From the NCBI GenBank assembly GCA_020441905.1, contig JAGRLG010000024.1:17308-81307 (forward strand): a DNA stretch of 64,000 nt, given 5' to 3'. Shown here in pieces: positions 1 to 64,000 of this stretch. How positions within the stretch are numbered: the stretch's first letter is position 1; every line of letters starts with the position of its first letter. The notes beneath the pieces were generated by a model that did no database searches, had not been told where the DNA came from, and worked only from the letters and a program-made list of their open reading frames with translations. The stretch is from Rhodobiaceae bacterium (GTDB lineage Bacteria > Pseudomonadota > Alphaproteobacteria > Rhizobiales > NORP267). The position numbers and the translations under genes are program-made.

Positions 1-1
1 T

Positions 2-1234
2 TTTTCCCATACCGCTGCAGATAGCGGCCTTCCGCTCGCCAACGACCTGAGCATCGACGACCATTTCGTGGCCCGGAAAATGGCCGATTTCATCACCACA
101 CGAAAGGAAGGCCCGCTGTTCCTGGTGTGGTATCCGAACGCCTTGCACACCCCTTACCAGGCAGAATCAGAAATCGGCATCCCGGCTGCGCTGACGAACC
201 GGCGCGCGCGAGCGCTGTACATCCTCGAATCCGCGTACGAGGTGCTGTTCGACGCTCTCAAGGCCGCCGGCCGCTACGACGACGCGCTGATCCTGGTCAC
301 CGGCGACCATGGCGAGGATCCAGACAGTCCGCTGGCGCGCGTCGATAATTACAGCGAGCCGGTATTGCGGCCTATCTTCATGGCCAAGGAATCGACGGCT
401 CTGTCGCTGCGCCAACGCCATGCCCTGGCCGCCAACCGGACTGCACTGGTCGCCAACGCCGATATTGCGCCCACCATCGCCGACCTGCTGAAAGCCAGGC
501 CGCCACGCTCGATCGCATATGGTGGCCACAGCCTGTTCGGCGCCATTCCACCCGACCGCCTGTCGATCGCTGTCAGCACCAACGAGTGGCGATCATGGCC
601 GACCTCGGCCCTGTCCCTGGCCCGCGGCCGGGAGCGATTCACCTGCAATTCCTACCAGTTTTGCGTCTATCGCGACCTGGCATCAAACAGCCTTGAAAAC
701 GAGCGCACCGCCAGGCCCGGGTCCCCCTGGTCGGCCTATTTCGGTGAAGCCGGAAAATATCCGATCGTCCGCCAGATCGTCAGCGAAATCTACCATGGCG
801 GGTACCACAATGGCTGGGCGCTGGGCCGCAACGGCACCACCGCGATCGACAAGGCCTATCTGTCGTCAGATCTGCCAGATTTCCGCACCTATCGCGCCGG
901 CCATTTCGCCGTTGCCGAACAGGGCCATGACCCCAGCTTCGTTTTCACCGGGCCGCACTGGCGCCTTGCCCCCGGCGCCTACGAGGTAGCGATGGACGTA
1001 TCGGTAAAATCCTCTCCGCAGAGCGCCGGGCAGGCCTGCGCTTTCGAGGTTCATGACGGACACCAGGTCATCGGCGAGCACCCGATCAGCGCCCGCAGTG
1101 ACGTGAGCCGCCAAAGGGTCGTCATCGCCTTTGACGTCGGCGATCGGCGCCCGGGACCATATGACTTCCGCCTGCGCTGTTCCGGGCGTGCCACCACCAT
1201 CGTCGATGCGCTGACGCTTTCGCGGACGCGCTAG
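2..1234 (+). CDS. Sulfatase-like (alkaline phosphatase superfamily) hydrolase/transferase, 5' end outside window
   Basis: The frame is open from nt 2, with no stop before the listed Met at 68, so the gene starts upstream of the window. LILVTGDHGE motif is typical of sulfatase/phosphoethanolamine-transferase catalytic domains. About 130 aa of C-terminal extension carries no motif I recognise. Confidence 0.6.
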   Translation, partial: FSHTAADSGLPLANDLSIDDHFVARKMADFITTRKEGPLFLVWYPNALHTPYQAESEIGIPAALTNRRARALYILESAYEVLFDALKAAGRYDDALILVTGDHGEDPDSPLARVDNYSEPVLRPIFMAKESTALSLRQRHALAANRTALVANADIAPTIADLLKARPPRSIAYGGHSLFGAIPPDRLSIAVSTNEWRSWPTSALSLARGRERFTCNSYQFCVYRDLASNSLENERTARPGSPWSAYFGEAGKYPIVRQIVSEIYHGGYHNGWALGRNGTTAIDKAYLSSDLPDFRTYRAGHFAVAEQGHDPSFVFTGPHWRLAPGAYEVAMDVSVKSSPQSAGQACAFEVHDGHQVIGEHPISARSDVSRQRVVIAFDVGDRRPGPYDFRLRCSGRATTIVDALTLSRTR

Positions 1235-1306
1235 GCGCCGGGATCGCTCCGGGCAGCCAGCCGGCTCTCGCGAACCGGCAGTGAACGTCTCAAATCTTGC
1301 GGGAAT

Positions 1307-1393
1307 TGGTGCCCAGGAGAAGACTCGAACTTCCACGACCATACGGTCACTAGCACCTGAAGCTAGCGCGTCTACCAATTCCGCCACCTGGGC
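1307..1393 (-). tRNA. tRNA-Leu (anticodon CAG)
   Basis: Reverse complement GCCCAGGTGGCGGAATTGGTAGACGCGCTAGCTTCAGGTGCTAGTGACCGTATGGTCGTGGAAGTTCGAGTCTTCTCCTGGGCACCA folds as a class II cloverleaf. It has a 7-bp acceptor stem, anticodon stem CTAGC/GCTAG with loop TTCAGGT, a long variable arm (GACC/GGTC), T-loop TTCGAGT and an encoded CCA. Confidence 0.9.
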
Positions 1394-1734
1394 AACGGTG
1401 GCTTCCTTAAGTCAGGACCCCGGCGCTTGTCAATCGGCGCTTCCGTCCCAAAGCGCTTCGTCGGCCAAAAGCCGGTGTTTTGCCGGCCGGCATTGGCCTG
1501 CCGGCGCCCGCACCCCGGTAACCGCGCCGCCGGCGTCGCATCGGTGGCGCCTCTCCCCGGCCGGGCGGCCCATGAGGGCGCATGAGGGCGCATGAGCCTG
1601 TACACCCGCCATGGTTCGGTATATTTCAGGCCGAACGCGTATTTGGCGCGGGGAGCGGCGCCGCCAAAGAAATGATCCGCGGATCGGCGCCGGGCCGAAA
1701 TGGGCATGAACAGGCAATAGACGGGCGAGGCGAG

Positions 1735-2709
1735 ATGAAAAGTGTTCCCAACAAGGATCGGCTGGTAACGGTATTTGGCGGCTCCGGTTTTGTCGGCAGG
1801 CATGTCGTGCGCGCATTGGCCCGCCAGGGCTACCGCGTCCGCATCGCCGTGCGCCGCCCGGACCTTGCCGGTCATTTGCAGCCCATGGGCGCGGTTGGCC
1901 AGATCCATGCCGTTCAGGCCAATATTCGCGACCGCGCCTCCATCGAGCGCGCCATTGCCGGATCATTCGCGGTGATCAACCTTGTCGGAATTCTGTTCGA
2001 AACCGGCAGGCAGAAATTCGATGCCGTCCAGGCCGCCGGCGCCGGCGTCGTCGCCGAGGCCGCCGCTGCCGCGGGCGTTGCCCATTTCGTCCACCAGTCG
2101 GCGATCGGCGCCGATGCGCAATCGTCTTCCGCCTATGGCCGCAGCAAGGCAGAGGGCGAGGCCAATGTGCTGAAAGCCTTTCGCGGCGCGGTCATCCTGC
2201 GCCCCTCCATCATCTTCGGGCCCGAGGACACCTTCTTCAACCGCTTCGCCGCTATGGCGCGGCTGTCTCCGGTCATCCCCCTGGTCGGTGCCGACACCCT
2301 GTTCCAGCCGGTCTTCGTCGGCGACGTCGCCGCCGCCGCCCTTGCCGCCATCGAGGGCAAGGCCAAGCCGGGCAAGACCTATGAGCTGGGCGGACCGGAA
2401 ACCGCCAGTTTCCGCGACCTCATTGCCCGCATGCTCCGGATCATCGAGCGCAAGCGCCTGATCGTCACCCTGCCTTTCGCCCTGGCGCGCTTTCAGGCCG
2501 CCTTCCTCCAGCTAATGCCCAAGCCGCTGCTGACCACCGACCAGGTCCGCCTCCTCGAACACGACAATGTGGTTTCGGCCAAGGCGGTGTCGAGCGGGCG
2601 CACCCTGCGCGATCTCGGCGTCGAGCCGCGTGCCATGGAGGCCATATTGCCGGGATATCTCTACCGCTTCCGCCGCGCCGGCGAATTCCGCGCCGGAGCT
2701 GCTGCCTGA
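1735..2709 (+). CDS. NAD(P)-binding epimerase/NmrA-type protein, complex I NDUFA9-subunit-like family
   Basis: Start moved to ATG 1735 (GGCGAGG just upstream). N-terminus MKSVPNKDRLVTVFGGSGFVGRHVV is a Rossmann GxxGxxG. The upstream part of the listed ORF runs through a non-coding tandem repeat. Confidence 0.75.
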   Translation: MKSVPNKDRLVTVFGGSGFVGRHVVRALARQGYRVRIAVRRPDLAGHLQPMGAVGQIHAVQANIRDRASIERAIAGSFAVINLVGILFETGRQKFDAVQAAGAGVVAEAAAAAGVAHFVHQSAIGADAQSSSAYGRSKAEGEANVLKAFRGAVILRPSIIFGPEDTFFNRFAAMARLSPVIPLVGADTLFQPVFVGDVAAAALAAIEGKAKPGKTYELGGPETASFRDLIARMLRIIERKRLIVTLPFALARFQAAFLQLMPKPLLTTDQVRLLEHDNVVSAKAVSSGRTLRDLGVEPRAMEAILPGYLYRFRRAGEFRAGAAA

Positions 2710-2757
2710 GCTGCGGACTGAACCGCGGACCGGGCTGCGGACTGGGCTGCGGACTGG
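2710..2757. repeat. Four tandem ~12-nt units (GGCTGCGGACTG-like) in a convergent intergenic spacer
   Basis: Read directly: gctgcggactga/accgcggaccgg/gctgcggactgg/gctgcggactgg. The units are flanked by inverted CTGAACCG (2718-2725) and CGGTTCAG (2763-2770), the latter overlapping the uppP stop codon. Confidence 0.7.
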
Positions 2758-2766
2758 AGCGCCGGT

Positions 2767-3567
2767 TCAGCTGAAGGCCAGTACCGCCAGCAGCACCGCG
2801 CTCAAGACAATGCGGTAGACGACGAAGGGGGCAAAACTCGCCTTGCGCAGCCAGGCCATCATCGCCCAGATCGCGATATAGGCGGTAGCGAAAGAGGCCA
2901 GCGCCGCGATCACGGCATGATTTTGCAGGGCCAGGTCGCCGGAGCGGTAGATCTCGTAGCCTGAACCGGCGCTGGCGCCGAGGATGGTCGGAATCGCCAG
3001 CAGCATGGAAAAGCGGGCCGCATCGAAGCGGTTGATGCCCATGAAACGCGCCGTGGTGATGGTGATGCCGGAGCGGCTGACGCCGGGAATGAGCGCCAGC
3101 ACCTGCGAAAAGCCGATCATCAGCGCCCGGCCAAGCCCGATTCGCGCCATGTCCTCGCGCTGCGGCGCCCGGTCGGCGAAATAGAGCACGATGGCGAAAA
3201 CCAGATTGGCGACGGCAACGATGGCGATGGTGCGCAGGGAATTGATGGCGCCGCTATAGAGCAGGATGGCGCCGGCGATGAAGACCGGGACCGACGCCAG
3301 CGCCAGCCAGGCGGCAAGGCGCGCTTCCTCGCCCCAGCGCAGGCGCAGCAGGTCCAGCGCGCCGCGAATCAGTGTGAAGGTTTCGCGCCAGAAATAGACC
3401 AGCACCGCTATCAGGCTGCCGAAATGAACGGAAACGTCGATTAGCGGCCCTTCATCCGGCCACACGCTGAGCAGGTGCACCAGGTTGAGATGGCCGGACG
3501 AACTGATGGGCAGGAATTCCGTCAGCCCCTGGACGATGGCAAGAACGATGATCTGGGTTGTCGACAC
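2767..3567 (-). CDS. uppP: Undecaprenyl-diphosphate phosphatase
   Basis: N-terminus MSTTQIIVLAIVQGLTEFLPISSSGHL and a multi-TM body are diagnostic of the BacA/UppP family. Confidence 0.9.
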   Translation of the reverse strand: MSTTQIIVLAIVQGLTEFLPISSSGHLNLVHLLSVWPDEGPLIDVSVHFGSLIAVLVYFWRETFTLIRGALDLLRLRWGEEARLAAWLALASVPVFIAGAILLYSGAINSLRTIAIVAVANLVFAIVLYFADRAPQREDMARIGLGRALMIGFSQVLALIPGVSRSGITITTARFMGINRFDAARFSMLLAIPTILGASAGSGYEIYRSGDLALQNHAVIAALASFATAYIAIWAMMAWLRKASFAPFVVYRIVLSAVLLAVLAFS

Positions 3568-3737
3568 GTTTGGCCCGCCTTGTTCCAGGCCCGGAATTGA
3601 GACCGCGGCCGCATCATGCCCTTGTTCCGCAAGGTTCCCGGTTCTATACGGGAGACGGGCCGCCCGTCACCAGAATTTTTGCGTCCGCGCCGGCCCCGGC
3701 TGCGCCGCCTGTGTTCAATGAATGGCAGCGATCAGGA

Positions 3738-4430
3738 ATGTCCAACGCGTCGATTACTCTCTATCACTATCCGCTGTGCCCGTTTTCGCGCATGGTCCGC
3801 CTGCTGACCGCCGAGGCGGGGGTCAAAGTGCGCCTTGTCGAGGAGCGGGCCTGGAACCGGCGTCCCGAATTCCTCCAGCTCAACCCGGCCGGCGAAGTTC
3901 CGGTCATGGTGCTCGAAGACGGCACTGCCTTGTCCGGCAGCGGCCCGATCAGCGAATTCCTCGCCGAGACCGGCGCCGCCAGCGCGCTGATGCCGGACAC
4001 GCCGGTGGAACGGGCGGAAATGCGGCGCATCGTCGCCTGGTTCGAACGCAAATTCGACCGCGAGGTCACGCGCAACCTGGTCACTGAAAAGATCGATCGC
4101 CGTTTCATGCCCAAGGAACTGGGCGGCGGCGCTCCCGATGCCGCCGCAGTGCGCGCCGGTCTGGCCAATATCCGTGCGCATCTGAAATATGTCGGCTATC
4201 TCGCCCATCGCCGCAACTGGCTGTCCGGCGAACGCCTGTCGCTGGCCGATCTCGCCGCCGCCGCCCAATTGTCCTGCATCGACTATCTCGGCCATGTGCC
4301 GTGGGGCGAAAGCGCCCCGGCCCACGCATGGTATGCGCGTATCAAGTCGCGCCCCTCCTTCCGGCCCCTGCTCGCCGACCAGGTGGCCGGCATGCCGCCG
4401 CCGCCGGCCTATGCCGATCTCGACTTCTGA
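3738..4430 (+). CDS. Glutathione S-transferase family protein
   Basis: Start at ATG 3738 ([20 protein letters not shown]). It has a thioredoxin-like N-domain with CPFS and a helical GST C-domain. The upstream part of the listed ORF overlaps uppP. Confidence 0.8.
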
Positions 4431-5590
4431 TGGCCCCGGCCTCCGCCAGCACGCCCGGCATTTCCCCTGCCCGCCTCGCTGAACGGATCCGCGCCGACGC
4501 CTTGGCGCACGGCTTTGACGCCGTCGGCATTGCGCCGGCCGAGGCGGCGCCCGAAACGGCGACCCGCCTGCGCCAATACCTTGATGCCGGACGCCACGGC
4601 ACCATGGACTGGATGGCCGAAACCGCGGCGCGGCGCGGCGCGCCGCGCGCGCTGTGGCCTCAGGCGCGCTCGGTCATCATGCTCGGCATGAATTACGGCC
4701 CCGGCGGCGACCCCCTCGCCATCACCAGGCGCCCCGCCCTCGGCGCCATTTCGGTCTATGCCCGCGCCCGCGACTATCACGAGTTGATCAAGGGCAGGCT
4801 GAAGCAGATCGCCGGCCGCTTCGTTGCCCGCTCGGGCGCCGGGGTGAAGGTCTTCGTCGACACCGCGCCGGTGATGGAAAAGCCGCTCGCCGCCCTGGCC
4901 GGCCTCGGCTGGCAGGGCAAGCACACCAATCTGGTGGCGCGCTCCCATGGCTCCTGGCTTTTCCTCGGCGCCATCTTCACCGACATCGAATTGCCCGCCG
5001 ATGCGCCCGAGACGGACCACTGCGGCTCCTGCCGCGCCTGCCTCGACATCTGCCCCACCGGTGCCTTTCCCGCGCCCTACCAGCTCGATGCGCGCCGCTG
5101 CATCTCCTACCTGACCATCGAGCACAAAGGCCATGTCGACCGCCAATTGCGGCCCTTGATGGGAAACCGCGTTTTCGGCTGCGACGACTGCCTGGCCGTC
5201 TGCCCGTGGAACCGCTTTGCCAGGGTGGCGGGTGAAGCCCGCTTTCACGCCCGCGAGGAATTGCGCGCACCGGCCCTTGCCGACCTTGCCAGCCTTGACG
5301 ATGCCGCCTTCCGCGCCCTGTTTACCGCCTCTCCGGTCAAGCGTATCGGGCGCGACCGGTTCATCCGCAACGTCCTGATCGCCATCGGCAACAGTGGCGA
5401 TCAGGCGCTGCTGGCAAGCGCCGGGGCGCTGCTCGACGATCCCTCGCCGCTGGTGCGGGCCATGGCGGTGTGGGCAACGGCGCGGCTGGCGCCGCCGGAG
5501 CGGTTCGAATCCCTCAAGGCGCGACGCCTCGAAAGCGAAACGGACGAGGATGTGCGCCGCGAGTGGCGGCGGGAGGAGGCCAGCGCATGA
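4430..5590 (+). CDS. queG: tRNA epoxyqueuosine(34) reductase
   Basis: Carries [16 protein letters not shown] and [13 protein letters not shown] ferredoxin-type Cys clusters, [11 protein letters not shown] and C-terminal HEAT-like repeats. ATG 4430 overlaps the GST stop (TGATG). Confidence 0.9.
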
Positions 5591-6462
5591 GCGACCTGTT
5601 CTGTTTCGGCCTTGGCTTTTCCGCCCTTGCGCTTGCCCGCCGCCTCAAGGCGCAAGGCTGGACCATTGCCGGCACGGTGCGCGGCGAAGGCGCCATCGCG
5701 GCTGCCGCGGCGCAGGGCATCGAGGCGCTGGCCTTTGACGGCGCCGCGCCGTCCGCCGCCGTGGCGCGCCGTCTCGCCCAGGCAACCCACCTGCTGATCT
5801 CGGTGCCGCCTGGCGCCGGCGGCGATCCGGTGCTGGCCTGCCACCGCGCCGATATCATCGCCGCGCCGGATCTGGAATGGATCGGCTATCTGTCCACCAT
5901 CGGCGTCTATGGCGACCATGACGGCGCCTGGATCGACGAGGAGACGCCGCCGCGCCCGCAAAATGAACGCAGCCAATGGCGCCTAGAAGCGGAAACCGCG
6001 TGGCGGGATCTGGCGCGCGAACGCGGCGCGCCGCTGGCGATCTTCCGCCTTGCCGGCATCTACGGCCCCGGGCGCAACCAGCTTCGCTCGCTCACCCAGG
6101 GCAAGGCACGGACTATTCTCAAGCCGGGCCAGGTCTTCAACCGCATCCATGTCGAGGATATCGCCGCCACTGTTCTGGCCTCGATCGCGCGCCCGCCCGA
6201 AGGCGCCCGCGCCTACAATGTCTGCGACGACGAGCCGGCGCCGCCCCAGGAGGTGACCGCCTTTGCCGCCGCCCTGCTCGGCCTCGCGCCCCCGCCCCTG
6301 GTCGCCATCGACGACCCGCAATTGTCGGCCATAGCGCGCAGCTTCTATACCGAGAACAAGCGCTGCCGGAATGCGCGCATCAAGGACGAACTTGGTGTTA
6401 TTTTGCGCTTTCCGACCTACCGCGAGGGGTTGAAACGATTGTTCGCGGACCGGGAGGCTTGA
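5587..6462 (+). CDS. SDR-family NAD(P)-dependent epimerase/oxidoreductase
   Basis: Start ATG 5587 overlaps the queG stop (ATGA). [20 protein letters not shown] is a Rossmann-like N-terminus. STIGVYGD and [10 protein letters not shown] segments are typical of extended SDRs. Confidence 0.65.
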
Positions 6463-7270
6463 TGCCGCTGGCGGATTCGATCTCGCCGCCGAATTCGTCG
6501 ATCAGCCGCGTCAGCCGCGCGATGTCCTGGGGACGCGACAGCCGGTGGTCGCCATCCTTGACCAGGGTCGTGACCACATTGCCGCCGACAAGCGCCTCGG
6601 CGGTGCGGATCGCATGGCGCCACGGCACGTCCTTGTCGGCCATGCCCTGGAGAATGCGCACCGGCACCTTGATGTCGATCTTGCCGCCGAGCAGAAGGTG
6701 CTGGCGCCCCTCCTCGATCAGTCCCCTGGTGAAGGCGTAGGGTTCCTCGTCATATTGCGAGGGGCGGGCAAGCACCCCCTCGGCGAGCAGCTTTTCCCGT
6801 TCCTCGGCGGACAGGGCGTTCCAGAACAGCTCCTCGGTGAAATCGGTTGCCGGCGCAACCAGTACCAATCCGGCGATACGCCGTATCCCGACCTTGTTCG
6901 CTTCGGCCTGCGCCAGCAGCAGCGCGATCCACGCCCCCATGCTCGAGCCGACCAGGATCTGCGGTCCCATGCCATAGCGCTCCAGCACCTCCCGCGCCTC
7001 GTCGCGCCAGCGCCCGATGGTCCCCGAGGCGAAGTCGCCGGACGATTCGCCATGGCCGGAATAATCGAAGCGCACAAAGCTGCGCTGGCGCCTGTCCGCC
7101 CATTGGGCCAGCGCATTGGCCTTGGTGCCCGCCATGTCCGACTTGAAGCCGCCGAGCCAGACCACGCCGCAGCGATCGCCCGCCCGGCCATTGGCGCGCA
7201 CCGCGATGCGCATGGCGGCTTCATCGCCCTCATGCTGGACAAACAGCGATTGCGGTTCGGTTTCGGCCAT
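6398..7270 (-). CDS. Alpha/beta hydrolase
   Basis: Start ATG at 7270 (MAETEPQSLF). GSSMGA nucleophile elbow and YSGHGESSG motif. The rest of the listed 492-aa ORF upstream is shadow sequence. Confidence 0.75.
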   Translation of the reverse strand: MAETEPQSLFVQHEGDEAAMRIAVRANGRAGDRCGVVWLGGFKSDMAGTKANALAQWADRRQRSFVRFDYSGHGESSGDFASGTIGRWRDEAREVLERYGMGPQILVGSSMGAWIALLLAQAEANKVGIRRIAGLVLVAPATDFTEELFWNALSAEEREKLLAEGVLARPSQYDEEPYAFTRGLIEEGRQHLLLGGKIDIKVPVRILQGMADKDVPWRHAIRTAEALVGGNVVTTLVKDGDHRLSRPQDIARLTRLIDEFGGEIESASGIKPPGPRTIVSTPRGRSESAK

Positions 7271-7393
7271 TCTATCTCTTGTCCTGTTCTGTTCCGGGCA
7301 TGCCCCTTGGGCTGGCGGAGCGAAGCCGAAAGGGGAGTTCAGGCCATCAATCGCACGAAAGGGCACGGGAAAAAAGCCGCGGGCGGCGAAGGC

Positions 7394-8611
7394 GTGGCCA
7401 TTCTCCAGATCATCCCCAACATGGAATCGGGCGGCGCCGAAAAGTCGGTGATCGAGATCGCGTCCGCGCTGACCCGCATCGGCGCCCGCGCCCTGCTGGC
7501 CAGCGGACCGGGGCGCCTGATCGGCGAGTTTCAGGCCCTTGGCGGCGAGTGGGTCCCCTTTGCCGCCGCCACCAAGAATCCGTTGCGCCTCATCTTCAAT
7601 GCCCTCAGGCTGGCGCGGCTGATCCGGCGCGAAAAGATTTCGCTGATCCATGCCCGCTCCAGAGCCCCGGCCTGGAGCGCGCTTGCCGCAGCCCGCATCA
7701 CCGGCATCCCCTTCGTCACCACCAATCACGGCGCCCATTCCTATTCCGGCCGCCTCAAGCGGCTCTACAACTCGGTCATGGCGCGCGGCGATCTGGTCAT
7801 CGCCAATTCGCACTACACCGCCAGCCAGCTGCGCCGCCACCACCCCATCGCGCAGGATCGCCTGGTGGTCGTCCATCGCGGCGTCGACATCGCCGCCTTC
7901 GACCCGCAGGCCATTTCGCGCCAGCGTCTCTTTGCCCTGCGCGAACGCTGGGGCCTCGAATCAAGCCCGGCGCGGGTCATTCTGCTGCCCGCCCGCCTGT
8001 CGCCGCGCAAGGGCCACGACATCGCCATCGCCGCCATGGCGTTGCTGCCCGCCGGTCTGCGCGAGGGCCTGGTGATGCTGTTTCTCGGCGAGGACCAGGG
8101 CCGCAACGAGCACTCGCGGCGCATCCGCGAGCTGATCGCCGCCGCCGGGCTGGAAGGGCGCATCCGCATGGCCGGCCATTGCGCCGACATGCCGGCGGCC
8201 TACGCCCTGGCCGACCTCGTTCTCATTCCATCCACCGAACCGGAAGCCTTCGGCCGCGCCGCCGCCGAAGCCCAGGCCATCGGCGTTCCGGTGATCGCTT
8301 CCGACCTTGGCGCGGTGGCCGAAACCGTGCTGGCGCCGCCCGGCGTGGCGGCGGGCGAGGCCACCGGCTGGCGCGTGCCGGCGGGCGACCCGGCCGCCCT
8401 TGCCGCCGCCATGAACGAGGCCCTGTCGCTCGATCCGGCGGCCCGCGCCGCCCTGATTGCCCGCGGCCAGGCCCATGCGCGGGCTCATTTTTCGCTTGCC
8501 CGCATGACCTTCGCCACCCTGGCGGTCTATGACCGCCTTCTCGGCACCGGGCTTGCCGGCCGCCTTGGCGCCCTCGGCAAGGCTGGCGGCGGGGGCGAAG
8601 GCGATGTATAG
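7394..8611 (+). CDS. Glycosyltransferase, GT-B fold, group 1 (GT4-like)
   Basis: Probable GTG start at 7394 (VAILQIIPNMESGGAEKSV, the typical GT4 N-terminus). EPEAFGRAAAEAQAIGVPVIASDLG is an E-x7-E region. The listed ORF upstream of 7394 is antisense to the hydrolase gene. Confidence 0.8.
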   Translation: MAILQIIPNMESGGAEKSVIEIASALTRIGARALLASGPGRLIGEFQALGGEWVPFAAATKNPLRLIFNALRLARLIRREKISLIHARSRAPAWSALAAARITGIPFVTTNHGAHSYSGRLKRLYNSVMARGDLVIANSHYTASQLRRHHPIAQDRLVVVHRGVDIAAFDPQAISRQRLFALRERWGLESSPARVILLPARLSPRKGHDIAIAAMALLPAGLREGLVMLFLGEDQGRNEHSRRIRELIAAAGLEGRIRMAGHCADMPAAYALADLVLIPSTEPEAFGRAAAEAQAIGVPVIASDLGAVAETVLAPPGVAAGEATGWRVPAGDPAALAAAMNEALSLDPAARAALIARGQAHARAHFSLARMTFATLAVYDRLLGTGLAGRLGALGKAGGGGEGDV

Positions 8612-8777
8612 CCATGTCGGACAGAAGGGGCGGACAGAAGGTCATATTGACTTGGCCGCTGTTCTTACTGATTTTATGTGACCTGAGTGGGCAGCGGCGA
8701 TCGATGCCCGCAATGTGCAACAGGCGCCCGTGATGCGGCAGGACGCGCAAACGCGCCGAACTTGAGGAGACGACACA

Positions 8778-9317
8778 ATAGCCCGACGTCCCATGAGACC
8801 CACAGCACCGACGCGCGAGGGTCCGCGCACGAATGAACTGATCACGGCCGATACGGTCCAGCTCATCGATCAGGATGGCGACAACAAGGGGCCGGTACCC
8901 TTGGATACGGCGCTCGAAGCGGCCGCCGAAGCGGGGCTCGACCTTGTCGAGATTTCGCCCCAGGCCAGCCCGCCCGTCTGCAAGATCCTCGACTATGGCA
9001 AATACAAGTTCCAGGCCCAGAAAAAGGCGGCCGAGGCGCGCAAGAAGCAGAAGACCATCGATATCAAGGAAATCAAGATGCGCCCCAATATCGACACGCA
9101 CGACTATGACGTGAAGATGCGGGCGATGATGCGGTTCTTCGAGGAAGGCGACAAGGTCAAGGTGACGCTGCGCTTCCGCGGCCGCGAAATGGCGCATCAG
9201 GAGCTTGGCATGGCGCTGCTGCGCCGGGTCCGCGATCAGGTGACCGACACCGCCAAGGTCGAATCGGAACCCAAGCTCGAAGGCCGCCAGATGATCATGG
9301 TGCTGGCGCCGCGCTGA
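8778..9317 (+). CDS. infC: Translation initiation factor IF-3
   Basis: GPRTNELI...VQLIDQDG...[28 protein letters not shown]...IKMRPNID is unmistakable IF-3. The likely non-AUG start is ATA at 8778, 7 nt after GGAGA, giving N-terminus (M)ARRPMRP. The first ATG is at 8793. Confidence 0.9.
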
Positions 9318-9396
9318 TCCGGTTCCTCCCGGCCGGCGTCAACGCGGGCCGGGAGCGCCGAACTTGGGGGTACCGGAGGGCGCACCGGCCCCGTTT

Positions 9397-9921
9397 TCAC
9401 AAGCCATAGGCATTTCCGGGAACGAGCGTCATCTGGCCGTTGGCGCCGGCGCCCGACACTCGCTCCATGGTCAGGGCGTTGCCCTGGCGATAGACCTTGA
9501 AGCAACCCCATTCGCTGCCCGCCCAGCCATTGTCCCATTTGCGGCAATAGGTGCCGTCGGCATTGATCTTCCACGATCCGGCCCCGGTCTGGGTGTCGCT
9601 GCCGCTCCACGCCTTGCCTTTCAGCGCGCCGCCAGCCTCGTGCAGGGCGGCGAATTTCTGTCCGCTGCCATCGGCATAAACGCTGTTGCCCGACAATGCG
9701 CCGGCCAGTTCGTCGGACCCCAGCGCCTTGCGCTCCGGCCCCGAGGCGATCTTCGGCTTGGCCTTGACCCCCGTTGCCGCCTGGGCCAGCGGCGCCTCGC
9801 GCGACGGGCTGGGCTTGGTACTGGCCTGGGGACCAGGGCTATTGCCGCCGGAACTTGAGCCGCAGGCGCCAAGCGATAGCGCCAATGCGGCGGCGATCAA
9901 GATCGATGCATTGAGTTTCAT
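9397..9921 (-). CDS. Lipoprotein of unknown function
   Basis: Signal peptide with lipobox MKLNASILIAAALALSLGAC, then an S/G/P-rich linker. The C-terminal domain is W/G/C-rich (WKINADGTYCRKWDNGWAGSEWGCF). No family assigned with confidence. Confidence 0.6.
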   Translation of the reverse strand: MKLNASILIAAALALSLGACGSSSGGNSPGPQASTKPSPSREAPLAQAATGVKAKPKIASGPERKALGSDELAGALSGNSVYADGSGQKFAALHEAGGALKGKAWSGSDTQTGAGSWKINADGTYCRKWDNGWAGSEWGCFKVYRQGNALTMERVSGAGANGQMTLVPGNAYGL

Positions 9922-10289
9922 TGGAAATTGCCCCTGATTTCAGTTGTGCCGCTTTGTTTCCGCTCCTACAGCACCCGGCAGCGCCCGGACAGGACCCAGA
10001 CTGCATCTTGAGTCTCCGGGCGTGCTGCCAAGTCTGCCGCGGAAGCGGGAATGCACCCGCCGCCCGCGGCAATGCCCTTGTCATTCCCCGTCTGCGCGCC
10101 TATAACCGCGCCGCTATAGAGCCGCCCGGCTTTTGATACGGGCCGGAGCGCCGCTTCATGCGGCGTTCCCTGGTTCCCGGTCACGGGCATGCCGTGGCGG
10201 CTCGCAATGCTCTTTGACGACGGATTTTCCGGGCGCGATCGCGCATCCGGCCCCTCGCCAGGAACACAATTTCGAAGGAGTAGAGCAAA

Positions 10290-10484
10290 ATGCCCAAGTT
10301 GAAAAGCAAGAGCGGCGCGAAAAAGCGGTTCAGCCTGACCGCCAGCGGCAAGGTACGGGCCAATCAGGCCAACAAGCAGCATGGCATGATCAAGCGCACC
10401 AACAAGCAGATTCGAAACCAGCGCGGCACCACCACCCTGTCGCCCCAGGACGCCAAGATCGTCAAGCAGTTCCTCAACGGCTGA
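10290..10484 (+). CDS. rpmI: 50S ribosomal protein L35
   Basis: [22 protein letters not shown]..., 64 aa, with GAAGGAG RBS upstream. Confidence 0.95.
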
Positions 10485-10544
10485 GGCAACTCGCGGCGCC
10501 GATTGGCACATTCTGACAGCTGAAAATTTCGATGGAGAACCGCA

Positions 10545-10901
10545 ATGTCACGCGTTAAACGGGGCGTCACCGCTCACGCCCGCCACAAGAAGATCCTCGC
10601 CAAGGCTTCCGGCTATTACGGCCGGCGCAAGAACACCATCCGCATCGCCAAGCAGGCGGTGGACAAGGCGGCGCAATATGCCTATCGCGACCGCCGCGTC
10701 CGCAAGCGCAATTTCCGCGCCCTGTGGATCCAGCGCATCAATGCCGCCGCGCGCCTGAACGGCCTCACCTATGGCCGATTTATCAACGGCCTCGGCAAGG
10801 CCGGCATCGAGATCGACCGCAAGGTTCTGTCCGATCTCGCGGTACATGAGCCGCAGGCGTTCAAGGCCCTGGTCGAAAAAGCCCAGGCCGCGCTCGGCTG
10901 A
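10545..10901 (+). CDS. rplT: 50S ribosomal protein L20
   Basis: [30 protein letters not shown]... is the canonical L20 sequence. Confidence 0.95.
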
Positions 10902-10943
10902 TCCGCAGTCTGCCCGCCTGACCGGGGCCCGGTGTCCTGAACC

Positions 10944-11082
10944 AGAAGTTCGTCGCATGGTGCGGCAGGCTCGGAACGAACTTCGGATTCAATAAGGACA
11001 CTAGCAACTATATGATTCTAGTGTGGTTCCGGATTTGAAGTTCGTTTGAGAACCTGCCGCAAATTATGGAACGAACTTCAAA
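10944..11082. repeat. Mosaic palindromic element in the rplT-pheS spacer (four copies of GAAGTTCG/CGAACTTC plus a central AT-rich hairpin)
   Basis: GAAGTTCGT 10945-10953 pairs with ACGAACTTC 10976-10984. TTTGAAGTTCGTT 11034-11046 pairs perfectly with AACGAACTTCAAA 11070-11082. The loops contain TGCGGCAGG and CCTGCCGCA, which are mutual reverse complements. The centre is CACTAG...CTAGTG. Confidence 0.7.
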
Positions 11083-11180
11083 CCCACCACACTGGCGGCG
11101 GCGCTGCATGCGCCGCCCGCCATTGCTTGCGTGGGCCGCTTTTCGTGAAGCGGCGGTAAGGGAACAATCGCGAGGCGGTC

Positions 11181-12263
11181 ATGCCCGATCTGGACGAACT
11201 GGAAGCTGAAACCCTCAGCGCCATCGAAACCGCCGGTGACGAGGCGGCGCTGGAGGCGGTGCGCGTCGCCGCCCTGGGCAAGAAGGGCGCCATCAGCGAC
11301 CTGATGAAGGGCCTCGGCGCCATGGGCGCCGACGAACGCAAGACCATGGGTCCGGCGCTCAACGGCCTCAAGGACCGGATCGGCGATGCCATCGCCGCCC
11401 GCCGCGAGGTGCTGCGCCGCGCCGCGCTGACCGCGCGCCTCGCCGCCGAGCGCGTCGACGTCACCTTGCCGGTGCGCCCCGGCCCGCTGGTCGAGGGCCG
11501 CATCCACCCGGTCAGCCAGGTCGTCGACGAGGTCACCGCGATCTGCGCCGATCTCGGCTTCTCGGTTGCCGAGGGGCCGGACATCGAAACCGACTTCTAC
11601 AACTTCACCGCCCTCAACATCCCGCCCGAGCACCCGGCGCGGCAGATGCACGACACCTTCTATTTCGGCGAGCAGGAGGACGGCTCGCGCTACCTCTTGC
11701 GCACTCACACCTCGCCGGTGCAGATCCGCACCATGCAGTCCGTCGAGCCGCCGATCCGCGTCGTCATACCGGGGCGCACCTATCGCTGCGACAGCGACCA
11801 GACCCATACCCCGATGTTCCATCAGCTCGAAGGGCTGGTGATCGACAAGCAAACCCATCTCGGGCACCTGAAATGGGTGTTGCAGGAATTCTGCCGCGCC
11901 TTTTTCGAGATCGACAACGTGCGCATGCGCTTCCGCCCCTCCCATTTTCCCTTCACCGAGCCGTCGATGGAGGTCGATATCGCCTGCAAGCGCGAAGGGG
12001 GCGAAGTGCGCCTCGGCGAGGGCGAGGACTGGCTCGAGATCCTGGGCTGCGGCATGGTCCACCCCAATGTACTGCGCCACTGCAATCTCGATCCCGACAT
12101 CTATCAGGGTTTTGCCTGGGGCATCGGCCTCGACCGCCTCGCCATGCTGAAATACGGCGCCCCGGACCTGCGCGCCTTTTTCGACGCCGATGCGCGCTGG
12201 ATCCGTCATTACGGCTTCCGCCCGCTGGACCTGCCGACCCTGTTCGGAGGCTTGAGCCGATGA
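11181..12263 (+). CDS. pheS: Phenylalanine--tRNA ligase alpha subunit
   Basis: Class II aaRS motifs ([36 protein letters not shown]) and typical length. Confidence 0.95.
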
Positions 12264-14680
12264 AATTCACCCTGTCCTGGCTGAAAGAGCATCTCGACAC
12301 CAAGGCGGAGCTTGCCGAGATCGTCGAGACGCTGACCATGATCGGCCTCGAGGTCGAGCATGTCGACGATCCGGCGGAAAAATTCGCCCCCTTCGTCGTC
12401 GCCGACGTCAAGAGCGCCGAGCCCCACCCCAATGCCGACCGCCTGCGCGTCTGCATGGTCGATACCGGCTCGCAGGTCATGCAGGTGGTGTGCGGCGCCC
12501 CCAATGCCAGGGCCGGCCTGCGCGGCGTCTTCGCCCCCGCCGGCACCACCATTCCCGGCACCGGCATGGTGCTGACCCCGGCCACCATTCGCGGCGTCGC
12601 CTCCAACGGCATGCTGTGCTCGGAGCGCGAACTCGGCCTGTCGGACGAACATAGCGGCATCATCGAGCTTGAGACCGATGCCGCCGCCGGCACGCCATTT
12701 GCGTCGCTGATGGGCCTCGACGACCCGGTGATCGAGATCGCCATCACCCCCAACCGCCCCGACTGCCTCGGCGTTTCCGGCATCGCCCGCGATCTTGCCG
12801 CCGCCGGCATCGGCACCTACCGGGACGTCGCGGTCAAGCAGGTCGCGGGGGAATTTCCCTGCCCCACCGGCGTCACCCTCGATTTTTCCGGCGGCGACAG
12901 CCTGTGCCCGGCCTTCGCCCTGCGCCTGGTGCGCGGGCTGAAGAACGGCCCGAGCCCCGACTGGATGCAGGCCCGCCTGCGCGCCATCGGCTTGCGCCCC
13001 ATCAGCGCCCTGGTCGATATCACCAATTACGTCACCTATGACCGCGGCCGCCCGCTCCATGTCTTCGACGCTGCCAAGGTCAAGGGCGACCTCACCGTGC
13101 GCCGCGCGCGCAATGGCGAGCAGCTGCTGGCTCTCGACGGGCGCACCTATGCTCTCGATCCTTCGATCTGCGTCATCGCCGACGAGAAAGGTGTCGAGTC
13201 GCTGGCCGGCGTCATGGGCGGCGAGGAAAGCGGCTGCTCGGAGGATACCGTCGACGTTCTCATCGAATCGGCGCTCTGGGTGCCGGCCAATATCGCCGAG
13301 ACCGGGCGCCGCCTCGGCCTGCAATCGGACGCGCGCTACCGCTTCGAGCGCGGCATCGACCCCGCCTTCACCCTGCCCGGCCTGGACCTTGCCACCAATC
13401 TGGTGCTCGAGATCTGCGGCGGCAGCGCCAGCGAGGTCGTGCTGGCCGGGGAAATCCCCGACGCCGAGCGCCTCGTCAGCTTCGATACCGCGCAGGTCGC
13501 CCGCCTTTCCGGCCTCAAGCTGTCGGACACCGAAATCAAGGTCGTGCTCAAGGGGCTTGGCTTCTGGATGGTGGGCCAAGGCGGCGGCGAGCCCTACAAG
13601 GTCGCGGTGCCGAGCTGGCGCCCGGATATCGGCGGCGCCGCCGACCTGGTCGAGGAAGTGGTGCGCATCGAGGGGTTGGACCGCGTGCCGGCGACGCCGA
13701 TGAGCCGCCCCGATGCCGTGGCCCGGCCCATTCTCACCGCCGGCCAGACCCGGCGCCACCGCGCCCGCCGCGCCCTGGCCGGGCGCGGCATGCTGGAGGC
13801 CATCACCTGGTCCTTCGTCTCCGGCGCCCAGGCCGGGGCCTTTGGCGGCGGCGACGAAAAACTCAAGCTCGCCAATCCGATCTCCGCCGACCTGTCCGAC
13901 ATGCGCCCCAGCCTGTTGCCAGGCCTGATTTCCGCCGCCCAGCGCAACGCCGATCGCGGCCTCGGCGATGTCGCCCTGTTCGAGGTCGGCCCGGCCTTTT
14001 TCGGCGCCGCCCCCGGCGAGCAGCAGGCGGTGGCCGGCGGCGTGCGCAGCGCCAGCGCCCATATGGCCGGCGCCGGGCGCCACTGGTCGCACGCCCATGC
14101 CCCCGTTGACGCCTTTGCCGCCAAGGCCGACGCCCTGGCCGCCCTGGCCGAGGCCGGCGCCCCGGTCGACAGCCTCCAGGTCTTCGACAATGCGCCGGAC
14201 TGGTACCATCCCGGCCGCTCCGGTTCGCTGCAACTGGGGCCGAAGATGGTGCTCGCCCATTTCGGCGAAATCCACCCCCTGGCGCTGGAGGCCCTCGATG
14301 CCGAAGGTCCGATGGTCGGCTTCGAAGTCTTTCTCGACGCCATCCCGGCCCAGCGCGCCGCCAGCGCCAAAAGCCGCCCGGCGCTGGAGATCTCCGGCCT
14401 TCAGCCGGTGCGCCGCGATTTCGCCTTCCTCCTCGACGACGCGGTCAAGGCCGCCGACGTCATCCGCGCCGCGCGCGGCGCCGACAAGGCGATGATCGCC
14501 GAAGTCAGCGTTTTCGACCTCTTCGCCGGCAAGGCGCTGGGCGAGGGCAAGAAATCGCTGGCCATCGAGGTCACGCTTCAGCCGCGCGAGAAAACCCTGA
14601 CCGACGAGGAAATCGACGCCGTGGCCAAGAGAATCGTGGCGGCGGTGGAAAAGGCGACCGGCGGCAGTCTGCGCGGCTAG
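12260..14680 (+). CDS. pheT: Phenylalanine--tRNA ligase beta subunit
   Basis: Start ATG 12260 ([14 protein letters not shown]) overlaps the pheS stop (ATGA). tRNA-binding, B3/4, B5 and FDX-ACB regions are recognisable. Confidence 0.95.
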
Positions 14681-14687
14681 GCCGCGT

Positions 14688-15683
14688 TCAGTACCACAGC
14701 CCGCTTCCCGGCAGCCGGTAGCGCGGGCCGGGAATGATCGGCACCGGGCCATGGGGATGCACCGCGCCGTCGCCGCCGAATTCGCCCGCGACATCGCCCG
14801 CCCCGGCCAGCGCCTCGAGCCGGCGCACCCGTTCCGATGTTTTGGGATGGGAGCGCAGCACCGAGGGCTGGGGCACCCGCCCGCCGGGCAGCACCATCTC
14901 CCATTGCCGGCCCTGGCTCTTTTCCAGCTTTCGCAGCGCCGAGGCCAGGCCCGCCGGATCCCCGGTCAGCGCCGCGGCATCGAGATCGGCGTCATATTCG
15001 CGCGCCCGCGACAACGCCAGTTGCAGCAGCGCGCCAATGGTTGGCGCCGCCCATAACAGGCCGATTCCGGCCCAGGGCACGGTGGCGCCCCCGGCAATGA
15101 GCGCCGGCAGGTTGAAGGCCAGCAGCACCAGGCCGATGGTCGACATCGTCGCCGTCATCCGGCTCACCATGTCGGCCAGCGCCATCACTTTCAGATCCTC
15201 GTTGCGGATATGGCTCATCTCATGGGCCAGTACGCCGGCGAACTGGCGCGGGGTGAGGCCGCGCATCAGGGCGTCGGTGACCGCGATCGCCGCGTTGTCG
15301 CGCCGGCCCACGGCGAAGGCATTCATCAGCTTGGAGGGCACGTAATAGAGATCCGGTACGGCGGAAAGGTCCGCCCGCGCCGCCAAATGGCGCAGGATGC
15401 GGTAGCCATGGGGAAATTCGTCTTCCGCCATCGGCCGCGCCTTGAACATCCGCAACACCAGGTCCGGCGACAGCCGCGCGCTCATCCACAAGGACGAAGC
15501 GCCCAGCGCAGCGGCCCAAACGATGCCCGGCCATCCGGCAAAGACGTAGGCACAGGCCGCCAGCAGCAGGACGCTGCCGCCCGCCAGCAGCAGCGTATGG
15601 GCACGATTGCGCCATTTGTGGCTGGCCCGCAGCGCCAGCCCCGCCTGTGCCGATCCCCTGGGTGTCAGTGCCATCATCGCCAT
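14688..15683 (-). CDS. M48-family zinc metalloprotease (HtpX-like)
   Basis: HEMSH zinc motif, EYDAD downstream glutamate region and several TM segments. Confidence 0.8.
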   Translation of the reverse strand: MAMMALTPRGSAQAGLALRASHKWRNRAHTLLLAGGSVLLLAACAYVFAGWPGIVWAAALGASSLWMSARLSPDLVLRMFKARPMAEDEFPHGYRILRHLAARADLSAVPDLYYVPSKLMNAFAVGRRDNAAIAVTDALMRGLTPRQFAGVLAHEMSHIRNEDLKVMALADMVSRMTATMSTIGLVLLAFNLPALIAGGATVPWAGIGLLWAAPTIGALLQLALSRAREYDADLDAAALTGDPAGLASALRKLEKSQGRQWEMVLPGGRVPQPSVLRSHPKTSERVRRLEALAGAGDVAGEFGGDGAVHPHGPVPIIPGPRYRLPGSGLWY

Positions 15684-15766
15684 GATATAGGGGTTTGCTC
15701 AATCGATTTCACGCCGCCTTTGGGGCGGCGCCGGATCACAAGACAGCGGATGGGGGCCGCCCAAGG

Positions 15767-16561
15767 ATGCGCTTGCTGGACGCCATTCTCGACCGCATCG
15801 GCCTGTTCGTCGCCCGCGTCATCCAGAAGGAAACCTCCGGCTACCAGCCCTTCACCCCGTCCGATCCGGAAACCCTGAAACGCTGTCTGCAACCCGGCGA
15901 CGTGCTGCTCGTCGAGGGCAACCAGAAACTTTCGGCGGCGATCAAATATCTCACTCAGTCGACATGGTCCCACGCCGCGCTCTATGTCGGCGACGCCTGC
16001 GCCGCGCCGCAGGCAGACGGCGAGCGGCCCTGCCTCGTCGAGGCCATTCTGGGCGCGGGCGTCATCGCCGTGCCGCTGTCGAAATACCGGACCTACAATA
16101 CCCGCATCTGCCGCCCTGTCGGCCTGACCGGGGAGGACCGCGAGGCGGTCATCGCCTTTGCCCTCTCCCGCCTCGGGCAGAAATACGACACCCGCAATAT
16201 CTTCGATCTCGCCCGCTATCTTTTCCCCACGCCGCCGGTGCCGACGCGCTGGCGGAGGCGCTTGATCGCACTGGGATCCGGCGAGCCGACCCGGACCATC
16301 TGCTCGACGCTGATCGCCCAGGCATTCCAGTCGGTGCGCTACCCCATCCTGCCGCTGGTTTCCCAGCCCGGCGACCCGCACCCGCGCGTCGGCTCGCGCT
16401 ACAGCACCCGCGAGATTCTCCATATCCGCCACTATTCGCTGTTCGCGCCGCGCGATTTCGATGTTTCGCCTTTTTTCGCCATCGTCAAGCCGACCATCGA
16501 GGGCGGCTTCGACTACAAGGCGTTGAACTGGGGCGAGGCGGACGAGAGCGGTTCTTCCTGA
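15767..16561 (+). CDS. Permuted papain-like (YiiX/NlpC-P60-type) hydrolase family protein
   Basis: PGDVLLVEG...STWSHAALYVG (His) precedes TRTICSTLIAQAF (Cys), which is the permuted catalytic order. Start is uncertain: ATG 15767 or the listed 15695. Confidence 0.6.
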   Translation: MRLLDAILDRIGLFVARVIQKETSGYQPFTPSDPETLKRCLQPGDVLLVEGNQKLSAAIKYLTQSTWSHAALYVGDACAAPQADGERPCLVEAILGAGVIAVPLSKYRTYNTRICRPVGLTGEDREAVIAFALSRLGQKYDTRNIFDLARYLFPTPPVPTRWRRRLIALGSGEPTRTICSTLIAQAFQSVRYPILPLVSQPGDPHPRVGSRYSTREILHIRHYSLFAPRDFDVSPFFAIVKPTIEGGFDYKALNWGEADESGSS

Positions 16562-16696
16562 TGGCCTGCGGACCACCGGCCCTCCCCTGTTGAAAACGGG
16601 GCCATTGGCGGCGCGGCGGGCGTAATCTCCGGCGTCTGACGCCAGCGCGATAATCCTGCTTTCCGGCGCGCCATGGCAATGCTATCTAGCGCGGCA

Positions 16697-18496
16697 ATGA
16701 CCGACCTTTCCCACATCCGCAACTTCGCCATCATCGCCCATATCGACCATGGCAAGTCGACGCTCGCCGACCGCCTGATCCAGATGACCGGCGGGCTGAC
16801 CGACCGCGAGATGAAGGAGCAGGTGCTCGATTCGATGGATATCGAGCGCGAACGCGGCATCACCATCAAGGCCCAGACGGTGCGCCTCAACTACACCGCC
16901 AGGGACGGCGAAACCTACGAGCTCAATCTCATCGACACCCCCGGCCATGTCGATTTCACCTATGAGGTGTCGCGCTCCCTGGCCGCCTGCGAGGGCTCGC
17001 TGCTGGTGGTCGATGCCAGCCAGGGCGTCGAGGCCCAGACCCTGGCCAATGTCTATCAGGCGCTCGACAACGACCACGAGATCGTGCCGGTGCTCAACAA
17101 GGTCGACCTGCCCGCCGCCGAGCCGGAGCGCATCCGCCAGCAGATCGAGGACGTCATCGGCCTCGACGCCTCCAACGCGGTGCCGATCTCGGCCAAGACC
17201 GGCCTTGGCGTCGCCGACGTGCTGGAGGCCATCGTCACCCGCCTGCCCGCGCCCAAGGGCGAGCCGGCGGCGCCCTTGAAGGCGCTGCTGGTCGATTCCT
17301 GGTACGATTCCTATCTCGGCGTCATCGTGCTGGTGCGCATCATCGACGGCACGCTGAAAAAGGGCATGCGCGTGCGCATGCTCGGCACCAATGCCATATA
17401 CGATGTCGACCGCGTCGGCGTCTTCACCCCCAAGCTGGTGGCCACCGACATCCTCGGCCCCGGCGAGATCGGCTTTCTCACCGCCTCGATCAAGGAGGTT
17501 GCCGACACCCGCGTCGGCGACACCATCACCGAGGACAAGCGGCGCTGCGAAAAGCCGCTGGCCGGTTTCCGCCCGGCCCAGCCGGTGGTGTTCTGCGGCT
17601 TGTTCCCGGTCGATGCCGCCGATTTCGAGGACCTGCGCGCCGCCGTCGGCAAGCTGCGCCTCAACGACGCCAGCTTCTCCTTCGAGATGGAAACCTCGGC
17701 GGCGCTGGGCTTTGGCTTCCGCTGCGGATTTCTGGGGCTCCTGCATCTGGAAATCATCCAGGAGCGCCTGGAGCGCGAATTCGATCTCGATCTCATCGCC
17801 ACCGCGCCCTCGGTGGTCTACCAGATCACCCTGACGGGGGGCAAAGAGATCGAGCTGCACAACCCGGCCGACATGCCCGATGTGATGAAGATCGCCGAGA
17901 TCCGCGAGCCGTGGATCCGCGCCACCATCCTCACCCCCGACGAGCATCTCGGCGCCATTTTGAAACTGTGCCAGGACCGGCGCGGCATCCAGACCGACCT
18001 GACCTATGCCGGCAACCGCGCCCTGGTGTCCTATGACCTGCCGCTCAACGAGGTGGTGTTCGACTTCTATGACCGCCTCAAATCGGTCACCAAGGGCTAT
18101 GCCTCCTTCGACTACCACATCACCGGCTACAAGGCGTCGGACCTCGTCAAGATGCAGGTGCTGGTCAATGCCGAGCCGGTCGATGCTCTTGCCATGCTGG
18201 TCCATCGCAGCCAGGCCGAGGCGCGCGGCCGCGTCATGTGCGAGAAGCTCAAGGATCTCATTCCCCGCCATATGTTCAAGATTCCGGTGCAGGCGGCGAT
18301 CGGCGGCAAGGTCATCGCCCGCGAGACCATCGCCGCCCTGCGCAAGGATGTCACCGCCAAGTGCTATGGCGGCGACGTCACCCGCAAGCGCAAGCTGCTC
18401 GACAAGCAGAAGGCGGGCAAGAAGCGCATGCGCCAGTTCGGCAAGGTGGAGATCCCGCAGGAAGCCTTTATCGCCGCGCTCAAGATGGACAGCTGA
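16697..18496 (+). CDS. lepA: Elongation factor 4
   Basis: [37 protein letters not shown] and NKVD G-motifs, plus the LepA C-terminal domain. About 599 aa. Confidence 0.95.
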
Positions 18497-18546
18497 TACG
18501 ACGCGGGGCAACATGGCGGGCAGTTTGGCCAGGAGAACCGGAACCC

Positions 18547-19446
18547 ATGATGCCGACCCGTCTCGCCGCGCCGCTTGCGGCTCTCCTCATTGCCCTTGCC
18601 GCCACGCCCCCCGCTCCGGCGGCGGCCGAAGACGCCAGGCCGGCCAAGGAGCTATTCGGCCATGTATCGGGCGCCGCTGACCTGCCTCCCAATCCCTACG
18701 GCTTCTATACCCGGGGCTGCCTTTCCGGGGCGCTGGAACTGCCCGCCGACGGCCCCTATCACCAGGTCATGCGCCCCAGCCGCAACCGCGCCTGGGGCCA
18801 CCCCCAGCTGATCGACTATCTGGAGAAGCTGACCGAGCGGGCGGCCCGGGCCACCGGCTGGCCGGGGCTGCTGATCGGCGATCTCGCCCAGCCGCGCGGC
18901 GGCCCCATGCTGACCGGCCATGCCAGCCACCAGGTCGGCCTCGACGCCGACATCTGGCTGATGCCGGCGCCGCCGCGCAAGTTGAGCGTGGCCGAGCGCG
19001 AGAGCATTTCGGCCGCCTCGATGATCGGCGCCAAGGAGGAAGTTCCCAAGGGTAACTGGAAGGTCGATCCGACGATCTGGAGCGGCGGCCAGGTCGAGCT
19101 GATCAAGGCCGCGGCCAGCGATCCCCGCGTCGCCCGCATCTTTGTCCATCCGGCGATCAAGAAGGCGCTGTGCGAGGCGGCCGGAGGCGACCGCGGCTGG
19201 CTCAGCCGGGTGCGCCCCTGGTATGGCCATCACTACCATATGCATGTCCGTCTCAACTGCCCCAAGGGCGCGGTGGGCTGCAAGAACCAGGACGGCCCGC
19301 CGGCCGGTGACGGCTGCGGCTCGGCGCTCGATTACTGGTTTTCCAAGGCCCCCTACGCGCCGCCGAAAAAACCGGCCAAGCCGCGCCCTCCGATGACCAT
19401 GGCCAGCCTGCCGGCGGCCTGCAAACAGGTGCTGGAAGCAAAATAG
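18547..19446 (+). CDS. mepA: Penicillin-insensitive murein endopeptidase
   Basis: Signal peptide MMPTRLAAPLAALLIALAA. GHASHQVGLDADIW and HHYHMHVRL metal motifs are characteristic of MepA. Confidence 0.85.
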   Translation: MMPTRLAAPLAALLIALAATPPAPAAAEDARPAKELFGHVSGAADLPPNPYGFYTRGCLSGALELPADGPYHQVMRPSRNRAWGHPQLIDYLEKLTERAARATGWPGLLIGDLAQPRGGPMLTGHASHQVGLDADIWLMPAPPRKLSVAERESISAASMIGAKEEVPKGNWKVDPTIWSGGQVELIKAAASDPRVARIFVHPAIKKALCEAAGGDRGWLSRVRPWYGHHYHMHVRLNCPKGAVGCKNQDGPPAGDGCGSALDYWFSKAPYAPPKKPAKPRPPMTMASLPAACKQVLEAK

Positions 19447-19477
19447 GCGCGAGCCCGGCGGGGCAAGGCGGTATCGA

Positions 19478-20143
19478 TCAGCCGGCGCAGTCCTTGCGGT
19501 CCGCGGGCCCCATCGGGCAATGAACCCCGGTGCCGCCAAGACCGCAATAGCCGCCCGGATTCTTGGCCAGATATTGCTGGTGATAGCCTTCGGCGAAATA
19601 GAACGGCCCGGCCTTTTCGATTTCGGTGGTCACCGGTCCGTAGCCGGCGGCGCGCAGACGGTCGTTGAAAAGCGCCCTTGTTTCCTCCGCCGCCGCGCGC
19701 TGGGCCTCGTCGCTGGCATAGATGCCGGAGCGGTACTGGGTGCCGATATCGGCGCCCTGGCGCATGCCCTGGGTCGGGTCGTGGTTCTCCCAGAAGATCT
19801 TCAGCAATTCGCGATAGCCGATCCGCTTGGGATCGAATATCACGAGCACCGCCTCGGTATGGCCGGTATTGCCGCTGCACACTTCCTGATAGGTCGGGTT
19901 TGGCGTCAAGCCGGCGCAATAGCCCACAGCCGTGACATGGACACCCGGCAACAGCCAGAACAGTCGCTCCGCGCCCCAGAAACAGCCCATGGCGAATAGC
20001 GCCCGCTCATGGCCGGGCGGATAGGGGCCCTTGAGCGGCGTGCCGCTGACAAAGTGATTGATGTCGGTTTCGATCGGGTTTCCCCGCCCCGGCAGAGCGG
20101 TTTCGGCGGTGGGCATGCGCGGCGTTCTGGTGAACAAGGACAT
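19478..20143 (-). CDS. msrA: Peptide-methionine (S)-S-oxide reductase
   Basis: [11 protein letters not shown] active-site motif and typical MsrA body. Confidence 0.9.
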
Positions 20144-20361
20144 TGAACCTCCCGGGTCGGTTTCCCTCGAACGCCGACATTTGATTCGCGATCATATCGG
20201 CAATTTCCGTAACGGCAACCAAGGCATTGCGCCCGGACTGCCTGCCGCGGCGGGTTTGCGCCTGTCGGCGGTCGGCGCGGCTTCGACTCTTTACAGGCCA
20301 CCTTGCGGCCACGATACTGCGCAGCCATTTTTTTGACCCTCGGCGCTTCAGGCAAATCACA

Positions 20362-21144
20362 ATGAAGACAACTGACTTCGGCGCACCGGCTGGTGACGGC
20401 GGATGCGCCGCCCCCGATCTGGTCATGGGCGGGCGCATGGTCGCCCTTGTCCTGGGGTTGTGCGCCGCCGCCCTTCTCGTGCTTGGTCTTTATCCTGAAC
20501 TCGACCTGCGCCTTGCCGGCGGCGGTTTTCGCCCGGCTCCAGACGGCTTCACCTATCTGCGCCTCGATCCGGCCGTCTCGCTGGCCCGCAAGGTCAGCAA
20601 TTACCTTCCCGGCCTGGCCTTCGCGCTGCTCTGCCTGCTGGCCTTGATACGGCGATTTTCGTCCCGTTTGCGGGCCGCCTTTGAGGCCCGGGATATCGCC
20701 TTCGCCCTGCTCGTATTTGCCCTTGGGCCGGGGCTGGCGGTCAATTTCGTCCTCAAGAGCCTGTCGGGCCGCCCGCGCCCGGTCCACATCACCGACTATC
20801 TCGGCAGTGCCGTCTTTCGCCCGTTCTGGGATTTTTCCGGCAGTTGCATCACCAACTGCTCCTTTTCCTCCGGCGAGGCCGCGGCGGCCACGGCGATGAT
20901 CGCCTTCCTGCCCCTGGTCGGCGCTCGCTGGCGCGTCCTTGCCGCCGTCCTGGTCGCCGCCTTCATTCCGATCGTCTCGTTCCTGCGCATCTATATCGGC
21001 GCCCACTTTCCCTCCGATGTCATCTTTTCCATTGCCGTCACCCTCCTTGTCATCTGGGGGTTGCGGGCGGCGCTCTATACCCGCGCCCCGCGCTGGGCGG
21101 ACGCGCGGGCATTCGAGCGCTGGTTCAACTGGCCGCTGGCGTAA
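20362..21144 (+). CDS. PAP2-family membrane phosphatase, paralog 1
   Basis: KSLSGRPRP (K-x6-RP), SFSSGEAA (variant of PSGH) and RIYIGAHFPSD (R-x5-H-x3-D), with multiple TM segments. Start is uncertain. Confidence 0.75.
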   Translation: MKTTDFGAPAGDGGCAAPDLVMGGRMVALVLGLCAAALLVLGLYPELDLRLAGGGFRPAPDGFTYLRLDPAVSLARKVSNYLPGLAFALLCLLALIRRFSSRLRAAFEARDIAFALLVFALGPGLAVNFVLKSLSGRPRPVHITDYLGSAVFRPFWDFSGSCITNCSFSSGEAAAATAMIAFLPLVGARWRVLAAVLVAAFIPIVSFLRIYIGAHFPSDVIFSIAVTLLVIWGLRAALYTRAPRWADARAFERWFNWPLA

Positions 21145-21204
21145 AGCGCGCCGCATCCGGTTCGCCGCTTGCGCGAGCCATCCCTTTGGCTGTAAGTCCG
21201 GCCC

Positions 21205-21921
21205 ATGAGGGCAGAACACCAACAGCGCCAGAGCGGCGGCGGAGCGGGCGGGCTGTTTTGCCGCGCCGCGCGCCATCCGATCATTGCCGGCACCGTCTGT
21301 CTGGCGCTGGTATCGGTGTTCTTTCTGCTCTTTCCCCGCCTCGACCTCGCCGCCAGCCGCCTTTTCTATGTCGGCGACGGCGTCTTCCCCGCCGACGGCA
21401 ACGGCGCCCTGCGCCAGCTTCGCGACCTCGGCCGCCTCGTCACCTGGGTCGCCGGCATCGGCTCGGCGCTGGCGCTGATCTATCTCGCCGCCACCAGGCG
21501 CAACCTCGACGCCCTGCGCAAGCCGGCCTTCCTGCTGCTCACCTTAGGCCTGGGTCCGGGGCTTCTGGTTTCGGCCATGAAGGCGCTGTTCGGCCGCGCG
21601 CGGCCCAAGAACACGCTGCCCTTCGGCGGCGATTCGCCCTTCTCCCCGCCCTGGGAGATCGTCGAGCATTGCGTCCGCACCTGCTCCTTCATCTCCGGCG
21701 AGGCGGCGGCCTCGTTCTGGCTCATCGCTTTTGCCTTCGTCACCCCGCCGCGCTGGCGGCGCCAGGTCGCCGCCGGCGCCCTCGCCTTCGCCTTCGTCAT
21801 TTCCCTCAACCGCATTGCCTTCGGCGCCCATTTCCTCTCCGATGTCGTCATCGCCTGGATCCTGACCCTGCTGGTCATTCTCGCCCTGCGCGTTGTCATG
21901 CTGGAGCCGGGACGGCGTTGA
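21205..21921 (+). CDS. PAP2-family membrane phosphatase, paralog 2
   Basis: [17 protein letters not shown] and [11 protein letters not shown], with the same architecture as the upstream paralog. Confidence 0.75.
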
Positions 21922-22042
21922 GCGCGGCGGAGCGGTCAGGAGCGCATGCCGGCCCTTGCGCACCGCCCCATTCCGGTTAAAAAGGCGCGACACGCCCGCC
22001 CCCTCAAGCGCATCCCGCGTCCCTCTAACGGAGAAACAGGCC

Positions 22043-23263
<1,221 letters not shown>

Positions 23264-23334
23264 AGCATGTTCCGGCCGGATTAAGACAATCCGGTCGACG
23301 ATAATAGGCGTCTGAACAATAAGTTAGCGCGCTA

Positions 23335-23781
23335 TTACCCGCGCTCGAGATTGGCGATCGCCCGCGTCAGCAGGTCGTCGAGCAAGGCGATCTCGTTGCC
23401 CGACATCCCGGCATGGGCAATGGCATTGACCTGGCGCCACATCGTGGCGCTCTCGGCCCATTTCTCCTGGCCCAGCCTTGTCAGCGCCACCAGCACCTCG
23501 CGCCTGCTGTCCGGATTAGTGCGCCGCGTCACCAATCCTTCGCGTTCCATTTCGCCAAGGATCAGCGAAACCGCCGCCGTTGTGCGGTCGACCTGGGCCG
23601 CAAGCTCAACCTGTGTCTTCTCGCCGCCCTGGCTCAGCGACAGCAGAATTGGCCAGTAGGCGAGCTTGATGCCAAAGCGGTTGAGATAGCGCTGCGCCGC
23701 GCCTTGCGCCCGCGAGGCCGCCATGGTGGCAAGTCGCCCAAAGGCTTGGCGCGCCGGATCAGTCTCTTCATGTCCCGTCAT
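23335..23781 (-). CDS. MarR-family transcriptional regulator
   Basis: Winged-helix core LSLSQGGEKTQVELAAQVDRTTAAVSLILGEMEREGLVTRRTNPDSRR. Divergent from the cytochrome b561 gene. Confidence 0.8.
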   Translation of the reverse strand: MTGHEETDPARQAFGRLATMAASRAQGAAQRYLNRFGIKLAYWPILLSLSQGGEKTQVELAAQVDRTTAAVSLILGEMEREGLVTRRTNPDSRREVLVALTRLGQEKWAESATMWRQVNAIAHAGMSGNEIALLDDLLTRAIANLERG

Positions 23782-23804
23782 GCAGACTGTTTAGCACTTG
23801 ACAG

Positions 23805-23830
23805 TTAATAATCAATCGGCAAATTATTAA
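23805..23830. promoter_or_regulatory. Candidate MarR operator overlapping a TTGACA-type promoter
   Basis: Inverted repeat TTAATAAT (23805-23812) N10 ATTATTAA (23823-23830) lies just downstream of TTGACA (23798-23803). Direct AGCACTT repeats flank it. It sits in the marR/cytochrome b561 divergent spacer. Confidence 0.4.
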
Positions 23831-23865
23831 GCACTTAATGATTGCTAACCTGCAAGGAGACTGAA

Positions 23866-24399
23866 ATGGTCCGGACCTACCGCCCCGCTACCATCTGGTT
23901 GCACTGGATCGCCGCGGCGCTGATAGTGGCCCTGGCCGCCACCGGCAAGATCATGACCGGACTCGATATCTCGCCGCTGAAGGCCGCTATCTACCGCGCC
24001 CATGGCTTTACCGGTGTCGCCGTTCTGTTCTTGACCCTGCTGCGCATCGCCATCGTCCTCGGAGTTGGGCATGACGCCGCCGATCCGCGCTGGCCGGCAT
24101 GGATGAATGCCGCCAGCCGGCTGGCTCATTACGGGCTATATGCGCTGCTGCTGGCGCTGTCCGGATCAGGCATCGCCACCATGGCCCTCTCCGGTCTCGG
24201 CGACGTGCTCTTGCGCGGTGCGCTGGGCCAATGGCCGGATCTGCAAGCCGTCGCGCCGGCAAACGCCCATCACCTCCTCGCCAACATCTTTCTGGCCCTG
24301 CTGGCGCTTCATGTCGCCGCCGCGCTCTACCACCAATACTGGCGCCGCGACGCTGTATTTGCCCGCATTTGGCCTTCCCGCGGCGGTCCTCGCACTTGA
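23866..24399 (+). CDS. Cytochrome b561 family protein
   Basis: Start ATG 23866 after AAGGAGA. WLHWIAAAL..., four TM helices and conserved His residues (HYGLY, HHLLANIFLALLALHVAAAL). Confidence 0.8.
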   Translation: MVRTYRPATIWLHWIAAALIVALAATGKIMTGLDISPLKAAIYRAHGFTGVAVLFLTLLRIAIVLGVGHDAADPRWPAWMNAASRLAHYGLYALLLALSGSGIATMALSGLGDVLLRGALGQWPDLQAVAPANAHHLLANIFLALLALHVAAALYHQYWRRDAVFARIWPSRGGPRT

Positions 24400-24666
24400 A
24401 GCCGCTTTAGCGGCCCGCGCCTGCCGTCCTGGCGAAGAACGCTCCACGCCCGCGCCTAGCTGCCAGTGCCGCCCGAAAAACCGCCGCGCCGCGGCGGGCT
24501 GCCAGCGACCGTTTGTCGCAATTGCAAATCATTCGCAGAAACTTCTGGCTTTTGGCAATTCACGCGATTATGTTGCCTCCGGCCGCCGGGGGTCCGGGGG
24601 TCGAATTTGATCGCGAATTGAAAAATTGCAGCGATCGGTCCTTGAAACCGATATGAGGCAAATATC

Positions 24667-25215
24667 ATGATACGAAACGCAACTGCGGCGTTATTGGCTG
24701 TCGCCGCGTCGATTTTCATTCTCTCCACATCCTCCGGCCATGCCATCGAATACCCGATCGGCGAGCCGGTAAATGGCGGCGGCCTTGAAGTCGCCGCGGT
24801 CTATCTTCAGCCCATCGAGATGGATCCTCCGGGCATGATGCGCGCCGCCGCCGAGTCCGATGTCCATCTGGAAGCCGACATCCACGCCCTCGCCGACAAC
24901 AAGCACGGCTTTGCCGAGGGCGAATGGGTGCCCTATCTCGCCATCACCTTCGAACTGACAAAGGACGGCGGCGAAACCGTAAAGGGCGATTTGATGCCCA
25001 TGGTGGCCAGCGACGGCCCCCATTACGGCGACAACATCAAGCTGATGGGGCCGGGTAAGTACAAGCTCAAGTTCAATATTTCGGCGCCAGGTTCCGGCAA
25101 GGCCCATTTCGGCCGCCACACCGACAAGGAAACCGGGGTTGCGCCCTGGTTCGAGCCTTTCACCACCGAATATGAATTCGTTTATGCCGGCATCGGCAAG
25201 AAGGGTTCGTACTAA
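24667..25215 (+). CDS. ftrA: Periplasmic P19-type iron-binding protein of the FtrABCD system
   Basis: Signal peptide followed by IEYPIGEP...LEVAAVYLQPIEMDP...HLEADIHA...MPMVASDGPHYGDN, the P19/Tpd-like pattern. It is followed by ftrB, ftrC and ftrD. Confidence 0.8.
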   Translation: MIRNATAALLAVAASIFILSTSSGHAIEYPIGEPVNGGGLEVAAVYLQPIEMDPPGMMRAAAESDVHLEADIHALADNKHGFAEGEWVPYLAITFELTKDGGETVKGDLMPMVASDGPHYGDNIKLMGPGKYKLKFNISAPGSGKAHFGRHTDKETGVAPWFEPFTTEYEFVYAGIGKKGSY

Positions 25216-25299
25216 CAGAAAAGCCGGCGGTACGCGCCACCGCGCCGCCGCCGGCCGAAATGCTTGCAAGATTGGGTTCAAGCCGGATAAGCCGCAGCC

Positions 25300-25701
25300 A
25301 TGAAACCTACAGCGACCACTATCTACAGGGATTCTGCCCCTCGGCGCCGGACGTTTCGTCCGGCTTTGGCGGTTCTTGCCGCTTCTTCGTTCTGGATTTC
25401 AGCGATCTTCGCGCCGAAAATGGCCGCGAGCGAAGAAACCCCGACCTTCACCCTGGAAATGAAGGACGGCGTGCTCACCCCCGACCGCATCGAGATCCCG
25501 GCCGATACCACGGTAAAGATCATCATCCGCAATACCGGCACCACCCCGGCGGAGTTTGAAAGTTTGCGCTTGCGCAAGGAAAAGGTGCTCGGCCCCGGCG
25601 TAGAGTCCTTCATCGTCATCCGCCGTCTGTCGCCGGGCGAATATCCGTTTTTCGACGAATTTCACATGGAGACCGGCCAGGGTGTGATCATCGCGCGCTA
25701 G
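25300..25701 (+). CDS. ftrB: Cupredoxin-like periplasmic protein
   Basis: RRRTF signal-like N-terminus. Small beta-sandwich TFTLEMKDGVLTPDRIEIPADTTVKIIIRNTG...PGEYPFFDEFH. Its position lies between the P19 and FTR1 genes. Confidence 0.7.
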   Translation: MKPTATTIYRDSAPRRRTFRPALAVLAASSFWISAIFAPKMAASEETPTFTLEMKDGVLTPDRIEIPADTTVKIIIRNTGTTPAEFESLRLRKEKVLGPGVESFIVIRRLSPGEYPFFDEFHMETGQGVIIAR

Positions 25702-25716
25702 GCCGGAAAAGCTGTC

Positions 25717-26553
25717 ATGCTGGCACAGATCACCCTTATCGTCTGGCGCGAAAGCGTCGAAGCCCTGCTTGTGGTGGGAATTCTCCATGCCTGGCTGGCC
25801 CATAACGGCGCCAGGACGGGGTTGCGCTTCCTGTGGGGCGGCGTTGCCGCCGGCATTCTCGCTGCGGTTGCCCTATCGGTCCTGCTGGTCAGGTTTGCCG
25901 CCAGCCTGCCGCCGGAAGGACAGGAATATTTCCAGGCCTTCCTCATTTTCTTTGCCTGCATACTGATCGTGCAGATGGTGCTGTGGATGCGCCGCCATGG
26001 CCGGCGCATGAAACAGGATCTGGAATCCGGCCTTGCCAGCTCGGCGCAGTCCGGGCGCTGGTGGGGCGTCTTTGCCATCGCCGCGCTTGCCATCGCCCGC
26101 GAGGGCAGCGAAGCCGTGATCTTCCTCCAGGGCATGATCGCCGCCGCCGGCGCCGGCGGTTTTCTCGACATTGCCGGGGGAACGGCACTCGCCCTCGCCG
26201 CCGCCGCCGCCACCTATGGCCTGTTGCAGTTTGGCGGCCGCTTCCTGTCCTGGCCGCTTTTTTTCCTCATCACCGAAGCCATGCTGCTGTGCCTGGCCTG
26301 CGCGCTGCTGGTCACCGGTATCGGCTACCTCGTTTCCTTTGGCTATCTGCCCTATACAGACCCGGTCTGGGATAGTTCGGCTGTTCTCGACGATGCCGCG
26401 CGCTTTGGCGGGTTCGTCGCCGCCCTGACCGGCTACCGCGCCCAGCCCGATATCGTCACCATTGCCACCTGGCTGGTCTATTGGAGCGCCATCGCCGCGC
26501 TGTTGCGCATTCAGGCGCGCCCCCGCCGCCAGGGAGAACTGGCCGCCTCATGA
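25717..26553 (+). CDS. ftrC: FTR1-family high-affinity iron permease
   Basis: Two REXXE motifs (RESVE, REGSE) within a multi-TM protein. Confidence 0.85.
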   Translation: MLAQITLIVWRESVEALLVVGILHAWLAHNGARTGLRFLWGGVAAGILAAVALSVLLVRFAASLPPEGQEYFQAFLIFFACILIVQMVLWMRRHGRRMKQDLESGLASSAQSGRWWGVFAIAALAIAREGSEAVIFLQGMIAAAGAGGFLDIAGGTALALAAAAATYGLLQFGGRFLSWPLFFLITEAMLLCLACALLVTGIGYLVSFGYLPYTDPVWDSSAVLDDAARFGGFVAALTGYRAQPDIVTIATWLVYWSAIAALLRIQARPRRQGELAAS

Positions 26554-27956
26554 CCTCGTATCAGCCAGCCACCTCGTTTCGCGCCGCCGATCCGCCCCTG
26601 ATGGCGAGGATCGGCGACTGGCTGCGCCGCCATCAGCGCGCCATCCGCTGGACCCAGTGGGCGGTGATCCTAGTCTATGCCACGCTTCTCATCGCCCCGA
26701 CCCTTGTCTCCCTGCCGGGACGCGCCGCCCACATCTGGGACAATGTCACGCTCTTCGCCCAGTTCGTGTTCTGGGGCATCTGGTGGCCCGGCGTCCTGAT
26801 CTCCATGCTGCTGTTCGGGCGGCTTTGGTGCGGGGTATTGTGCCCGGAAGGATCCTTGTCGGAACTGGCGAGCCGCCACGGCCGCGGCGGCGCCATTCCG
26901 CGCTGGGTGCGCTGGCCGGGCTGGCCCTTCACCGCCTTCATCCTCACCACCGTCTATGGCCAGATGGTCTCCGTCTATCAATACCCCAAGCCGGCATTGC
27001 TGATTCTCGGCGGCTCGACCGTGGCCGCGATCGCCATCGGTTATCTCTATGGCCGCGACCGGCGCGTCTGGTGCCGTTATCTGTGCCCGGTCACCGGCGT
27101 CTTCGGCCTCCTCGCCAAGCTGGCGCCGATGCATTTTCGCGTCGACCGCAATGCCTGGGACAGCTGCCCGCCGAAACTCGGCCGCACCGCAACGGTGACC
27201 TGCGCGCCGATGTTGCCGCTGCACAATATGGACAGCGCCTCCGCCTGCCACATGTGCGGGCGCTGCGCCGGCTATCGCGACGCCATCGAGCTGACCGCCC
27301 GCGCGCCCGGCTCCGAGGTCGTCGAGGTTTCGGGCCGTAGCGCCAATGGCTGGGAAAGCGCCCTCATCATCGTCGGCCTGATGGGCATCGCCATCGGCGC
27401 CTTCCACTGGGCGTCCTCGCCCTGGTTCGTCATCGCCAAGCAATGGGCCGCGACCTGGCTCGTCACCCACGACATGATCTGGCCGCTGTCGACCAGCCTG
27501 CCGTGGTGGCTGCTGACCAATTACGCCGCCAATAACGACGTCCTCAATCTGCTCGACGGCGCGCTCCTGCTCGCCTATATCGCCGCCACCGCCGCCGCCA
27601 TGTCCCTCGCCCTAGGCTTGCCCCTGGCCGCCGCCGCCCGCGTGCTCGGACCATGGAACTGGCAGCGCTTCCACCATCTCGCCCAGGCCCTGCTGCCGCT
27701 CGCCGCCTGCGGCGTCATTCTCGGCCTTTCGGCGCAGACGGTGACATTGCTGCGCGCCGACGGCTTCGACCTTGGCTGGATCGGCGCCGCGCGTGTGACC
27801 GCCCTCGCTTTTGCCAGTGCCTGGAGCCTGTATCTGGGCTGGCGCATCGCCGGCAAATATGCCGGAAACGCCGCCCGCCTCGCCGCCACCGGCGCCGTGG
27901 CCCTGGCCGCGGCGGCGCCGGTGCTGGCCTGGTCGCTGCTGTTCTGGATCTGGTAG
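26550..27956 (+). CDS. ftrD: Membrane polyferredoxin-like protein
   Basis: ATG 26550 overlaps the ftrC stop (ATGA). TM helices plus Cys clusters LWCGVLCPEG, WCRYLCPV and CHMCGRC. Confidence 0.7.
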   Translation: MTSYQPATSFRAADPPLMARIGDWLRRHQRAIRWTQWAVILVYATLLIAPTLVSLPGRAAHIWDNVTLFAQFVFWGIWWPGVLISMLLFGRLWCGVLCPEGSLSELASRHGRGGAIPRWVRWPGWPFTAFILTTVYGQMVSVYQYPKPALLILGGSTVAAIAIGYLYGRDRRVWCRYLCPVTGVFGLLAKLAPMHFRVDRNAWDSCPPKLGRTATVTCAPMLPLHNMDSASACHMCGRCAGYRDAIELTARAPGSEVVEVSGRSANGWESALIIVGLMGIAIGAFHWASSPWFVIAKQWAATWLVTHDMIWPLSTSLPWWLLTNYAANNDVLNLLDGALLLAYIAATAAAMSLALGLPLAAAARVLGPWNWQRFHHLAQALLPLAACGVILGLSAQTVTLLRADGFDLGWIGAARVTALAFASAWSLYLGWRIAGKYAGNAARLAATGAVALAAAAPVLAWSLLFWIW

Positions 27957-28077
27957 CGCCGCTTCAACGGCTGGGCCAGGGCGTTCGCAAGCAATCATTG
28001 CGCTTTGCCCGGTTCGGCATATATTGCGCCGCAATATGCCAGTGCGCGCCATGACGGCAGCGCGGAGAACATCTTCC

Positions 28078-29898
<1,821 letters not shown>

Positions 29899-29980
29899 GG
29901 CTATTGCCGCACGAAATCCCATTTTGTGCGCCTGTTGAGCGCTTATTAACGTCCGTGATGTAACCATTGCCAGCTAGGCT

Positions 29981-32105
29981 ATGGAAAAGCACATGTGGTC
30001 TCGGGCGATAAAGGGCGACTACTTGCTCCTCGCGAGCTTGATTGCGCTTGGATTCTTGACGATTTTCAGCGCCGTCGCGATCACCCGGTCGATCTCGCGC
30101 AGCGCCCTGACCAGCGATGCCCGCCAGCTCGCCATCCATTGGGCCGAACATATCACCGCCCACGCCCAGGGCCGGACCGGCGCCGCGGACCTCCACCAAT
30201 CAGAACATGTCCCCGAGGACGGCGCGGAGCGGCGCGCGGGCGACCCCGCCACCACCCTGCGCGGCGCGCTAATGCCTGGGCTCGCCGAGTTTGCCTGGCT
30301 GGAAAAGGCAGCGCCCCAGGCGCAGATGAGAGCATTGCTTGGCAGCGAGGATCCGCGAAGCTTCCATTCCGGCCGGCATGTCGGGGTCATCCATGGCTAT
30401 GCGATTTTTGACCCTAGAATGGCACTGATCGGAAGCGACGGAATTTTCGCCCATCGGGATTTCGATCGGCTGGCCGCGACACCGGCTTTTTCCAAGGCGT
30501 TTTCCACCGCCGTGGAAAGCGGCAAGACCCTGATCGCAAATGCAGCCCTTAGCGATCCCGGCCAGCCCGCGCATATCCTTCGCGCATTTGTGCCGATCAC
30601 CCTCGACGGCGCCCTTGCCGCCGTCATGGTCGTCGATCTGGACCAGTCGGCTTCGGTGACCCTTCTTGGCAATGCCTTCAACGTTGTCGTTCTGAGTAAT
30701 GGCGGCACTGATGGTTATCGGCATTGCCGTGCCGGTCTTCGCCGTGTGGCGCCGCATCCGCCGCCAGCTGGAATTGCAGAGCCAGGTCGATTTCATAACC
30801 CTGCACGACCCCCTGACCAGCCTGCCCAACCGGATGCAGTTCACCAGATATCTCAAGACCGCACTCGACAATGCGGGCCGCAACCATTCCTCCGTGGCCC
30901 TGATCTGTGCCGATATCGACCGATTCCGCGAGATCAACGATACCCGTGGCCACCCCGCCGGCGATGCCCTGCTGGTGGCGGTCGCCGCGCGCTTCCGCGA
31001 GGCGACGATCGCCTGCGACGCCATCGCCGCGCGCCTTGGCGGCGATGAATTCGCCATTGCGGTCCAGGGTGAAAATGCCCGCGAAAGCGCCCTCATGCTG
31101 GCCCGCATCCTGCGCGATACCATAGCCGATGCCGATGTCCGCTCGCACCGCAAGATGGCCACCACCATCAGCATCGGCATGGCGGTCGGCCCCGGCGACG
31201 GCGCCGAGGCGCTGGTGCTGCTCAAACATGCCGACATGGCGCTCAGCCGGGCCAAGGCAGCCGGTCCCGGCTCGACCCGCCTCTATGTGCCGTCGATGGA
31301 AACCGAAACCCAGAGCCGCTATGCCCTCGAGCGCGATCTGACGCAGGCTATCGAGGCCAACGAGCTGGAATTGCTTTACCAGCCGCAGATCAACCTGCTG
31401 AGCGGCCAGGTGACCGGCTATGAGGCGCTGCTGCGCTGGCAGCACTCGCGCCGCGGCCACGTTTCACCCGAAGAATTCATCGCCTGCGCCGAGGAAAGCG
31501 GCCTGATCGACCGCATCGGCACCTGGGTGCTGAGAACCGCCTGCCAGGCAGCCGCATCCTGGCCCGAACCGCTGACGATAGCCGTCAATATCTCGGCGGC
31601 CCAGTTCATGAAGGGCAATATCGTCGACACCGTCGAAACGGTGCTTCAGGAAACCGGACTTGATCCGGCGCGGCTCGAAATCGAGATCACCGAAAGCCTG
31701 CTGCTTCACAATATCGAAAAAGTGCAGAACGCCCTCGGCCGCCTCAACCGCATGGGCATATCGATCGCGCTGGACGATTTCGGCACCGGCTATTCCAGCC
31801 TGAGCTATCTCGCCCGCTTTGCTTTCCAGAAAATCAAGATCGACCGCTCCTTCGTCTGCGGCGTCAGCGCCACGCGCGAATCCATGGCGGTGATCAAGGC
31901 CATCGTCAGTCTCGGCCACGCCCTCGATGTCACGGTGATCGCCGAAGGGGTTGAGACAGAGGAACAGATGCGCGCCCTGCGCGCCGCCGGGTGCAGCCGG
32001 GTTCAGGGCTATCTCTACGGCAAACCGGCAAAGGACATTCTCGACCCCTGGGCCGCCACCGTCGCCATCGCGCGCGGCGAGCGGCGAATCAGCGGCGCCG
32101 CCTGA
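29981..32105 (+). pseudogene. Membrane sensor GGDEF-EAL (diguanylate cyclase/phosphodiesterase) gene, apparently disrupted by a +1 frameshift near 30693-30698
   Basis: Frame A (29981 onward) encodes TM1 plus a periplasmic sensor-like domain, ending ...LLGNAFNVVVLS and then P/R-rich nonsense. Frame B opens after TGA 30693-30695 and continues the same hydrophobic helix: VMAALMVIGIAVPVFAVWRR. It then carries GGDEF (RLGGDEFAI) and EAL (YEALLRW, DDFGTGYSSL) domains. Confidence 0.6.
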
Positions 32106-32199
32106 CGGGCCCTGCCGTTCGCCGGCAACGGGCAGCCGGCGCGCCGGTTCCGGCAACGCCCTCCTGTCGGTACAGGCGCATTCGCGCTAGACTGACGCC

Positions 32200-32709
32200 A
32201 TGGTTGCCGTCGACACCACCATTCGCGCCGCGAGCGCCGGAGACACCGAAGACCTTGCCCAGCTTTACCTCGAGGCTTGGCATGGCGCCTATCGCGGCAT
32301 CATAGCTCCCCTGGCTCTCGAACGCATGATGGCGCGGCGCGGCAACGCCTGGTGGCGCCGCGCCATTACCGCAAGGTCCGAAAATCTTCTCGTTATCAGC
32401 TTCGACGGCGTACTGGTCGGCTATGCCAGCCTCGGTCCGGCGCGCCGCCCCATTGGCGGGCTGCGCGGCGAGATCTATGAATTGTATCTGCGTCCGGTCT
32501 ATCAGGGCATTGGCTTTGGCACCCGCCTCTTCGAGGCCGCGCGCCGCCGGCTCGATGCCGCCGGCCTTGGCGGTCATCTGGTTTGGGCCCTGCGCGAAAA
32601 CGAGCAGGCCTGTGCCTTCTACCTTGCCAAAGGCGGAACGGTGGCAACCAGCGTCAATGAGAGGCTGGGCGGCCAGACCTTGCGCAAGATCGCCTTCACC
32701 TGGCGCTAG
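32200..32709 (+). CDS. GNAT-family N-acetyltransferase
   Basis: LYLRPVYQGIGFGTRLFEAARRRL acetyl-CoA-binding motif (Q/RxxGxG/A) and about 169 aa. Confidence 0.75.
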   Translation: MVAVDTTIRAASAGDTEDLAQLYLEAWHGAYRGIIAPLALERMMARRGNAWWRRAITARSENLLVISFDGVLVGYASLGPARRPIGGLRGEIYELYLRPVYQGIGFGTRLFEAARRRLDAAGLGGHLVWALRENEQACAFYLAKGGTVATSVNERLGGQTLRKIAFTWR

Positions 32710-32850
32710 TGCGCGCTGCCGTCGGGTTCAATCACCGGCAGGTCCAATCACCGGCAGGTGAAATTACTGACACCGGAAACATTGACCGGATTGAAATGGC
32801 ACGGGGGGCGGCCTGCGCCTTGTCCGCGCAAGGACCAACCCCACCCGTTT

Positions 32851-33738
32851 TCACGACAGGGTCGGCGCCGGCAGTCCGTTGGCGGCGCAGGCCGCCGTCA
32901 AGGTATTCGCCAGCAGCAGGGCAATGGTCATCGGCCCGACACCGCCGGGCACCGGCGTGATCGATCCGGCAACCTCCTTGGCCTCGTCGAAGGCAACATC
33001 GCCGATCAGCCGCGTCTTGCCATTGCCGGCGTCGATACGGTTGATGCCGACATCGATGACGCAGGCCCCCGGCTTGACCCAGTCGCCGCGAACGAGTTCG
33101 GCCCGCCCCACCGCCGCGACCAGGATATCGGCGCGCCGGCATACATCGGCCAGGTTCCTGGTGCGCGAATGGGCGATGGTCACCGTGCAGTTGTCGGCCA
33201 GCAGCAATTGGGCCAGCGGCTTGCCGACGATATTGGACCGTCCGACGATCACCGCTTCCTTGCCCGTCAGATCGCCCAGGGCGCGGCGCGCCAGAATGCG
33301 GCATCCCGCCGGCGTGCACGGCACAAGGCTGTCCTGCCCCGTCGACAGGCGTCCGACATTCTCAAGATGGAAGCCGTCAACATCCTTGGCCGGATTGATG
33401 GCGTTGATGACCAGATCCTCGTCGAGCTGGCCCGGCAGCGGCAGCTGCACCAGAATGCCGTGGACCGCAGGATCGTTGTTGAGCCTGTCGATCAGCGCCA
33501 GCAGCTCGTCCTGGCCGGTGCCGGCGTCGAGGACATGCTCGAAGGAGTTCATGCCGGCTTCCACGGTTTGCCGCTTCTTGTTGCGGACATAGACCTGGCT
33601 CGCCGGGTCCTCGCCGACCAGCACCACCGCAAGCCCTGGCGTCAGGCCATGTCCCGATTTCAGCGCGGCCACCTGCGCCGCCACCTTTTCGCGGATCTCC
33701 GCCGCCACTGCCTTGCCGTCGAGTATCTGTGCGCTCAT
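32851..33738 (-). CDS. folD: Bifunctional methylenetetrahydrofolate dehydrogenase/cyclohydrolase
   Basis: [17 protein letters not shown]...[21 protein letters not shown]...GRSNIVGKP...[11 protein letters not shown] is canonical FolD. Confidence 0.95.
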
Positions 33739-34088
33739 CGTGCCGTCTTCCTTGCTGCCTTTACAATTTCCGTTTCATGCTGGCCCAGCGCGCGCAGGCG
33801 TTCAATGACATCGCCCGCATCGCCGCCAAGACGCAGCGTCTTGATTCTCCCCTTGGCGCCGGCGGTCAGCGTCACCTCGCGCTTGGCCAGACCCAGGGCG
33901 CGCGCCAGCAACCTGACCAGGGCCTCGTTGGCCTTGCCGTCCTCGGGAACGGCGCGCACCCGCGCCGCCACCACCTCGCTGGCATCATCGAGCCGCTGCA
34001 CACCTTCCAGCGCGTCGCGCGAAGCATTCGGCGTCAGCCGCACCCGGACCAGGACCGCGTCTCCGGCAAGTTTCCAGGGTGGGGTCAT
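33735..34088 (-). CDS. DUF167 (YggU-like) protein
   Basis: [12 protein letters not shown]...[17 protein letters not shown]...V.L..G...R.K pattern. Its stop overlaps the folD start by 4 nt. Confidence 0.8.
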
Positions 34089-34104
34089 GACGGCGGGCGG
34101 CGGG

Positions 34105-34386
34105 TCAGTAATAGAAGGTCCGCAGGATGAACTGCTGCACGAAATAGATGATCAGCAGCAGGATGATCGGCGAAATGTCGATGCCGCCGAGATTGGGCAG
34201 CAGGTTGCGGATTGGCCGCAATGCCGGCTCGGTCAGCCGGTTGAGCGTGTCGGCGACGAGATAGACGAAGCGGTTGCGGGTATCGACGATCCCGAAGGCG
34301 ATCAGCCAGCTCATCACCGCCGAGGCGATGATGATCCACCAATAGAGCTGGAGAACCAGCAACACGACATCGAAAATTGCCAACAT
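34105..34386 (-). CDS. YggT-family membrane protein
   Basis: 93 aa, two TM segments, LQLYWWIIIASAVMSWL...TEPALRPIRNLLPNLGGIDISPI signature. Confidence 0.85.
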   Translation of the reverse strand: MLAIFDVVLLVLQLYWWIIIASAVMSWLIAFGIVDTRNRFVYLVADTLNRLTEPALRPIRNLLPNLGGIDISPIILLLIIYFVQQFILRTFYY

Positions 34387-34557
34387 GCCCTATCCCCCGC
34401 GGGTCCCTGGAGCCAACAGCCCTCTCATGTACCCGCCGCGGGCGGCCGCCGCAAGCACGCAGCGGGGCAAATGCGCCAGGCCGTGCCATCTTTCTTGACA
34501 GCCATCATGGCCGCCCACTAAATACCGCCCAGCGCGCCACACGCCCTGGCGCGCCTT

Positions 34558-34633
<76 letters not shown>

Positions 34634-34735
34634 ATCTTCTCGAATTTCCTATTTGAGATTGATCGATGATCCTGGCCGGGCGCCAGCCGGCCCACCGGAC
34701 GGGGCACCGGCCGCGGGCGGATTTGGGCCAGTGCC

Positions 34736-38057
<3,322 letters not shown>

Positions 38058-38229
38058 TTGCAAAAAAGGTGTCCCCGCGTGGCCGCGATCGGCCGCGCGG
38101 GGGTCTATCCAGCCCCGCCCGCAAGCGGCGCACGACAGTGGCCAGCCGGCCCGGCAGGCTAAAAAAGCGGCAGAATCCGGGCGAAATAGTTCTTGCGCGC
38201 CTGCGGGCGTGCTGCCACCATCTGGAGGC

Positions 38230-39657
38230 ATGAGGGGAAAAATCCCATTTTTTGACGAAATGAATGGCAATGGCGAGGGGCCGCGCGAACCCTATTGCGA
38301 ATATTGCCGATGGTTCGCCGGCGAGGATCCGGCCCGCCTGCGCAAGAAGACGCAAGAGGCGGAAACCTTCTTCCGCCGCACCGGCATCACCTTCAATGTC
38401 TACGGCCAGGAAGAGGCGGCGGAGCGTCTCATCCCCTTTGACATCGTGCCCCATATCATTTCCGACCGCGAATGGGCGCGCCTCGCCCGCGGCATCGAGC
38501 AGCGCGTGCGCGCCATCAACGCCTTCCTCCACGACATCTATCACCGCCAGGAAATTCTCCTCGCCGGCCGCATTCCGGTCGACCTGATTTCCAACAACGA
38601 GGCCTGGCTGCCGCAGATGGTCGGCGTCTCGCCCCCCGGCGGCATCTACACCCATATTGTCGGCGTCGATATCGTGCGCACCGGCGAGAACGAGTTCTTC
38701 GTTCTGGAGGACAATGCGCGCACGCCCTCCGGGGTGTCCTACATGCTGGAAAACCGGGAAACCATGCTGCATATGTTTCCCGGCCTGTTCTCGCGCATCA
38801 AGGTGCGCGAGGTCAGCGACTATCCCAAGAAGCTGCGCCGCTCGCTCGCCGCCTGCGCGCCCGCCGGCGCCGCTGATCCGCCGGTGGTGGCGGTGCTGAC
38901 GCCGGGCATCCACAATTCGGCCTATTTCGAGCACTCCTTCCTCGCCGACCAGATGGGGGTCGAACTGGTCGAGGGCCACGATCTGAGCGTGGTCGAGGGC
39001 CGCATCGCCATGCGCACCACCCAGGGCTTCACCCCCATCGACGTGCTCTACCGGCGCATTGACGACGATTATCTCGATCCGCTGTGCTTCAACCCCGATT
39101 CGATGCTCGGCGTCCCCGGCATCATGGACGCCTATCGCGCCGGCAACATCACTATCGCCAATGCGCCGGGGGCGGGCATTTCCGACGACAAGGCGATCTA
39201 TTCCTACATGCCCGAGATCGTCGAGTTCTACACCGGCGAGAAGGCCATTCTCTCCAATGTGCCGACCTGGCGCTGCTCGGACGCTGACGCCCTCGCCTAT
39301 GTGCTGGAACATCTGGGCGAACTGGTGGTCAAGGAGGTCCATGGCTCGGGCGGCTATGGCATGCTGGTCGGCCCCGCCGCCAGCAAGAAGGAAATCGCCG
39401 CCTTTGCCGCCAAGCTGAAGGCCCGGCCAGCAAATTATATCGCCCAGCCCACCCTGGCCTTGTCCACGGTGCCGATCCTGACCCGCAGCGGCCTGGCGCC
39501 GCGCCATGTCGATCTGCGCCCCTTCGTGCTGGCCTCGCCAAGCCGCATCGACATCACCCCCGGCGGCCTGACAAGGGTAGCGCTGAAGGCCGGATCGCTG
39601 GTCGTCAATTCCAGCCAGGGCGGCGGCACCAAGGACACCTGGGTGCTGGAGGAGTAA
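38230..39657 (+). CDS. Circularly permuted ATP-grasp type 2 protein
   Basis: FDEM...PREPY...FFRRTGITFNVYG...IPFDIVPHIIS...WARL..GI.QRVRAINAFL.DIY pattern. Start is uncertain: GTG 38209 or ATG 38230. It is the first gene of the four-gene cassette. Confidence 0.85.
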   Translation: MRGKIPFFDEMNGNGEGPREPYCEYCRWFAGEDPARLRKKTQEAETFFRRTGITFNVYGQEEAAERLIPFDIVPHIISDREWARLARGIEQRVRAINAFLHDIYHRQEILLAGRIPVDLISNNEAWLPQMVGVSPPGGIYTHIVGVDIVRTGENEFFVLEDNARTPSGVSYMLENRETMLHMFPGLFSRIKVREVSDYPKKLRRSLAACAPAGAADPPVVAVLTPGIHNSAYFEHSFLADQMGVELVEGHDLSVVEGRIAMRTTQGFTPIDVLYRRIDDDYLDPLCFNPDSMLGVPGIMDAYRAGNITIANAPGAGISDDKAIYSYMPEIVEFYTGEKAILSNVPTWRCSDADALAYVLEHLGELVVKEVHGSGGYGMLVGPAASKKEIAAFAAKLKARPANYIAQPTLALSTVPILTRSGLAPRHVDLRPFVLASPSRIDITPGGLTRVALKAGSLVVNSSQGGGTKDTWVLEE

Positions 39658-39661
39658 CGCC

Positions 39662-40603
39662 ATGCTGGGCAAGACCGCACGCGGCCTGTTCTGGATGTTC
39701 CGCTATCTCGAGCGCAGCGAGAATACCGCGCGCCTGGTCGATGCCGGTTTCCGTATCGCGCTGACCCGCTCGGCCGCCGCCAGCGACGAATGGTCCTCCA
39801 TTGTCACCACCGCCGGGGTTCGCGAAGCCTATCTGGAAAAACACAGCCAGTTCGCAGCCGCTCCGGTCATCGATTTTCTGCTTCGCGACCGTTCCAACTC
39901 TTCCAGCGTGATGTCGGTCGTCGATGCCGCCCGCGCCAATGCGCGCATGGTGCGCACGGCGCTGACCCGCGAGGTCTGGGAAGCCACCAACGAGTGCTGG
40001 ATCACGCTCAAGGACCTTCTCGCCCGCCAGGTCGCGGAAACCGACCTGCCCGATGTCCTGGCCGTTATCCGCCGGCAGAGCGCGCTGGTGCGCGGCGCCC
40101 TGCATGGCACCATGCTGCGCAACGATATCTACGATTTCGCCCGCATCGGCACCTTCGTCGAACGCGCCGACAACACCGCCCGCATTCTCGACGTCAAATA
40201 TTATGTGCTGCTGCCTTCGGTTTCCCATGTCGGCTCGTCCCTCGACAACGTCCAATGGGAAACCATTCTGCGCTCGGTATCGGCCCAGCGTGCCTATCGC
40301 TGGATCAGCGGCGGCACCGCCAGCCCCATGGGTATCGCCGAGTTGCTGATCCTCGACCGGCGCATGCCGCGCTCGCTCGCCTTTTGCACCGCCCAGCTGC
40401 GTGAAAATCTGGCGTTCCTGGCCGACGACTATGGCGCCGCCCTGCCTTGCCACGATCTTGCCGAGGGCATTTACCGCGACCTGATCGACCGCTCGATCGA
40501 GTCGATTTTCGACAGCCGGCTGCATGACTTCCTCGGCGAGTTCATTCGCCGCAACAACGAGCTTGGTGCCCGCATCGAGCACGACTACCGGTTCTACGGA
40601 TAG
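39662..40603 (+). CDS. Alpha-E domain protein (DUF403)
   Basis: MLGKTARGLFWMFRYLERSENTARLVD is the typical alpha-E N-terminus. It starts 4 nt after the ATP-grasp stop. Confidence 0.85.
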   Translation: MLGKTARGLFWMFRYLERSENTARLVDAGFRIALTRSAAASDEWSSIVTTAGVREAYLEKHSQFAAAPVIDFLLRDRSNSSSVMSVVDAARANARMVRTALTREVWEATNECWITLKDLLARQVAETDLPDVLAVIRRQSALVRGALHGTMLRNDIYDFARIGTFVERADNTARILDVKYYVLLPSVSHVGSSLDNVQWETILRSVSAQRAYRWISGGTASPMGIAELLILDRRMPRSLAFCTAQLRENLAFLADDYGAALPCHDLAEGIYRDLIDRSIESIFDSRLHDFLGEFIRRNNELGARIEHDYRFYG

Positions 40604-40606
40604 CCC

Positions 40607-41407
40607 ATGCGCCTCAGGATTACCCACCGCACCGAATATGCTTATGACGGCCCGCTGGCCTATGCGCTCCAGGAATTGCGGCTGAGGCCGAAGTCGTCCC
40701 ACGGGCAGAACGTGATTTCCTGGTCTACCACGGTCGATGGCGGCAGCAAGGAGCTGGAATTCCACGACCAGCACAACAATCATGTCGAATTGATCAGCTT
40801 CAATCCCGGCGGCCGCGCCATTTCCGTGCTCAGCGCCGGCGAGGTCGAAACTTCCGATACCGCCGGCCTGTTCGGCCGCCATGGCGGCTATGCGCCGTTG
40901 TGGTATTTCAATCGCATCACCGATCGCACCCGGCCTGGTCCCCATACGCGCAAGATCGTCAAGGCGCTGGGGCAGGAATTCGCCGACGATATCTCGCGCC
41001 TGCACGCGCTTTCCGCCGCCATCGCGCGCCAGGTGTCCTACCTGCCCGGCGTCACCGATGCGACGACGCTGGCGGAGGAAGCGCTGGAGGCCGGCAAGGG
41101 CGTATGCCAGGATCACGCCCATATCTTCATCGCCGCGGCCCGGCTGATGGGCTTTCCGGCGCGCTATGTCAGCGGCTATCTGATGATGGACGACCGGCCC
41201 GAACAGGAGGCCAGCCACGCCTGGGCCGAGGCCCATATCGACGCATTGGGCTGGGTCGGGTTTGACATCTCCAACGGCATTTCGCCCGATGAGCGCTATG
41301 TGCGCGTCGCCACCGGCCTCGACTATGGCGAAGCGGCCCCGGTATCGGGCATCACCCGCGGCACCAACGCCGAATCAATGATTGTCACCCTGCAGGTGCA
41401 ACAGTAA
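40607..41407 (+). CDS. Transglutaminase-family protein
   Basis: MRLRITHRTEYAYDGP (bacterial transglutaminase N-domain). Cys-His-Asp core: GKGVCQDHAHIF, ASHAWAEA, WVGFDISNG. Confidence 0.85.
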   Translation: MRLRITHRTEYAYDGPLAYALQELRLRPKSSHGQNVISWSTTVDGGSKELEFHDQHNNHVELISFNPGGRAISVLSAGEVETSDTAGLFGRHGGYAPLWYFNRITDRTRPGPHTRKIVKALGQEFADDISRLHALSAAIARQVSYLPGVTDATTLAEEALEAGKGVCQDHAHIFIAAARLMGFPARYVSGYLMMDDRPEQEASHAWAEAHIDALGWVGFDISNGISPDERYVRVATGLDYGEAAPVSGITRGTNAESMIVTLQVQQ

Positions 41408-41441
41408 CGTGCCGGTCTGAATTCGGCTGGAGTGGCATTTC

Positions 41442-42173
41442 ATGACCTATTGCGTCGGCCTGCGCCTCAACTCGGGGTTGGTCTTCATGTCCGACACCCG
41501 CACCAATGCGGGCGTCGACAATGTGTCCGTGTTCAGGAAGATGTTCACCTGGAACCAGCCCGGCGAGCGCGTCATCACCATGCTGACCGCCGGAAATCTG
41601 GCCACCACCCAGAGCGTCGTCAGCCTGCTCGACGAGCGCGCCAAGATTCCCGCCGAGCGCAAGCCCTCGATCCTCGAGGCGCCGACCATGCTGCAAGTCG
41701 CGCAGCTTGTCGGCGAAACCTTGCGCGAGACGATCCATGCCAATGCGGCAAGCGGCCAGAACGCCGATTCCACCTTCAACGCCACCATCATTCTCGGCGG
41801 TCAGATCGGCACCATGCAGCCGCGCCTGTTTCTCATCTACCCGGAAGGCAATTTCATCGAATCGACCGCCGACACGCCGTTCTTCCAGATCGGTGAAACC
41901 AAATATGGCCGTCCGATCCTGGTCCGCGCCTATGAGCCCGGCATGAGTTTTGAAGATGCCGTCAAGCTGCTGCTGGTCTCCTTCGATTCCACCATCAAGG
42001 CCAATCTTTCCGTCGGCCTGCCGCTCGACCTTCTGGTCTATGAGAACGACACCCTCAAGATCGGCCATGAAAAGCGCTTCGGGATCGACGATCCCTATTA
42101 CCAGCAGATCTCGACCGGCTGGGGCGAGGCGCTCAAACAGGCCTTTCACTCCTTGCCCGATTTCAGCTTCTGA
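41442..42173 (+). CDS. Proteasome-type protease, Anbu family
   Basis: MTYCVGLRLNSGLVFMSDTRTNAG has Thr directly after the initiator Met, with no propeptide. Ntn-hydrolase beta-subunit-like body. It is the last gene of the ATP-grasp/alpha-E/transglutaminase cassette. Confidence 0.8.
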   Translation: MTYCVGLRLNSGLVFMSDTRTNAGVDNVSVFRKMFTWNQPGERVITMLTAGNLATTQSVVSLLDERAKIPAERKPSILEAPTMLQVAQLVGETLRETIHANAASGQNADSTFNATIILGGQIGTMQPRLFLIYPEGNFIESTADTPFFQIGETKYGRPILVRAYEPGMSFEDAVKLLLVSFDSTIKANLSVGLPLDLLVYENDTLKIGHEKRFGIDDPYYQQISTGWGEALKQAFHSLPDFSF

Positions 42174-42545
42174 GTCCGCCGCCGCGGCCAAGGCGACAAG
42201 CGCCGGGCCGGAATTTCCCGTTCGGGCCGATCGCCGGTTTTTTGAGGAAGAGGGACGGAGAAGGATGGCGGCAGCGAAATGGGGGTCGTCTTGCCCCCAT
42301 CCTTCATCCGAACTAAAGCTGACTACGCACGACCTGAACGTCAGCTGGGTCCAGTAAACCGCAAAGATCTTGCCATTCCGTGAAACCAGATATTCTCAAT
42401 ATATTGCGGCCCCGCGACAGTTGAATCTCAATATATTGTGGTGCCGGAGCAACCAGCGGCCATCGCCTTTTGCAAATTGCGAAAGCGCCGCCAAGACCCC
42501 TGCCGGACCTTGAAAATTTTTCCCCGATAGGGCGCCCAATAGCTG

Positions 42546-43235
42546 TCAGGCAGGCACCATCCAGTGCTCCAGGAAATGCTCCAGCCAGGCTTTGTTGGCG
42601 GCGTCGTATACGAAGCGCTCGGCGAAATGTTCGCCCATCGGGCGGGCGCCGGGCAGGCCAAACCGGTGGGCACCGCGCACCGTCCAGCGATGCATCATGG
42701 CCAGCGTCAGCTCGGGATGAAACTGCACGCCGAAGGCTGAAGGGCCGTAGCGGAACGCCTGTACCGGGAACTGGTCGCCCTCGGCGAGCAGTTCGGCGCC
42801 GCGCGGCAGCTCTATGCCCTCGACATGCCATTGATAGACCTTGTCCGGCCAATGGCCGAGGCGCTGCCCGGCGCTGGTAGGGCGCAGCGGATAATAGCCG
42901 ACCTCGACGCAGCCTTGGGGATGGGCGCGCACCCTGGCGCCAAGCTGGCGCGCCATCATCTGGGCGCCAAGACAAATGCCGAGCAGGGGCGCCTCTTCGC
43001 GCAGGGCAACCGAAATCCAGTCGGTTTCGGCGCGCACATAGTCGTCGCCGTCATTGGCGCTCATCGGCCCGCCGAAGATGATGGCTCCGGCATGCCCGGC
43101 CAGGGTTTCGGGCAGCGGGTCGCCAAAGCGCGGGCGGCGGATATCGAGTTGGCAGCCCCTGGCCTGAAGCACCTGGCCGACCCGGCCGGGACTGGATCCC
43201 TCCTGGTGGAGGATAATCAGGACCCGCCGGCTCAC
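42546..43235 (-). CDS. Class I glutamine amidotransferase
   Basis: GTG start. LLGICLGAQMMA nucleophile Cys motif and FGVQFHPE His/Glu motif. Confidence 0.8.
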   Translation of the reverse strand: MSRRVLIILHQEGSSPGRVGQVLQARGCQLDIRRPRFGDPLPETLAGHAGAIIFGGPMSANDGDDYVRAETDWISVALREEAPLLGICLGAQMMARQLGARVRAHPQGCVEVGYYPLRPTSAGQRLGHWPDKVYQWHVEGIELPRGAELLAEGDQFPVQAFRYGPSAFGVQFHPELTLAMMHRWTVRGAHRFGLPGARPMGEHFAERFVYDAANKAWLEHFLEHWMVPA

Positions 43236-43280
43236 GGCGACAGGGCCAAGGCGGCGCCGTGCCGCAATAGGGGAGAAAAA

Positions 43281-43739
43281 TCACTCATCGCGCGCCCGCG
43301 CCACCTGGCGCTTGAGGCGCAGCCGGTCCTCGCGCGACACCGCGAGCAGCTCGGCGACGCGCCACACCAGATTGTCCTCGAATTCATGGACCTCGCCATC
43401 GGCGTAAACGATCTCCCACAGCATCTCCACGCAGCGCACCCGTGCCTTGGCATCGAGCGCACGCTTGAGCACGCTGGTGAAGTTGTAAAGATCCACCGCC
43501 TCATTGTCCTTGGCCCGGGCTTCGGCCACCAGCTCGCGCGTCTCTTCTTCCGACAGGCTGAATTCGCCGGCCAGCAATTGGCGGATCTTGGCCCGTTCCA
43601 CGTCGTCGATGACGCCATCGATGGCAACGGCATGGACCAGCAGCGCGGCAATCGCCAGCCGGTGGTCGCTGTCCTCGAAATGTGGCTGCGGCTTGGCCTG
43701 GCCAAGCCCGGCGAATAATTGGCGCAAGGAGTCAAGCAT
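43281..43739 (-). CDS. TerB-family (tellurite-resistance-like) protein
   Basis: Start ATG at 43739 (MLDSLRQLF). AAL.VHA...DG..D..E...I and ...W.I.YADG..HEFE... are duplicated TerB helices. Confidence 0.65.
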   Translation of the reverse strand: MLDSLRQLFAGLGQAKPQPHFEDSDHRLAIAALLVHAVAIDGVIDDVERAKIRQLLAGEFSLSEEETRELVAEARAKDNEAVDLYNFTSVLKRALDAKARVRCVEMLWEIVYADGEVHEFEDNLVWRVAELLAVSREDRLRLKRQVARARDE

Positions 43740-43877
43740 CGGGTCGGGCGGCATTCCATGGCGGGACAACGGATCGTGACAGTCTAGCGCCGCCGCGGCC
43801 GATGGCAAATCGCCAACTGCGGCGCGCCGGCGCGGGGGGTGGCGAAATATTGCTCGAATTAAAATAGTTCTTATCTG

Positions 43878-43907
43878 TTGACCATTGATCAGCACTATGC
43901 GCATAAT
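43878..43907 (+). promoter_or_regulatory. Candidate sigma-70-type promoter of the gentisate operon
   Basis: TTGACC (43878-43883), N18, CATAAT (43902-43907) in an AT-rich spacer about 117 nt upstream of ATG 44025. Confidence 0.35.
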
Positions 43908-44024
43908 ACTGACGAATTGGCGGCGAACGGCGGCGTGCGGCCGGGCGCGTCACACAGGCGTCCATCAGCAGACGCATCGATCAACAGGCGCATCAATCAA
44001 CAGGCGCACCGAAAGAGGCAAGAT

Positions 44025-45221
44025 ATGTCGGACGGGAAAATCCTCATTTCAGGAGGCGGAATTGGCGGTTTTGCCGCCGCCCTGGCCCTGAGCCAGAAGG
44101 GCCGGGCGGTCCATCTCATCGAGCAGGCACCCGACTACAGCGAGGTCGGCGCCGGCATCCAGATCGGCCCCAATGTCTTCAAGATGTTCGAGGTGCTGGG
44201 CCTTACCGACGCAATCATGGATGTCGCCGTCATTCCCGATGCGCTGGTGATGATGGACGGCCTCAACGGCCAGCAGATCACCCGCATTCCGCTCAACAAC
44301 GAGGAATTCTATTCCCGTTTCAAATACCCCTATGGCGTCATTTACCGCCCCGACCTCCACAATGCCCTGATCGAAGCCGCCAAGGCCTCGCCCCTGGTCG
44401 AACTCACGGTCAACCAGAAGGTCGTTGATTTCGAGGATGACGGCAGCAAGGTCCGCGCCATTTGCGAGAGCGGCAAGATCTTCGAGGGCGACGCCCTGAT
44501 CGCCGCCGACGGGCTGTGGTCGAAGATCCGCGCCAAGATCGTCGGCGACGGCAAGCCGCGCGTCTCCGGCCATATCGCCTACCGCGCCGTTCTGCCGACC
44601 CCCGAGGTGCCCGAGCATCTGCGCAAGAAGGAAGTCATCCTGTGGGCCGGGCCGAAAACCCATCTCGTCCATTATCCGCTTCATCGCGGCGAGATCTTCA
44701 ATCTTGTCGCCGTGTTCCACTCCGACCGTTACGAAGAAGGATGGGACGTTTTCGGCGACACCGAGGAACTCAAGCAGCGCTTTGCCGGCGAGCACGAGAA
44801 CGTCCAGATCATGCTCGACAAGATCGACACCTGGAAGATGTGGGTGCTGTGCGACCGCGAGCCGGTCAGGAACTGGACCAAGGGCCGTGTTACCCTGCTC
44901 GGCGACGCCGCCCATCCGATGCTGCAATATCTGGCTCAAGGAGCCTGCATGGCGATCGAGGACGCAGTCTGCCTCGCCGACCGTCTCGACACCCATAAGG
45001 GCGATTACGGCACCGCCTTCATCGACTATCAGAATTCGCGCTATCTGCGCACCGGCCGCGTGCAGCTCACCGCCCGCGTCTATGGCGATTTCTACCATGC
45101 CGCCGGGGTTACCGGCGAATTGCGCACCAAGATGCTTTCCCAGCGCACCCCGCAGCAGGCCTATGACGGCATGCGCTGGCTCTATGAGGGAATCGAGGTC
45201 ACCGGCGCCCAGAAAATGTGA
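44025..45221 (+). CDS. FAD-dependent aromatic hydroxylase, 3-hydroxybenzoate 6-hydroxylase-like
   Basis: ILISGGGIGGFAAALAL (GxGxxG), DALIAADGLWS and LLGDAAHPMLQYLAQGACMAIEDA motifs. It lies directly upstream of gentisate dioxygenase. Substrate assignment rests on context only. Confidence 0.75.
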   Translation: MSDGKILISGGGIGGFAAALALSQKGRAVHLIEQAPDYSEVGAGIQIGPNVFKMFEVLGLTDAIMDVAVIPDALVMMDGLNGQQITRIPLNNEEFYSRFKYPYGVIYRPDLHNALIEAAKASPLVELTVNQKVVDFEDDGSKVRAICESGKIFEGDALIAADGLWSKIRAKIVGDGKPRVSGHIAYRAVLPTPEVPEHLRKKEVILWAGPKTHLVHYPLHRGEIFNLVAVFHSDRYEEGWDVFGDTEELKQRFAGEHENVQIMLDKIDTWKMWVLCDREPVRNWTKGRVTLLGDAAHPMLQYLAQGACMAIEDAVCLADRLDTHKGDYGTAFIDYQNSRYLRTGRVQLTARVYGDFYHAAGVTGELRTKMLSQRTPQQAYDGMRWLYEGIEVTGAQKM

Positions 45222-45269
45222 CACGCCGGCAAGAAAGAAACGCAAAACCGACAGCGGAGCGAAACACCC

Positions 45270-46322
45270 ATGTCCCTGACCAAAGCCCCCGAAGACACCC
45301 CCGAGCGCCGGGCCTATAGGGAAAAGATAGCCCGTCAGAATCTCAGTCCCCTGTGGACCGTGCTGTCCGATCTCATCACTCCGGAACCCAAGAGCGCCTG
45401 CCGTCCCCATATGTGGCGCTACGGCGAAGTGCGCGATACCCTGATGGAGGCCGGCAGGCTGATTACCGCGAGGGAAGCGGAGCGGCGCGTCCTCATTCTC
45501 GAAAATCCAGGCATGCCCGGCGAGTCCAGGGTCACCACCTCGCTTTATGCCGGCCTCCAGCTGGTCCTGCCGGGCGAGATCGCGCCCTCCCACCGCCACA
45601 GCCAGTCGGCGCTGCGTTTCGTCATGGAAGGCAGCGGCGGCGCCCATACCTCGGTCAATGGCGAGAAAACCTATCTCAATGTCGGCGACTTCGTGATCAC
45701 GCCGCCCAATTGCTGGCACGACCACGGCAATGAGTCCGGTGACCCGGTGATCTGGCTCGACGGCCTCGACGTTCCCATGGTCCAGACCTTCGACACCTCC
45801 TTCGCTGAACCGCTTGGCGCCGACGAGCAGCCCATCGACAAGCCGGTCGGCTATTCCAACGCCCGCTACGGCGCCAATCTCATGCCCGTCGATTACGACG
45901 ACACCACATTGACCTCGCCGATCTTCTCCTATCCCTATTCCCGCACCCGCGAGGCACTGGAGGAAATGCGGGCCAAGGAGGAATGGGATCCCTGCCACGG
46001 GCTGAAAATGAGATACGCCAATCCCAAGGATGGCGGTTTCGCCATGCCGACCATCGGCACTTTCGTCCAGCTTCTGCCCAAGGGCTTCAGCAGCGCCCGC
46101 TACCGTTCCACCGACGCCGCGGTGATCGTGCCCGTCGAGGGCAAGGGGCGCAGCCGCATCGGCGAGCAGACCTTCGAATGGGGTCCGCAGGACATTCTGG
46201 TCGTCCCCAGCTGGGCCTGGTGCCACCATGAAGCAGACGAGGACGCAGTGCTGTTCTCCTTTTCCGACCGGCCGGCGCAACTGAAGCTCGGCTATTGGCG
46301 CGAGGATCGCGGCAACGCCTGA
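45270..46322 (+). CDS. Gentisate 1,2-dioxygenase (bicupin)
   Basis: NLSPLWTVL..., ILENPG..., PGEIAPSHRHSQSALRFVMEGSG and ITPPNCWHDHGNES are typical of GDO. Confidence 0.85.
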   Translation: MSLTKAPEDTPERRAYREKIARQNLSPLWTVLSDLITPEPKSACRPHMWRYGEVRDTLMEAGRLITAREAERRVLILENPGMPGESRVTTSLYAGLQLVLPGEIAPSHRHSQSALRFVMEGSGGAHTSVNGEKTYLNVGDFVITPPNCWHDHGNESGDPVIWLDGLDVPMVQTFDTSFAEPLGADEQPIDKPVGYSNARYGANLMPVDYDDTTLTSPIFSYPYSRTREALEEMRAKEEWDPCHGLKMRYANPKDGGFAMPTIGTFVQLLPKGFSSARYRSTDAAVIVPVEGKGRSRIGEQTFEWGPQDILVVPSWAWCHHEADEDAVLFSFSDRPAQLKLGYWREDRGNA

Positions 46323-46333
46323 CAAGGACAAAC

Positions 46334-47059
46334 ATGACCATGACCACCGATACCGCCGCCCAGAATTTCGTCATCGCGCCGCCCGCCGTCTCCAGCGTTG
46401 CCATTGCCGGCACCGAGGCGCGTTTTCCGATCCGCCGCATCTTCTGCGTCGGCCGCAACTATGCCGCCCATGCCCGCGAGATGGGCAAGGATCCCGATCG
46501 CGATCCGCCGTTCTTCTTCACCAAGCCCGCCGATTCGGTGGTCGATAACGGCGCCGCTGTGCCCTATCCGCCGCTGACCCGGAACTTCCACTACGAGATC
46601 GAGCTCGTGCTGGCGATCGGCAAGGGCGGATTCAATATTCCGGCAAGCAAGGCGCTCGATCACGTCTATGGCTATGCCGTCGGCATCGACCTGACCCGCC
46701 GCGACCTCCAGCTCGCCGCCCGCGACGCCGGGCGGCCCTGGGACTGGGGCAAGGCCTTCGACCTCTCCGCGCCCTGCGCGCCATTGCACCGCGCCGCCGA
46801 GATCGGCCACCCGCAAAAGGGGCGCATCTGGCTCGCCGTCAATGGCCAGGTCAAGCAGGACGCCGACATCGCCGATCTGATCTGGAACGTGCCGGAGATC
46901 GTGTCCATCCTCTCCGAAGCGGTCGAACTCAAACCCGGCGATCTGGTCTATACCGGCACGCCGGCGGGGGTTGGCGCCATCGTTGCCGGCGACAAGGTGA
47001 CCGGCGGCATCGACGGTCTTGGCGATATAGAAATCACCATCGCGCCGCCGCGCGGATAG
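46334..47059 (+). CDS. Fumarylacetoacetate-hydrolase-family protein (fumaryl-/maleylpyruvate hydrolase candidate)
   Basis: Start ATG 46334 after AAGGA. IFCVGRNYAAHAREMG, HYEIELVLAIGK and GDLVYTGTPAGVG are FAH-fold motifs. Confidence 0.8.
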   Translation: MTMTTDTAAQNFVIAPPAVSSVAIAGTEARFPIRRIFCVGRNYAAHAREMGKDPDRDPPFFFTKPADSVVDNGAAVPYPPLTRNFHYEIELVLAIGKGGFNIPASKALDHVYGYAVGIDLTRRDLQLAARDAGRPWDWGKAFDLSAPCAPLHRAAEIGHPQKGRIWLAVNGQVKQDADIADLIWNVPEIVSILSEAVELKPGDLVYTGTPAGVGAIVAGDKVTGGIDGLGDIEITIAPPRG

Positions 47060-47074
47060 GTTCAGGAGCGGGCA

Positions 47075-47617
47075 ATGAGACGCCGAGGCGCACAACCGGC
47101 CGACGATCAGGCCCCCGCTTGCGGGCCGGACGGTGGGCCAGCCGATTCCGCGCCAGGCGGCATCTTTGACGAAGTGCGCAACATGCCGGGGCATTTGCTG
47201 CGCCGGTTTCACCAGATCGCAGTCGGCGTATTCTTGAAGGAATGCGCCGATTTCGACCTGACGCCGGTGCAGTTTTCCATTCTCGCGACGCTTGCCCAGA
47301 CCAGCCCGCTCGACCAGATCCGCCTCTCCGGATTCGCCGCGCTGGACCGCACCACGATCTCCGTCGTCGTGCGCCGCCTGGAATCGCGCGGTCTTGTTGC
47401 CCGCAACATATCGGCGCGCGACCGCCGCTCGAAAATGATCTCGATCACGCCGCGGGGCCTCGAGCTGATGCACGAGATCCTGCCGCGGGTGCGCCAGATC
47501 CAGGACATATTGCTGGCGCCCCTGGCGCCCGGCGAGCGCGAGACCTTCCGCGCCCTTCTGCAAAAAGCGGTCGAGGCCAATAACCAGAATTCGCGCGTGC
47601 CGCTGCGCGGCCAGTAG
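47075..47617 (+). CDS. MarR-family transcriptional regulator
   Basis: AGGAG RBS 6 nt upstream. LTPVQFSILATLAQTSPLDQIRLSGFAALDRTTISVVVRRLESRGLVAR...DRR. Confidence 0.8.
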   Translation: MRRRGAQPADDQAPACGPDGGPADSAPGGIFDEVRNMPGHLLRRFHQIAVGVFLKECADFDLTPVQFSILATLAQTSPLDQIRLSGFAALDRTTISVVVRRLESRGLVARNISARDRRSKMISITPRGLELMHEILPRVRQIQDILLAPLAPGERETFRALLQKAVEANNQNSRVPLRGQ

Positions 47618-47647
47618 GGCGCCGAGGCGACCGCGAACCGGCGCCGC

Positions 47648-49843
47648 TCACCCTGCGGCGAAGCGCGCCTTGGCCTCGCGCCGGCGCGCATGAAGGATCG
47701 GCTCGGTATAGCCCGAGGGCTGCGCCCGGCCCTTGAACACCAGGTCGCAGGCAGCCTGAAAGGCAATGCTGGCGGCAAAATCCGGCGCCATCGGCCGGTA
47801 GGCCGGATCGCCAGCATTCTGCCGGTCAACCACCGCTGCCATGCGTTCCAGCACGTCCAATACCTGCTCGCGGCTGCAAATGCCGTGATGCAGCCAATTG
47901 GCGATATGCTGGCTCGAAATGCGCAAGGTCGCCCGGTCCTCCATCAGTGCCACATCGTCGATATCGGGCACCTTTGAGCATCCGATGCCCTGGTCGATCC
48001 AGCGCACCACATAGCCGAGGATGCCTTGCGCGTTGTTTTCCAGCTCGAGGCGGATTTCTTCGGCTGACAGGTTGGTGCCCGCCAGCAACGGCAAGGTCAG
48101 CAGGTCATCGAGACTGGGGCGCAGGTTTCTCGCCAGGTCCCGCTGCCGCGCCGCGACATCAACCTCATGGTAATGCATGGCATGGAGCACCGCCGCGGTG
48201 GGCGAGGGCACCCAGGCGCAATTGGCCCCGGCTTTGGGGTGGGCGATCTTTTCCGCCACCATCTGCGCCATCTCGTCGGGCTTGGCCCACATCCCCTTGC
48301 CGATCTGCGCCTTTCCGGAAAATCCCGCCGCCAGCCCGGCGGCAACGTTCCAGTCCTCATAGGCGCCGATCCATTTCTCATGGCGCATCGCCGCCTTGCG
48401 CACCACCGGCCCGGCCTCCATGTCGGTGTGGATCTCGTCGCCGGTGCGGTCGAGAAAGCCGGTATTGATGAAGACGATGCGCTCGCTCACGGCTCGAATG
48501 CAGGCCGAAAGGTTGACGCTGGTACGCCGCTCCTCGTCCATCACCCCGACCTTGATGGTGTTGCGCGCCAGGCCCAGCGCCTGCTCGGTCATGGCAAAGA
48601 GCTCGTTGGTAAAGGCGGCTTCCTCCGGCCCATGCAGCTTCGGCTTGACGATATAGATGCTGCCCGCGGCGCTGTTGCGCGGGCCGCTGTCGCGCCTCAG
48701 ATCGTGCAGCGCGCACAGGCTGGTGACCATGGCATCGAGAATCCCTTCCGGAATTTCCTGTCCCGAGGCATCGAGCACGGCGTCGGTGGTCATCAGCAAC
48801 CCGGTATTGCGAACCAGCATCAGGCTGCGCCCGGAAAGCTCCATTTCACCGCCGCCATCGGCGCGCCGGAAGCGCCGGTTGGCGGCAAGGCGGCGGGTCA
48901 TGGCCGCGCCATTCTTTTCCAGATTTTCCTCCAGCGTGCCCTGCATCAGCCCCAGCCAGTTGCGATAAGCCGCAACCTTGTCGGCGGCGTCCACCGCGGC
49001 GATGGAATCCTCGAAGTCCTGGATCGTCGTCAGCGCCGCCTCGAGCACGACATCCTTGACCCCGGCGGGATGGCTGGCGCCTATGGCGCTTTCGCGATCG
49101 ATGACGATCTCGATATGCAGGCCGTGATTGCGCGCCAGGAACACCGGCGCATCGGCGCTGCCGCCATAGCCGATAAACTGGTCTTCACGGGCCAGCCCGG
49201 TTGCCTCGTCATCGCCAAGGCGCACCACCAGTCGCGCCGCGCCGTCTTCGCCGCGCACCGCTTCATAGCCCACCGCCTCGCCATGGCTGCCCCGGGCCAG
49301 CGGCAGCGCCCGGTCGAGGAAGGCATTGGCCGCCGCGATGACCCGCGCCCCGCGCAGCGGGTTGTAGCGCTCGCCGCGCCGGCAGCCGCCGTCTTCGGAA
49401 ATGGCATTGCTGCCATAGAGCGCATCGAACAGGCTGCCCCAGCGCGCATTGGCGGCATTGAGGGCGAAGCGCGCGTTCATCACCGGCACCACCAGCTGCG
49501 GCCCGGCGATCGACGCGATCTCCGGATCGACCCGCCCGGTTGTGATTACATGGCGCTCGCCCTCTTCGCGCAAATATCCGATTTCGATGAGAAAGCGCCG
49601 ATAGGCCGCCGCATCGTGGGGCTGGCCGCGGCGCTCGCGGTGCCAGGCGTCTATCTTGTCCTGCAACCTGGCGCGCGTCGCCAAAAGCGCCTTGTTGCGC
49701 GGCCCCAGCGTTTCGACAATGCGCCGCAACCCGGTCCAGAATTCGCCGGCGCCGATACCTGTCCCCGGCACCGCCTCATTGGCTATGAACTCGTCCAGTT
49801 CGGGCGCGATCCTGAGACCGCCCCTTGTCACTCTGTCCGCCAT
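47648..49843 (-). CDS. glcB: Malate synthase G
   Basis: 731 aa. [20 protein letters not shown]..., [23 protein letters not shown] and [10 protein letters not shown] are canonical. Confidence 0.95.
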
Positions 49844-49900
49844 TTTCCCCCCTTGGTCGCAGCCATGGCCATGCCGTCCCGCCGGTGAACACGCCGGACC

Positions 49901-51019
49901 CTAGCCCCAGACCTCGGCCGCAACTTCGACAACCCGTTCAAGTTTCTGCCTCTGTATCTCAGGCGTGATCAGATTTCCATGTTCGGTGCTGGCAAAACCG
50001 CATTGAGGGCTGAGGCAGAGATTCTCCAGCGGCACGAATTTCGCGGCCTCGTCGATACGCCGCTTCAACTCATCCTTGGTTTCCACTTGCGGCACCTTGG
50101 TCGAAACCAGGCCGAGCACGACCTTCTTGTCCTTCGGCGCCAGCCGCAACGGTTCGAAGCCGCCCGCCCGCTCATCGTCATATTCGAGAAAGAAGCCATC
50201 GACCTTCATCGAGAAAATGGCTTCCGCCACCGCGTCATACCCTCCCGATGCCATCCACATGCTCTGGTAGTTACCGCGGCAGGTATGCACGGTGACGGCA
50301 AGATTCTCGCTGCGTGTCGCAAACAGCCCGTTGATGATTTCGGCGTAAAGATGGGGCAGGCGCGCCGGATCCTCGCCGTCGGCGCGCACGCGCTCCTGCA
50401 CTTGCGGATCACAAAGGCAGGCGAAGGAGACATCGTCGAATTGCAGATAGCGGCAGCCGGCAGCCTCGAGATCGGCGATCTCCGCCCGGTAGGCCGCGGT
50501 GACATCGGCCCAGAATTCGTCCATGTCCGGATAGGCCTTTTTGTCGACGATCTTGCGCCCGCCGCGCATATGCAGATAGGTCGGCGCCGGCATGCAGAAC
50601 TTGGCGGTGCGCGATGTTGCGCTTTGAAGGAATTTGAAATGGTCGAGCATGACCGGCCTGGAGCGGGAAACCTTGCCGGTGACCTCGATCATCGAGCCGG
50701 TTGAGCGTTGCTCGCCCTTCCTGTCCTTGAAGGTGACAGCGTAATTGGCCCCGGTCAGCTCGATCCCGTCGAAGCCGGTAAGAAAGTCGGTATGCCACAT
50801 GGCGCGGCGGAACTCGCCATCGGTGACGGAGTGCAGGCCGACCGATTCCTGGAGACGCACCGCCTCGCCAATGGCCTTGTCCTCGACGGCGGCCAGCTGC
50901 GCCCGGTCGATTTGGCCGGCGGCGAATTTGCGGCGCGCTTCGTGCACGGCCTTTGGCCGCAGCAGGCTGCCGACATGATCGGCGCGGAATGGCGGGCGGG
51001 CATTCTTGCTTTGTGACAC
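49901..51019 (-). CDS. Cobalamin-independent methionine synthase II family protein (MetE C-terminal-domain-like)
   Basis: GTG start at 51019 after AGGGAG. PFRADHVGSLLRP, TDGEFRR, HTCRGN and LSPQCGFAS zinc/substrate motifs. Confidence 0.8.
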   Translation of the reverse strand: MSQSKNARPPFRADHVGSLLRPKAVHEARRKFAAGQIDRAQLAAVEDKAIGEAVRLQESVGLHSVTDGEFRRAMWHTDFLTGFDGIELTGANYAVTFKDRKGEQRSTGSMIEVTGKVSRSRPVMLDHFKFLQSATSRTAKFCMPAPTYLHMRGGRKIVDKKAYPDMDEFWADVTAAYRAEIADLEAAGCRYLQFDDVSFACLCDPQVQERVRADGEDPARLPHLYAEIINGLFATRSENLAVTVHTCRGNYQSMWMASGGYDAVAEAIFSMKVDGFFLEYDDERAGGFEPLRLAPKDKKVVLGLVSTKVPQVETKDELKRRIDEAAKFVPLENLCLSPQCGFASTEHGNLITPEIQRQKLERVVEVAAEVWG

Positions 51020-51072
51020 GGCCAGGCTCCCTGTCTCGACGGCGCTGGCGCCATCTTAACGGGCAGGCGGGG

Positions 51073-51107
51073 AATTAGAAGAAGAACAAACAGCGCCAGG
51101 CGGCGCT
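51073..51107 (-). terminator. Candidate intrinsic terminator after the MEDS-BTAD regulator gene
   Basis: On the minus strand, directly after the stop codon: AGCGCC-GCCT-GGCGCT followed by GTTTGTTCTTCTTCT. The stem is only 6 bp. Confidence 0.45.
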
Positions 51108-51108
51108 C

Positions 51109-52899
51109 TCAGCCCATCAGCTGGCGGGCCAGATTCGCCGTCTCGCGCGCCGGCTCGCGATCCTCGAAGCGCTTCAGCGATTCCCGGCACAGCCGGTATT
51201 GCCGCTCCAGCGCGTCGAGCCGGCCGATCATGTGATAGGCGCGCATCGCTTCACGGTGCGCGCTCTCGGCGCAAGGATCGACCCTGAGCACGCGCTCGCA
51301 ATAGCTCAGCGCCAGCTTGGGATCGTTCATGGCGCGATGGATCGCCGCCGTGCAGGCCAGCATCTTGAGGTAGATCTCCTCGAGCCAGAAGCGCTGGCTC
51401 CAGCACCAGTCGCGCTCGGGGTCCTCGACATATTCGACCGGAATATCGGCGAACAGCGCCCCCGAATAGAGCCGTTCGGCGGCCATGTGGCAGGTCAGGG
51501 ACTGTTCGATCTCGCCAGCCTTGAGCAGTTGTTCGCCCTGGCGGCAGAACTGCTCGAAAACCGGCACATCGACCCAGGTGCCCTCGGGCAGGGTCAGGTA
51601 ATAGCGCCGGTTGCGGCTGACCAGATAGGGCGAATGGCGGCTGGACGACAATTCCGGGCTGAGCGCCATGCGCAGGCAATGCACGGTGTGATAGAGCCGG
51701 TTCAGGCTCTGGTTGAGATCGCTGGCCTCGGGCCACAGCAGATCGGCGGTTTCCTCGACGCTGGCGCCCTTGGCCCCCCTTTGCAGCAGGAAGGCAAACA
51801 GGGTCTTGGTCTTGTAGGTCGCCCCCGAGCAGCGGTTCCATGCCACCGGATTGCCGTCATGGGAATAGATGCGCAATTCGCCAAGGCAGCGGATCTTCCA
51901 GCGCTTGAGCGGCTGGCCTTGCACCGCCGGCTCGCCGAACTGGTCGATTTCGAAATTGGGCCGCACCGGCCCCATGGTGGCCTGGGCCGGCGGGCGCCGC
52001 CGCGCCGAAGGTTCCTCGCCGGTCGCCGGAACAGGAGCGATAACCGGCTTGGCGGCGGATATCGCAGCTGGCGGAGCAGCGAAGCCGTCCCCCCGCAGCA
52101 CGGTTGCCGCCTCCGGCCCCGCCGCCGGCTGGGCGCCGCTCTCGCGCAGCACCCCAAGCCACCAGTCCAGCTTCTTCGCCGCGTCGCCGCTGAGAAACAC
52201 CGGCGGCGGCAGGAAGTAGGGATTGCGCCGCGCCTCGCCCGCATCCAGCAGCGCCGGATGGGTGCGCAAGGCGTCGAGCAGCACATTGGCGGGAAACAAT
52301 TCCCGACTGTAGAGGCAGACGATTTTCAGCGGTGCCTTTTCGGCCAGTGCGTGCAGCCCGGCTTCAAGTTCGCCGAGATTGGCGAGCCCGCTCGGCGCTT
52401 CCAGCATCCACGACATGTCGATCAGCACCAGCAGGCCGCGAAACCCTTCGCCGACGGCCCCCTCGCACAGGGCCTGCAACTTGTTGACCACGGTGGTGAC
52501 ACAAACCGGCGCCGCGCGCACGGCGAACAGATCCTCGGCGCTGGAAATGGTGCCGGGCCTCCCGGCTTCCCGGCACAGCGGCGCCAGCTTGTCGCGGTGG
52601 GCGGCGGAGTCGAACAGGCCGAGCCAGCGCATGCCCCCAAGTTCCCGCGGCCGCGTCAGGGCAGCACAGTGGCGCAGCAGGTCGTCGCTATTTTCATAGA
52701 TGGTGCAGAAATGCCGGTGGCCGCCATCGAGGCCCTTTGCCGGAACGGATTCGCGGCGCGGCGCGGCGGAGGATTCGCCGCCCGCCTCGCGCCCCGGTGC
52801 CTCGGCGAGGTATCCTGCCGCGCGCGATACCACCGGCGCGGCGGCGCGCTGACGTGATTTCTTGATGCCAGCACTACTCATAATACCTGACGACGCCAC
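51109..52899 (-). CDS. Transcriptional regulator with MEDS-like N-domain, SARP/OmpR-type winged helix and BTAD domain
   Basis: N-terminal part GHRHFCTIYENSDDLL...GLLVLIDMSWML...KIVCLYS resembles MEDS/DcmR-type sensory domains. An A/P-rich linker follows. Then WKIRCLGELRIYSHDGNPVAW...LFAFLL...ETADLLWPE...LNRLYHTVHCLRMAL (wHTH), then TPR-like BTAD (...AHREAMRAYHMIGRLDALERQYRLCRESL). Start uncertain: GTG 52899 or ATG 52881. Confidence 0.65.
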   Translation of the reverse strand: MASSGIMSSAGIKKSRQRAAAPVVSRAAGYLAEAPGREAGGESSAAPRRESVPAKGLDGGHRHFCTIYENSDDLLRHCAALTRPRELGGMRWLGLFDSAAHRDKLAPLCREAGRPGTISSAEDLFAVRAAPVCVTTVVNKLQALCEGAVGEGFRGLLVLIDMSWMLEAPSGLANLGELEAGLHALAEKAPLKIVCLYSRELFPANVLLDALRTHPALLDAGEARRNPYFLPPPVFLSGDAAKKLDWWLGVLRESGAQPAAGPEAATVLRGDGFAAPPAAISAAKPVIAPVPATGEEPSARRRPPAQATMGPVRPNFEIDQFGEPAVQGQPLKRWKIRCLGELRIYSHDGNPVAWNRCSGATYKTKTLFAFLLQRGAKGASVEETADLLWPEASDLNQSLNRLYHTVHCLRMALSPELSSSRHSPYLVSRNRRYYLTLPEGTWVDVPVFEQFCRQGEQLLKAGEIEQSLTCHMAAERLYSGALFADIPVEYVEDPERDWCWSQRFWLEEIYLKMLACTAAIHRAMNDPKLALSYCERVLRVDPCAESAHREAMRAYHMIGRLDALERQYRLCRESLKRFEDREPARETANLARQLMG

Positions 52900-53086
52900 C
52901 TTTTTGCTGCCCGCTTGACCCTCTCAGCCTGCGGTGTGCCGAATGTTTACAATAGGTCATCTGTCAGCCGATTTCCTCAATATTCAGGGGACAGCCTTAA
53001 TCCGGGCCGCCGGCACCGGCGTCAATTCGCGCCATCTTGCCCGCCCCCGCGGGATGACTTCACGCCTTCGCGACAAAATATAACAA

Positions 53087-53100
53087 GTTTAAGCTTGAAC
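53087..53100. promoter_or_regulatory. Operator candidate copy 1: GTTTAAGCTTGAAC
   Basis: One of three identical 14-mers. It is an imperfect palindrome around AAGCTT, located in the regulator/adenylase divergent spacer. Confidence 0.55.
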
Positions 53101-53197
53101 TAACTAAATTGAACATGCGGCGGCGGCATTGTCAATGCACGCCAATTCGCGGCGCGGCGGAGCAGGACTGCGGCAAGGCACCACAGCCGGATATTTA

Positions 53198-53211
53198 GTT
53201 TAAGCTTGAAC
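53198..53211. promoter_or_regulatory. Operator candidate copy 2: GTTTAAGCTTGAAC
   Basis: Identical 14-mer, 111 bp from copy 1 and 56 nt upstream of ATG 53267. Confidence 0.55.
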
Positions 53212-53266
53212 GAAATTCCCATCGTCGCTACCTTCCGCCCCGCAGGAAAGATCAGGAGAAATCGGC

Positions 53267-54916
53267 ATGCTCGAAGGGTGCACCCCATGGCCGGAAGAAT
53301 TCGCTTCCCGTTATCGCCAACGCGGCTATTGGCGGGGGCAAACCGTCCCCCAGGCCATCTTCGAGGTCATCGCGCGCCATGGTAGCAAAACCGCCATCGT
53401 CTATGGCGGCCGGCGCATCAGCTATTTTGAACTTGGCCAAAGGGTCGGCGCCATGGCGCGCGGCCTGATGCGCCACGGCATCAAGCCGCGCGAGCGCGTC
53501 GTCCTGCAATTGCCCAACAGCCCCGAATTCCTCGTCGCCTTTCTTGCCCTCCAGCAAGCCGGCGCCATTCCGGTGCTCGCCCTGCCCGCCCACCGCCAGG
53601 CCGAAATCGGCCATTTCATCCGCCATGCCGGCGCCGTCGCCTATATCGGCGCCGATATCGACCGCGGCTTCGACTTCCGCGCCATGGCCGACGAGATACT
53701 GCGCCGCGAAACCAGCCTCGCCCACGTCTTCATTAACGGCGCGCCCAATCCCGGCCAGGTGGCGCTGGACGCGTTGATGGCGGCGGACGACGAAACGCCG
53801 CTCCCCGAAATCGGCGCCGGCGATATTGCCCTCATGCTGCTCTCCGGCGGCACCACGGCGCTGCCCAAGCTGATCCCCCGCACCCATGACGACTATGTCT
53901 ACAATTTCCGCCAGAGCGGTGCCGTCTCCGGTTTCGATGACGCCACCGTCTATCTTGCCATCCTGCCCCTGGCCCATAATTTCGCCCTCGGCTCGCCCGG
54001 CATTCTCGCCACCCTGGCCTATGGCGGCACCATCGTCATGTCCGCCGAAACCAGGGCCGATGATGTCTTTCCGCTGATCGAGCGCGAAAGGATCTCGGTG
54101 GTGTGCGGCGCCGTGCCGCTGGCCATCGCCTGGCTCAACTCGGACGTACCGGCGCGCCATGACCTGTCCTCGGTCCGCCTTTTCATCAATGGCGGCGCCC
54201 GCCTTGCGCCGGAACTGCGCCAGCGCCTGGAGGAGATGTTTTCCTGCACCTATCAGGAAAGCTTCGGCACCGCCGAAGGCCTGCTCAACCAGACCCGCCT
54301 CGACGATCCGGCGCCGATCCGCTTCGAAAGCTCGGGCCGCCCGATCTCGGAAGCCGACGAGATCCGCATCGTCGACGACGAGGACCGCGACGTGCCCGAC
54401 GGCACGCCTGGCGAGTTGATCTGCCGCGGCCCCTACACCATTCGCGGCTATTACAACGCGCCCGAAATCAACGCCGCCGCCTTCACCGAAGACGGCTTCT
54501 ACCGCACCGGCGACATGGTCAAGCGCAACAACGGCTCTCTCTATGTCGAGGGCCGCAAGAAGGACCTCATCAATCGCGGCGGCGAGAAGATCTCGTCGGA
54601 AGAGGTCGAGAACCTGATCTACACCAACCCCAAGGTGAAAGGCGTCTGCGTCGTCGCCATGCCCGATGCCATGTTTGGCGAGAAGGCCTGCGCCTTCCTC
54701 ATTCCCAGGGACGGCGAAACCATGACTTTCGAGGAACTGGTCGCCCATCTGGCAAAATGCAACATCGCCAAGTTCAAGCTGCCCGAGCGCCTCGAGATCG
54801 TCGATACCTTCCCCACCAGCCCGGCCGGCAAGATCCTGCGCAAGGACCTGCGCAAGATCATCGCCGACAAGATCGCCGCCGAACGGGCAGGTGGCGGGCA
54901 GGCAGGTTTGAGCTAG
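53267..54916 (+). CDS. Aryl-acid adenylating enzyme, EntE/DhbE-like ((2,3-dihydroxy)benzoate/salicylate-AMP ligase type)
   Basis: CTPWPEEFASRYRQRGYW..., LLSGGTTALPKLIPRTHDDYVYN, YRTGDMV and GRKKDLINRGGEKIS are ANL-superfamily cores with the EntE/DhbE-type variants. Confidence 0.8.
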   Translation: MLEGCTPWPEEFASRYRQRGYWRGQTVPQAIFEVIARHGSKTAIVYGGRRISYFELGQRVGAMARGLMRHGIKPRERVVLQLPNSPEFLVAFLALQQAGAIPVLALPAHRQAEIGHFIRHAGAVAYIGADIDRGFDFRAMADEILRRETSLAHVFINGAPNPGQVALDALMAADDETPLPEIGAGDIALMLLSGGTTALPKLIPRTHDDYVYNFRQSGAVSGFDDATVYLAILPLAHNFALGSPGILATLAYGGTIVMSAETRADDVFPLIERERISVVCGAVPLAIAWLNSDVPARHDLSSVRLFINGGARLAPELRQRLEEMFSCTYQESFGTAEGLLNQTRLDDPAPIRFESSGRPISEADEIRIVDDEDRDVPDGTPGELICRGPYTIRGYYNAPEINAAAFTEDGFYRTGDMVKRNNGSLYVEGRKKDLINRGGEKISSEEVENLIYTNPKVKGVCVVAMPDAMFGEKACAFLIPRDGETMTFEELVAHLAKCNIAKFKLPERLEIVDTFPTSPAGKILRKDLRKIIADKIAAERAGGGQAGLS

Positions 54917-54997
54917 GCAGGTTGAAGGCAGCGTGGCGGTGCCGCGACCGCTGCGAAGGCCCGATCCGGGGCGGGGGCGCCGCGCGGCATGAATTTT

Positions 54998-55011
54998 GTT
55001 TAAGCTTGAAC
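54998..55011. promoter_or_regulatory. Operator candidate copy 3: GTTTAAGCTTGAAC
   Basis: Identical 14-mer, 109 nt upstream of the SDR ATG at 55120. Confidence 0.55.
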
Positions 55012-55119
55012 TAGTTTTGCCACGGTGCTACGGTGCCGCCATTGGGGCCGGCTGAACCGCGCAGGAGCGCGGTTCAGCCGGGTTTGCCGAAGTAAACATA
55101 CGGGAAGAGTCAAAGAATC

Positions 55120-55905
55120 ATGTCGGACAAGATTTTCGAAGGTCAGCACGCTGTGGTAACCGGCGGATCGCGCGGCATCGGCGCCGCCATTGCCGAAACC
55201 CTGGCCCGCCACGGCGCCATGGTGACCATCATGGGCCGCAGCATCGCCACGCTCGATACCCGCGCCAGGGAAATGAGCGCGGCCAGCGGCGGCCAGGTCG
55301 CCGGCTGCGCCGTCGATCTTGGCGACCCGGCCTCGATCGATCATGCCTTCGACAATCTGAGCGGCGATTTTCCCGCGCCTTCCATTCTTGTCAACAATGC
55401 CGGCCTTGCCCTCTCGGCGCCCTTTTCCAGGACCGATCTCGATTTCTGGAACAAGATCCTTGGCGTCGACCTGACCGGCGCCTTCCTGTGCATCCGCAAG
55501 GTGCTGCCGGCGATGACCAAGGCCGGCCACGGCCGCATCGTCAACATCTCCTCCACCGCCGGCCTCAAGGGCTATCCCTATGTCAGCGCCTATTGCGCCG
55601 CCAAGCACGGCCTGATCGGCCTCACCCGTTCCCTGGCGCTGGAAACCGCCCATAAGGGGGTCACCGTAAATTCCGTCTGCCCCGGCTATACCGACACCGA
55701 CATCGTCCGCGACACCATCGCCAATATCGTCAACAAGACCGGCCGCTCGGCCGAGGACGCCCTCGCCGAACTGGTCAAGCACAACCCGCAGAGCCGCCTC
55801 ATCCAGCCCGCGGAGATCGCCGAGGCCGTGGTCTGGCTTTGCCGCCCCGAATCCGCCTCCGTCACCGGCCAGTCCATTGCCGTTGCCGGAGGGGAGGTCA
55901 TGTAA
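55120..55905 (+). CDS. Classical SDR-family oxidoreductase
   Basis: VVTGGSRGIGAAIA (TGxxxGxG), NNAG, S...YxxxK (YVSAYCAAKHG) and PGYTDT. Confidence 0.85.
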   Translation: MSDKIFEGQHAVVTGGSRGIGAAIAETLARHGAMVTIMGRSIATLDTRAREMSAASGGQVAGCAVDLGDPASIDHAFDNLSGDFPAPSILVNNAGLALSAPFSRTDLDFWNKILGVDLTGAFLCIRKVLPAMTKAGHGRIVNISSTAGLKGYPYVSAYCAAKHGLIGLTRSLALETAHKGVTVNSVCPGYTDTDIVRDTIANIVNKTGRSAEDALAELVKHNPQSRLIQPAEIAEAVVWLCRPESASVTGQSIAVAGGEVM

Positions 55906-56402
55906 TGGGCCGCGCCGGGCGCCACGAAACGGACGGCGCCAGCGCGCTGGCGGTCTGGCTCAGGCTGCTGAGTTGCAGCAATACCGTCAGCCGCAACCTG
56001 CGCCTGAATCTGAAGAACGACTTTGACGTCACCCTGCCGCGCTTCGACCTCATGGCCCAGGTCGCGCGCGAGCCGCTCGGCCCCTCGCTTGGCGAGCTGT
56101 CGCGCCGTCTGCTCGTGACCAAGGGCAATATCACCGACCTCGTGGTGCGCCTGGAAAAGGACGGCCTCGTCGAGCGCCGCCGCGACGACAGCGACGGGCG
56201 GGTGCAGCATGTCTATCTGACCGCTGCCGGCCAGGACTTGCTGGACGCCATGCTGGCGGCCCACAACCGCTGGCTCAAGGAGATGCTGGCCGATCTCGAC
56301 GCAGGAAAAGTATCGAGTCTCTATCAATTGCTCGGTGATCTCAGGCAGGCGCTTCACAGCGGCGGGGAAACCGAGGACGAGGTGGCAGCCGCCGCCCAAT
56401 AG
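55905..56402 (+). CDS. MarR-family transcriptional regulator
   Basis: ATG overlaps the SDR stop (TAATG). LPRFDLMAQVAREPLGPSLGELSRRLLVTKGNITDLVVRLEKDGLVERRRDDSDGR. Confidence 0.8.
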   Translation: MGRAGRHETDGASALAVWLRLLSCSNTVSRNLRLNLKNDFDVTLPRFDLMAQVAREPLGPSLGELSRRLLVTKGNITDLVVRLEKDGLVERRRDDSDGRVQHVYLTAAGQDLLDAMLAAHNRWLKEMLADLDAGKVSSLYQLLGDLRQALHSGGETEDEVAAAAQ

Positions 56403-56470
56403 CCGCCGGGCCGCGCCAACAGGCGCGCGGCATCGCCCAGGACAAACCGTACAACAAGGACGCGACAAAG

Positions 56471-57898
56471 ATGAAACTCCTCGAGCCGATCGATATCAAC
56501 GGAATGAAGGTGCCCAACCGGATAATGGTTCCGGCCATGGTGACGCGCCTGTCGGGCAGCGACGGCTTCGTCAACAAGGACATTACCGACCGCTATGTGC
56601 GCTATGCCGCCGGCGGCACCGGTTTGATCGTCGTCGAGGCCATGGCCATCCATCAGTCCAATTCAGGGCCGCTGCTGCGCATCAGCGACGACAAATACAT
56701 CCCCGGCCTGTCCGACCTGGTGAAGAAGATCCACGACACCTCGGATTCCAAGGTGGTGCCGCAGATCATCCATTTCCTGAAGATCGCGCGCTCGGGCTGG
56801 CGCCAGACCCTCGACATGCTCTCGCTCGCCGATATCGAACTCATCATCGAGCAATTCGGCGACGCCGTGGCCAGGGCGAGGGAAGCCGGTTTCGACGGCG
56901 CCGAGTTGCATTCGGCCCACGCCTATACGCTGGCTTCCTTCATGTCGCGCGCCAATCCGCGCAACGACGATTACGGGCGCTCGCTGGAAGGCCGCCTGCA
57001 CATGATCGGCAAGGTGATGGAAAATGTGCGCAGGAAGGCGGGCAAGGACTTTCCCGTCGGCGTCCGCTTTCTCGCCGATGAATACATCAAGGACGGCTAC
57101 AACATCACCGAGTCGCGCCTGATCGCGCTGCGCCTCGCCCAGCTCGGCTATGACTATCTGTCGATCTCGGTCGGCGGCAAATTCGAGGACGCCATCCACA
57201 AGGAAGGCGAGGTGCCCTATCCCTACACCGGCTATTCCGGCGACCGCTGCATGCCCGGCGACTGGTTCGCGCCCGCCCTGCACGCCCATCTTGGCGGCGA
57301 GATCAAGTCCTTCATCAATTCTAGGGGCTACAACACCCCGGTCATCGTCGCCGGCAAGATTTCCGATCCTGAAATCGCCGACAGGCTGATCGCCGACGGC
57401 ACAGTCGACATGGTGGCCATCGCCCGCGGCCTGCTCGCCGACCCCGACTGGGTGCGCAAGATCAAGGAGAACCAGCGCGATCACATCATCCAGTGCGACT
57501 ATTGCAACTGGTGCAAGCATCTCGACGGCACCCATCAGGAGGTGCGCTGCATCCTGTGGCCCAAGGAGGATATGCAGGCCCCGGTCTACAATGTCTCGGC
57601 GACACCCCCTGCCTGGGGCGCCGAGGGCGCCGGCATTACCGCCAAATTCGAGAAAGGCGCCGTCACCCTGGCGTGGAAGAAGGCGGCCGGCAATGTCGAG
57701 AGCTATGACGTCTACCGCGCCGACGACAGCGGCGAGGTCCATGCCACCAAGGCCGTGCGCGCCGTGCGCTGGTCCGACAAGACCGCCATCGCCGGCATGC
57801 GCTATACCTATTACGTCCGCCCGCGCGATGAATTCGGCAATGCCGGCCCGGCTTCCGACAAGGTCGAGATCGAGGCCCGGCTGGCTGAAATGGCGTAA
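56471..57898 (+). CDS. Old-Yellow-Enzyme-family flavin oxidoreductase with 4-Cys cluster motif and C-terminal Fn3-like domain
   Basis: The N-terminal TIM-barrel pattern (INGMKVPNRIMVPAM...YAAGGTGLIVVEA...AGFDGAELHSAHAYTLASF) is followed by CDYCNWCKHLDGTHQEVRC, a C-x2-C-x2-C-x11-C spacing. The last ~100 aa carry an Fn3-like pattern (VTLAWKK...VESYDVYRAD...YTYYVRPRDEFGN). No FAD/NAD(P)H Rossmann domains are present. Confidence 0.75.
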   Translation: MKLLEPIDINGMKVPNRIMVPAMVTRLSGSDGFVNKDITDRYVRYAAGGTGLIVVEAMAIHQSNSGPLLRISDDKYIPGLSDLVKKIHDTSDSKVVPQIIHFLKIARSGWRQTLDMLSLADIELIIEQFGDAVARAREAGFDGAELHSAHAYTLASFMSRANPRNDDYGRSLEGRLHMIGKVMENVRRKAGKDFPVGVRFLADEYIKDGYNITESRLIALRLAQLGYDYLSISVGGKFEDAIHKEGEVPYPYTGYSGDRCMPGDWFAPALHAHLGGEIKSFINSRGYNTPVIVAGKISDPEIADRLIADGTVDMVAIARGLLADPDWVRKIKENQRDHIIQCDYCNWCKHLDGTHQEVRCILWPKEDMQAPVYNVSATPPAWGAEGAGITAKFEKGAVTLAWKKAAGNVESYDVYRADDSGEVHATKAVRAVRWSDKTAIAGMRYTYYVRPRDEFGNAGPASDKVEIEARLAEMA

Positions 57899-58282
57899 CG
57901 CCTCGCACCTTTTCCTGCGCCTTTTTTCCAGCGCCGCCAGTTCCGTTCCGGGGCTGGCGGCGCTGTCTTGTTTGCTGCCTCCTTGCCTGGCTCCCCCCGC
58001 GCCGGCGCCGCCACCGCCTACGACCCGGGCCGGCTAAAGAATTCCAAAGTCAAACCAAAGACTTTGCAGGTCACATAGACTTGGCCTCCGGTTCCTTTGG
58101 GGCCCGCGCCAAAAAAAGCCGCGAGATCCGGCATGCAAGACCGGAACACAAGTTCGCCGGGACTTGCCGGAAACCGGGGCATTACAAGCGCCCGGCGCAC
58201 CGCAGGCCGGCAACCAGAAGGGAGAGCGATGGGCCCGAAGATTTGTCGCAGGCAAGCTTTAGGCACCTTGAATCCCTGCCGG

Positions 58283-58308
58283 CCAATTGTGCATCCCAAT
58301 TATGCATC
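58283..58308. promoter_or_regulatory. Tandem 13-mers CCAATTGTGCATC / CCAATTATGCATC upstream of the solute-binding protein gene
   Basis: Two adjacent copies with one mismatch. They also contain the inverted repeat TGCAT-N7-ATGCA. They lie about 77-100 nt upstream of ATG 58385. Confidence 0.4.
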
Positions 58309-58384
58309 CATGCCGGGGCCGGACCGCGCCACCACATTTTCCGCAAAAACAATTTGAGCAAACACAATCGACTGGGGAGAGACA

Positions 58385-59698
58385 ATGGGCAAGAACAGTA
58401 AGACAAAAGCAACCGGGGGCGGCCTGTCGCGGCGCACCCTGCTTCAGGCAACAGGCACCCTGGCCGCCAGCGGCCTCGCCACGTCCGTTTTCCGGACCGG
58501 CCCGGCCTTTGCCGCCAGCAGCACTATCAAGCTTGGTTTCGTCTCGCCGCGCACCGGCCCGCTGGCGCCTTTCGCCGAGGCCGATGCCTTCGTCATCGAA
58601 GCGGTCAACGCCTTGTTCAAGACCGGCCTCGACGTCGGCGGCAAGAAGCATGCCGTCGAGATCATCGTCAAGGACAGCCAATCCAACCCCAACCGCGCTG
58701 CCGAGGTGGCGTCCGACCTCATCCTCAAGGATGAAGTGGCCCTGATGCTGGTGTCCTCGACGCCAGAGACCACCAACCCGGTCGGCGACCAGTGCGAGGT
58801 CAATGGCGTGCCCTGCATTTCCACCGTGGCGCCCTGGCAGCCCTGGTTCTTCACCCGTGGCGGCAAGCCGGAAACCGGCTTTGAATGGACCTACCACTTC
58901 TTCTGGGGCCTCGAGGACATCATCCAGGTCTTCACCGACATGTGGGGTTCGCTGGACACCAACAAGACCGTCGGCGCCATCTGGCCCAATGACGGCGACG
59001 GCAATGCCTGGGGCGATCCCAAGCTCGGCTTCCCGCCGGTCCTCGGCAAGCAGGGCTACCGGATCGTCGATCCGGGCCGCTACCAGAATCTGAGCGACGA
59101 TTTTTCCGCCCATATCGGCGAGTTCAAGAAGAACAATGTCGAAATCCTGACCGGGGTGCCGATCCCGCCCGATTTCACCACCTTCTGGACCCAGGCGGCG
59201 CAACAGGGCTTCAAGCCCAAGATCGCCAGCGTCGGCAAGGCGCTGCTGTTCCCGGTCGCCCTCGAGGCACTGGGTGACCTTGGCACCGGCCTGTCCTCGG
59301 AAGTGTGGTGGACGCCTTCCCACCCCTTCGCCTCCTCGCTGAGCAAGCAGAGCTCGGCCGAGCTGGCGGCCGCTTTCGAGAAATCGACCGGCAAGCAATG
59401 GACCCAGCCCATCGGCTTTGCCCATGCCCTGTTCGAGATCGCCGCCGATGCCCTGAAGCGCGCCGGCGACATCACCAAGCCGGCCTCGGTGCGCGATGCC
59501 GTTGCCGCCACCGATCTCGACACCATTGTCGGCAAGGTCAAGTGGGGCGGCGGCGGGCCGTTCAAGAATGTCGCCAAGACGCCGCTTGTCGGCGGCCAGT
59601 GGCGCCGCGGCAAGACGCACAAATACGACCTTGCCGTGGTCTCCAACACCATGGCGCCGAATATTCCCGCCGAGGGCAAGCTGGAACCGATCGCCTGA
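58385..59698 (+). CDS. Tat-exported ABC-type periplasmic solute-binding protein (Leu/Ile/Val-binding-protein-like family)
   Basis: GGGGAGAG RBS. SRRTLLQATGTLAASGL...AFAAS is a twin-arginine signal. IKLGFVSPRTGPLAPFAE is a typical type I SBP start. No permease or ATPase genes are adjacent. Confidence 0.8.
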   Translation: MGKNSKTKATGGGLSRRTLLQATGTLAASGLATSVFRTGPAFAASSTIKLGFVSPRTGPLAPFAEADAFVIEAVNALFKTGLDVGGKKHAVEIIVKDSQSNPNRAAEVASDLILKDEVALMLVSSTPETTNPVGDQCEVNGVPCISTVAPWQPWFFTRGGKPETGFEWTYHFFWGLEDIIQVFTDMWGSLDTNKTVGAIWPNDGDGNAWGDPKLGFPPVLGKQGYRIVDPGRYQNLSDDFSAHIGEFKKNNVEILTGVPIPPDFTTFWTQAAQQGFKPKIASVGKALLFPVALEALGDLGTGLSSEVWWTPSHPFASSLSKQSSAELAAAFEKSTGKQWTQPIGFAHALFEIAADALKRAGDITKPASVRDAVAATDLDTIVGKVKWGGGGPFKNVAKTPLVGGQWRRGKTHKYDLAVVSNTMAPNIPAEGKLEPIA

Positions 59699-59784
59699 TC
59701 TCCAGCCCTGGCCGGATGCGATATGGCGCGGTCCCGATCCGGGGCCGCGCCTTCATCTTGTTGGCCGACCTTTTGCCGCCTTGC

Positions 59785-60567
59785 CTACCCCTCGCGCGGC
59801 ACGATCTTCTCGCGCATCATCGCCACCATTTCGGCGCCCCCGGCATAGAGCGCCTCGGGGATCTTGGAGCGGTCCATCAGCGCTGCAAGATCGACCGGCT
59901 TTCCCGATGCATAGACCATCACCGCGCCGACCCGCTCCAGCAGCAGCGAGGGCAGCGCCAGGTCCCACAGATTGATCGAACGGTCGAAGAACAATCCGCG
60001 CACCGCCCCCTTGGTCAGCAGGCAGAGCTGGTAGATCGGCGCCCCAAGGCAATAGACCCGGCCCGGAAAGTCGACCGAAAAGCTCTTGTGGTGGTTGGTG
60101 GGCCCGAAAATGAAGCTGTTGGGCTTAAGCTCAAGGCCAAGATCGGGTTGCAGCGGTGCCTCGTTGCAAAAGGCGCCGCCTTCCGGTCCGGCCCAGAACA
60201 ATTCCCCGGTCACCGGATTGATCGCGGCGCCGGCCACCGGGCGCGCGCCGTCCATCAGGCAAACTGCCGGCGTCCATAGCGGCATCCGGGCGGCAAAGGC
60301 CCGGGTGCCGTCCAGCGCGTCGACGATCCAGGAGCAGGTGGCACCGTTTCGCGGCGCCCGGTTCTTATCCGTTTCCTCGCCGATATAGCCATAATCCGGC
60401 GCCAGCGCCGCCAGCGCCGCTTTCAGGAAAGCCTCGATCGCCTCGTCGGCCTCGGTGACAAAGGTCTGGTCGCTTTTGAGCCTGGGCGCCACCTTGCCGT
60501 AATGGCGCCGGCCAAGCTCGCCGGCTTCGAGCACAATCCTCTTCAGCTCTTCGATGTCGATGCTCAC
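59785..60567 (-). CDS. Inositol-monophosphatase-family phosphatase
   Basis: GTG start after GGAGGGG. TEADEAIE, IGEE and WIVDALDGTRAF metal-binding motifs. Confidence 0.8.
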   Translation of the reverse strand: MSIDIEELKRIVLEAGELGRRHYGKVAPRLKSDQTFVTEADEAIEAFLKAALAALAPDYGYIGEETDKNRAPRNGATCSWIVDALDGTRAFAARMPLWTPAVCLMDGARPVAGAAINPVTGELFWAGPEGGAFCNEAPLQPDLGLELKPNSFIFGPTNHHKSFSVDFPGRVYCLGAPIYQLCLLTKGAVRGLFFDRSINLWDLALPSLLLERVGAVMVYASGKPVDLAALMDRSKIPEALYAGGAEMVAMMREKIVPREG

Positions 60568-60603
60568 GCGCGCCCCTCCCCGGCCGCCGCCGCAAGGTGG
60601 CCC

Positions 60604-62295
60604 TTACGACGCCCGCTCCAGGATTTCCACCACGCCGGCGGCGCCGTCGATCCTGACCAGGTCGCCATTGCGGATCGAATTGGTGGCGTTCCAGGTGCCC
60701 ACCACCGCCGGAATGCCATATTCGCGCGCCGCGATGGCGGCATGGGTCAGCATGCCCCCGGTATCGGTCACCACCCCGCCGATCTTCAGGAAAAGCGGCG
60801 TCCAGGCGGTGCCGGTAAAGGGCGCCACCAGGATCTCGCCCGACTGGACCTCGGCAAAGCCGGAAAAATCGGTCACCACCCGCGCCCGGCCCTCGACCAC
60901 GCCTGCCGAACCGGCAAAGCCGGTCAGCCGTTCGGCCACCACCTTCTCGCCCTTGGGATGCAGGATCTCGTCGATGATGCCGAACACCTTGATGGCGATG
61001 GGATCGGTCATCGTCTTGGGCACATTGCCAAGCGTCAGCGGCGCGTCCTCGTGCTTGGCCTCTTCCCAGTCGGCCTTGCGCTCGTCGATCAGCGCCGGCA
61101 CCATCGCGGCGTGATGGTAGAGCGCGATCTTCTCGCTGCGCCCCAGATCGAGAATGATCTCCTTCAGATCGCTCATGGACAGGAAGAAGATATCCTTGGC
61201 CTCCTTGATGAGGCCGATGCCGGCCAGCCTTGTGCCGACGTTGATCAGGAAGTCATGCAGCGCCGCCGTCGATCCCTGATCGATGTAGAAGCCGTGATCC
61301 TCCTGATAGGCATAGACCTTCTGGCCGATTTCGAGCATGGAGCGGAATTTCTCCAGATCTCCCGGCGGCACCTTTTTCTCGAACTCGGAGATTGCCTTTT
61401 CGCGTGCGGCAAAGACGCCCTCGCGCGCCTGGTAATAGTCCCAGCCATCCTCCATACGCTTGAAGTAGCTCTTGATGGTATTGAGCACCGGGCTGGGGTC
61501 CTCGCGCCAGGTCGAGAACAGCACGTCGAGATGGGCGGCATTGATGCGATTGCCATAGGCTTCCAGAAAATCGGCGAATTCGCCAAGCCAGCCCGCAGCT
61601 TCCTTGATGCCGCCCAGCACCCGCAGGAGGTTTTCCGTCGGCGTCGCCATGAAGATTTCCTGAAGGCCGCGCTCGCGGGCCGCCAGCGCCAGTTTCCAGA
61701 TTTCCTCGTCGGTACGCGCCGGCATGGATTCGAAGCCCTGCAGCATGGCGATAAAGCCGCCTTCGTCGAGATCCATGCCCTTGCAATAGCCCTCGAACTC
61801 CAGATAGAGCGTGTCGGCCGGATACATCAGGATGAAGTGGATCTCCCAATTGCGCCGGTTGAGGTCGTCGGCGCGGCGCACCTGTTCGATCAGCTCGGCC
61901 CAGGACGCATTGGCGACATCGAAGCCGCGCATGGCCGCGTTGTTGGCCTTCACCTCCTCGATATAGTCGGCATAGAAGCTGTCCCAGTTGTTGCGGCAGT
62001 TATCGACATATTTCGCAAATTCCTGAGCCCGCTCGGCAACCTCGCTTTCATCCTTGATCAGCGCGAAGCCGAGATAGACCCGGCCCTTGTGGATCTTGAC
62101 ATGGGCGCCCTTGGAGGGCGGCAGCTGGGTTTCCTCGGCGGCGACGTGATAGCCCCAGGCGTGGTGCTTCTGCACCGTCGTCATCCCCATCGGGGACATC
62201 GGATTGGGCTGGTGCAGGTCGTCGCGAAACCAGAAAATGTCGGCGTCCCTTTCGGGACGCAATGTGCGCAATGCCGAGATGCTGCGATCTTTCAT
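60604..62295 (-). CDS. PEP-utilising-enzyme family protein: large N-terminal domain of unknown specificity plus C-terminal swivelling phosphohistidine domain (PpsA-of-phenylphosphate-synthase-like architecture)
   Basis: The C-terminus GSAGVVEGRARVV...GEILVAPFTGTAWTPLF...GGVVTDTGGMLTHAAIAAREYGIPAVVG is the PEP-utilizers mobile domain with the phospho-His. The N-terminal ~430 aa has no ATP-grasp motifs. GGGAAGGAA RBS. Confidence 0.65.
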   Translation of the reverse strand: MKDRSISALRTLRPERDADIFWFRDDLHQPNPMSPMGMTTVQKHHAWGYHVAAEETQLPPSKGAHVKIHKGRVYLGFALIKDESEVAERAQEFAKYVDNCRNNWDSFYADYIEEVKANNAAMRGFDVANASWAELIEQVRRADDLNRRNWEIHFILMYPADTLYLEFEGYCKGMDLDEGGFIAMLQGFESMPARTDEEIWKLALAARERGLQEIFMATPTENLLRVLGGIKEAAGWLGEFADFLEAYGNRINAAHLDVLFSTWREDPSPVLNTIKSYFKRMEDGWDYYQAREGVFAAREKAISEFEKKVPPGDLEKFRSMLEIGQKVYAYQEDHGFYIDQGSTAALHDFLINVGTRLAGIGLIKEAKDIFFLSMSDLKEIILDLGRSEKIALYHHAAMVPALIDERKADWEEAKHEDAPLTLGNVPKTMTDPIAIKVFGIIDEILHPKGEKVVAERLTGFAGSAGVVEGRARVVTDFSGFAEVQSGEILVAPFTGTAWTPLFLKIGGVVTDTGGMLTHAAIAAREYGIPAVVGTWNATNSIRNGDLVRIDGAAGVVEILERAS

Positions 62296-62520
62296 GGCCG
62301 TTCCTTCCCCTTACCCCACCGGCGCCGGGGCTGACGCCGGAAACGGGCGATAACCGCCGCGCGCCTTTTGGTGAAGGCCGCGGCACACCCGAATTATTCT
62401 TGGATCGACGCCGGTCTTTTCGCTGGCCGGTTCTTAGATCTATTTGAATTCCATGATTATTTTCGGGCGGGGCATAGTCGGCGCCCCGCCCTTTCAGTAT
62501 AGCTCAAGCCGTTGCCTGTA

Positions 62521-63588
62521 CTAGGCGGCTTCCACCTTGCGCCCGCCGAGGACCATGTTCTGCGGCATCTCCGGCAGACCGAAGAATTTCTCGGCATTGC
62601 CGCCGAGCAGCAGGTTGCGGTCCTTGTCCGACAGCTTGGTTTCGTCGGCCAGGTCCATGATCGACTTGATGGCGCCTTCCGGATCTCCGACCCGGTGGGC
62701 ATAGTCGGTGCCGATCATGAGGTGCTCGACGCCAACCCATTCCATGGCGCATTTCATCGCCGGCAGGTAGAAGCTGGTGGTGTCCGGCCACACCCGCTCG
62801 CGATAGGTCTGCTCCGGGTTCTGGGAGAGCTCGAGGCCCCATTCCTTGGAATAGCCCTTCCAGGAGTCCTTGAGGCGGCGCACCAGATAGGGCGCGATGC
62901 CGCCCAGATGCGAATGGATCATCCGCAGGTTGGGATATTTCTCGAACACGCCATTGAAGATCAGGCTGATCACCGCAAGCGTCGAATCCACCGTATAGCC
63001 ATAGAGCTGATAGGGGATGCGCGACTTGTCCATGGCGGCTGCGGTCAGCGGCACCGTGGGATGCATCAGAACGGGGAGCTTGAGCTTGTTGATGGTGGCG
63101 AAGACCTCGTCGAATTTGGGATCGAACATGACGTCGCCCTGGCAGTTCGAGAACATCTGGATGCCCTTGACCCCCAGTTCCTTGTGGCAGCGCTCCAGCT
63201 CCTTGCAGGCCTCCTCCGGGTTCTGATAGGGCAGTGCGGCCATGGTGAAGATGCGGTGGGGATATTTGGCCGCTTCCTCGGCGAAATGGTCGTTGATTTT
63301 CTTGGCCCAGTAGACGCCGGCCTCCGGTTCGAGAAGTTCCGGACCCGGAACGGTCTTCGAAATGACCTGGGTATCCATGCCGGCGGCATCGAGGTCGCGG
63401 ATGCGGGCGTCCATGTCGTAATGGCCGGGGCGGTCGATATGGGCGACGATGACGTCGCCGGCCTTCATGACATAGGAGTTCTCGCCGGTCTTGATCGCCC
63501 GGCACCAGCGGCCCTGCCGGCTCTCCAGATAATCGATATATTCTCGCGGGTAGAAGTGATTGTGAACGTCGACCGTTCTCTGCACCAT
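62521..63588 (-). CDS. Amidohydrolase_2 (ACMSD-type) metal-dependent decarboxylase family protein
   Basis: Start moved to ATG 63588 (AAGGAGA plus 6 nt). VDVHNHFYP, HPTVP, MIHSHLGG and IGTDYAH are metal/active-site positions typical of non-oxidative aromatic acid decarboxylases. Confidence 0.8.
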   Translation of the reverse strand: MVQRTVDVHNHFYPREYIDYLESRQGRWCRAIKTGENSYVMKAGDVIVAHIDRPGHYDMDARIRDLDAAGMDTQVISKTVPGPELLEPEAGVYWAKKINDHFAEEAAKYPHRIFTMAALPYQNPEEACKELERCHKELGVKGIQMFSNCQGDVMFDPKFDEVFATINKLKLPVLMHPTVPLTAAAMDKSRIPYQLYGYTVDSTLAVISLIFNGVFEKYPNLRMIHSHLGGIAPYLVRRLKDSWKGYSKEWGLELSQNPEQTYRERVWPDTTSFYLPAMKCAMEWVGVEHLMIGTDYAHRVGDPEGAIKSIMDLADETKLSDKDRNLLLGGNAEKFFGLPEMPQNMVLGGRKVEAA

Positions 63589-63623
63589 GACACTCTCCTT
63601 GGGTAGGGTTGCGTTGTATTCCT

Positions 63624-64000
63624 TCATTCATCCAGATCGCGGATCTTGCGTGCCTGGAGGATGAACAGCTGTCCGTCCTGGAACGCCCATTCGATATCCG
63701 CGGGAAAGTTGAACTGTTCTTCGATGAGGCGGCCGACCCGGCACAGCTCGCCAAGCTGCGCCTCGCTCAAGGTCGGCTGCCCCGCCTTGTCGGCGGGCAC
63801 TGGCACTTCCATGCGGCCCTGGCCCTGGCCGTCATCCATCACCACCATCAGGTTCTTGTTGGCGATCGCCTTCTGGCGCAGCGCGCCGCTGGCCTTGTCG
63901 AGCAGATAGGAATCGGTCATCGAACGGCCTGAAACCACCGATTCCCCGATCCCCCAATTGGACTCGATCATGCAGTCGCCGCGCGACTTGGTGATCGGAT
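63624..64000 (-). CDS. PEP/pyruvate-binding (PPDK_N, ATP-grasp) domain protein, C-terminal part only; gene start lies beyond the window end
   Basis: The frame is open to nt 64000. WGIGESVVSG...SYLLDK...NFPADIEWAFQDGQLFILQARKI is the conserved C-terminal end of the nucleotide-binding domain of PEP synthase, phenylphosphate synthase subunit B and rifampicin phosphotransferase. Confidence 0.65.
   Translation of the reverse strand, partial: PITKSRGDCMIESNWGIGESVVSGRSMTDSYLLDKASGALRQKAIANKNLMVVMDDGQGQGRMEVPVPADKAGQPTLSEAQLGELCRVGRLIEEQFNFPADIEWAFQDGQLFILQARKIRDLDE

Follow-up and report, generated by a model that had tools for sequence, protein, structure and literature searches.

In Thauera and Azoarcus, PpsABC and PpcABCD (locus L092) join a split kinase, composed of an ATP-grasp subunit and a subunit with a phospho-histidine swivel domain, to a carboxylation that has a phosphatase component and is followed by CoA ligation and reduction. 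In the Cre system (CreHI to CreD; locus L093), a PpsAB homologue phosphorylates a phenolic hydroxyl, and the resulting aryl phosphate undergoes a further reaction before a dedicated phosphatase acts. The Hpe pathway of Rhodococcus (HpeHI, HpeCBA, HpeD) proceeds likewise and continues with a CoA ligase; its order of kinase, carboxylase, and a phosphatase specific for the carboxylated product has been demonstrated (PMC9618137). The locus described here resembles these systems in the predicted order of its reactions, and its kinase shares full-length homology and the phospho-histidine with the Thauera enzyme.

The decarboxylases related to ACMSD are reversible in vitro, acting as ortho-carboxylases of phenols at high bicarbonate; the only physiological activities that we know of in the amidohydrolase family are those of decarboxylases, hydratases, and C-C hydrolases. 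Syntrophus gentianae is a classic hydroquinone fermenter, known for its use of hydroquinone and gentisate. Its anaerobic hydroquinone pathway and that of Desulfococcus Hy5 were reportedly described by Gorny and Schink in 1994, as biochemistry only, and we know of no genes ever assigned to them. The hydroquinone carboxylase and gentisyl-CoA reductase of S. gentianae have been described as uncharacterised (PMC3727088).

We analysed a window of 64,000 nucleotides from a Rhodobiaceae bacterium, at the end of which the original prediction had read ten genes as a cluster matching no described pathway. All ten are present according to Pfam and gene calls, no product scores at or above the curated cut-off for any characterised equivalog family in a TIGRFAM/NCBIfam-type check, and a full-text literature search found no description of this enzyme combination. 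The cluster is real, widely conserved, and uncharacterised; from the gene content, homologies, and conserved synteny observed here, we infer the functions of all genes, every reaction, and the substrate. Its features are as follows.

51109..52899, minus strand: SARP-like regulator with MEDS, (winged-helix), and BTAD domains (Pfam MEDS 6e-18, BTAD 1e-17)
53087..53100, no strand: operator-like 14-bp near-palindrome GTTTAAGCTTGAAC, copy 1
53198..53211, no strand: near-palindrome, copy 2, 56 nt 5' of the adenylase start codon (ATG)
53267..54916, plus strand: aryl-acid adenylase/CoA ligase of the EntE/DhbE class (AMP-binding; PDB matches CahJ 2.7e-161, DhbE 4.4e-158)
54998..55011, no strand: near-palindrome, copy 3, upstream of the SDR gene
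55120..55905, plus strand: short-chain dehydrogenase/reductase, SDR (Pfam adh_short 6e-56)
55905..56402, plus strand: MarR regulator (Pfam MarR_2 8e-13; gene call of 165 aa)
56471..57898, plus strand: short FMN/[4Fe-4S] OYE-family reductase that has an Fn3-like tail but lacks a FAD/NAD(P)H domain (Oxidored_FMN 4e-44)
57929..57965, plus strand: terminator-like 17-bp stem 3' of the OYE gene
58385..59698, plus strand: LIV-type solute-binding protein, predicted to be Tat-exported (Peripla_BP_6 4e-35; SRRTLL twin-arginine leader)
59725..59751, plus strand: terminator-like hairpin where the binding-protein and IMPase genes converge
59785..60567, minus strand: dedicated IMPase-family phosphatase (Inositol_P 1e-27)
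60604..62295, minus strand: PpsA/CreH-like kinase subunit with substrate-binding and phospho-histidine swivel domains (Rph_4th and PEP-utilizers)
62521..63627, minus strand: ACMSD-like Amidohydro_2 enzyme, the proposed carboxylase (PF04909 3e-41)
63624..64000, continuing to about 64592, minus strand: PpsB/CreI-like ATP-grasp kinase subunit, C-terminal 125 codons (PPDK_N; 322 aa in contig L001)

Only the PPDK_N gene is cut by the window end. Past position 64,000, identical metagenome contigs (L001-L006) carry the remainder of this gene, with which the cluster ends about 590 bp (592 nt) beyond the window, and then unrelated genes encoding an M42 peptidase, a GNAT/ATP-grasp protein, and an asparagine synthase, a trio that we take to be an N-acetylglutaminylglutamine-amide osmoprotectant set. 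The cluster had been called incomplete; its last gene is indeed cut, but it is otherwise all in the window. Its GC content is 0.637, versus 0.653 in the remaining window; the accessory status first given to it is not confirmed.

The neighbourhood is kept across at least six phyla. Among the 80 genomes or loci compared, the ATP-grasp subunit adjoins the ACMSD-like amidohydrolase in 70, which contradicts chance juxtaposition, and the amidohydrolase has nearby the His-domain subunit (47/80), the ligase (52/80), the OYE (44/80), and the binding protein (40/80). The genomes are widely spread over soil, peat, and groundwater, and the deltaproteobacterial clusters are accompanied by genes for enoyl-CoA hydratase, 3-hydroxyacyl-CoA dehydrogenase, and acyl-CoA dehydrogenase. 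Conserved synteny agrees with the original reading of one pathway, but the locus consists of two separable modules, which counts against a single two-module pathway: module II stands alone in Magnetospirillum sp. 15-1, and the two closest relatives (L007 and L008) have no module II within 10 kb. Module I comprises the binding protein for uptake, both subunits of the kinase, the amidohydrolase as the proposed carboxylase, and the IMPase-family phosphatase; module II comprises the adenylase/ligase, OYE, SDR, and MarR.

Most likely, the cluster would let bacteria break down a phenol, at best guess hydroquinone, without oxygen by an ATP-driven ortho-carboxylation. In module I, the phenol would be captured by the binding protein, converted to an aryl phosphate by the PpsAB/CreHI-type two-subunit kinase with expenditure of ATP, carboxylated ortho to a hydroxyl by the ACMSD-like metal enzyme, and relieved of its phosphate by the dedicated phosphatase. 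The latter might act during phenolate generation, as the delta subunit does in phenylphosphate carboxylase, or later, with the carboxylated product as its substrate, as in the case of HpeD; with either timing, an otherwise unfavourable carboxylation would become irreversible.

The Peripla_BP_6 match and SRRTLL leader agree with the Tat-exported binding protein originally proposed. Orthologues in the 40 loci mostly occur with ABC permease and ATPase genes, whereas the window holds no transporter genes for it, which counts against an uptake role here; with the binding protein that accompanies the stand-alone module II, the protein shares only 21% identity. The split PEP-synthase-type phosphotransferase, likened earlier to the Thauera enzyme, is a homologue of both PpsAB and CreHI: the 60604-62295 protein aligns over its full length with CreH (29%, 2e-68) and PpsA (26%, 2e-63), its His518 aligns with the phospho-histidine His569 of PpsA, and the ATP-grasp subunit is 36-37% identical to PpsB and CreI. 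The stop codon of the latter gene overlaps the amidohydrolase start by 4 nt.

The best PDB match of the amidohydrolase is ACMSD (3e-38), followed by LigW and the gamma-resorcylate, 2,3-DHB, and salicylate decarboxylases; its closest characterised relatives are all decarboxylases. The metal and catalytic residues H22, H24, H189, H240, D308, and R251 align with those of ACMSD. More than 300 orthologues (52-82% identity) form a clade with its own invariant motifs, e.g. AHIDRxGHYD and GTDYAHRVGDPEG. The clade is tied by its genomic setting to a kinase that uses ATP and to a phosphatase, which implies a carboxylating physiological direction, not known for the ACMSD-related family. Three points count against this role: the substrate-binding Arg47 of ACMSD is not conserved (A62/H63 at the aligned position), the family history is of decarboxylases, hydratases, and hydrolases only, and a phosphorylated hydroxyl deactivates the ring for CO2 attack, unless there is a second free hydroxyl or a concerted dephosphorylation.

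The IMPase-family protein contains the GEE, DxLDGT, and WDxA motifs and scores far below the HisN, CysQ, and SuhB cut-offs; orthologues with 61-69% identity come after the His-domain subunit gene in 20 loci. A phosphatase occurs in 64 of the 80 loci, as an IMPase type in 20, a HAD type in 44, and never both, a mutual exclusion that is non-orthologous displacement. The phosphatase, listed before as a cluster part, can thus be described more precisely as an integral and replaceable part of the carboxylation module.

In module II, the ortho-hydroxybenzoate would be converted to its CoA thioester, the OYE would catalyse a dearomatisation or a reductive dehydroxylation with low-potential electrons, and the SDR would work on the reduced product. 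The adenylase scores 559 bits against TIGR02275, below the 724-bit cut-off, and no carrier protein or NRPS lies near it. It keeps His234-Asn235 of DhbE, the pair with which DhbE-type ligases read an ortho-hydroxyl, and differs in the pocket by Y236F, V329S, M332T, and V337L. Ligases of the alphaproteobacterial and deltaproteobacterial loci and of some actinobacterial ones keep the His-Asn pair; the loci of Chloroflexi and Gaiellales/Thermoleophilia have an unrelated ligase family without it, which counts against the proposed pathway. The [4Fe-4S] motif of the OYE (C342-x2-C-x2-C-x11-C360) is kept in 42 of 44 orthologues, the reductase domain is absent from all, and the best fold match of the structure model is 2-naphthoyl-CoA reductase (6qkg, 1e-24). 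As the enzyme has no FAD/NAD(P)H-binding domains, its electrons must come from a separate donor. The Fn3-like tail noted previously is found again: in the structure model (pLDDT 80), residues 380-470 form a 7-strand beta sandwich, and Pfam fn3 or Fn3_SaeA_3rd matches the tail in orthologues. Alphaproteobacterial versions, which have the tail, are 475 aa long; those of most lineages have 376-396 aa. The SDR best matches 3-hydroxybutyrate dehydrogenase in NCBIfam (241 bits, below cut-off) and shares 60% identity with its counterpart in the Magnetospirillum module II.

Pfam detects the MEDS and BTAD domains of the first regulator but not the winged helix assigned between them; orthologues (43-55% identity) adjoin kinase/carboxylase genes in 9 related loci, and this protein probably controls module I. 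The MarR gene starts at 55905 according to gene calls, overlapping the SDR stop, and its product is 53% identical to the MarR of the Magnetospirillum module. Exactly three exact copies of GTTTAAGCTTGAAC occur (53087, 53198, and 54998; 0.1 expected), and the sequence is specific to this organism. As all three lie upstream of the adenylase or SDR gene, the repeat links two promoters, as had been claimed, but of the ligase/OYE half only, not of the kinase/carboxylase half. It is probably a MarR operator, through which MarR probably controls module II.

The proposed ortho-hydroxybenzoate-type chemistry gains from the ligase His-Asn pair, from gentisate-dioxygenase-family genes embedded in five related loci (L016, L018, L035, L020, and L023; products below both the gentisate and 5-aminosalicylate equivalog cut-offs), from a canonical gentisate operon (3-hydroxybenzoate-6-hydroxylase and gentisate dioxygenase) at 43878-47617, 3.5 kb upstream of the cluster, and from the full cluster carried by S. 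gentianae. The product predicted from these clues is an ortho-hydroxybenzoate, perhaps gentisate; hydroquinone, the most specific guess at the substrate, is a circumstantial assignment made by way of S. gentianae. We assign a probability of roughly 0.55 to a two-module phenolic catabolism by kinase, ACMSD-like carboxylase, phosphatase, ligase, and OYE in which hydroquinone would pass through 4-hydroxyphenyl phosphate and gentisate to gentisyl-CoA. The original prediction is partly supported: its core survived every test run, with refinements or corrections concerning modules, palindrome, phosphatase, completeness, transporter, and substrate.

The same architecture might serve another phenol, a possibility that we regard as unlikely: phenol would yield salicylate; catechol, 2,3-dihydroxybenzoate; resorcinol, 2,4- or 2,6-dihydroxybenzoate; 4-aminophenol, 5-aminosalicylate; a naphthol is a further option. 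The adenylase is about equally similar to salicylate- and 2,3-DHB-activating enzymes (Ser240 is DhbE-like, Phe236 and Leu337 are salicylate-enzyme-like), the embedded L020 dioxygenase scores best against 5-aminosalicylate dioxygenase, and the environmental spread fits a common phenol. The OYE would in that case dearomatise CoA esters of the salicylyl type; by atom count, a single two-electron reduction of salicylyl-CoA would give an isomer of 6-oxocyclohex-1-ene-1-carbonyl-CoA, on which ring opening takes place in the benzoyl-CoA pathway, and the hydratase and dehydrogenase genes of the deltaproteobacterial clusters fit. The neighbouring gentisate pathway and the full cluster in the hydroquinone and gentisate user S. 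gentianae (PMC3727088) speak against it, although both are also compatible with other phenols.

It is considerably less probable that the amidohydrolase is a C-C hydrolase or decarboxylase acting on a phosphorylated enol or cyclic beta-diketone, with the kinase activating an enol, not a phenol. Enolate phosphorylation is the ancestral chemistry of the PEP-synthase family, and alicyclic chemistry would suit the neighbouring genes for a BadH-like SDR, an acyl-CoA dehydrogenase, and an enoyl-CoA hydratase. SRAH, which hydrolyses a beta-diketone of steroid ring A (PMC11780191), also belongs to Amidohydro_2, as does an uncharacterised protein of the naphthalene thn operons (PMC6849830). However, the nearest solved relatives are all decarboxylases and the ACMSD catalytic set is kept, a hydrolase route leaves a stable phosphate ester and a dedicated phosphatase unexplained, and both the gentisate-dioxygenase-family genes and the ligases with the His-Asn pair point to an aromatic acid with an ortho-hydroxyl. 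We give almost no credence to unrelated neighbours or a biosynthetic or resistance set (siderophore adenylase, rifamycin-phosphotransferase-like kinase): a siderophore enzyme is the best family match of the adenylase and the kinase domains are common to Rph, PigC, and RedH, but the gene order kept across phyla already contradicts this, gene calls and Pfam found no carrier protein, NRPS, or isochorismate genes in the cluster, and the kinase is split like PpsAB and CreHI, not fused like Rph.

Under the preferred reading, ortho-carboxylation of hydroquinone, the cluster departs from each known system. Its kinase shares only 26% (alpha) and 36% (beta) identity with PpsAB, whereas PpsA and CreH are 43% identical to each other, and it has no CBS-domain PpsC. 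In place of UbiD/UbiX, the proposed carboxylase is a metal-dependent enzyme of the amidohydrolase fold, from which ortho and not para carboxylation is expected; its IMPase or HAD_2-type phosphatase has no detectable similarity to PpcD. In Hpe a biotin enzyme carboxylates the side-chain methyl and in Cre a P450 oxidises the methyl group, whereas the ACMSD-like enzyme is expected to act on the ring; the phosphatases also come from different families, as Hpe has a NagD-like HAD enzyme, Cre an HD-domain protein, and this cluster an IMPase. With ACMSD, LigW, and the gamma-resorcylate, 2,3-DHB, and salicylate decarboxylases, the amidohydrolase shares Pfam family and metal and catalytic residues, but its similarity to ACMSD is modest (E = 3e-38) and its clade motifs and kinase/phosphatase partners are its own. 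The OYE has the TIM barrel and subsequent CxxCxxCx11C [4Fe-4S] motif of 2-naphthoyl-CoA reductase (type III aryl-CoA reductases) and FadH, but entirely without their FAD/NAD(P)H-binding domains. The conversion of hydroquinone to gentisate and gentisyl-CoA with subsequent reduction in S. gentianae and Hy5 fits the predicted enzyme order; ATP-dependent phosphorylation is, to our knowledge, absent from that published scheme, and the link made here is only genomic. If this reading is true, a family otherwise known for CO2 removal would perform an ATP-spending ortho-carboxylation of a phenol, and the cluster would supply candidate genes for the hydroquinone carboxylase and gentisyl-CoA reductase of S. 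gentianae.

Because the region, at about 64% G+C, yields many spurious open reading frames (ORFs), both strands were searched against Pfam at every position. Exactly one ORF per position had a family match, giving ten genes, the same ten that the original prediction had named.

Genes of the cluster in the window (families from Pfam)
51109-52899, minus strand, MEDS+BTAD regulator
53267-54916, plus strand, AMP-binding enzyme (ligase)
55120-55905, plus strand, SDR
55905-56402, plus strand, MarR (55905 is the true start)
56471-57898, plus strand, Oxidored_FMN protein (OYE)
58385-59698, plus strand, Peripla_BP_6 binding protein with an SRRTLL leader
59785-60567, minus strand, IMPase-family protein
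60604-62295, minus strand, Rph_4th/PEP-utilizers protein (His-domain subunit of the kinase)
62521-63627, minus strand, Amidohydro_2 protein (amidohydrolase)
63624-64000, minus strand, PPDK_N protein (ATP-grasp subunit of the kinase), C-terminus; the gene leaves the window

The amidohydrolase sequence was found exactly, in the same gene order, on several metagenome contigs that extend beyond the window (L001-L006). The cluster had been thought incomplete; one gene is indeed cut by the window end, but on these contigs the cluster is otherwise complete, with 592 nt missing from the window. The cut gene encodes a 322-aa ATP-grasp protein and shares 4 nt, at its stop, with the start of the amidohydrolase gene. 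On the upstream side of the cut gene are genes for an M42 peptidase, a GNAT/ATP-grasp protein and an asparagine synthase-like protein (L001 3263-8052, past the window end), which we take to be an N-acetylglutaminylglutamine-amide osmoprotectant set unrelated to the cluster; these genes mark the cluster end. Malate synthase G (47648-49843) and a MetE-like gene (49901-51019), both between a gentisate operon and the cluster, were excluded as members because neither co-occurs with it elsewhere.

Homologues of the amidohydrolase number more than 300 (identity 52-82%), and taking one genome per species left 80 loci. These belong to Alphaproteobacteria (including Roseiarcus fermentans), Acidobacteriota, Chloroflexota, Actinomycetota, Thermodesulfobacteriota (Desulfatiglandales, Syntrophaceae, Syntrophorhabdales and Desulfocarbo indianensis) and one member of the Peptococcaceae; the nearest of the surveyed loci is in a Xanthobacteraceae genome (82% for the amidohydrolase). 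Neighbours were counted by tblastn with the window proteins and by independent clustering of all ORFs in the 80 loci.

Neighbours of the amidohydrolase gene
ATP-grasp subunit, adjoining the amidohydrolase: 70/80 loci
AMP-binding ligase: 52/80 loci
His-domain subunit: 47/80 loci
OYE: 44/80 loci
Binding protein, mostly with ABC permease and ATPase genes: 40/80 loci
SDR: 29/80 loci
MEDS-BTAD regulator: 9/80 loci

The synteny in these counts removes chance juxtaposition, which had been proposed as a possible refutation. A second amidohydrolase paralogue occurs inside the same locus in L047, L049, L054, L060, L014 and L085, and an isolated second copy in an uncultured Syntrophus chromosome (L071). 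The module is abundant in genomes from peat, soil, groundwater and sediment, and so may aid the turnover of plant or humic phenolics where oxygen is scarce.

Two gene orders recur. The core order ATP-grasp subunit, amidohydrolase, His-domain subunit, IMPase is found in Alphaproteobacteria, Chloroflexota, some Actinomycetota and Terriglobia. Thermodesulfobacteriota and other lineages have ATP-grasp subunit, amidohydrolase, HAD-like hydrolase, a protein of about 212 aa, in some cases the His-domain subunit, then OYE, ligase, SDR and acyl-CoA dehydrogenase. An IMPase is present in 20 and a HAD protein in 44 of the 80 loci, and both together in none; two unrelated phosphatases in one slot argue that the module requires a phosphatase step. 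The IMPase has the metal motifs GEE, DxxDGT and WDxA, and its best equivalog match is HisN (98 bits against a cut-off of 275), the score being far below the CysQ and SuhB cut-offs too. In clusters of the deltaproteobacterial type the HAD phosphatase gene always has the conserved ~212-aa protein on its 3' side (44 loci besides L062 11881-12552). Searches of Pfam, NCBIfam and PDB gave no relative for this protein, and neither the window nor the IMPase-type loci encode a homologue.

The two halves of the cluster also occur separately. Magnetospirillum sp. 15-1 (L094 7990-17706) carries SDR, MarR, ligase and an OYE with the Fn3-like tail, which are 53-67% identical to their window counterparts, and has no kinase or amidohydrolase nearby; its ABC transporter and its unrelated binding protein are its own, the latter only 21% identical to that of the window. 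The window's two closest relatives (L007 and L008) hold the kinase/carboxylase set, binding protein, transporter and regulator, with no ligase or OYE within 10 kb. For this reason we read the window as two modules: module I, comprising binding protein, kinase, amidohydrolase and phosphatase, and module II, comprising ligase, SDR, MarR and OYE. The Magnetospirillum module is a genetically easier place for testing the ligase/OYE half. The solved relatives of the binding protein are too distant (best E-value 2e-9) to indicate its ligand. Flanking the cluster in nine loci (L095 7830-8888, in Syntrophus gentianae; L072 16431-17522; 7 others) is a gene for a polytopic membrane protein of about 355 aa, for which Pfam gave no match; this protein may be the substrate permease where the binding protein is absent.

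The 14-bp near-palindrome noted earlier is real: the 14-mer GTTTAAGCTTGAAC has three exact copies against 0.1 expected, confined to positions upstream of the adenylase (ligase) and SDR genes and absent from every other locus among 91 searched. By this distribution the palindrome is not an operator common to all promoters; its three copies are likely the MarR operator, and the MEDS-BTAD regulator probably controls module I. Strong hairpins lie 3' of the OYE and binding-protein genes. A tandem direct repeat, CAATTGTGCATCC CAATTATGCATCC, at window 58284-58309 precedes the binding-protein gene by about 80 nt, and a similar single copy, AATTGCGCATC, lies upstream of the ATP-grasp gene (L001 8167-8177); these AATTGTGCATCC-like repeats are a possible SARP-type activator site, but their number is not significant (6 matches against 3.4 expected). 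The amidohydrolase and His-domain kinase genes are 225 nt apart, and the gap holds a GC-rich hairpin (window 62465-62491; 9-bp stem GGGCGGGGC/GCCCCGCCC) with no U-run after it. No Rfam family was found in 50.5-64 kb, and a sigma-70 promoter scan gave matches at chance level.

The best solved relatives of the amidohydrolase are ACMSD (3e-38) and then LigW and the gamma-resorcylate, 2,3-dihydroxybenzoate, uracil-5-carboxylate and salicylate decarboxylases. The PF04909 fold is present, with the HxH of strand 1, the histidines of strands 5 and 6 and the Asp of strand 8; all 15 orthologues compared share H22, H24, H189, H240 and D308, which align with the metal ligands and catalytic His of ACMSD. 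One substrate Arg of human ACMSD, R235, aligns with R251, and R47 of the human enzyme aligns with A62/H63, an invariant R66 standing three residues further on. The clade has invariant motifs of its own. In a rival reading the protein may be a decarboxylase, or a C-C hydrolase like SRAH, the steroid ring-A beta-diketone hydrolase of the Amidohydro_2 family (PMC11780191), rather than the carboxylase that we propose.

The ligase is very close to CahJ and DhbE but scores below the equivalog cut-off for (2,3-dihydroxybenzoyl)adenylate synthase (TIGR02275, 559 bits against a cut-off of 724); it retains the His234-Asn235 pair, which reads the ortho-hydroxyl. The pair is also present in the distant (~34% identical) ligases of deltaproteobacterial and some actinobacterial clusters; Chloroflexi and Gaiellales/Thermoleophilia loci have an unrelated ligase instead. 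The cluster holds no aryl carrier protein or NRPS partner, and the enzyme would act as a CoA ligase. A siderophore or resistance set is contradicted by the synteny and by the absent partner genes.

The OYE combines its barrel with a [4Fe-4S] Cys motif of the FadH/NCR type, kept in 42 of 44 orthologues, none of which has a reductase domain. It ends at residue 475 in an Fn3-like tail, without C-terminal FAD and NAD(P)H domains, and its matches to 640-aa family models end near model position 360. The predicted model (pLDDT 80) has a barrel and a 7-strand tail, and its best fold match is 2-naphthoyl-CoA reductase. If our assignment is right, no other aryl- or enoyl-CoA reductase of this type would be as small as the short Fe-S OYE. 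In Syntrophaceae-type clusters, genes for tungsten-type aldehyde:ferredoxin oxidoreductases (8 loci) adjoin OYE/ligase, as do formate-dehydrogenase-like molybdopterin genes (13 loci), where the ORF seems to be cut short, perhaps by a selenocysteine codon; such loci are L039 (11242-13098), L040, L053, L068, L070, L081 and L057 (6720-8336). Proteins of both kinds are possible electron donors for the OYE.

Four independent hints point to an ortho-hydroxybenzoate as product: the His-Asn ligases, embedded dioxygenases, a gentisate operon in the window and S. gentianae. Bicupin dioxygenases of the gentisate/salicylate/5-aminosalicylate family, which to our knowledge cleaves only salicylate-type substrates, lie inside the cluster in L016 (13649-14767), L020 (12761-13915), L023 (9602-10657), L018 and L035, all scoring below both equivalog cut-offs (gentisate and 5-aminosalicylate). 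A canonical aerobic gentisate operon (window 43878-47617, plus strand) lies 3.5 kb upstream of the cluster, with 3-hydroxybenzoate 6-monooxygenase (530 bits, cut-off 459), gentisate 1,2-dioxygenase (544 bits, cut-off 442), an FAH-family hydrolase and a second MarR. The deltaproteobacterial orthologue matches an S. gentianae protein at 99% identity, and no S. aciditrophicus protein is among its best 120 matches. The S. gentianae row, at FOBS01000004.1 positions 134041-155069, reads enoyl-CoA hydratase, membrane protein, ATP-grasp subunit, amidohydrolase, HAD, ~212-aa protein, His-domain subunit, OYE, ligase, 3-hydroxyacyl-CoA dehydrogenase and MFS transporter. Hydroquinone degradation via gentisate and gentisyl-CoA was described in this organism, and in a 2013 review the hydroquinone carboxylase is termed "uncharacterized" and the enzyme that reduces gentisyl-CoA is said to need characterisation (PMC3727088). 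Gentisate is the more weakly indicated product, and the substrate may be another phenol.

We infer all functions from sequence, synteny and the published physiology of one organism. The phosphatase subunit of phenylphosphate carboxylase (Ppc) reportedly delivers phenolate (Schühle and Fuchs). The Hpe pathway begins with the kinase step; its carboxylase takes the phosphorylated substrate only, and HpeD prefers the carboxylated phosphate (PMC9618137). From these precedents two models are workable. In a Ppc-like model, carboxylation would be concerted with dephosphorylation. A ratchet model would suit a diphenol, for example hydroquinone: with one hydroxyl phosphorylated, the free one would direct the amidohydrolase to carboxylate reversibly at the ortho position, and the equilibrium would be pulled by a phosphatase acting specifically on the carboxylated ester; phosphorylation would also shield hydroquinone from autoxidation in aerobes. 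The ligase would then form the CoA ester, to be reduced by the Fe-S OYE with an external low-potential donor. An atom count would make the product of a single two-electron reduction of salicylyl-CoA an isomer of 6-oxocyclohexenecarbonyl-CoA; with gentisyl-CoA, loss of water after the reduction would amount to dehydroxylation.

The boldest reading, to which we give a probability of about 30%, is of an ATP-driven hydroquinone carboxylase (PpsAB-like kinase, amidohydrolase-fold carboxylase and pull-through phosphatase) together with a gentisyl-/salicylyl-CoA reductase, the minimal FMN/[4Fe-4S] OYE. If true, two long-missing enzymes of anaerobic hydroquinone degradation would be found, and phenols would be converted into aliphatic CoA esters independently of benzoyl-CoA reductase over at least six phyla. 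The genes for both steps, still uncharacterised according to the 2013 review some two decades on from Gorny & Schink 1994, would be open to direct test in the culturable S. gentianae DSM 8423. We know of no ring carboxylation of phenols in anaerobes by other than UbiD-type enzymes; a metal-dependent, ortho-directing, ATP-coupled second solution would be a new entry among the few biological aromatic carboxylases, and the amidohydrolase fold would gain its first physiological carboxylase. Biocatalytic Kolbe-Schmitt chemistry runs the same enzyme family in reverse, with thermodynamics limiting, and the cluster would offer it a natural template.

As reference loci we used the Azoarcus sp. KH32C phenol cluster (L092; ppsABC, ppcBDAG, UbiD, UbiX) and the Rhodococcus ruber cresol cluster. 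The predicted kinase has the split architecture of PpsAB, CreHI and HpeHI, with a PPDK_N ATP-grasp subunit (322 aa) and a substrate-binding/His-swivel subunit (563 aa). End to end, the His-domain subunit aligns with PpsA (26%, 2e-63) and CreH (29%, 2e-68), and the ATP-grasp subunit is 36-37% identical to PpsB and CreI, the E values for the two subunits against PpsA/CreH and PpsB/CreI spanning 1e-55 to 1e-68; identity among the references is 43% for PpsA-CreH and 50% for PpsB-CreI. His518 aligns with PpsA His569, in a motif kept in 44 of 47 orthologues. By sequence, the window-type kinase is a distinct clade among the two-subunit aryl kinases, branching deeper than the PpsA-CreH pair. UbiD/UbiX genes, present in the Azoarcus locus, are absent from 51-64 kb and from the L001 extension, and neither the IMPase nor the HAD protein has detectable similarity to PpcD, so that their likeness to it is a functional analogy only. 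The benzene-activation paper PMC13101534 is unrelated. As originally predicted, the enzyme combination matches no described pathway in a full-text search of the open literature. The kinase-carboxylase-phosphatase logic is already known; within the literature searched, what appears undescribed is an ACMSD-like carboxylase locked to the kinase across phyla and, likewise, its pairing with a minimal Fe-S OYE.

Follow-up and report, generated by a model that had tools for sequence, protein, structure and literature searches.

A conserved module of two-component dikinase, ACMSD-family amidohydrolase and phosphatase as a candidate ATP-powered carboxylation system

The minus strand of the window (the whole stretch of DNA analysed, 64,000 nucleotides) encodes what appears, from observed residues and co-location, to be a four-protein module that probably performs an undescribed ATP-powered carboxylation step opening a breakdown pathway. 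In order, the strand carries the 3' part of an ATP-grasp (PPDK_N) gene, an Amidohydro_2 gene, a spacer, a 563-aa open reading frame (ORF) and an IMPase-family ORF. The coordinates of genes, spacer and hairpin given in an earlier note on this DNA were all borne out when ORFs, Pfam matches and sequence were re-checked, as were its family assignments by Pfam (PPDK_N, Amidohydro_2, PEP-utilizers and Inositol_P) and the claimed split layout resembling PpsA/PpsB.

The ATP-grasp gene extends from 63624 to beyond 64000 (minus strand), and the window holds the C-terminal 124 aa of its PPDK_N protein (Pfam E 7e-27); the complete gene, encoding 322 aa, lies at 7704-8672 of L001, a public contig with identical DNA that carries the genes past the window end. 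PDB matches of the fragment comprised the ATP-grasp domains of PEP synthase and Rph and the 387-aa chain 9goj, and the subunit shares 34-37% identity with PpsB, CreI-like and HpeI-like proteins. Judged by its sequence, it is a stand-alone subunit of a two-component dikinase. The partner His subunit (563 aa, 60604-62295, minus strand; PEP-utilizers E 2e-23, with GGMLTHAAIAAREYGIPAVVG) ends in a phosphohistidine swivel domain (GGMLTH518AAIAAR). Its catalytic-His motif GGMLTHAAIAAR was invariant among 16 homologues and agrees with the conserved motif reported in PEP synthase, Rph and HpeH (PMC12167813). The swivel domain had been thought the only recognisable catalytic element of this protein, but a Rph-type substrate-binding domain lies upstream: the precomputed Pfam domain PF27448 (Rph_4th) falls within the N-terminal ~440 aa, and structure prediction, which had been proposed for this part, gave a Rph-like fold, the AlphaFold model (pLDDT 75) matching rifampin phosphotransferase in Foldseek (E 7e-17, ~590 columns).

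Because of this substrate-binding domain, the pair is, by its architecture and model, a two-component small-molecule dikinase of the PpsAB/CreHI/HpeHI kind and not a PEP synthase or PPDK. No PEP-binding TIM-barrel domain was detected in either subunit by Pfam search or in the L001 annotation; the grouping with PEP synthase or PPDK that was to count against the dikinase reading was thus not found, the missing barrel and the Rph-like fold together ruling out either identity. Identity of the His subunit to PpsA, CreH-like and HpeH-like proteins is 26-30%, and in a neighbour-joining tree it forms a clade of its own outside the Pps/Cre/Hpe group, whose subunits share 41-49% identity among themselves, with the window pair far lower.

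The amidohydrolase gene encodes an ACMSD-family Amidohydro_2 enzyme of 355 aa (62521-63588, minus strand; Pfam E 3e-41). The longest ORF starts at ATG 63627 (368 aa), overlapping the upstream stop by 4 nt; ATG 63588 is preceded by the RBS AAGGAGAG, leaves a 35-nt gap, and has its counterpart in the called start of a relative at 88% identity (L090). The motifs reported for the translation (VDVHNHF, HSHLGG and GTDYAH) are all present. ACMSD was the top PDB match (E 3e-38, 27-28% identity), and every top structural neighbour of the model (pLDDT 86) is a non-oxidative decarboxylase, with ACMSD, IDCase, gamma-resorcylate and salicylate decarboxylases at the head of the Foldseek results (TM 0.74-0.87). 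In the numbering of the 368-aa form, the metal ligands H22/H24/H189/D308, the catalytic H240 and R251 are kept in the 49 family members with the residue present, and in the alignment the position of ACMSD Arg47 is an invariant His; the family is 57-78% conserved across phyla. Given this substitution and the low identity to ACMSD, the enzyme is not orthologous to a characterised stand-alone decarboxylase, as the earlier note had allowed it might be, and we propose it, from sequence and model, as the (de)carboxylase of the module.

Between the amidohydrolase stop and the 563-aa ORF lies a 225-nt spacer (62296-62520). Just 3' of the stop it contains a GC stem-loop of 9-10 bp (62465-62491) with the arms GGGCGGGGC (62465-62473) and GCCCCGCCC (62483-62491), the sole such match in the window (0/100 shuffles) and present in both the MFE and centroid folds. 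A terminator scan did not call this stem-loop, which is without a U-tract, and an Rfam search gave no match to it; a strong stem-loop stands at the same site in many type-A relatives, the sequence itself not being conserved. A second GC hairpin, of 12 bp, forms a terminator-like site at 59725-59751, where the IMPase and binding-protein genes converge, and is likely a terminator shared by the two.

The final gene of the operon, 36 nt downstream of the 563-aa ORF, encodes an IMPase-family phosphatase of 260 aa (59785-60567, minus strand; Inositol_P E 1e-27) with the motifs IGEE, DALDGT and WD. In 27 related loci the His-subunit gene is likewise succeeded by an IMPase gene; operons of the other type have in its place a HAD gene and U222, which encodes an unknown protein. 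Since IMPase and HAD were never seen together in any of 51 related loci of at least 14 kb, they are best read as non-orthologous replacements in one role. The suggestion that the IMPase may hydrolyse a phosphoester gains weight here, because the phosphatase gene is constant in the operon while its family varies by lineage.

Linked genes were found in Alphaproteobacteria, Acidobacteria, Chloroflexi, Actinomycetota, Desulfobacterota, Syntrophia and Firmicutes, and the set is kept together in at least 7 phyla. Cultured carriers include Roseiarcus fermentans, Desulfocarbo indianensis and Pelotomaculum terephthalicicum. In the same 51 loci, the amidohydrolase (36), ATP-grasp (33) and phosphatase (37) genes recur within +/-7 kb, all of them in 30, and dikinase genes were present in 4/4 contexts checked with the amidohydrolase as search start. 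The order in L092 is ATP-grasp, amidohydrolase, HAD, U216, OYE, ligase, SDR, ACAD, binding protein and the first ABC genes; the His subunit seems absent there because the operon is long, and comes next on the same contig, in L040. Lack of linkage elsewhere, named beforehand as evidence against a module, is thus contradicted by strong linkage of the three genes in other genomes, and our analysis establishes the identities of the parts, their intact catalytic residues and co-location kept across phyla. This bears on the view that housekeeping genes adjoin here by chance, namely a split PEP synthase/PPDK serving gluconeogenesis, a kynurenine- or nitrobenzoate-pathway ACMSD and an inositol/histidinol phosphatase. 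Automatic annotation of homologues as 'pyruvate, water dikinase' and 'aminocarboxymuconate-semialdehyde decarboxylase' agrees with that view, and the best single PDB match of the ATP-grasp fragment is a PEP synthase; nevertheless it is highly improbable, as the pair has the Rph fold in place of the PEP/pyruvate-binding barrel, NCBIfam scores for PEP synthase, HisN, CysQ and SuhB are all far below cut-off, an invariant His replaces Arg47, and the set is conserved as a unit. Architecture and conserved linkage refute it.

The cluster also reaches into convergent plus-strand genes that the earlier note did not mention (CoA ligase, SDR, MarR, OYE and binding protein), and a DHB-AMP-ligase-like CoA ligase, an OYE flavoenzyme, an SDR and a transporter are recurrent neighbours of the module. 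The periplasmic solute-binding protein (Peripla_BP_6, 58385-59698, plus strand; Pfam E 4e-35) has homologues (45-72% identity) in 26 related loci, where Liv-type ABC genes mostly accompany them; PDB comparison gave no close solved protein of defined ligand. The OYE-family FMN oxidoreductase (56471-57898, plus strand; Oxidored_FMN E 4e-44), with homologues in 18 related loci, bears a Cys-rich motif of Fe-S type and is extended at its C-terminus, its top NCBIfam models (BaiCD, FadH-like) all being below cut-off. A MarR-family regulator (55905-56402, plus strand; Pfam MarR/MarR_2; 165 aa as called on L001) was found in L090 and L026 too. SDRs like the short-chain dehydrogenase here (55120-55905, plus strand; adh_short E 6e-56) occur in 17 loci, that of the Desulfobacterota operon having BadH (2-hydroxycyclohexanecarboxyl-CoA dehydrogenase) as top model (271 bits, below cut-off). 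The AMP-forming ligase (53267-54916, plus strand; TIGR02275, 559 bits, cut-off 724) is closest to 2,3-dihydroxybenzoate-AMP ligases, of the ortho-hydroxy aryl acid type; TIGR02275 is again best for the type-B operon ligase (380 bits), and ligase genes occur in 26 related loci. Furthermore, a MEDS-BTAD transcriptional regulator (51109-52899, minus strand; Pfam MEDS+BTAD on L001 and L017; family F35) adjoins the cluster in this window as well as in six related alphaproteobacterial loci.

From gene content and analogy we tentatively propose, at a little under an even chance, that the module phosphorylates a phenolic or enolic hydroxyl, carboxylates beside it and dephosphorylates, a CoA ester following; hydroxyl phosphorylation, carboxylation direction, step order and substrate class are what we infer. 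The ATP-grasp subunit would bind ATP, and His518 of the swivel domain would be pyrophosphorylated, then phosphorylated, and would take the phosphate to the Rph-type domain, where the hydroxyl of a small substrate would be O-phosphorylated (ATP -> AMP + Pi + substrate-phosphate). The amidohydrolase, as a metal-dependent C-C lyase, would add CO2 to the ortho or alpha carbon beside the phosphorylated oxygen. The phosphatase (IMPase here, HAD in anaerobes) would take off the phosphate, either within carboxylation, as PpcD in phenylphosphate carboxylase, or later, as HpeD and CreD. The 2-hydroxy (or 2-oxo) acid could become a CoA thioester through the adjacent ligase and be handled next by the OYE reductase and SDR and, in other lineages, by an acyl-CoA dehydrogenase, a hydratase and a dehydrogenase. 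Phenols can be carboxylated at the position ortho to the hydroxyl by metal-dependent amidohydrolase decarboxylases, but the equilibrium opposes the reaction and 2-3 M bicarbonate is needed (PMC6644310), so ATP coupling would make sense; moreover, strict anaerobes (Syntrophus, Desulfobacterota, Pelotomaculum) retain the costly ATP->AMP step, which suggests an energy-requiring reaction. The nearness of ligases of both operon types to ortho-hydroxy-aryl-acid ligases would also count for carboxylation, the Chloroflexi and Actinomycetota ligases, only 25-29% identical to that of the window, against it.

Other features point elsewhere. Loss of the phosphate in the carboxylation itself would leave no strict need for a separate phosphatase, and that enzyme would suit equally well a pathway of the Cre/Hpe type running towards decarboxylation, which is possible but doubtful. 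There an imported hydroxy-aromatic (di)acid would be phosphorylated on its hydroxyl, the amidohydrolase would decarboxylate or otherwise transform the phospho-intermediate, the phosphatase would free the hydroxyl and the ligase would activate the remaining acid. In the Cre and Hpe/Acv pathways phosphate is such a handle, needed by the next enzyme and taken off by a dedicated phosphatase; every characterised enzyme in the subfamily of the amidohydrolase acts physiologically as a decarboxylase; and the linked solute-binding protein and ABC genes suit anions, suggesting a charged imported substrate, e.g. an aromatic acid, over a diffusible phenol. However, amidohydrolase decarboxylases use the free ortho hydroxyl or oxo group and the carboxylate for metal binding and electron push (PMC6644310), so phosphorylating that oxygen should hinder decarboxylation, and syntrophs and sulfate reducers would seem to have little reason to pay ATP->AMP for a decarboxylation that is itself exergonic.

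The OYE, SDR and ACAD, which point to non-aromatic CoA esters, are awkward for simple phenol-derived products and would fit ATP-driven carboxylation of a cyclic ketone via its enol phosphate, a variant we consider unlikely. Here the dikinase would phosphorylate an enolate in the way that PEP synthase acts on pyruvate, the amidohydrolase would yield a 2-oxocycloalkane carboxylate, and CoA ligase, BadH-like SDR, ACAD and hydratases would open and degrade the ring, OYE and SDR supplying the ketone pool from enones and alcohols. OYEs classically reduce cyclic enones, the type-B SDR is nearest BadH, the ACAD resembles cyclohexanecarboxyl-CoA, glutaryl-CoA and acryloyl-CoA dehydrogenase models, Syntrophus-type operons hold enoyl-CoA hydratase and 3-hydroxyacyl-CoA dehydrogenase genes, and the title of PMC11650718 has ACMSD binding and tautomerising a beta-keto acid. 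Yet these family matches are all below curated cut-offs, the characterised two-component relatives all phosphorylate phenols, not enols, and carboxylation would strip the enol phosphate, leaving the conserved phosphatase unexplained unless PpcD-like.

Our literature search found no paper on the combination of dikinase, amidohydrolase and phosphatase, and the module that we favour as a carboxylation system resembles several known systems in part. Like the ACMSD-related decarboxylases (ACMSD, IDCase, gamma-resorcylate, 2,3-DHB, salicylate and 5-carboxyvanillate), the window enzyme has a (beta/alpha)8 fold and keeps the HxH...H...D metal site along with the catalytic His and one Arg; none of those decarboxylases is known to have a kinase or phosphatase encoded alongside it, whereas the window enzyme has both. 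Rph (PDB 5fbs/5fbu/5hv1) is alike in the fold and order of substrate-binding and swivel domains and has a homologous ATP-grasp domain, but is one fused polypeptide for antibiotic resistance without lyase or phosphatase partners. CreHI and HpeHI/AcvAB, absent from the earlier note, are also close precedents, with dikinase, phospho-intermediate enzyme, phosphatase and CoA ligase. The CreHI p-cresol pathway (Corynebacterium/Rhodococcus; L089) likewise has a two-component dikinase and dedicated phosphohydrolase in one catabolic cluster (His subunit 29%, ATP-grasp 37% identity to the window), but a P450 system oxidises the phosphorylated intermediate and the phosphatase is an HD-domain protein. HpeHI/AcvAB of the hydroxyphenylethanone pathway (Rhodococcus GD02, Sphingobium SYK-6; L088; 30% and 34%) shows the same role series with HpeCBA/AcvCDE, HpeD/AcvF and a CoA ligase, the carboxylase taking the phosphorylated substrate only (PMC9618137; PMC12624787); that carboxylase depends on biotin and ATP and has the acetyl side chain as its target, whereas the window module has the amidohydrolase in that place and no biotin genes. 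PpsAB/Ppc (Thauera/Aromatoleum; L087, Azoarcus sp. KH32C plasmid) likewise has separate ATP-grasp and Rph-like His subunits, whose genes accompany those of a C-C lyase and a phosphatase-family protein, and its carboxylation needs the phosphatase-family delta subunit (PMC6114531). The window pair stands apart from PpsAB (His subunit only 26%, ATP-grasp 36% identity); the lyase is of ACMSD type, not UbiD-type PpcABC, and its gene lies between dikinase genes that are adjacent in Pps; the phosphatase is an IMPase or a different HAD, with no relation to PpcD in hhalign; and the CBS protein PpsC of phenylphosphate synthase has no counterpart in the module or past 64000 on the L001 contig. In both systems, nonetheless, ATP-driven O-phosphorylation likely drives an unfavourable carboxylation that is followed by a CoA ligase.

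The open reading frame listing and the Pfam domain scan bore out the gene layout that the earlier note had described on the minus strand of the window. A PPDK_N fragment (63624 to beyond 64000) is followed by an Amidohydro_2 gene ending at 62521, a 225-nt spacer (62296-62520), a gene for a 563-aa protein with a C-terminal PEP-utilizers (phosphohistidine swivel) domain (the His subunit, 60604-62295) and, 36 nt beyond it, an Inositol_P gene (59785-60567). The longest reading frame of the amidohydrolase gene begins at 63627 (368 aa); the ATG at 63588, with AAGGAGAG just 5' of it, gives 355 aa, the called length in an 88%-identical relative, and leaves a 35-nt gap to the ATP-grasp gene. On L001, the public contig identical to the window DNA, the complete ATP-grasp gene encodes 322 aa. 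The PpsC-like CBS protein that the earlier note had proposed to look for beyond 64000 is absent from this contig. Upstream of the ATP-grasp gene (L001:1360-7303) are found a methyltransferase, an Asn-synthase-like protein, a GNAT and ATP-grasp fusion and an M42 peptidase, which look like a separate small peptide- or amide-forming cluster and are not conserved with the dikinase module in related loci.

A subfamily of two-component dikinases was recently defined around PpsAB, CreHI and HpeHI (PMC12167813). At 322 aa, the ATP-grasp protein of the window has the size of a stand-alone PPDK_N subunit (roughly 320-390 aa) and is 34-37% identical to PpsB, CreI-like and HpeI-like subunits. The 563-aa protein has the substrate-binding-then-swivel architecture of the second subunit, with PF27448 (Rph_4th) preceding PF00391, and H518 of 563 lies within an invariant GGMLTHAAIAAR, in line with the catalytic-His motif of such subunits at most about 50 residues from the C terminus (PMC12167813). 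Its AlphaFold model (pLDDT 75) matches rifampin phosphotransferase, Rph (Foldseek E 7e-17, about 590 columns), while PPDK, enzyme I and pyruvate kinase align to the roughly 110-residue swivel domain only. The swivel domain had thus been recognised correctly before, but the region upstream of it, in which the earlier note recognised no catalytic element, has Rph_4th and an Rph-like predicted fold. Neither dikinase protein matched PEP-utilizers_C, the PEP/pyruvate-binding TIM barrel, and the NCBIfam PEP synthase models scored 82-165 bits against cut-offs of 598-1063, so that an identity as PEP synthase or pyruvate phosphate dikinase, with which the pair might have grouped, was ruled out. Together, these features argue that the split ATP-binding and His subunits, already proposed as such, are a two-component version of Rph belonging to the PpsAB/CreHI/HpeHI subfamily, and by homology the pair is predicted to be a swivelling-His dikinase that acts on a small molecule (ATP to AMP plus Pi via phospho-His).

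The pair does not group with the characterised phenol kinases. The His subunit is 26-30% identical to the three known kinds, which are 43-45% identical among themselves; with the ATP-grasp subunit (34-37%) included, the kinds share 41-49%. In a neighbour-joining tree the window family forms a separate clade. As comparators we used one annotated plasmid example of each known kind: ppsABC-ppcBDAG of Azoarcus (L087), an Hpe/Acv-like cluster of Rhizobium with biotin carboxylase and HAD hydrolase (L088) and a Cre-like cluster of Rhodococcus with P450 and HD phosphohydrolase (L089). The plasmid collection yielded only these named comparators and no close homologue (at most 32% identity). Among 1.84 billion cluster representatives of a library clustered at 50% identity, the window family corresponds to one representative at 54% identity, followed by a few clusters at 40-44% and a broad field at about 30-37%; E <= 1e-30 was reached by 922 of these representative proteins. 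To our knowledge, very few of the roughly 900 clusters resembling two-component dikinases have been characterised. Three Acidobacteria MAGs (L009/L029, L024/L025, L027/L032) each carry two paralogous His subunits, just one of which adjoins the ATP-grasp and amidohydrolase genes; one ATP-grasp subunit may serve several substrate-binding subunits.

Hundreds of homologues of the His subunit share 60-88% identity with it, and the amidohydrolase family is also conserved (57-78%). A scan with one genome per species yielded 80 loci in Alphaproteobacteria (Xanthobacteraceae and others; Rhodospirillales including marine ones), Acidobacteria, Chloroflexi, Actinomycetota (Gaiellales, Thermoleophilia), Desulfobacterota, Syntrophia, Peptococcaceae/Pelotomaculum and one archaeon. 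Only three of the carriers are cultured, namely Roseiarcus fermentans, Desulfocarbo indianensis and Pelotomaculum terephthalicicum; among the carriers are lineages that are abundant yet for the most part uncultured (Xanthobacteraceae, Acidobacteria, Chloroflexi, Gaiellales, Desulfobacterota, Syntrophia). Using tblastn and clustering of open reading frames, two operon types were told apart. Type A, which includes the window, comprises the genes for ATP-grasp subunit, amidohydrolase, His subunit and IMPase-family phosphatase, often near genes for a Liv-type binding protein and ABC proteins, a ligase, OYE, SDR and a MEDS-BTAD regulator. Type B, found in anaerobes, comprises ATP-grasp subunit, amidohydrolase, HAD hydrolase, a protein of about 220 aa (U222) and His subunit, accompanied by OYE, ligase, SDR, acyl-CoA dehydrogenase (ACAD), enoyl-CoA hydratase, 3-hydroxyacyl-CoA dehydrogenase, a PaaY/gamma-carbonic-anhydrase-like protein, sigma-54 regulators and sometimes aldehyde:ferredoxin oxidoreductase.

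The linkage seen in the window holds in other genomes. Among 51 loci of at least 14 kb, the amidohydrolase was present in 36, the ATP-grasp subunit in 33 and a phosphatase in 37, with all parts within 7 kb in 30. An apparent exception, L092 (in the order ATP-grasp, AH2, HAD, U216, OYE, ligase, SDR, ACAD, binding protein and first ABC genes), is explained by L040, a locus on the same contig that carries the His subunit further on. The reverse test, starting from the amidohydrolase, found dikinase genes in all four contexts examined, one of them a bare four-gene module. In this last context (L094:12874-13641) the module is preceded by an AraC regulator and followed by an HpcH/HpaI-family aldolase, and neither ligase nor OYE lies near it on the long contig. 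The four genes very probably form one functional module of dikinase, lyase and phosphatase. That housekeeping genes for PEP synthase, ACMSD and IMPase sit side by side by chance is excluded by the architecture of the proteins together with the conserved linkage, and we give this explanation next to no weight.

The best solved relatives of the amidohydrolase are ACMSD (E 3e-38), LigW and the gamma-resorcylate, 2,3-dihydroxybenzoate (2,3-DHB), iso-orotate and salicylate decarboxylases. Its model (pLDDT 86) superimposes on ACMSD with a TM score of 0.81-0.87, and the top structural matches are nearly all non-oxidative decarboxylases. As in ACMSD-related decarboxylases, a (beta/alpha)8 barrel holds a single metal through HxH/His/Asp beside a catalytic His. 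Across 49 family members, the metal ligands H22, H24, H189 and D308, the catalytic His240 and Arg251 (equivalent to Arg235 of human ACMSD) are kept wherever the residue is present, and Arg47 of ACMSD is replaced by an invariant His. ACMSD proper (EC 4.1.1.45), which we defined by both substrate-binding arginines (human R47 and R235) and a kynurenine or nitrobenzoate context, was rejected, given this replacement, an identity of 27-28%, the dikinase and phosphatase neighbours and the absence of kynurenine-pathway genes. Conservation of the metal ligands and catalytic His together with the exchange of Arg47 thus points to a competent enzyme of the ACMSD-type fold with a different substrate. In L076, one of the related loci, a second amidohydrolase paralogue (41% identical) lies beside the His subunit.

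The IMPase-family protein scored 97.5 bits with Pfam Inositol_P (cut-off 27), and its translation contains the metal-binding motifs IGEE, DALDGT and WD; it fell below every cut-off of the HisN, CysQ and SuhB equivalog models. IMPase and HAD hydrolase never occur together in one of the related loci, with the possible exception of L072, which carries U222 and a distant IMPase-like gene (29% identical). The loci thus keep a phosphatase but exchange its protein family, which argues strongly for dephosphorylation as part of the module and strengthens the earlier suggestion that the IMPase may hydrolyse a phosphoester. Two further families were seen in L065, L067, L092, L093 and about 25 other type-B loci, both without Pfam or NCBIfam match: U222 (about 205-222 aa), always directly 3' of the HAD gene, and the very hydrophobic, conserved F21 (about 360-380 aa), probably a membrane transporter. 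Profile comparison of U222 and the HAD protein with PpsC, PpcD and the HD phosphohydrolase revealed no kinship save a generic HAD-HAD match, and neither L001 nor the 80 related loci contain CBS or UbiD genes; the phenylphosphate synthase/carboxylase system (PpsC, PpcABC, PpcD) was rejected on both grounds.

Directly after the amidohydrolase stop lies the hairpin GGGCGGGGC/GCCCCGCCC (62465-62491), which occurs once in the window and in none of 100 shuffles. It has no U-tract, the terminator scan made no call there, and neither an Rfam family nor a sigma-70-like promoter was found in the spacer. The overall fold of the spacer is no better than that of shuffled sequences (z = -0.7), the hairpin alone standing out. 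Spacer sequences of relatives did not align with one another, but many type-A loci again have a strong GC stem-loop directly 3' of the amidohydrolase stop (z -3 to -6 in several). The hairpin is probably an intra-operon attenuator or RNA-stabilising end that would set different levels of the upstream and downstream genes. In L076 (about 2242-2320), a tandem 18-nt repeat (TCTCGGTTGAGATAGTAA) directly follows the amidohydrolase gene where other loci have a hairpin. A second hairpin of the window (59725-59751) separates the IMPase and binding-protein genes, which converge on it.

In phenol metabolism, PpsAB forms phenylphosphate, which is carboxylated by Ppc, and Ppc needs a phosphatase-family delta subunit beyond its exchange-competent core (PMC6114531; PMC6644310). 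The Hpe/Acv carboxylase takes the phosphorylated substrate only, and a dedicated phosphatase and CoA ligase come next (PMC9618137; PMC12624787). Amidohydrolase decarboxylases that work reversibly are of interest as "biological Kolbe-Schmitt" catalysts; they can add a carboxyl group to phenols ortho to the hydroxyl, but the equilibrium is unfavourable and 2-3 M bicarbonate is required (PMC6644310). Homology shows the putative parts of the module to be a swivelling-His dikinase, a phosphatase and a metal-dependent C-C lyase with the fold of the decarboxylases. From these we infer, as the earlier note had, a coupling to (de)carboxylation: the module would perform an ATP-driven carboxylation, with the amidohydrolase in place of a UbiD-type or biotin-type carboxylase. 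Retention of the costly ATP-to-AMP step by energy-limited syntrophs and sulfate reducers and the PaaY/gamma-carbonic-anhydrase-like genes in ten loci fit carboxylation, and the ligase of both operon types, closest to 2,3-dihydroxybenzoate-AMP ligases, fits an ortho-hydroxy or 2-oxo acid product. Taken as a whole, we rate this model slightly short of an even chance. In a Cre/Hpe-like phospho-tag pathway, the amidohydrolase would instead decarboxylate or otherwise transform a phosphorylated imported acid, which suits the binding protein and the decarboxylase ancestry of the enzyme; since phosphorylation would occupy the oxygen used for metal binding and electron push, and spending ATP on an exergonic step would be odd in anaerobes, we consider such a pathway rather unlikely.

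Under the carboxylation model, candidate substrates would include the simple phenols phenol, catechol, hydroquinone and resorcinol, with salicylate, 2,3-DHB, gentisate and resorcylates as the products. From the downstream OYE, BadH-like SDR and ACAD comes a hint of a six-membered ring, either non-aromatic from the start or losing its aromaticity on the way, and cyclic ketones or diones, via their enols, are further candidates, although this cyclic-ketone variant of carboxylation appears improbable. Neither the binding protein nor the OYE has solved relatives informative of the substrate, and all that the Desulfobacterota operon's sigma-54 regulators have in common with the pps regulator is the AAA+ core. 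In the window OYE (56471-57898, plus strand), the FMN barrel is followed by a Cys-rich motif (CDYCNWC...C), and the C terminus is extended by about 100 aa free of Pfam matches; anaerobe-type OYEs of related operons are shorter (376-404 aa).

A complete-looking gentisate module (43878-47617, plus strand) lies 6-13 kb from the dikinase cluster, with 3-hydroxybenzoate 6-monooxygenase (530 bits, cut-off 459), gentisate 1,2-dioxygenase (544 bits, cut-off 442), an FAH-family hydrolase and a MarR regulator. It is absent from the families recurring (at least six times) in the 80 related loci; its closeness is therefore probably coincidental, and a hydroquinone-to-gentisate reading was rejected. Between the gentisate genes and the ligase (47648-52899, minus strand) are malate synthase G, a MetE-like (Meth_synt_2) protein of 372 aa and a MEDS-BTAD regulator, the last recurring beside the cluster in six alphaproteobacterial loci. 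Further away (35640-42173, plus strand), downstream of a catalase-peroxidase-like gene (805 aa) come genes for a circularly permuted ATP-grasp, an Alpha-E, a transglutaminase-like protein and a proteasome-type subunit.

The literature covered by our full-text search does not describe the combination of dikinase, Amidohydro_2 protein and phosphatase. Recent papers on anaerobic benzene degradation appeared promising but concern other clusters, and the amidohydrolases mentioned in the Geobacter and Desulfatiglans TRIP_1 papers are unrelated. We know of no genetic identification of the carboxylases of several anaerobic phenolic pathways (hydroquinone, catechol and resorcinol-type). The module is widespread, highly conserved and uncharacterised, and would give the breakdown of phenolic or alicyclic compounds a new first reaction. 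Should a natural system couple an amidohydrolase to ATP via an aryl or enol phosphate, it would show how cells answer the unfavourable equilibrium and provide a portable four-gene carboxylation module; the carboxylase reading, if it holds, bears on CO2-fixing biocatalysis and anaerobic aromatic degradation. We tentatively propose, as a possibility short of the probable, a third kind of ATP-driven biological carboxylase, without biotin or prenylated FMN. In it, a dikinase of the Rph type split into two subunits, a metal-dependent (de)carboxylase of the ACMSD type and a phosphatase that can be exchanged would together carboxylate a phenol or cyclic enol at the position adjoining the oxygen. Such a carboxylase would be widespread among bacteria of soil, groundwater, the sea and anoxic sediments, ranging from aerobic to syntrophic ones. 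The families of the parts are already known and precedents exist for the pathway logic, the nearest analogues being the Cre and Hpe/Acv systems, both missing from the earlier note; new here are the dikinase clade and the type of enzyme partnered with it, a finding that extends the recently recognised subfamily of two-component small-molecule dikinases.
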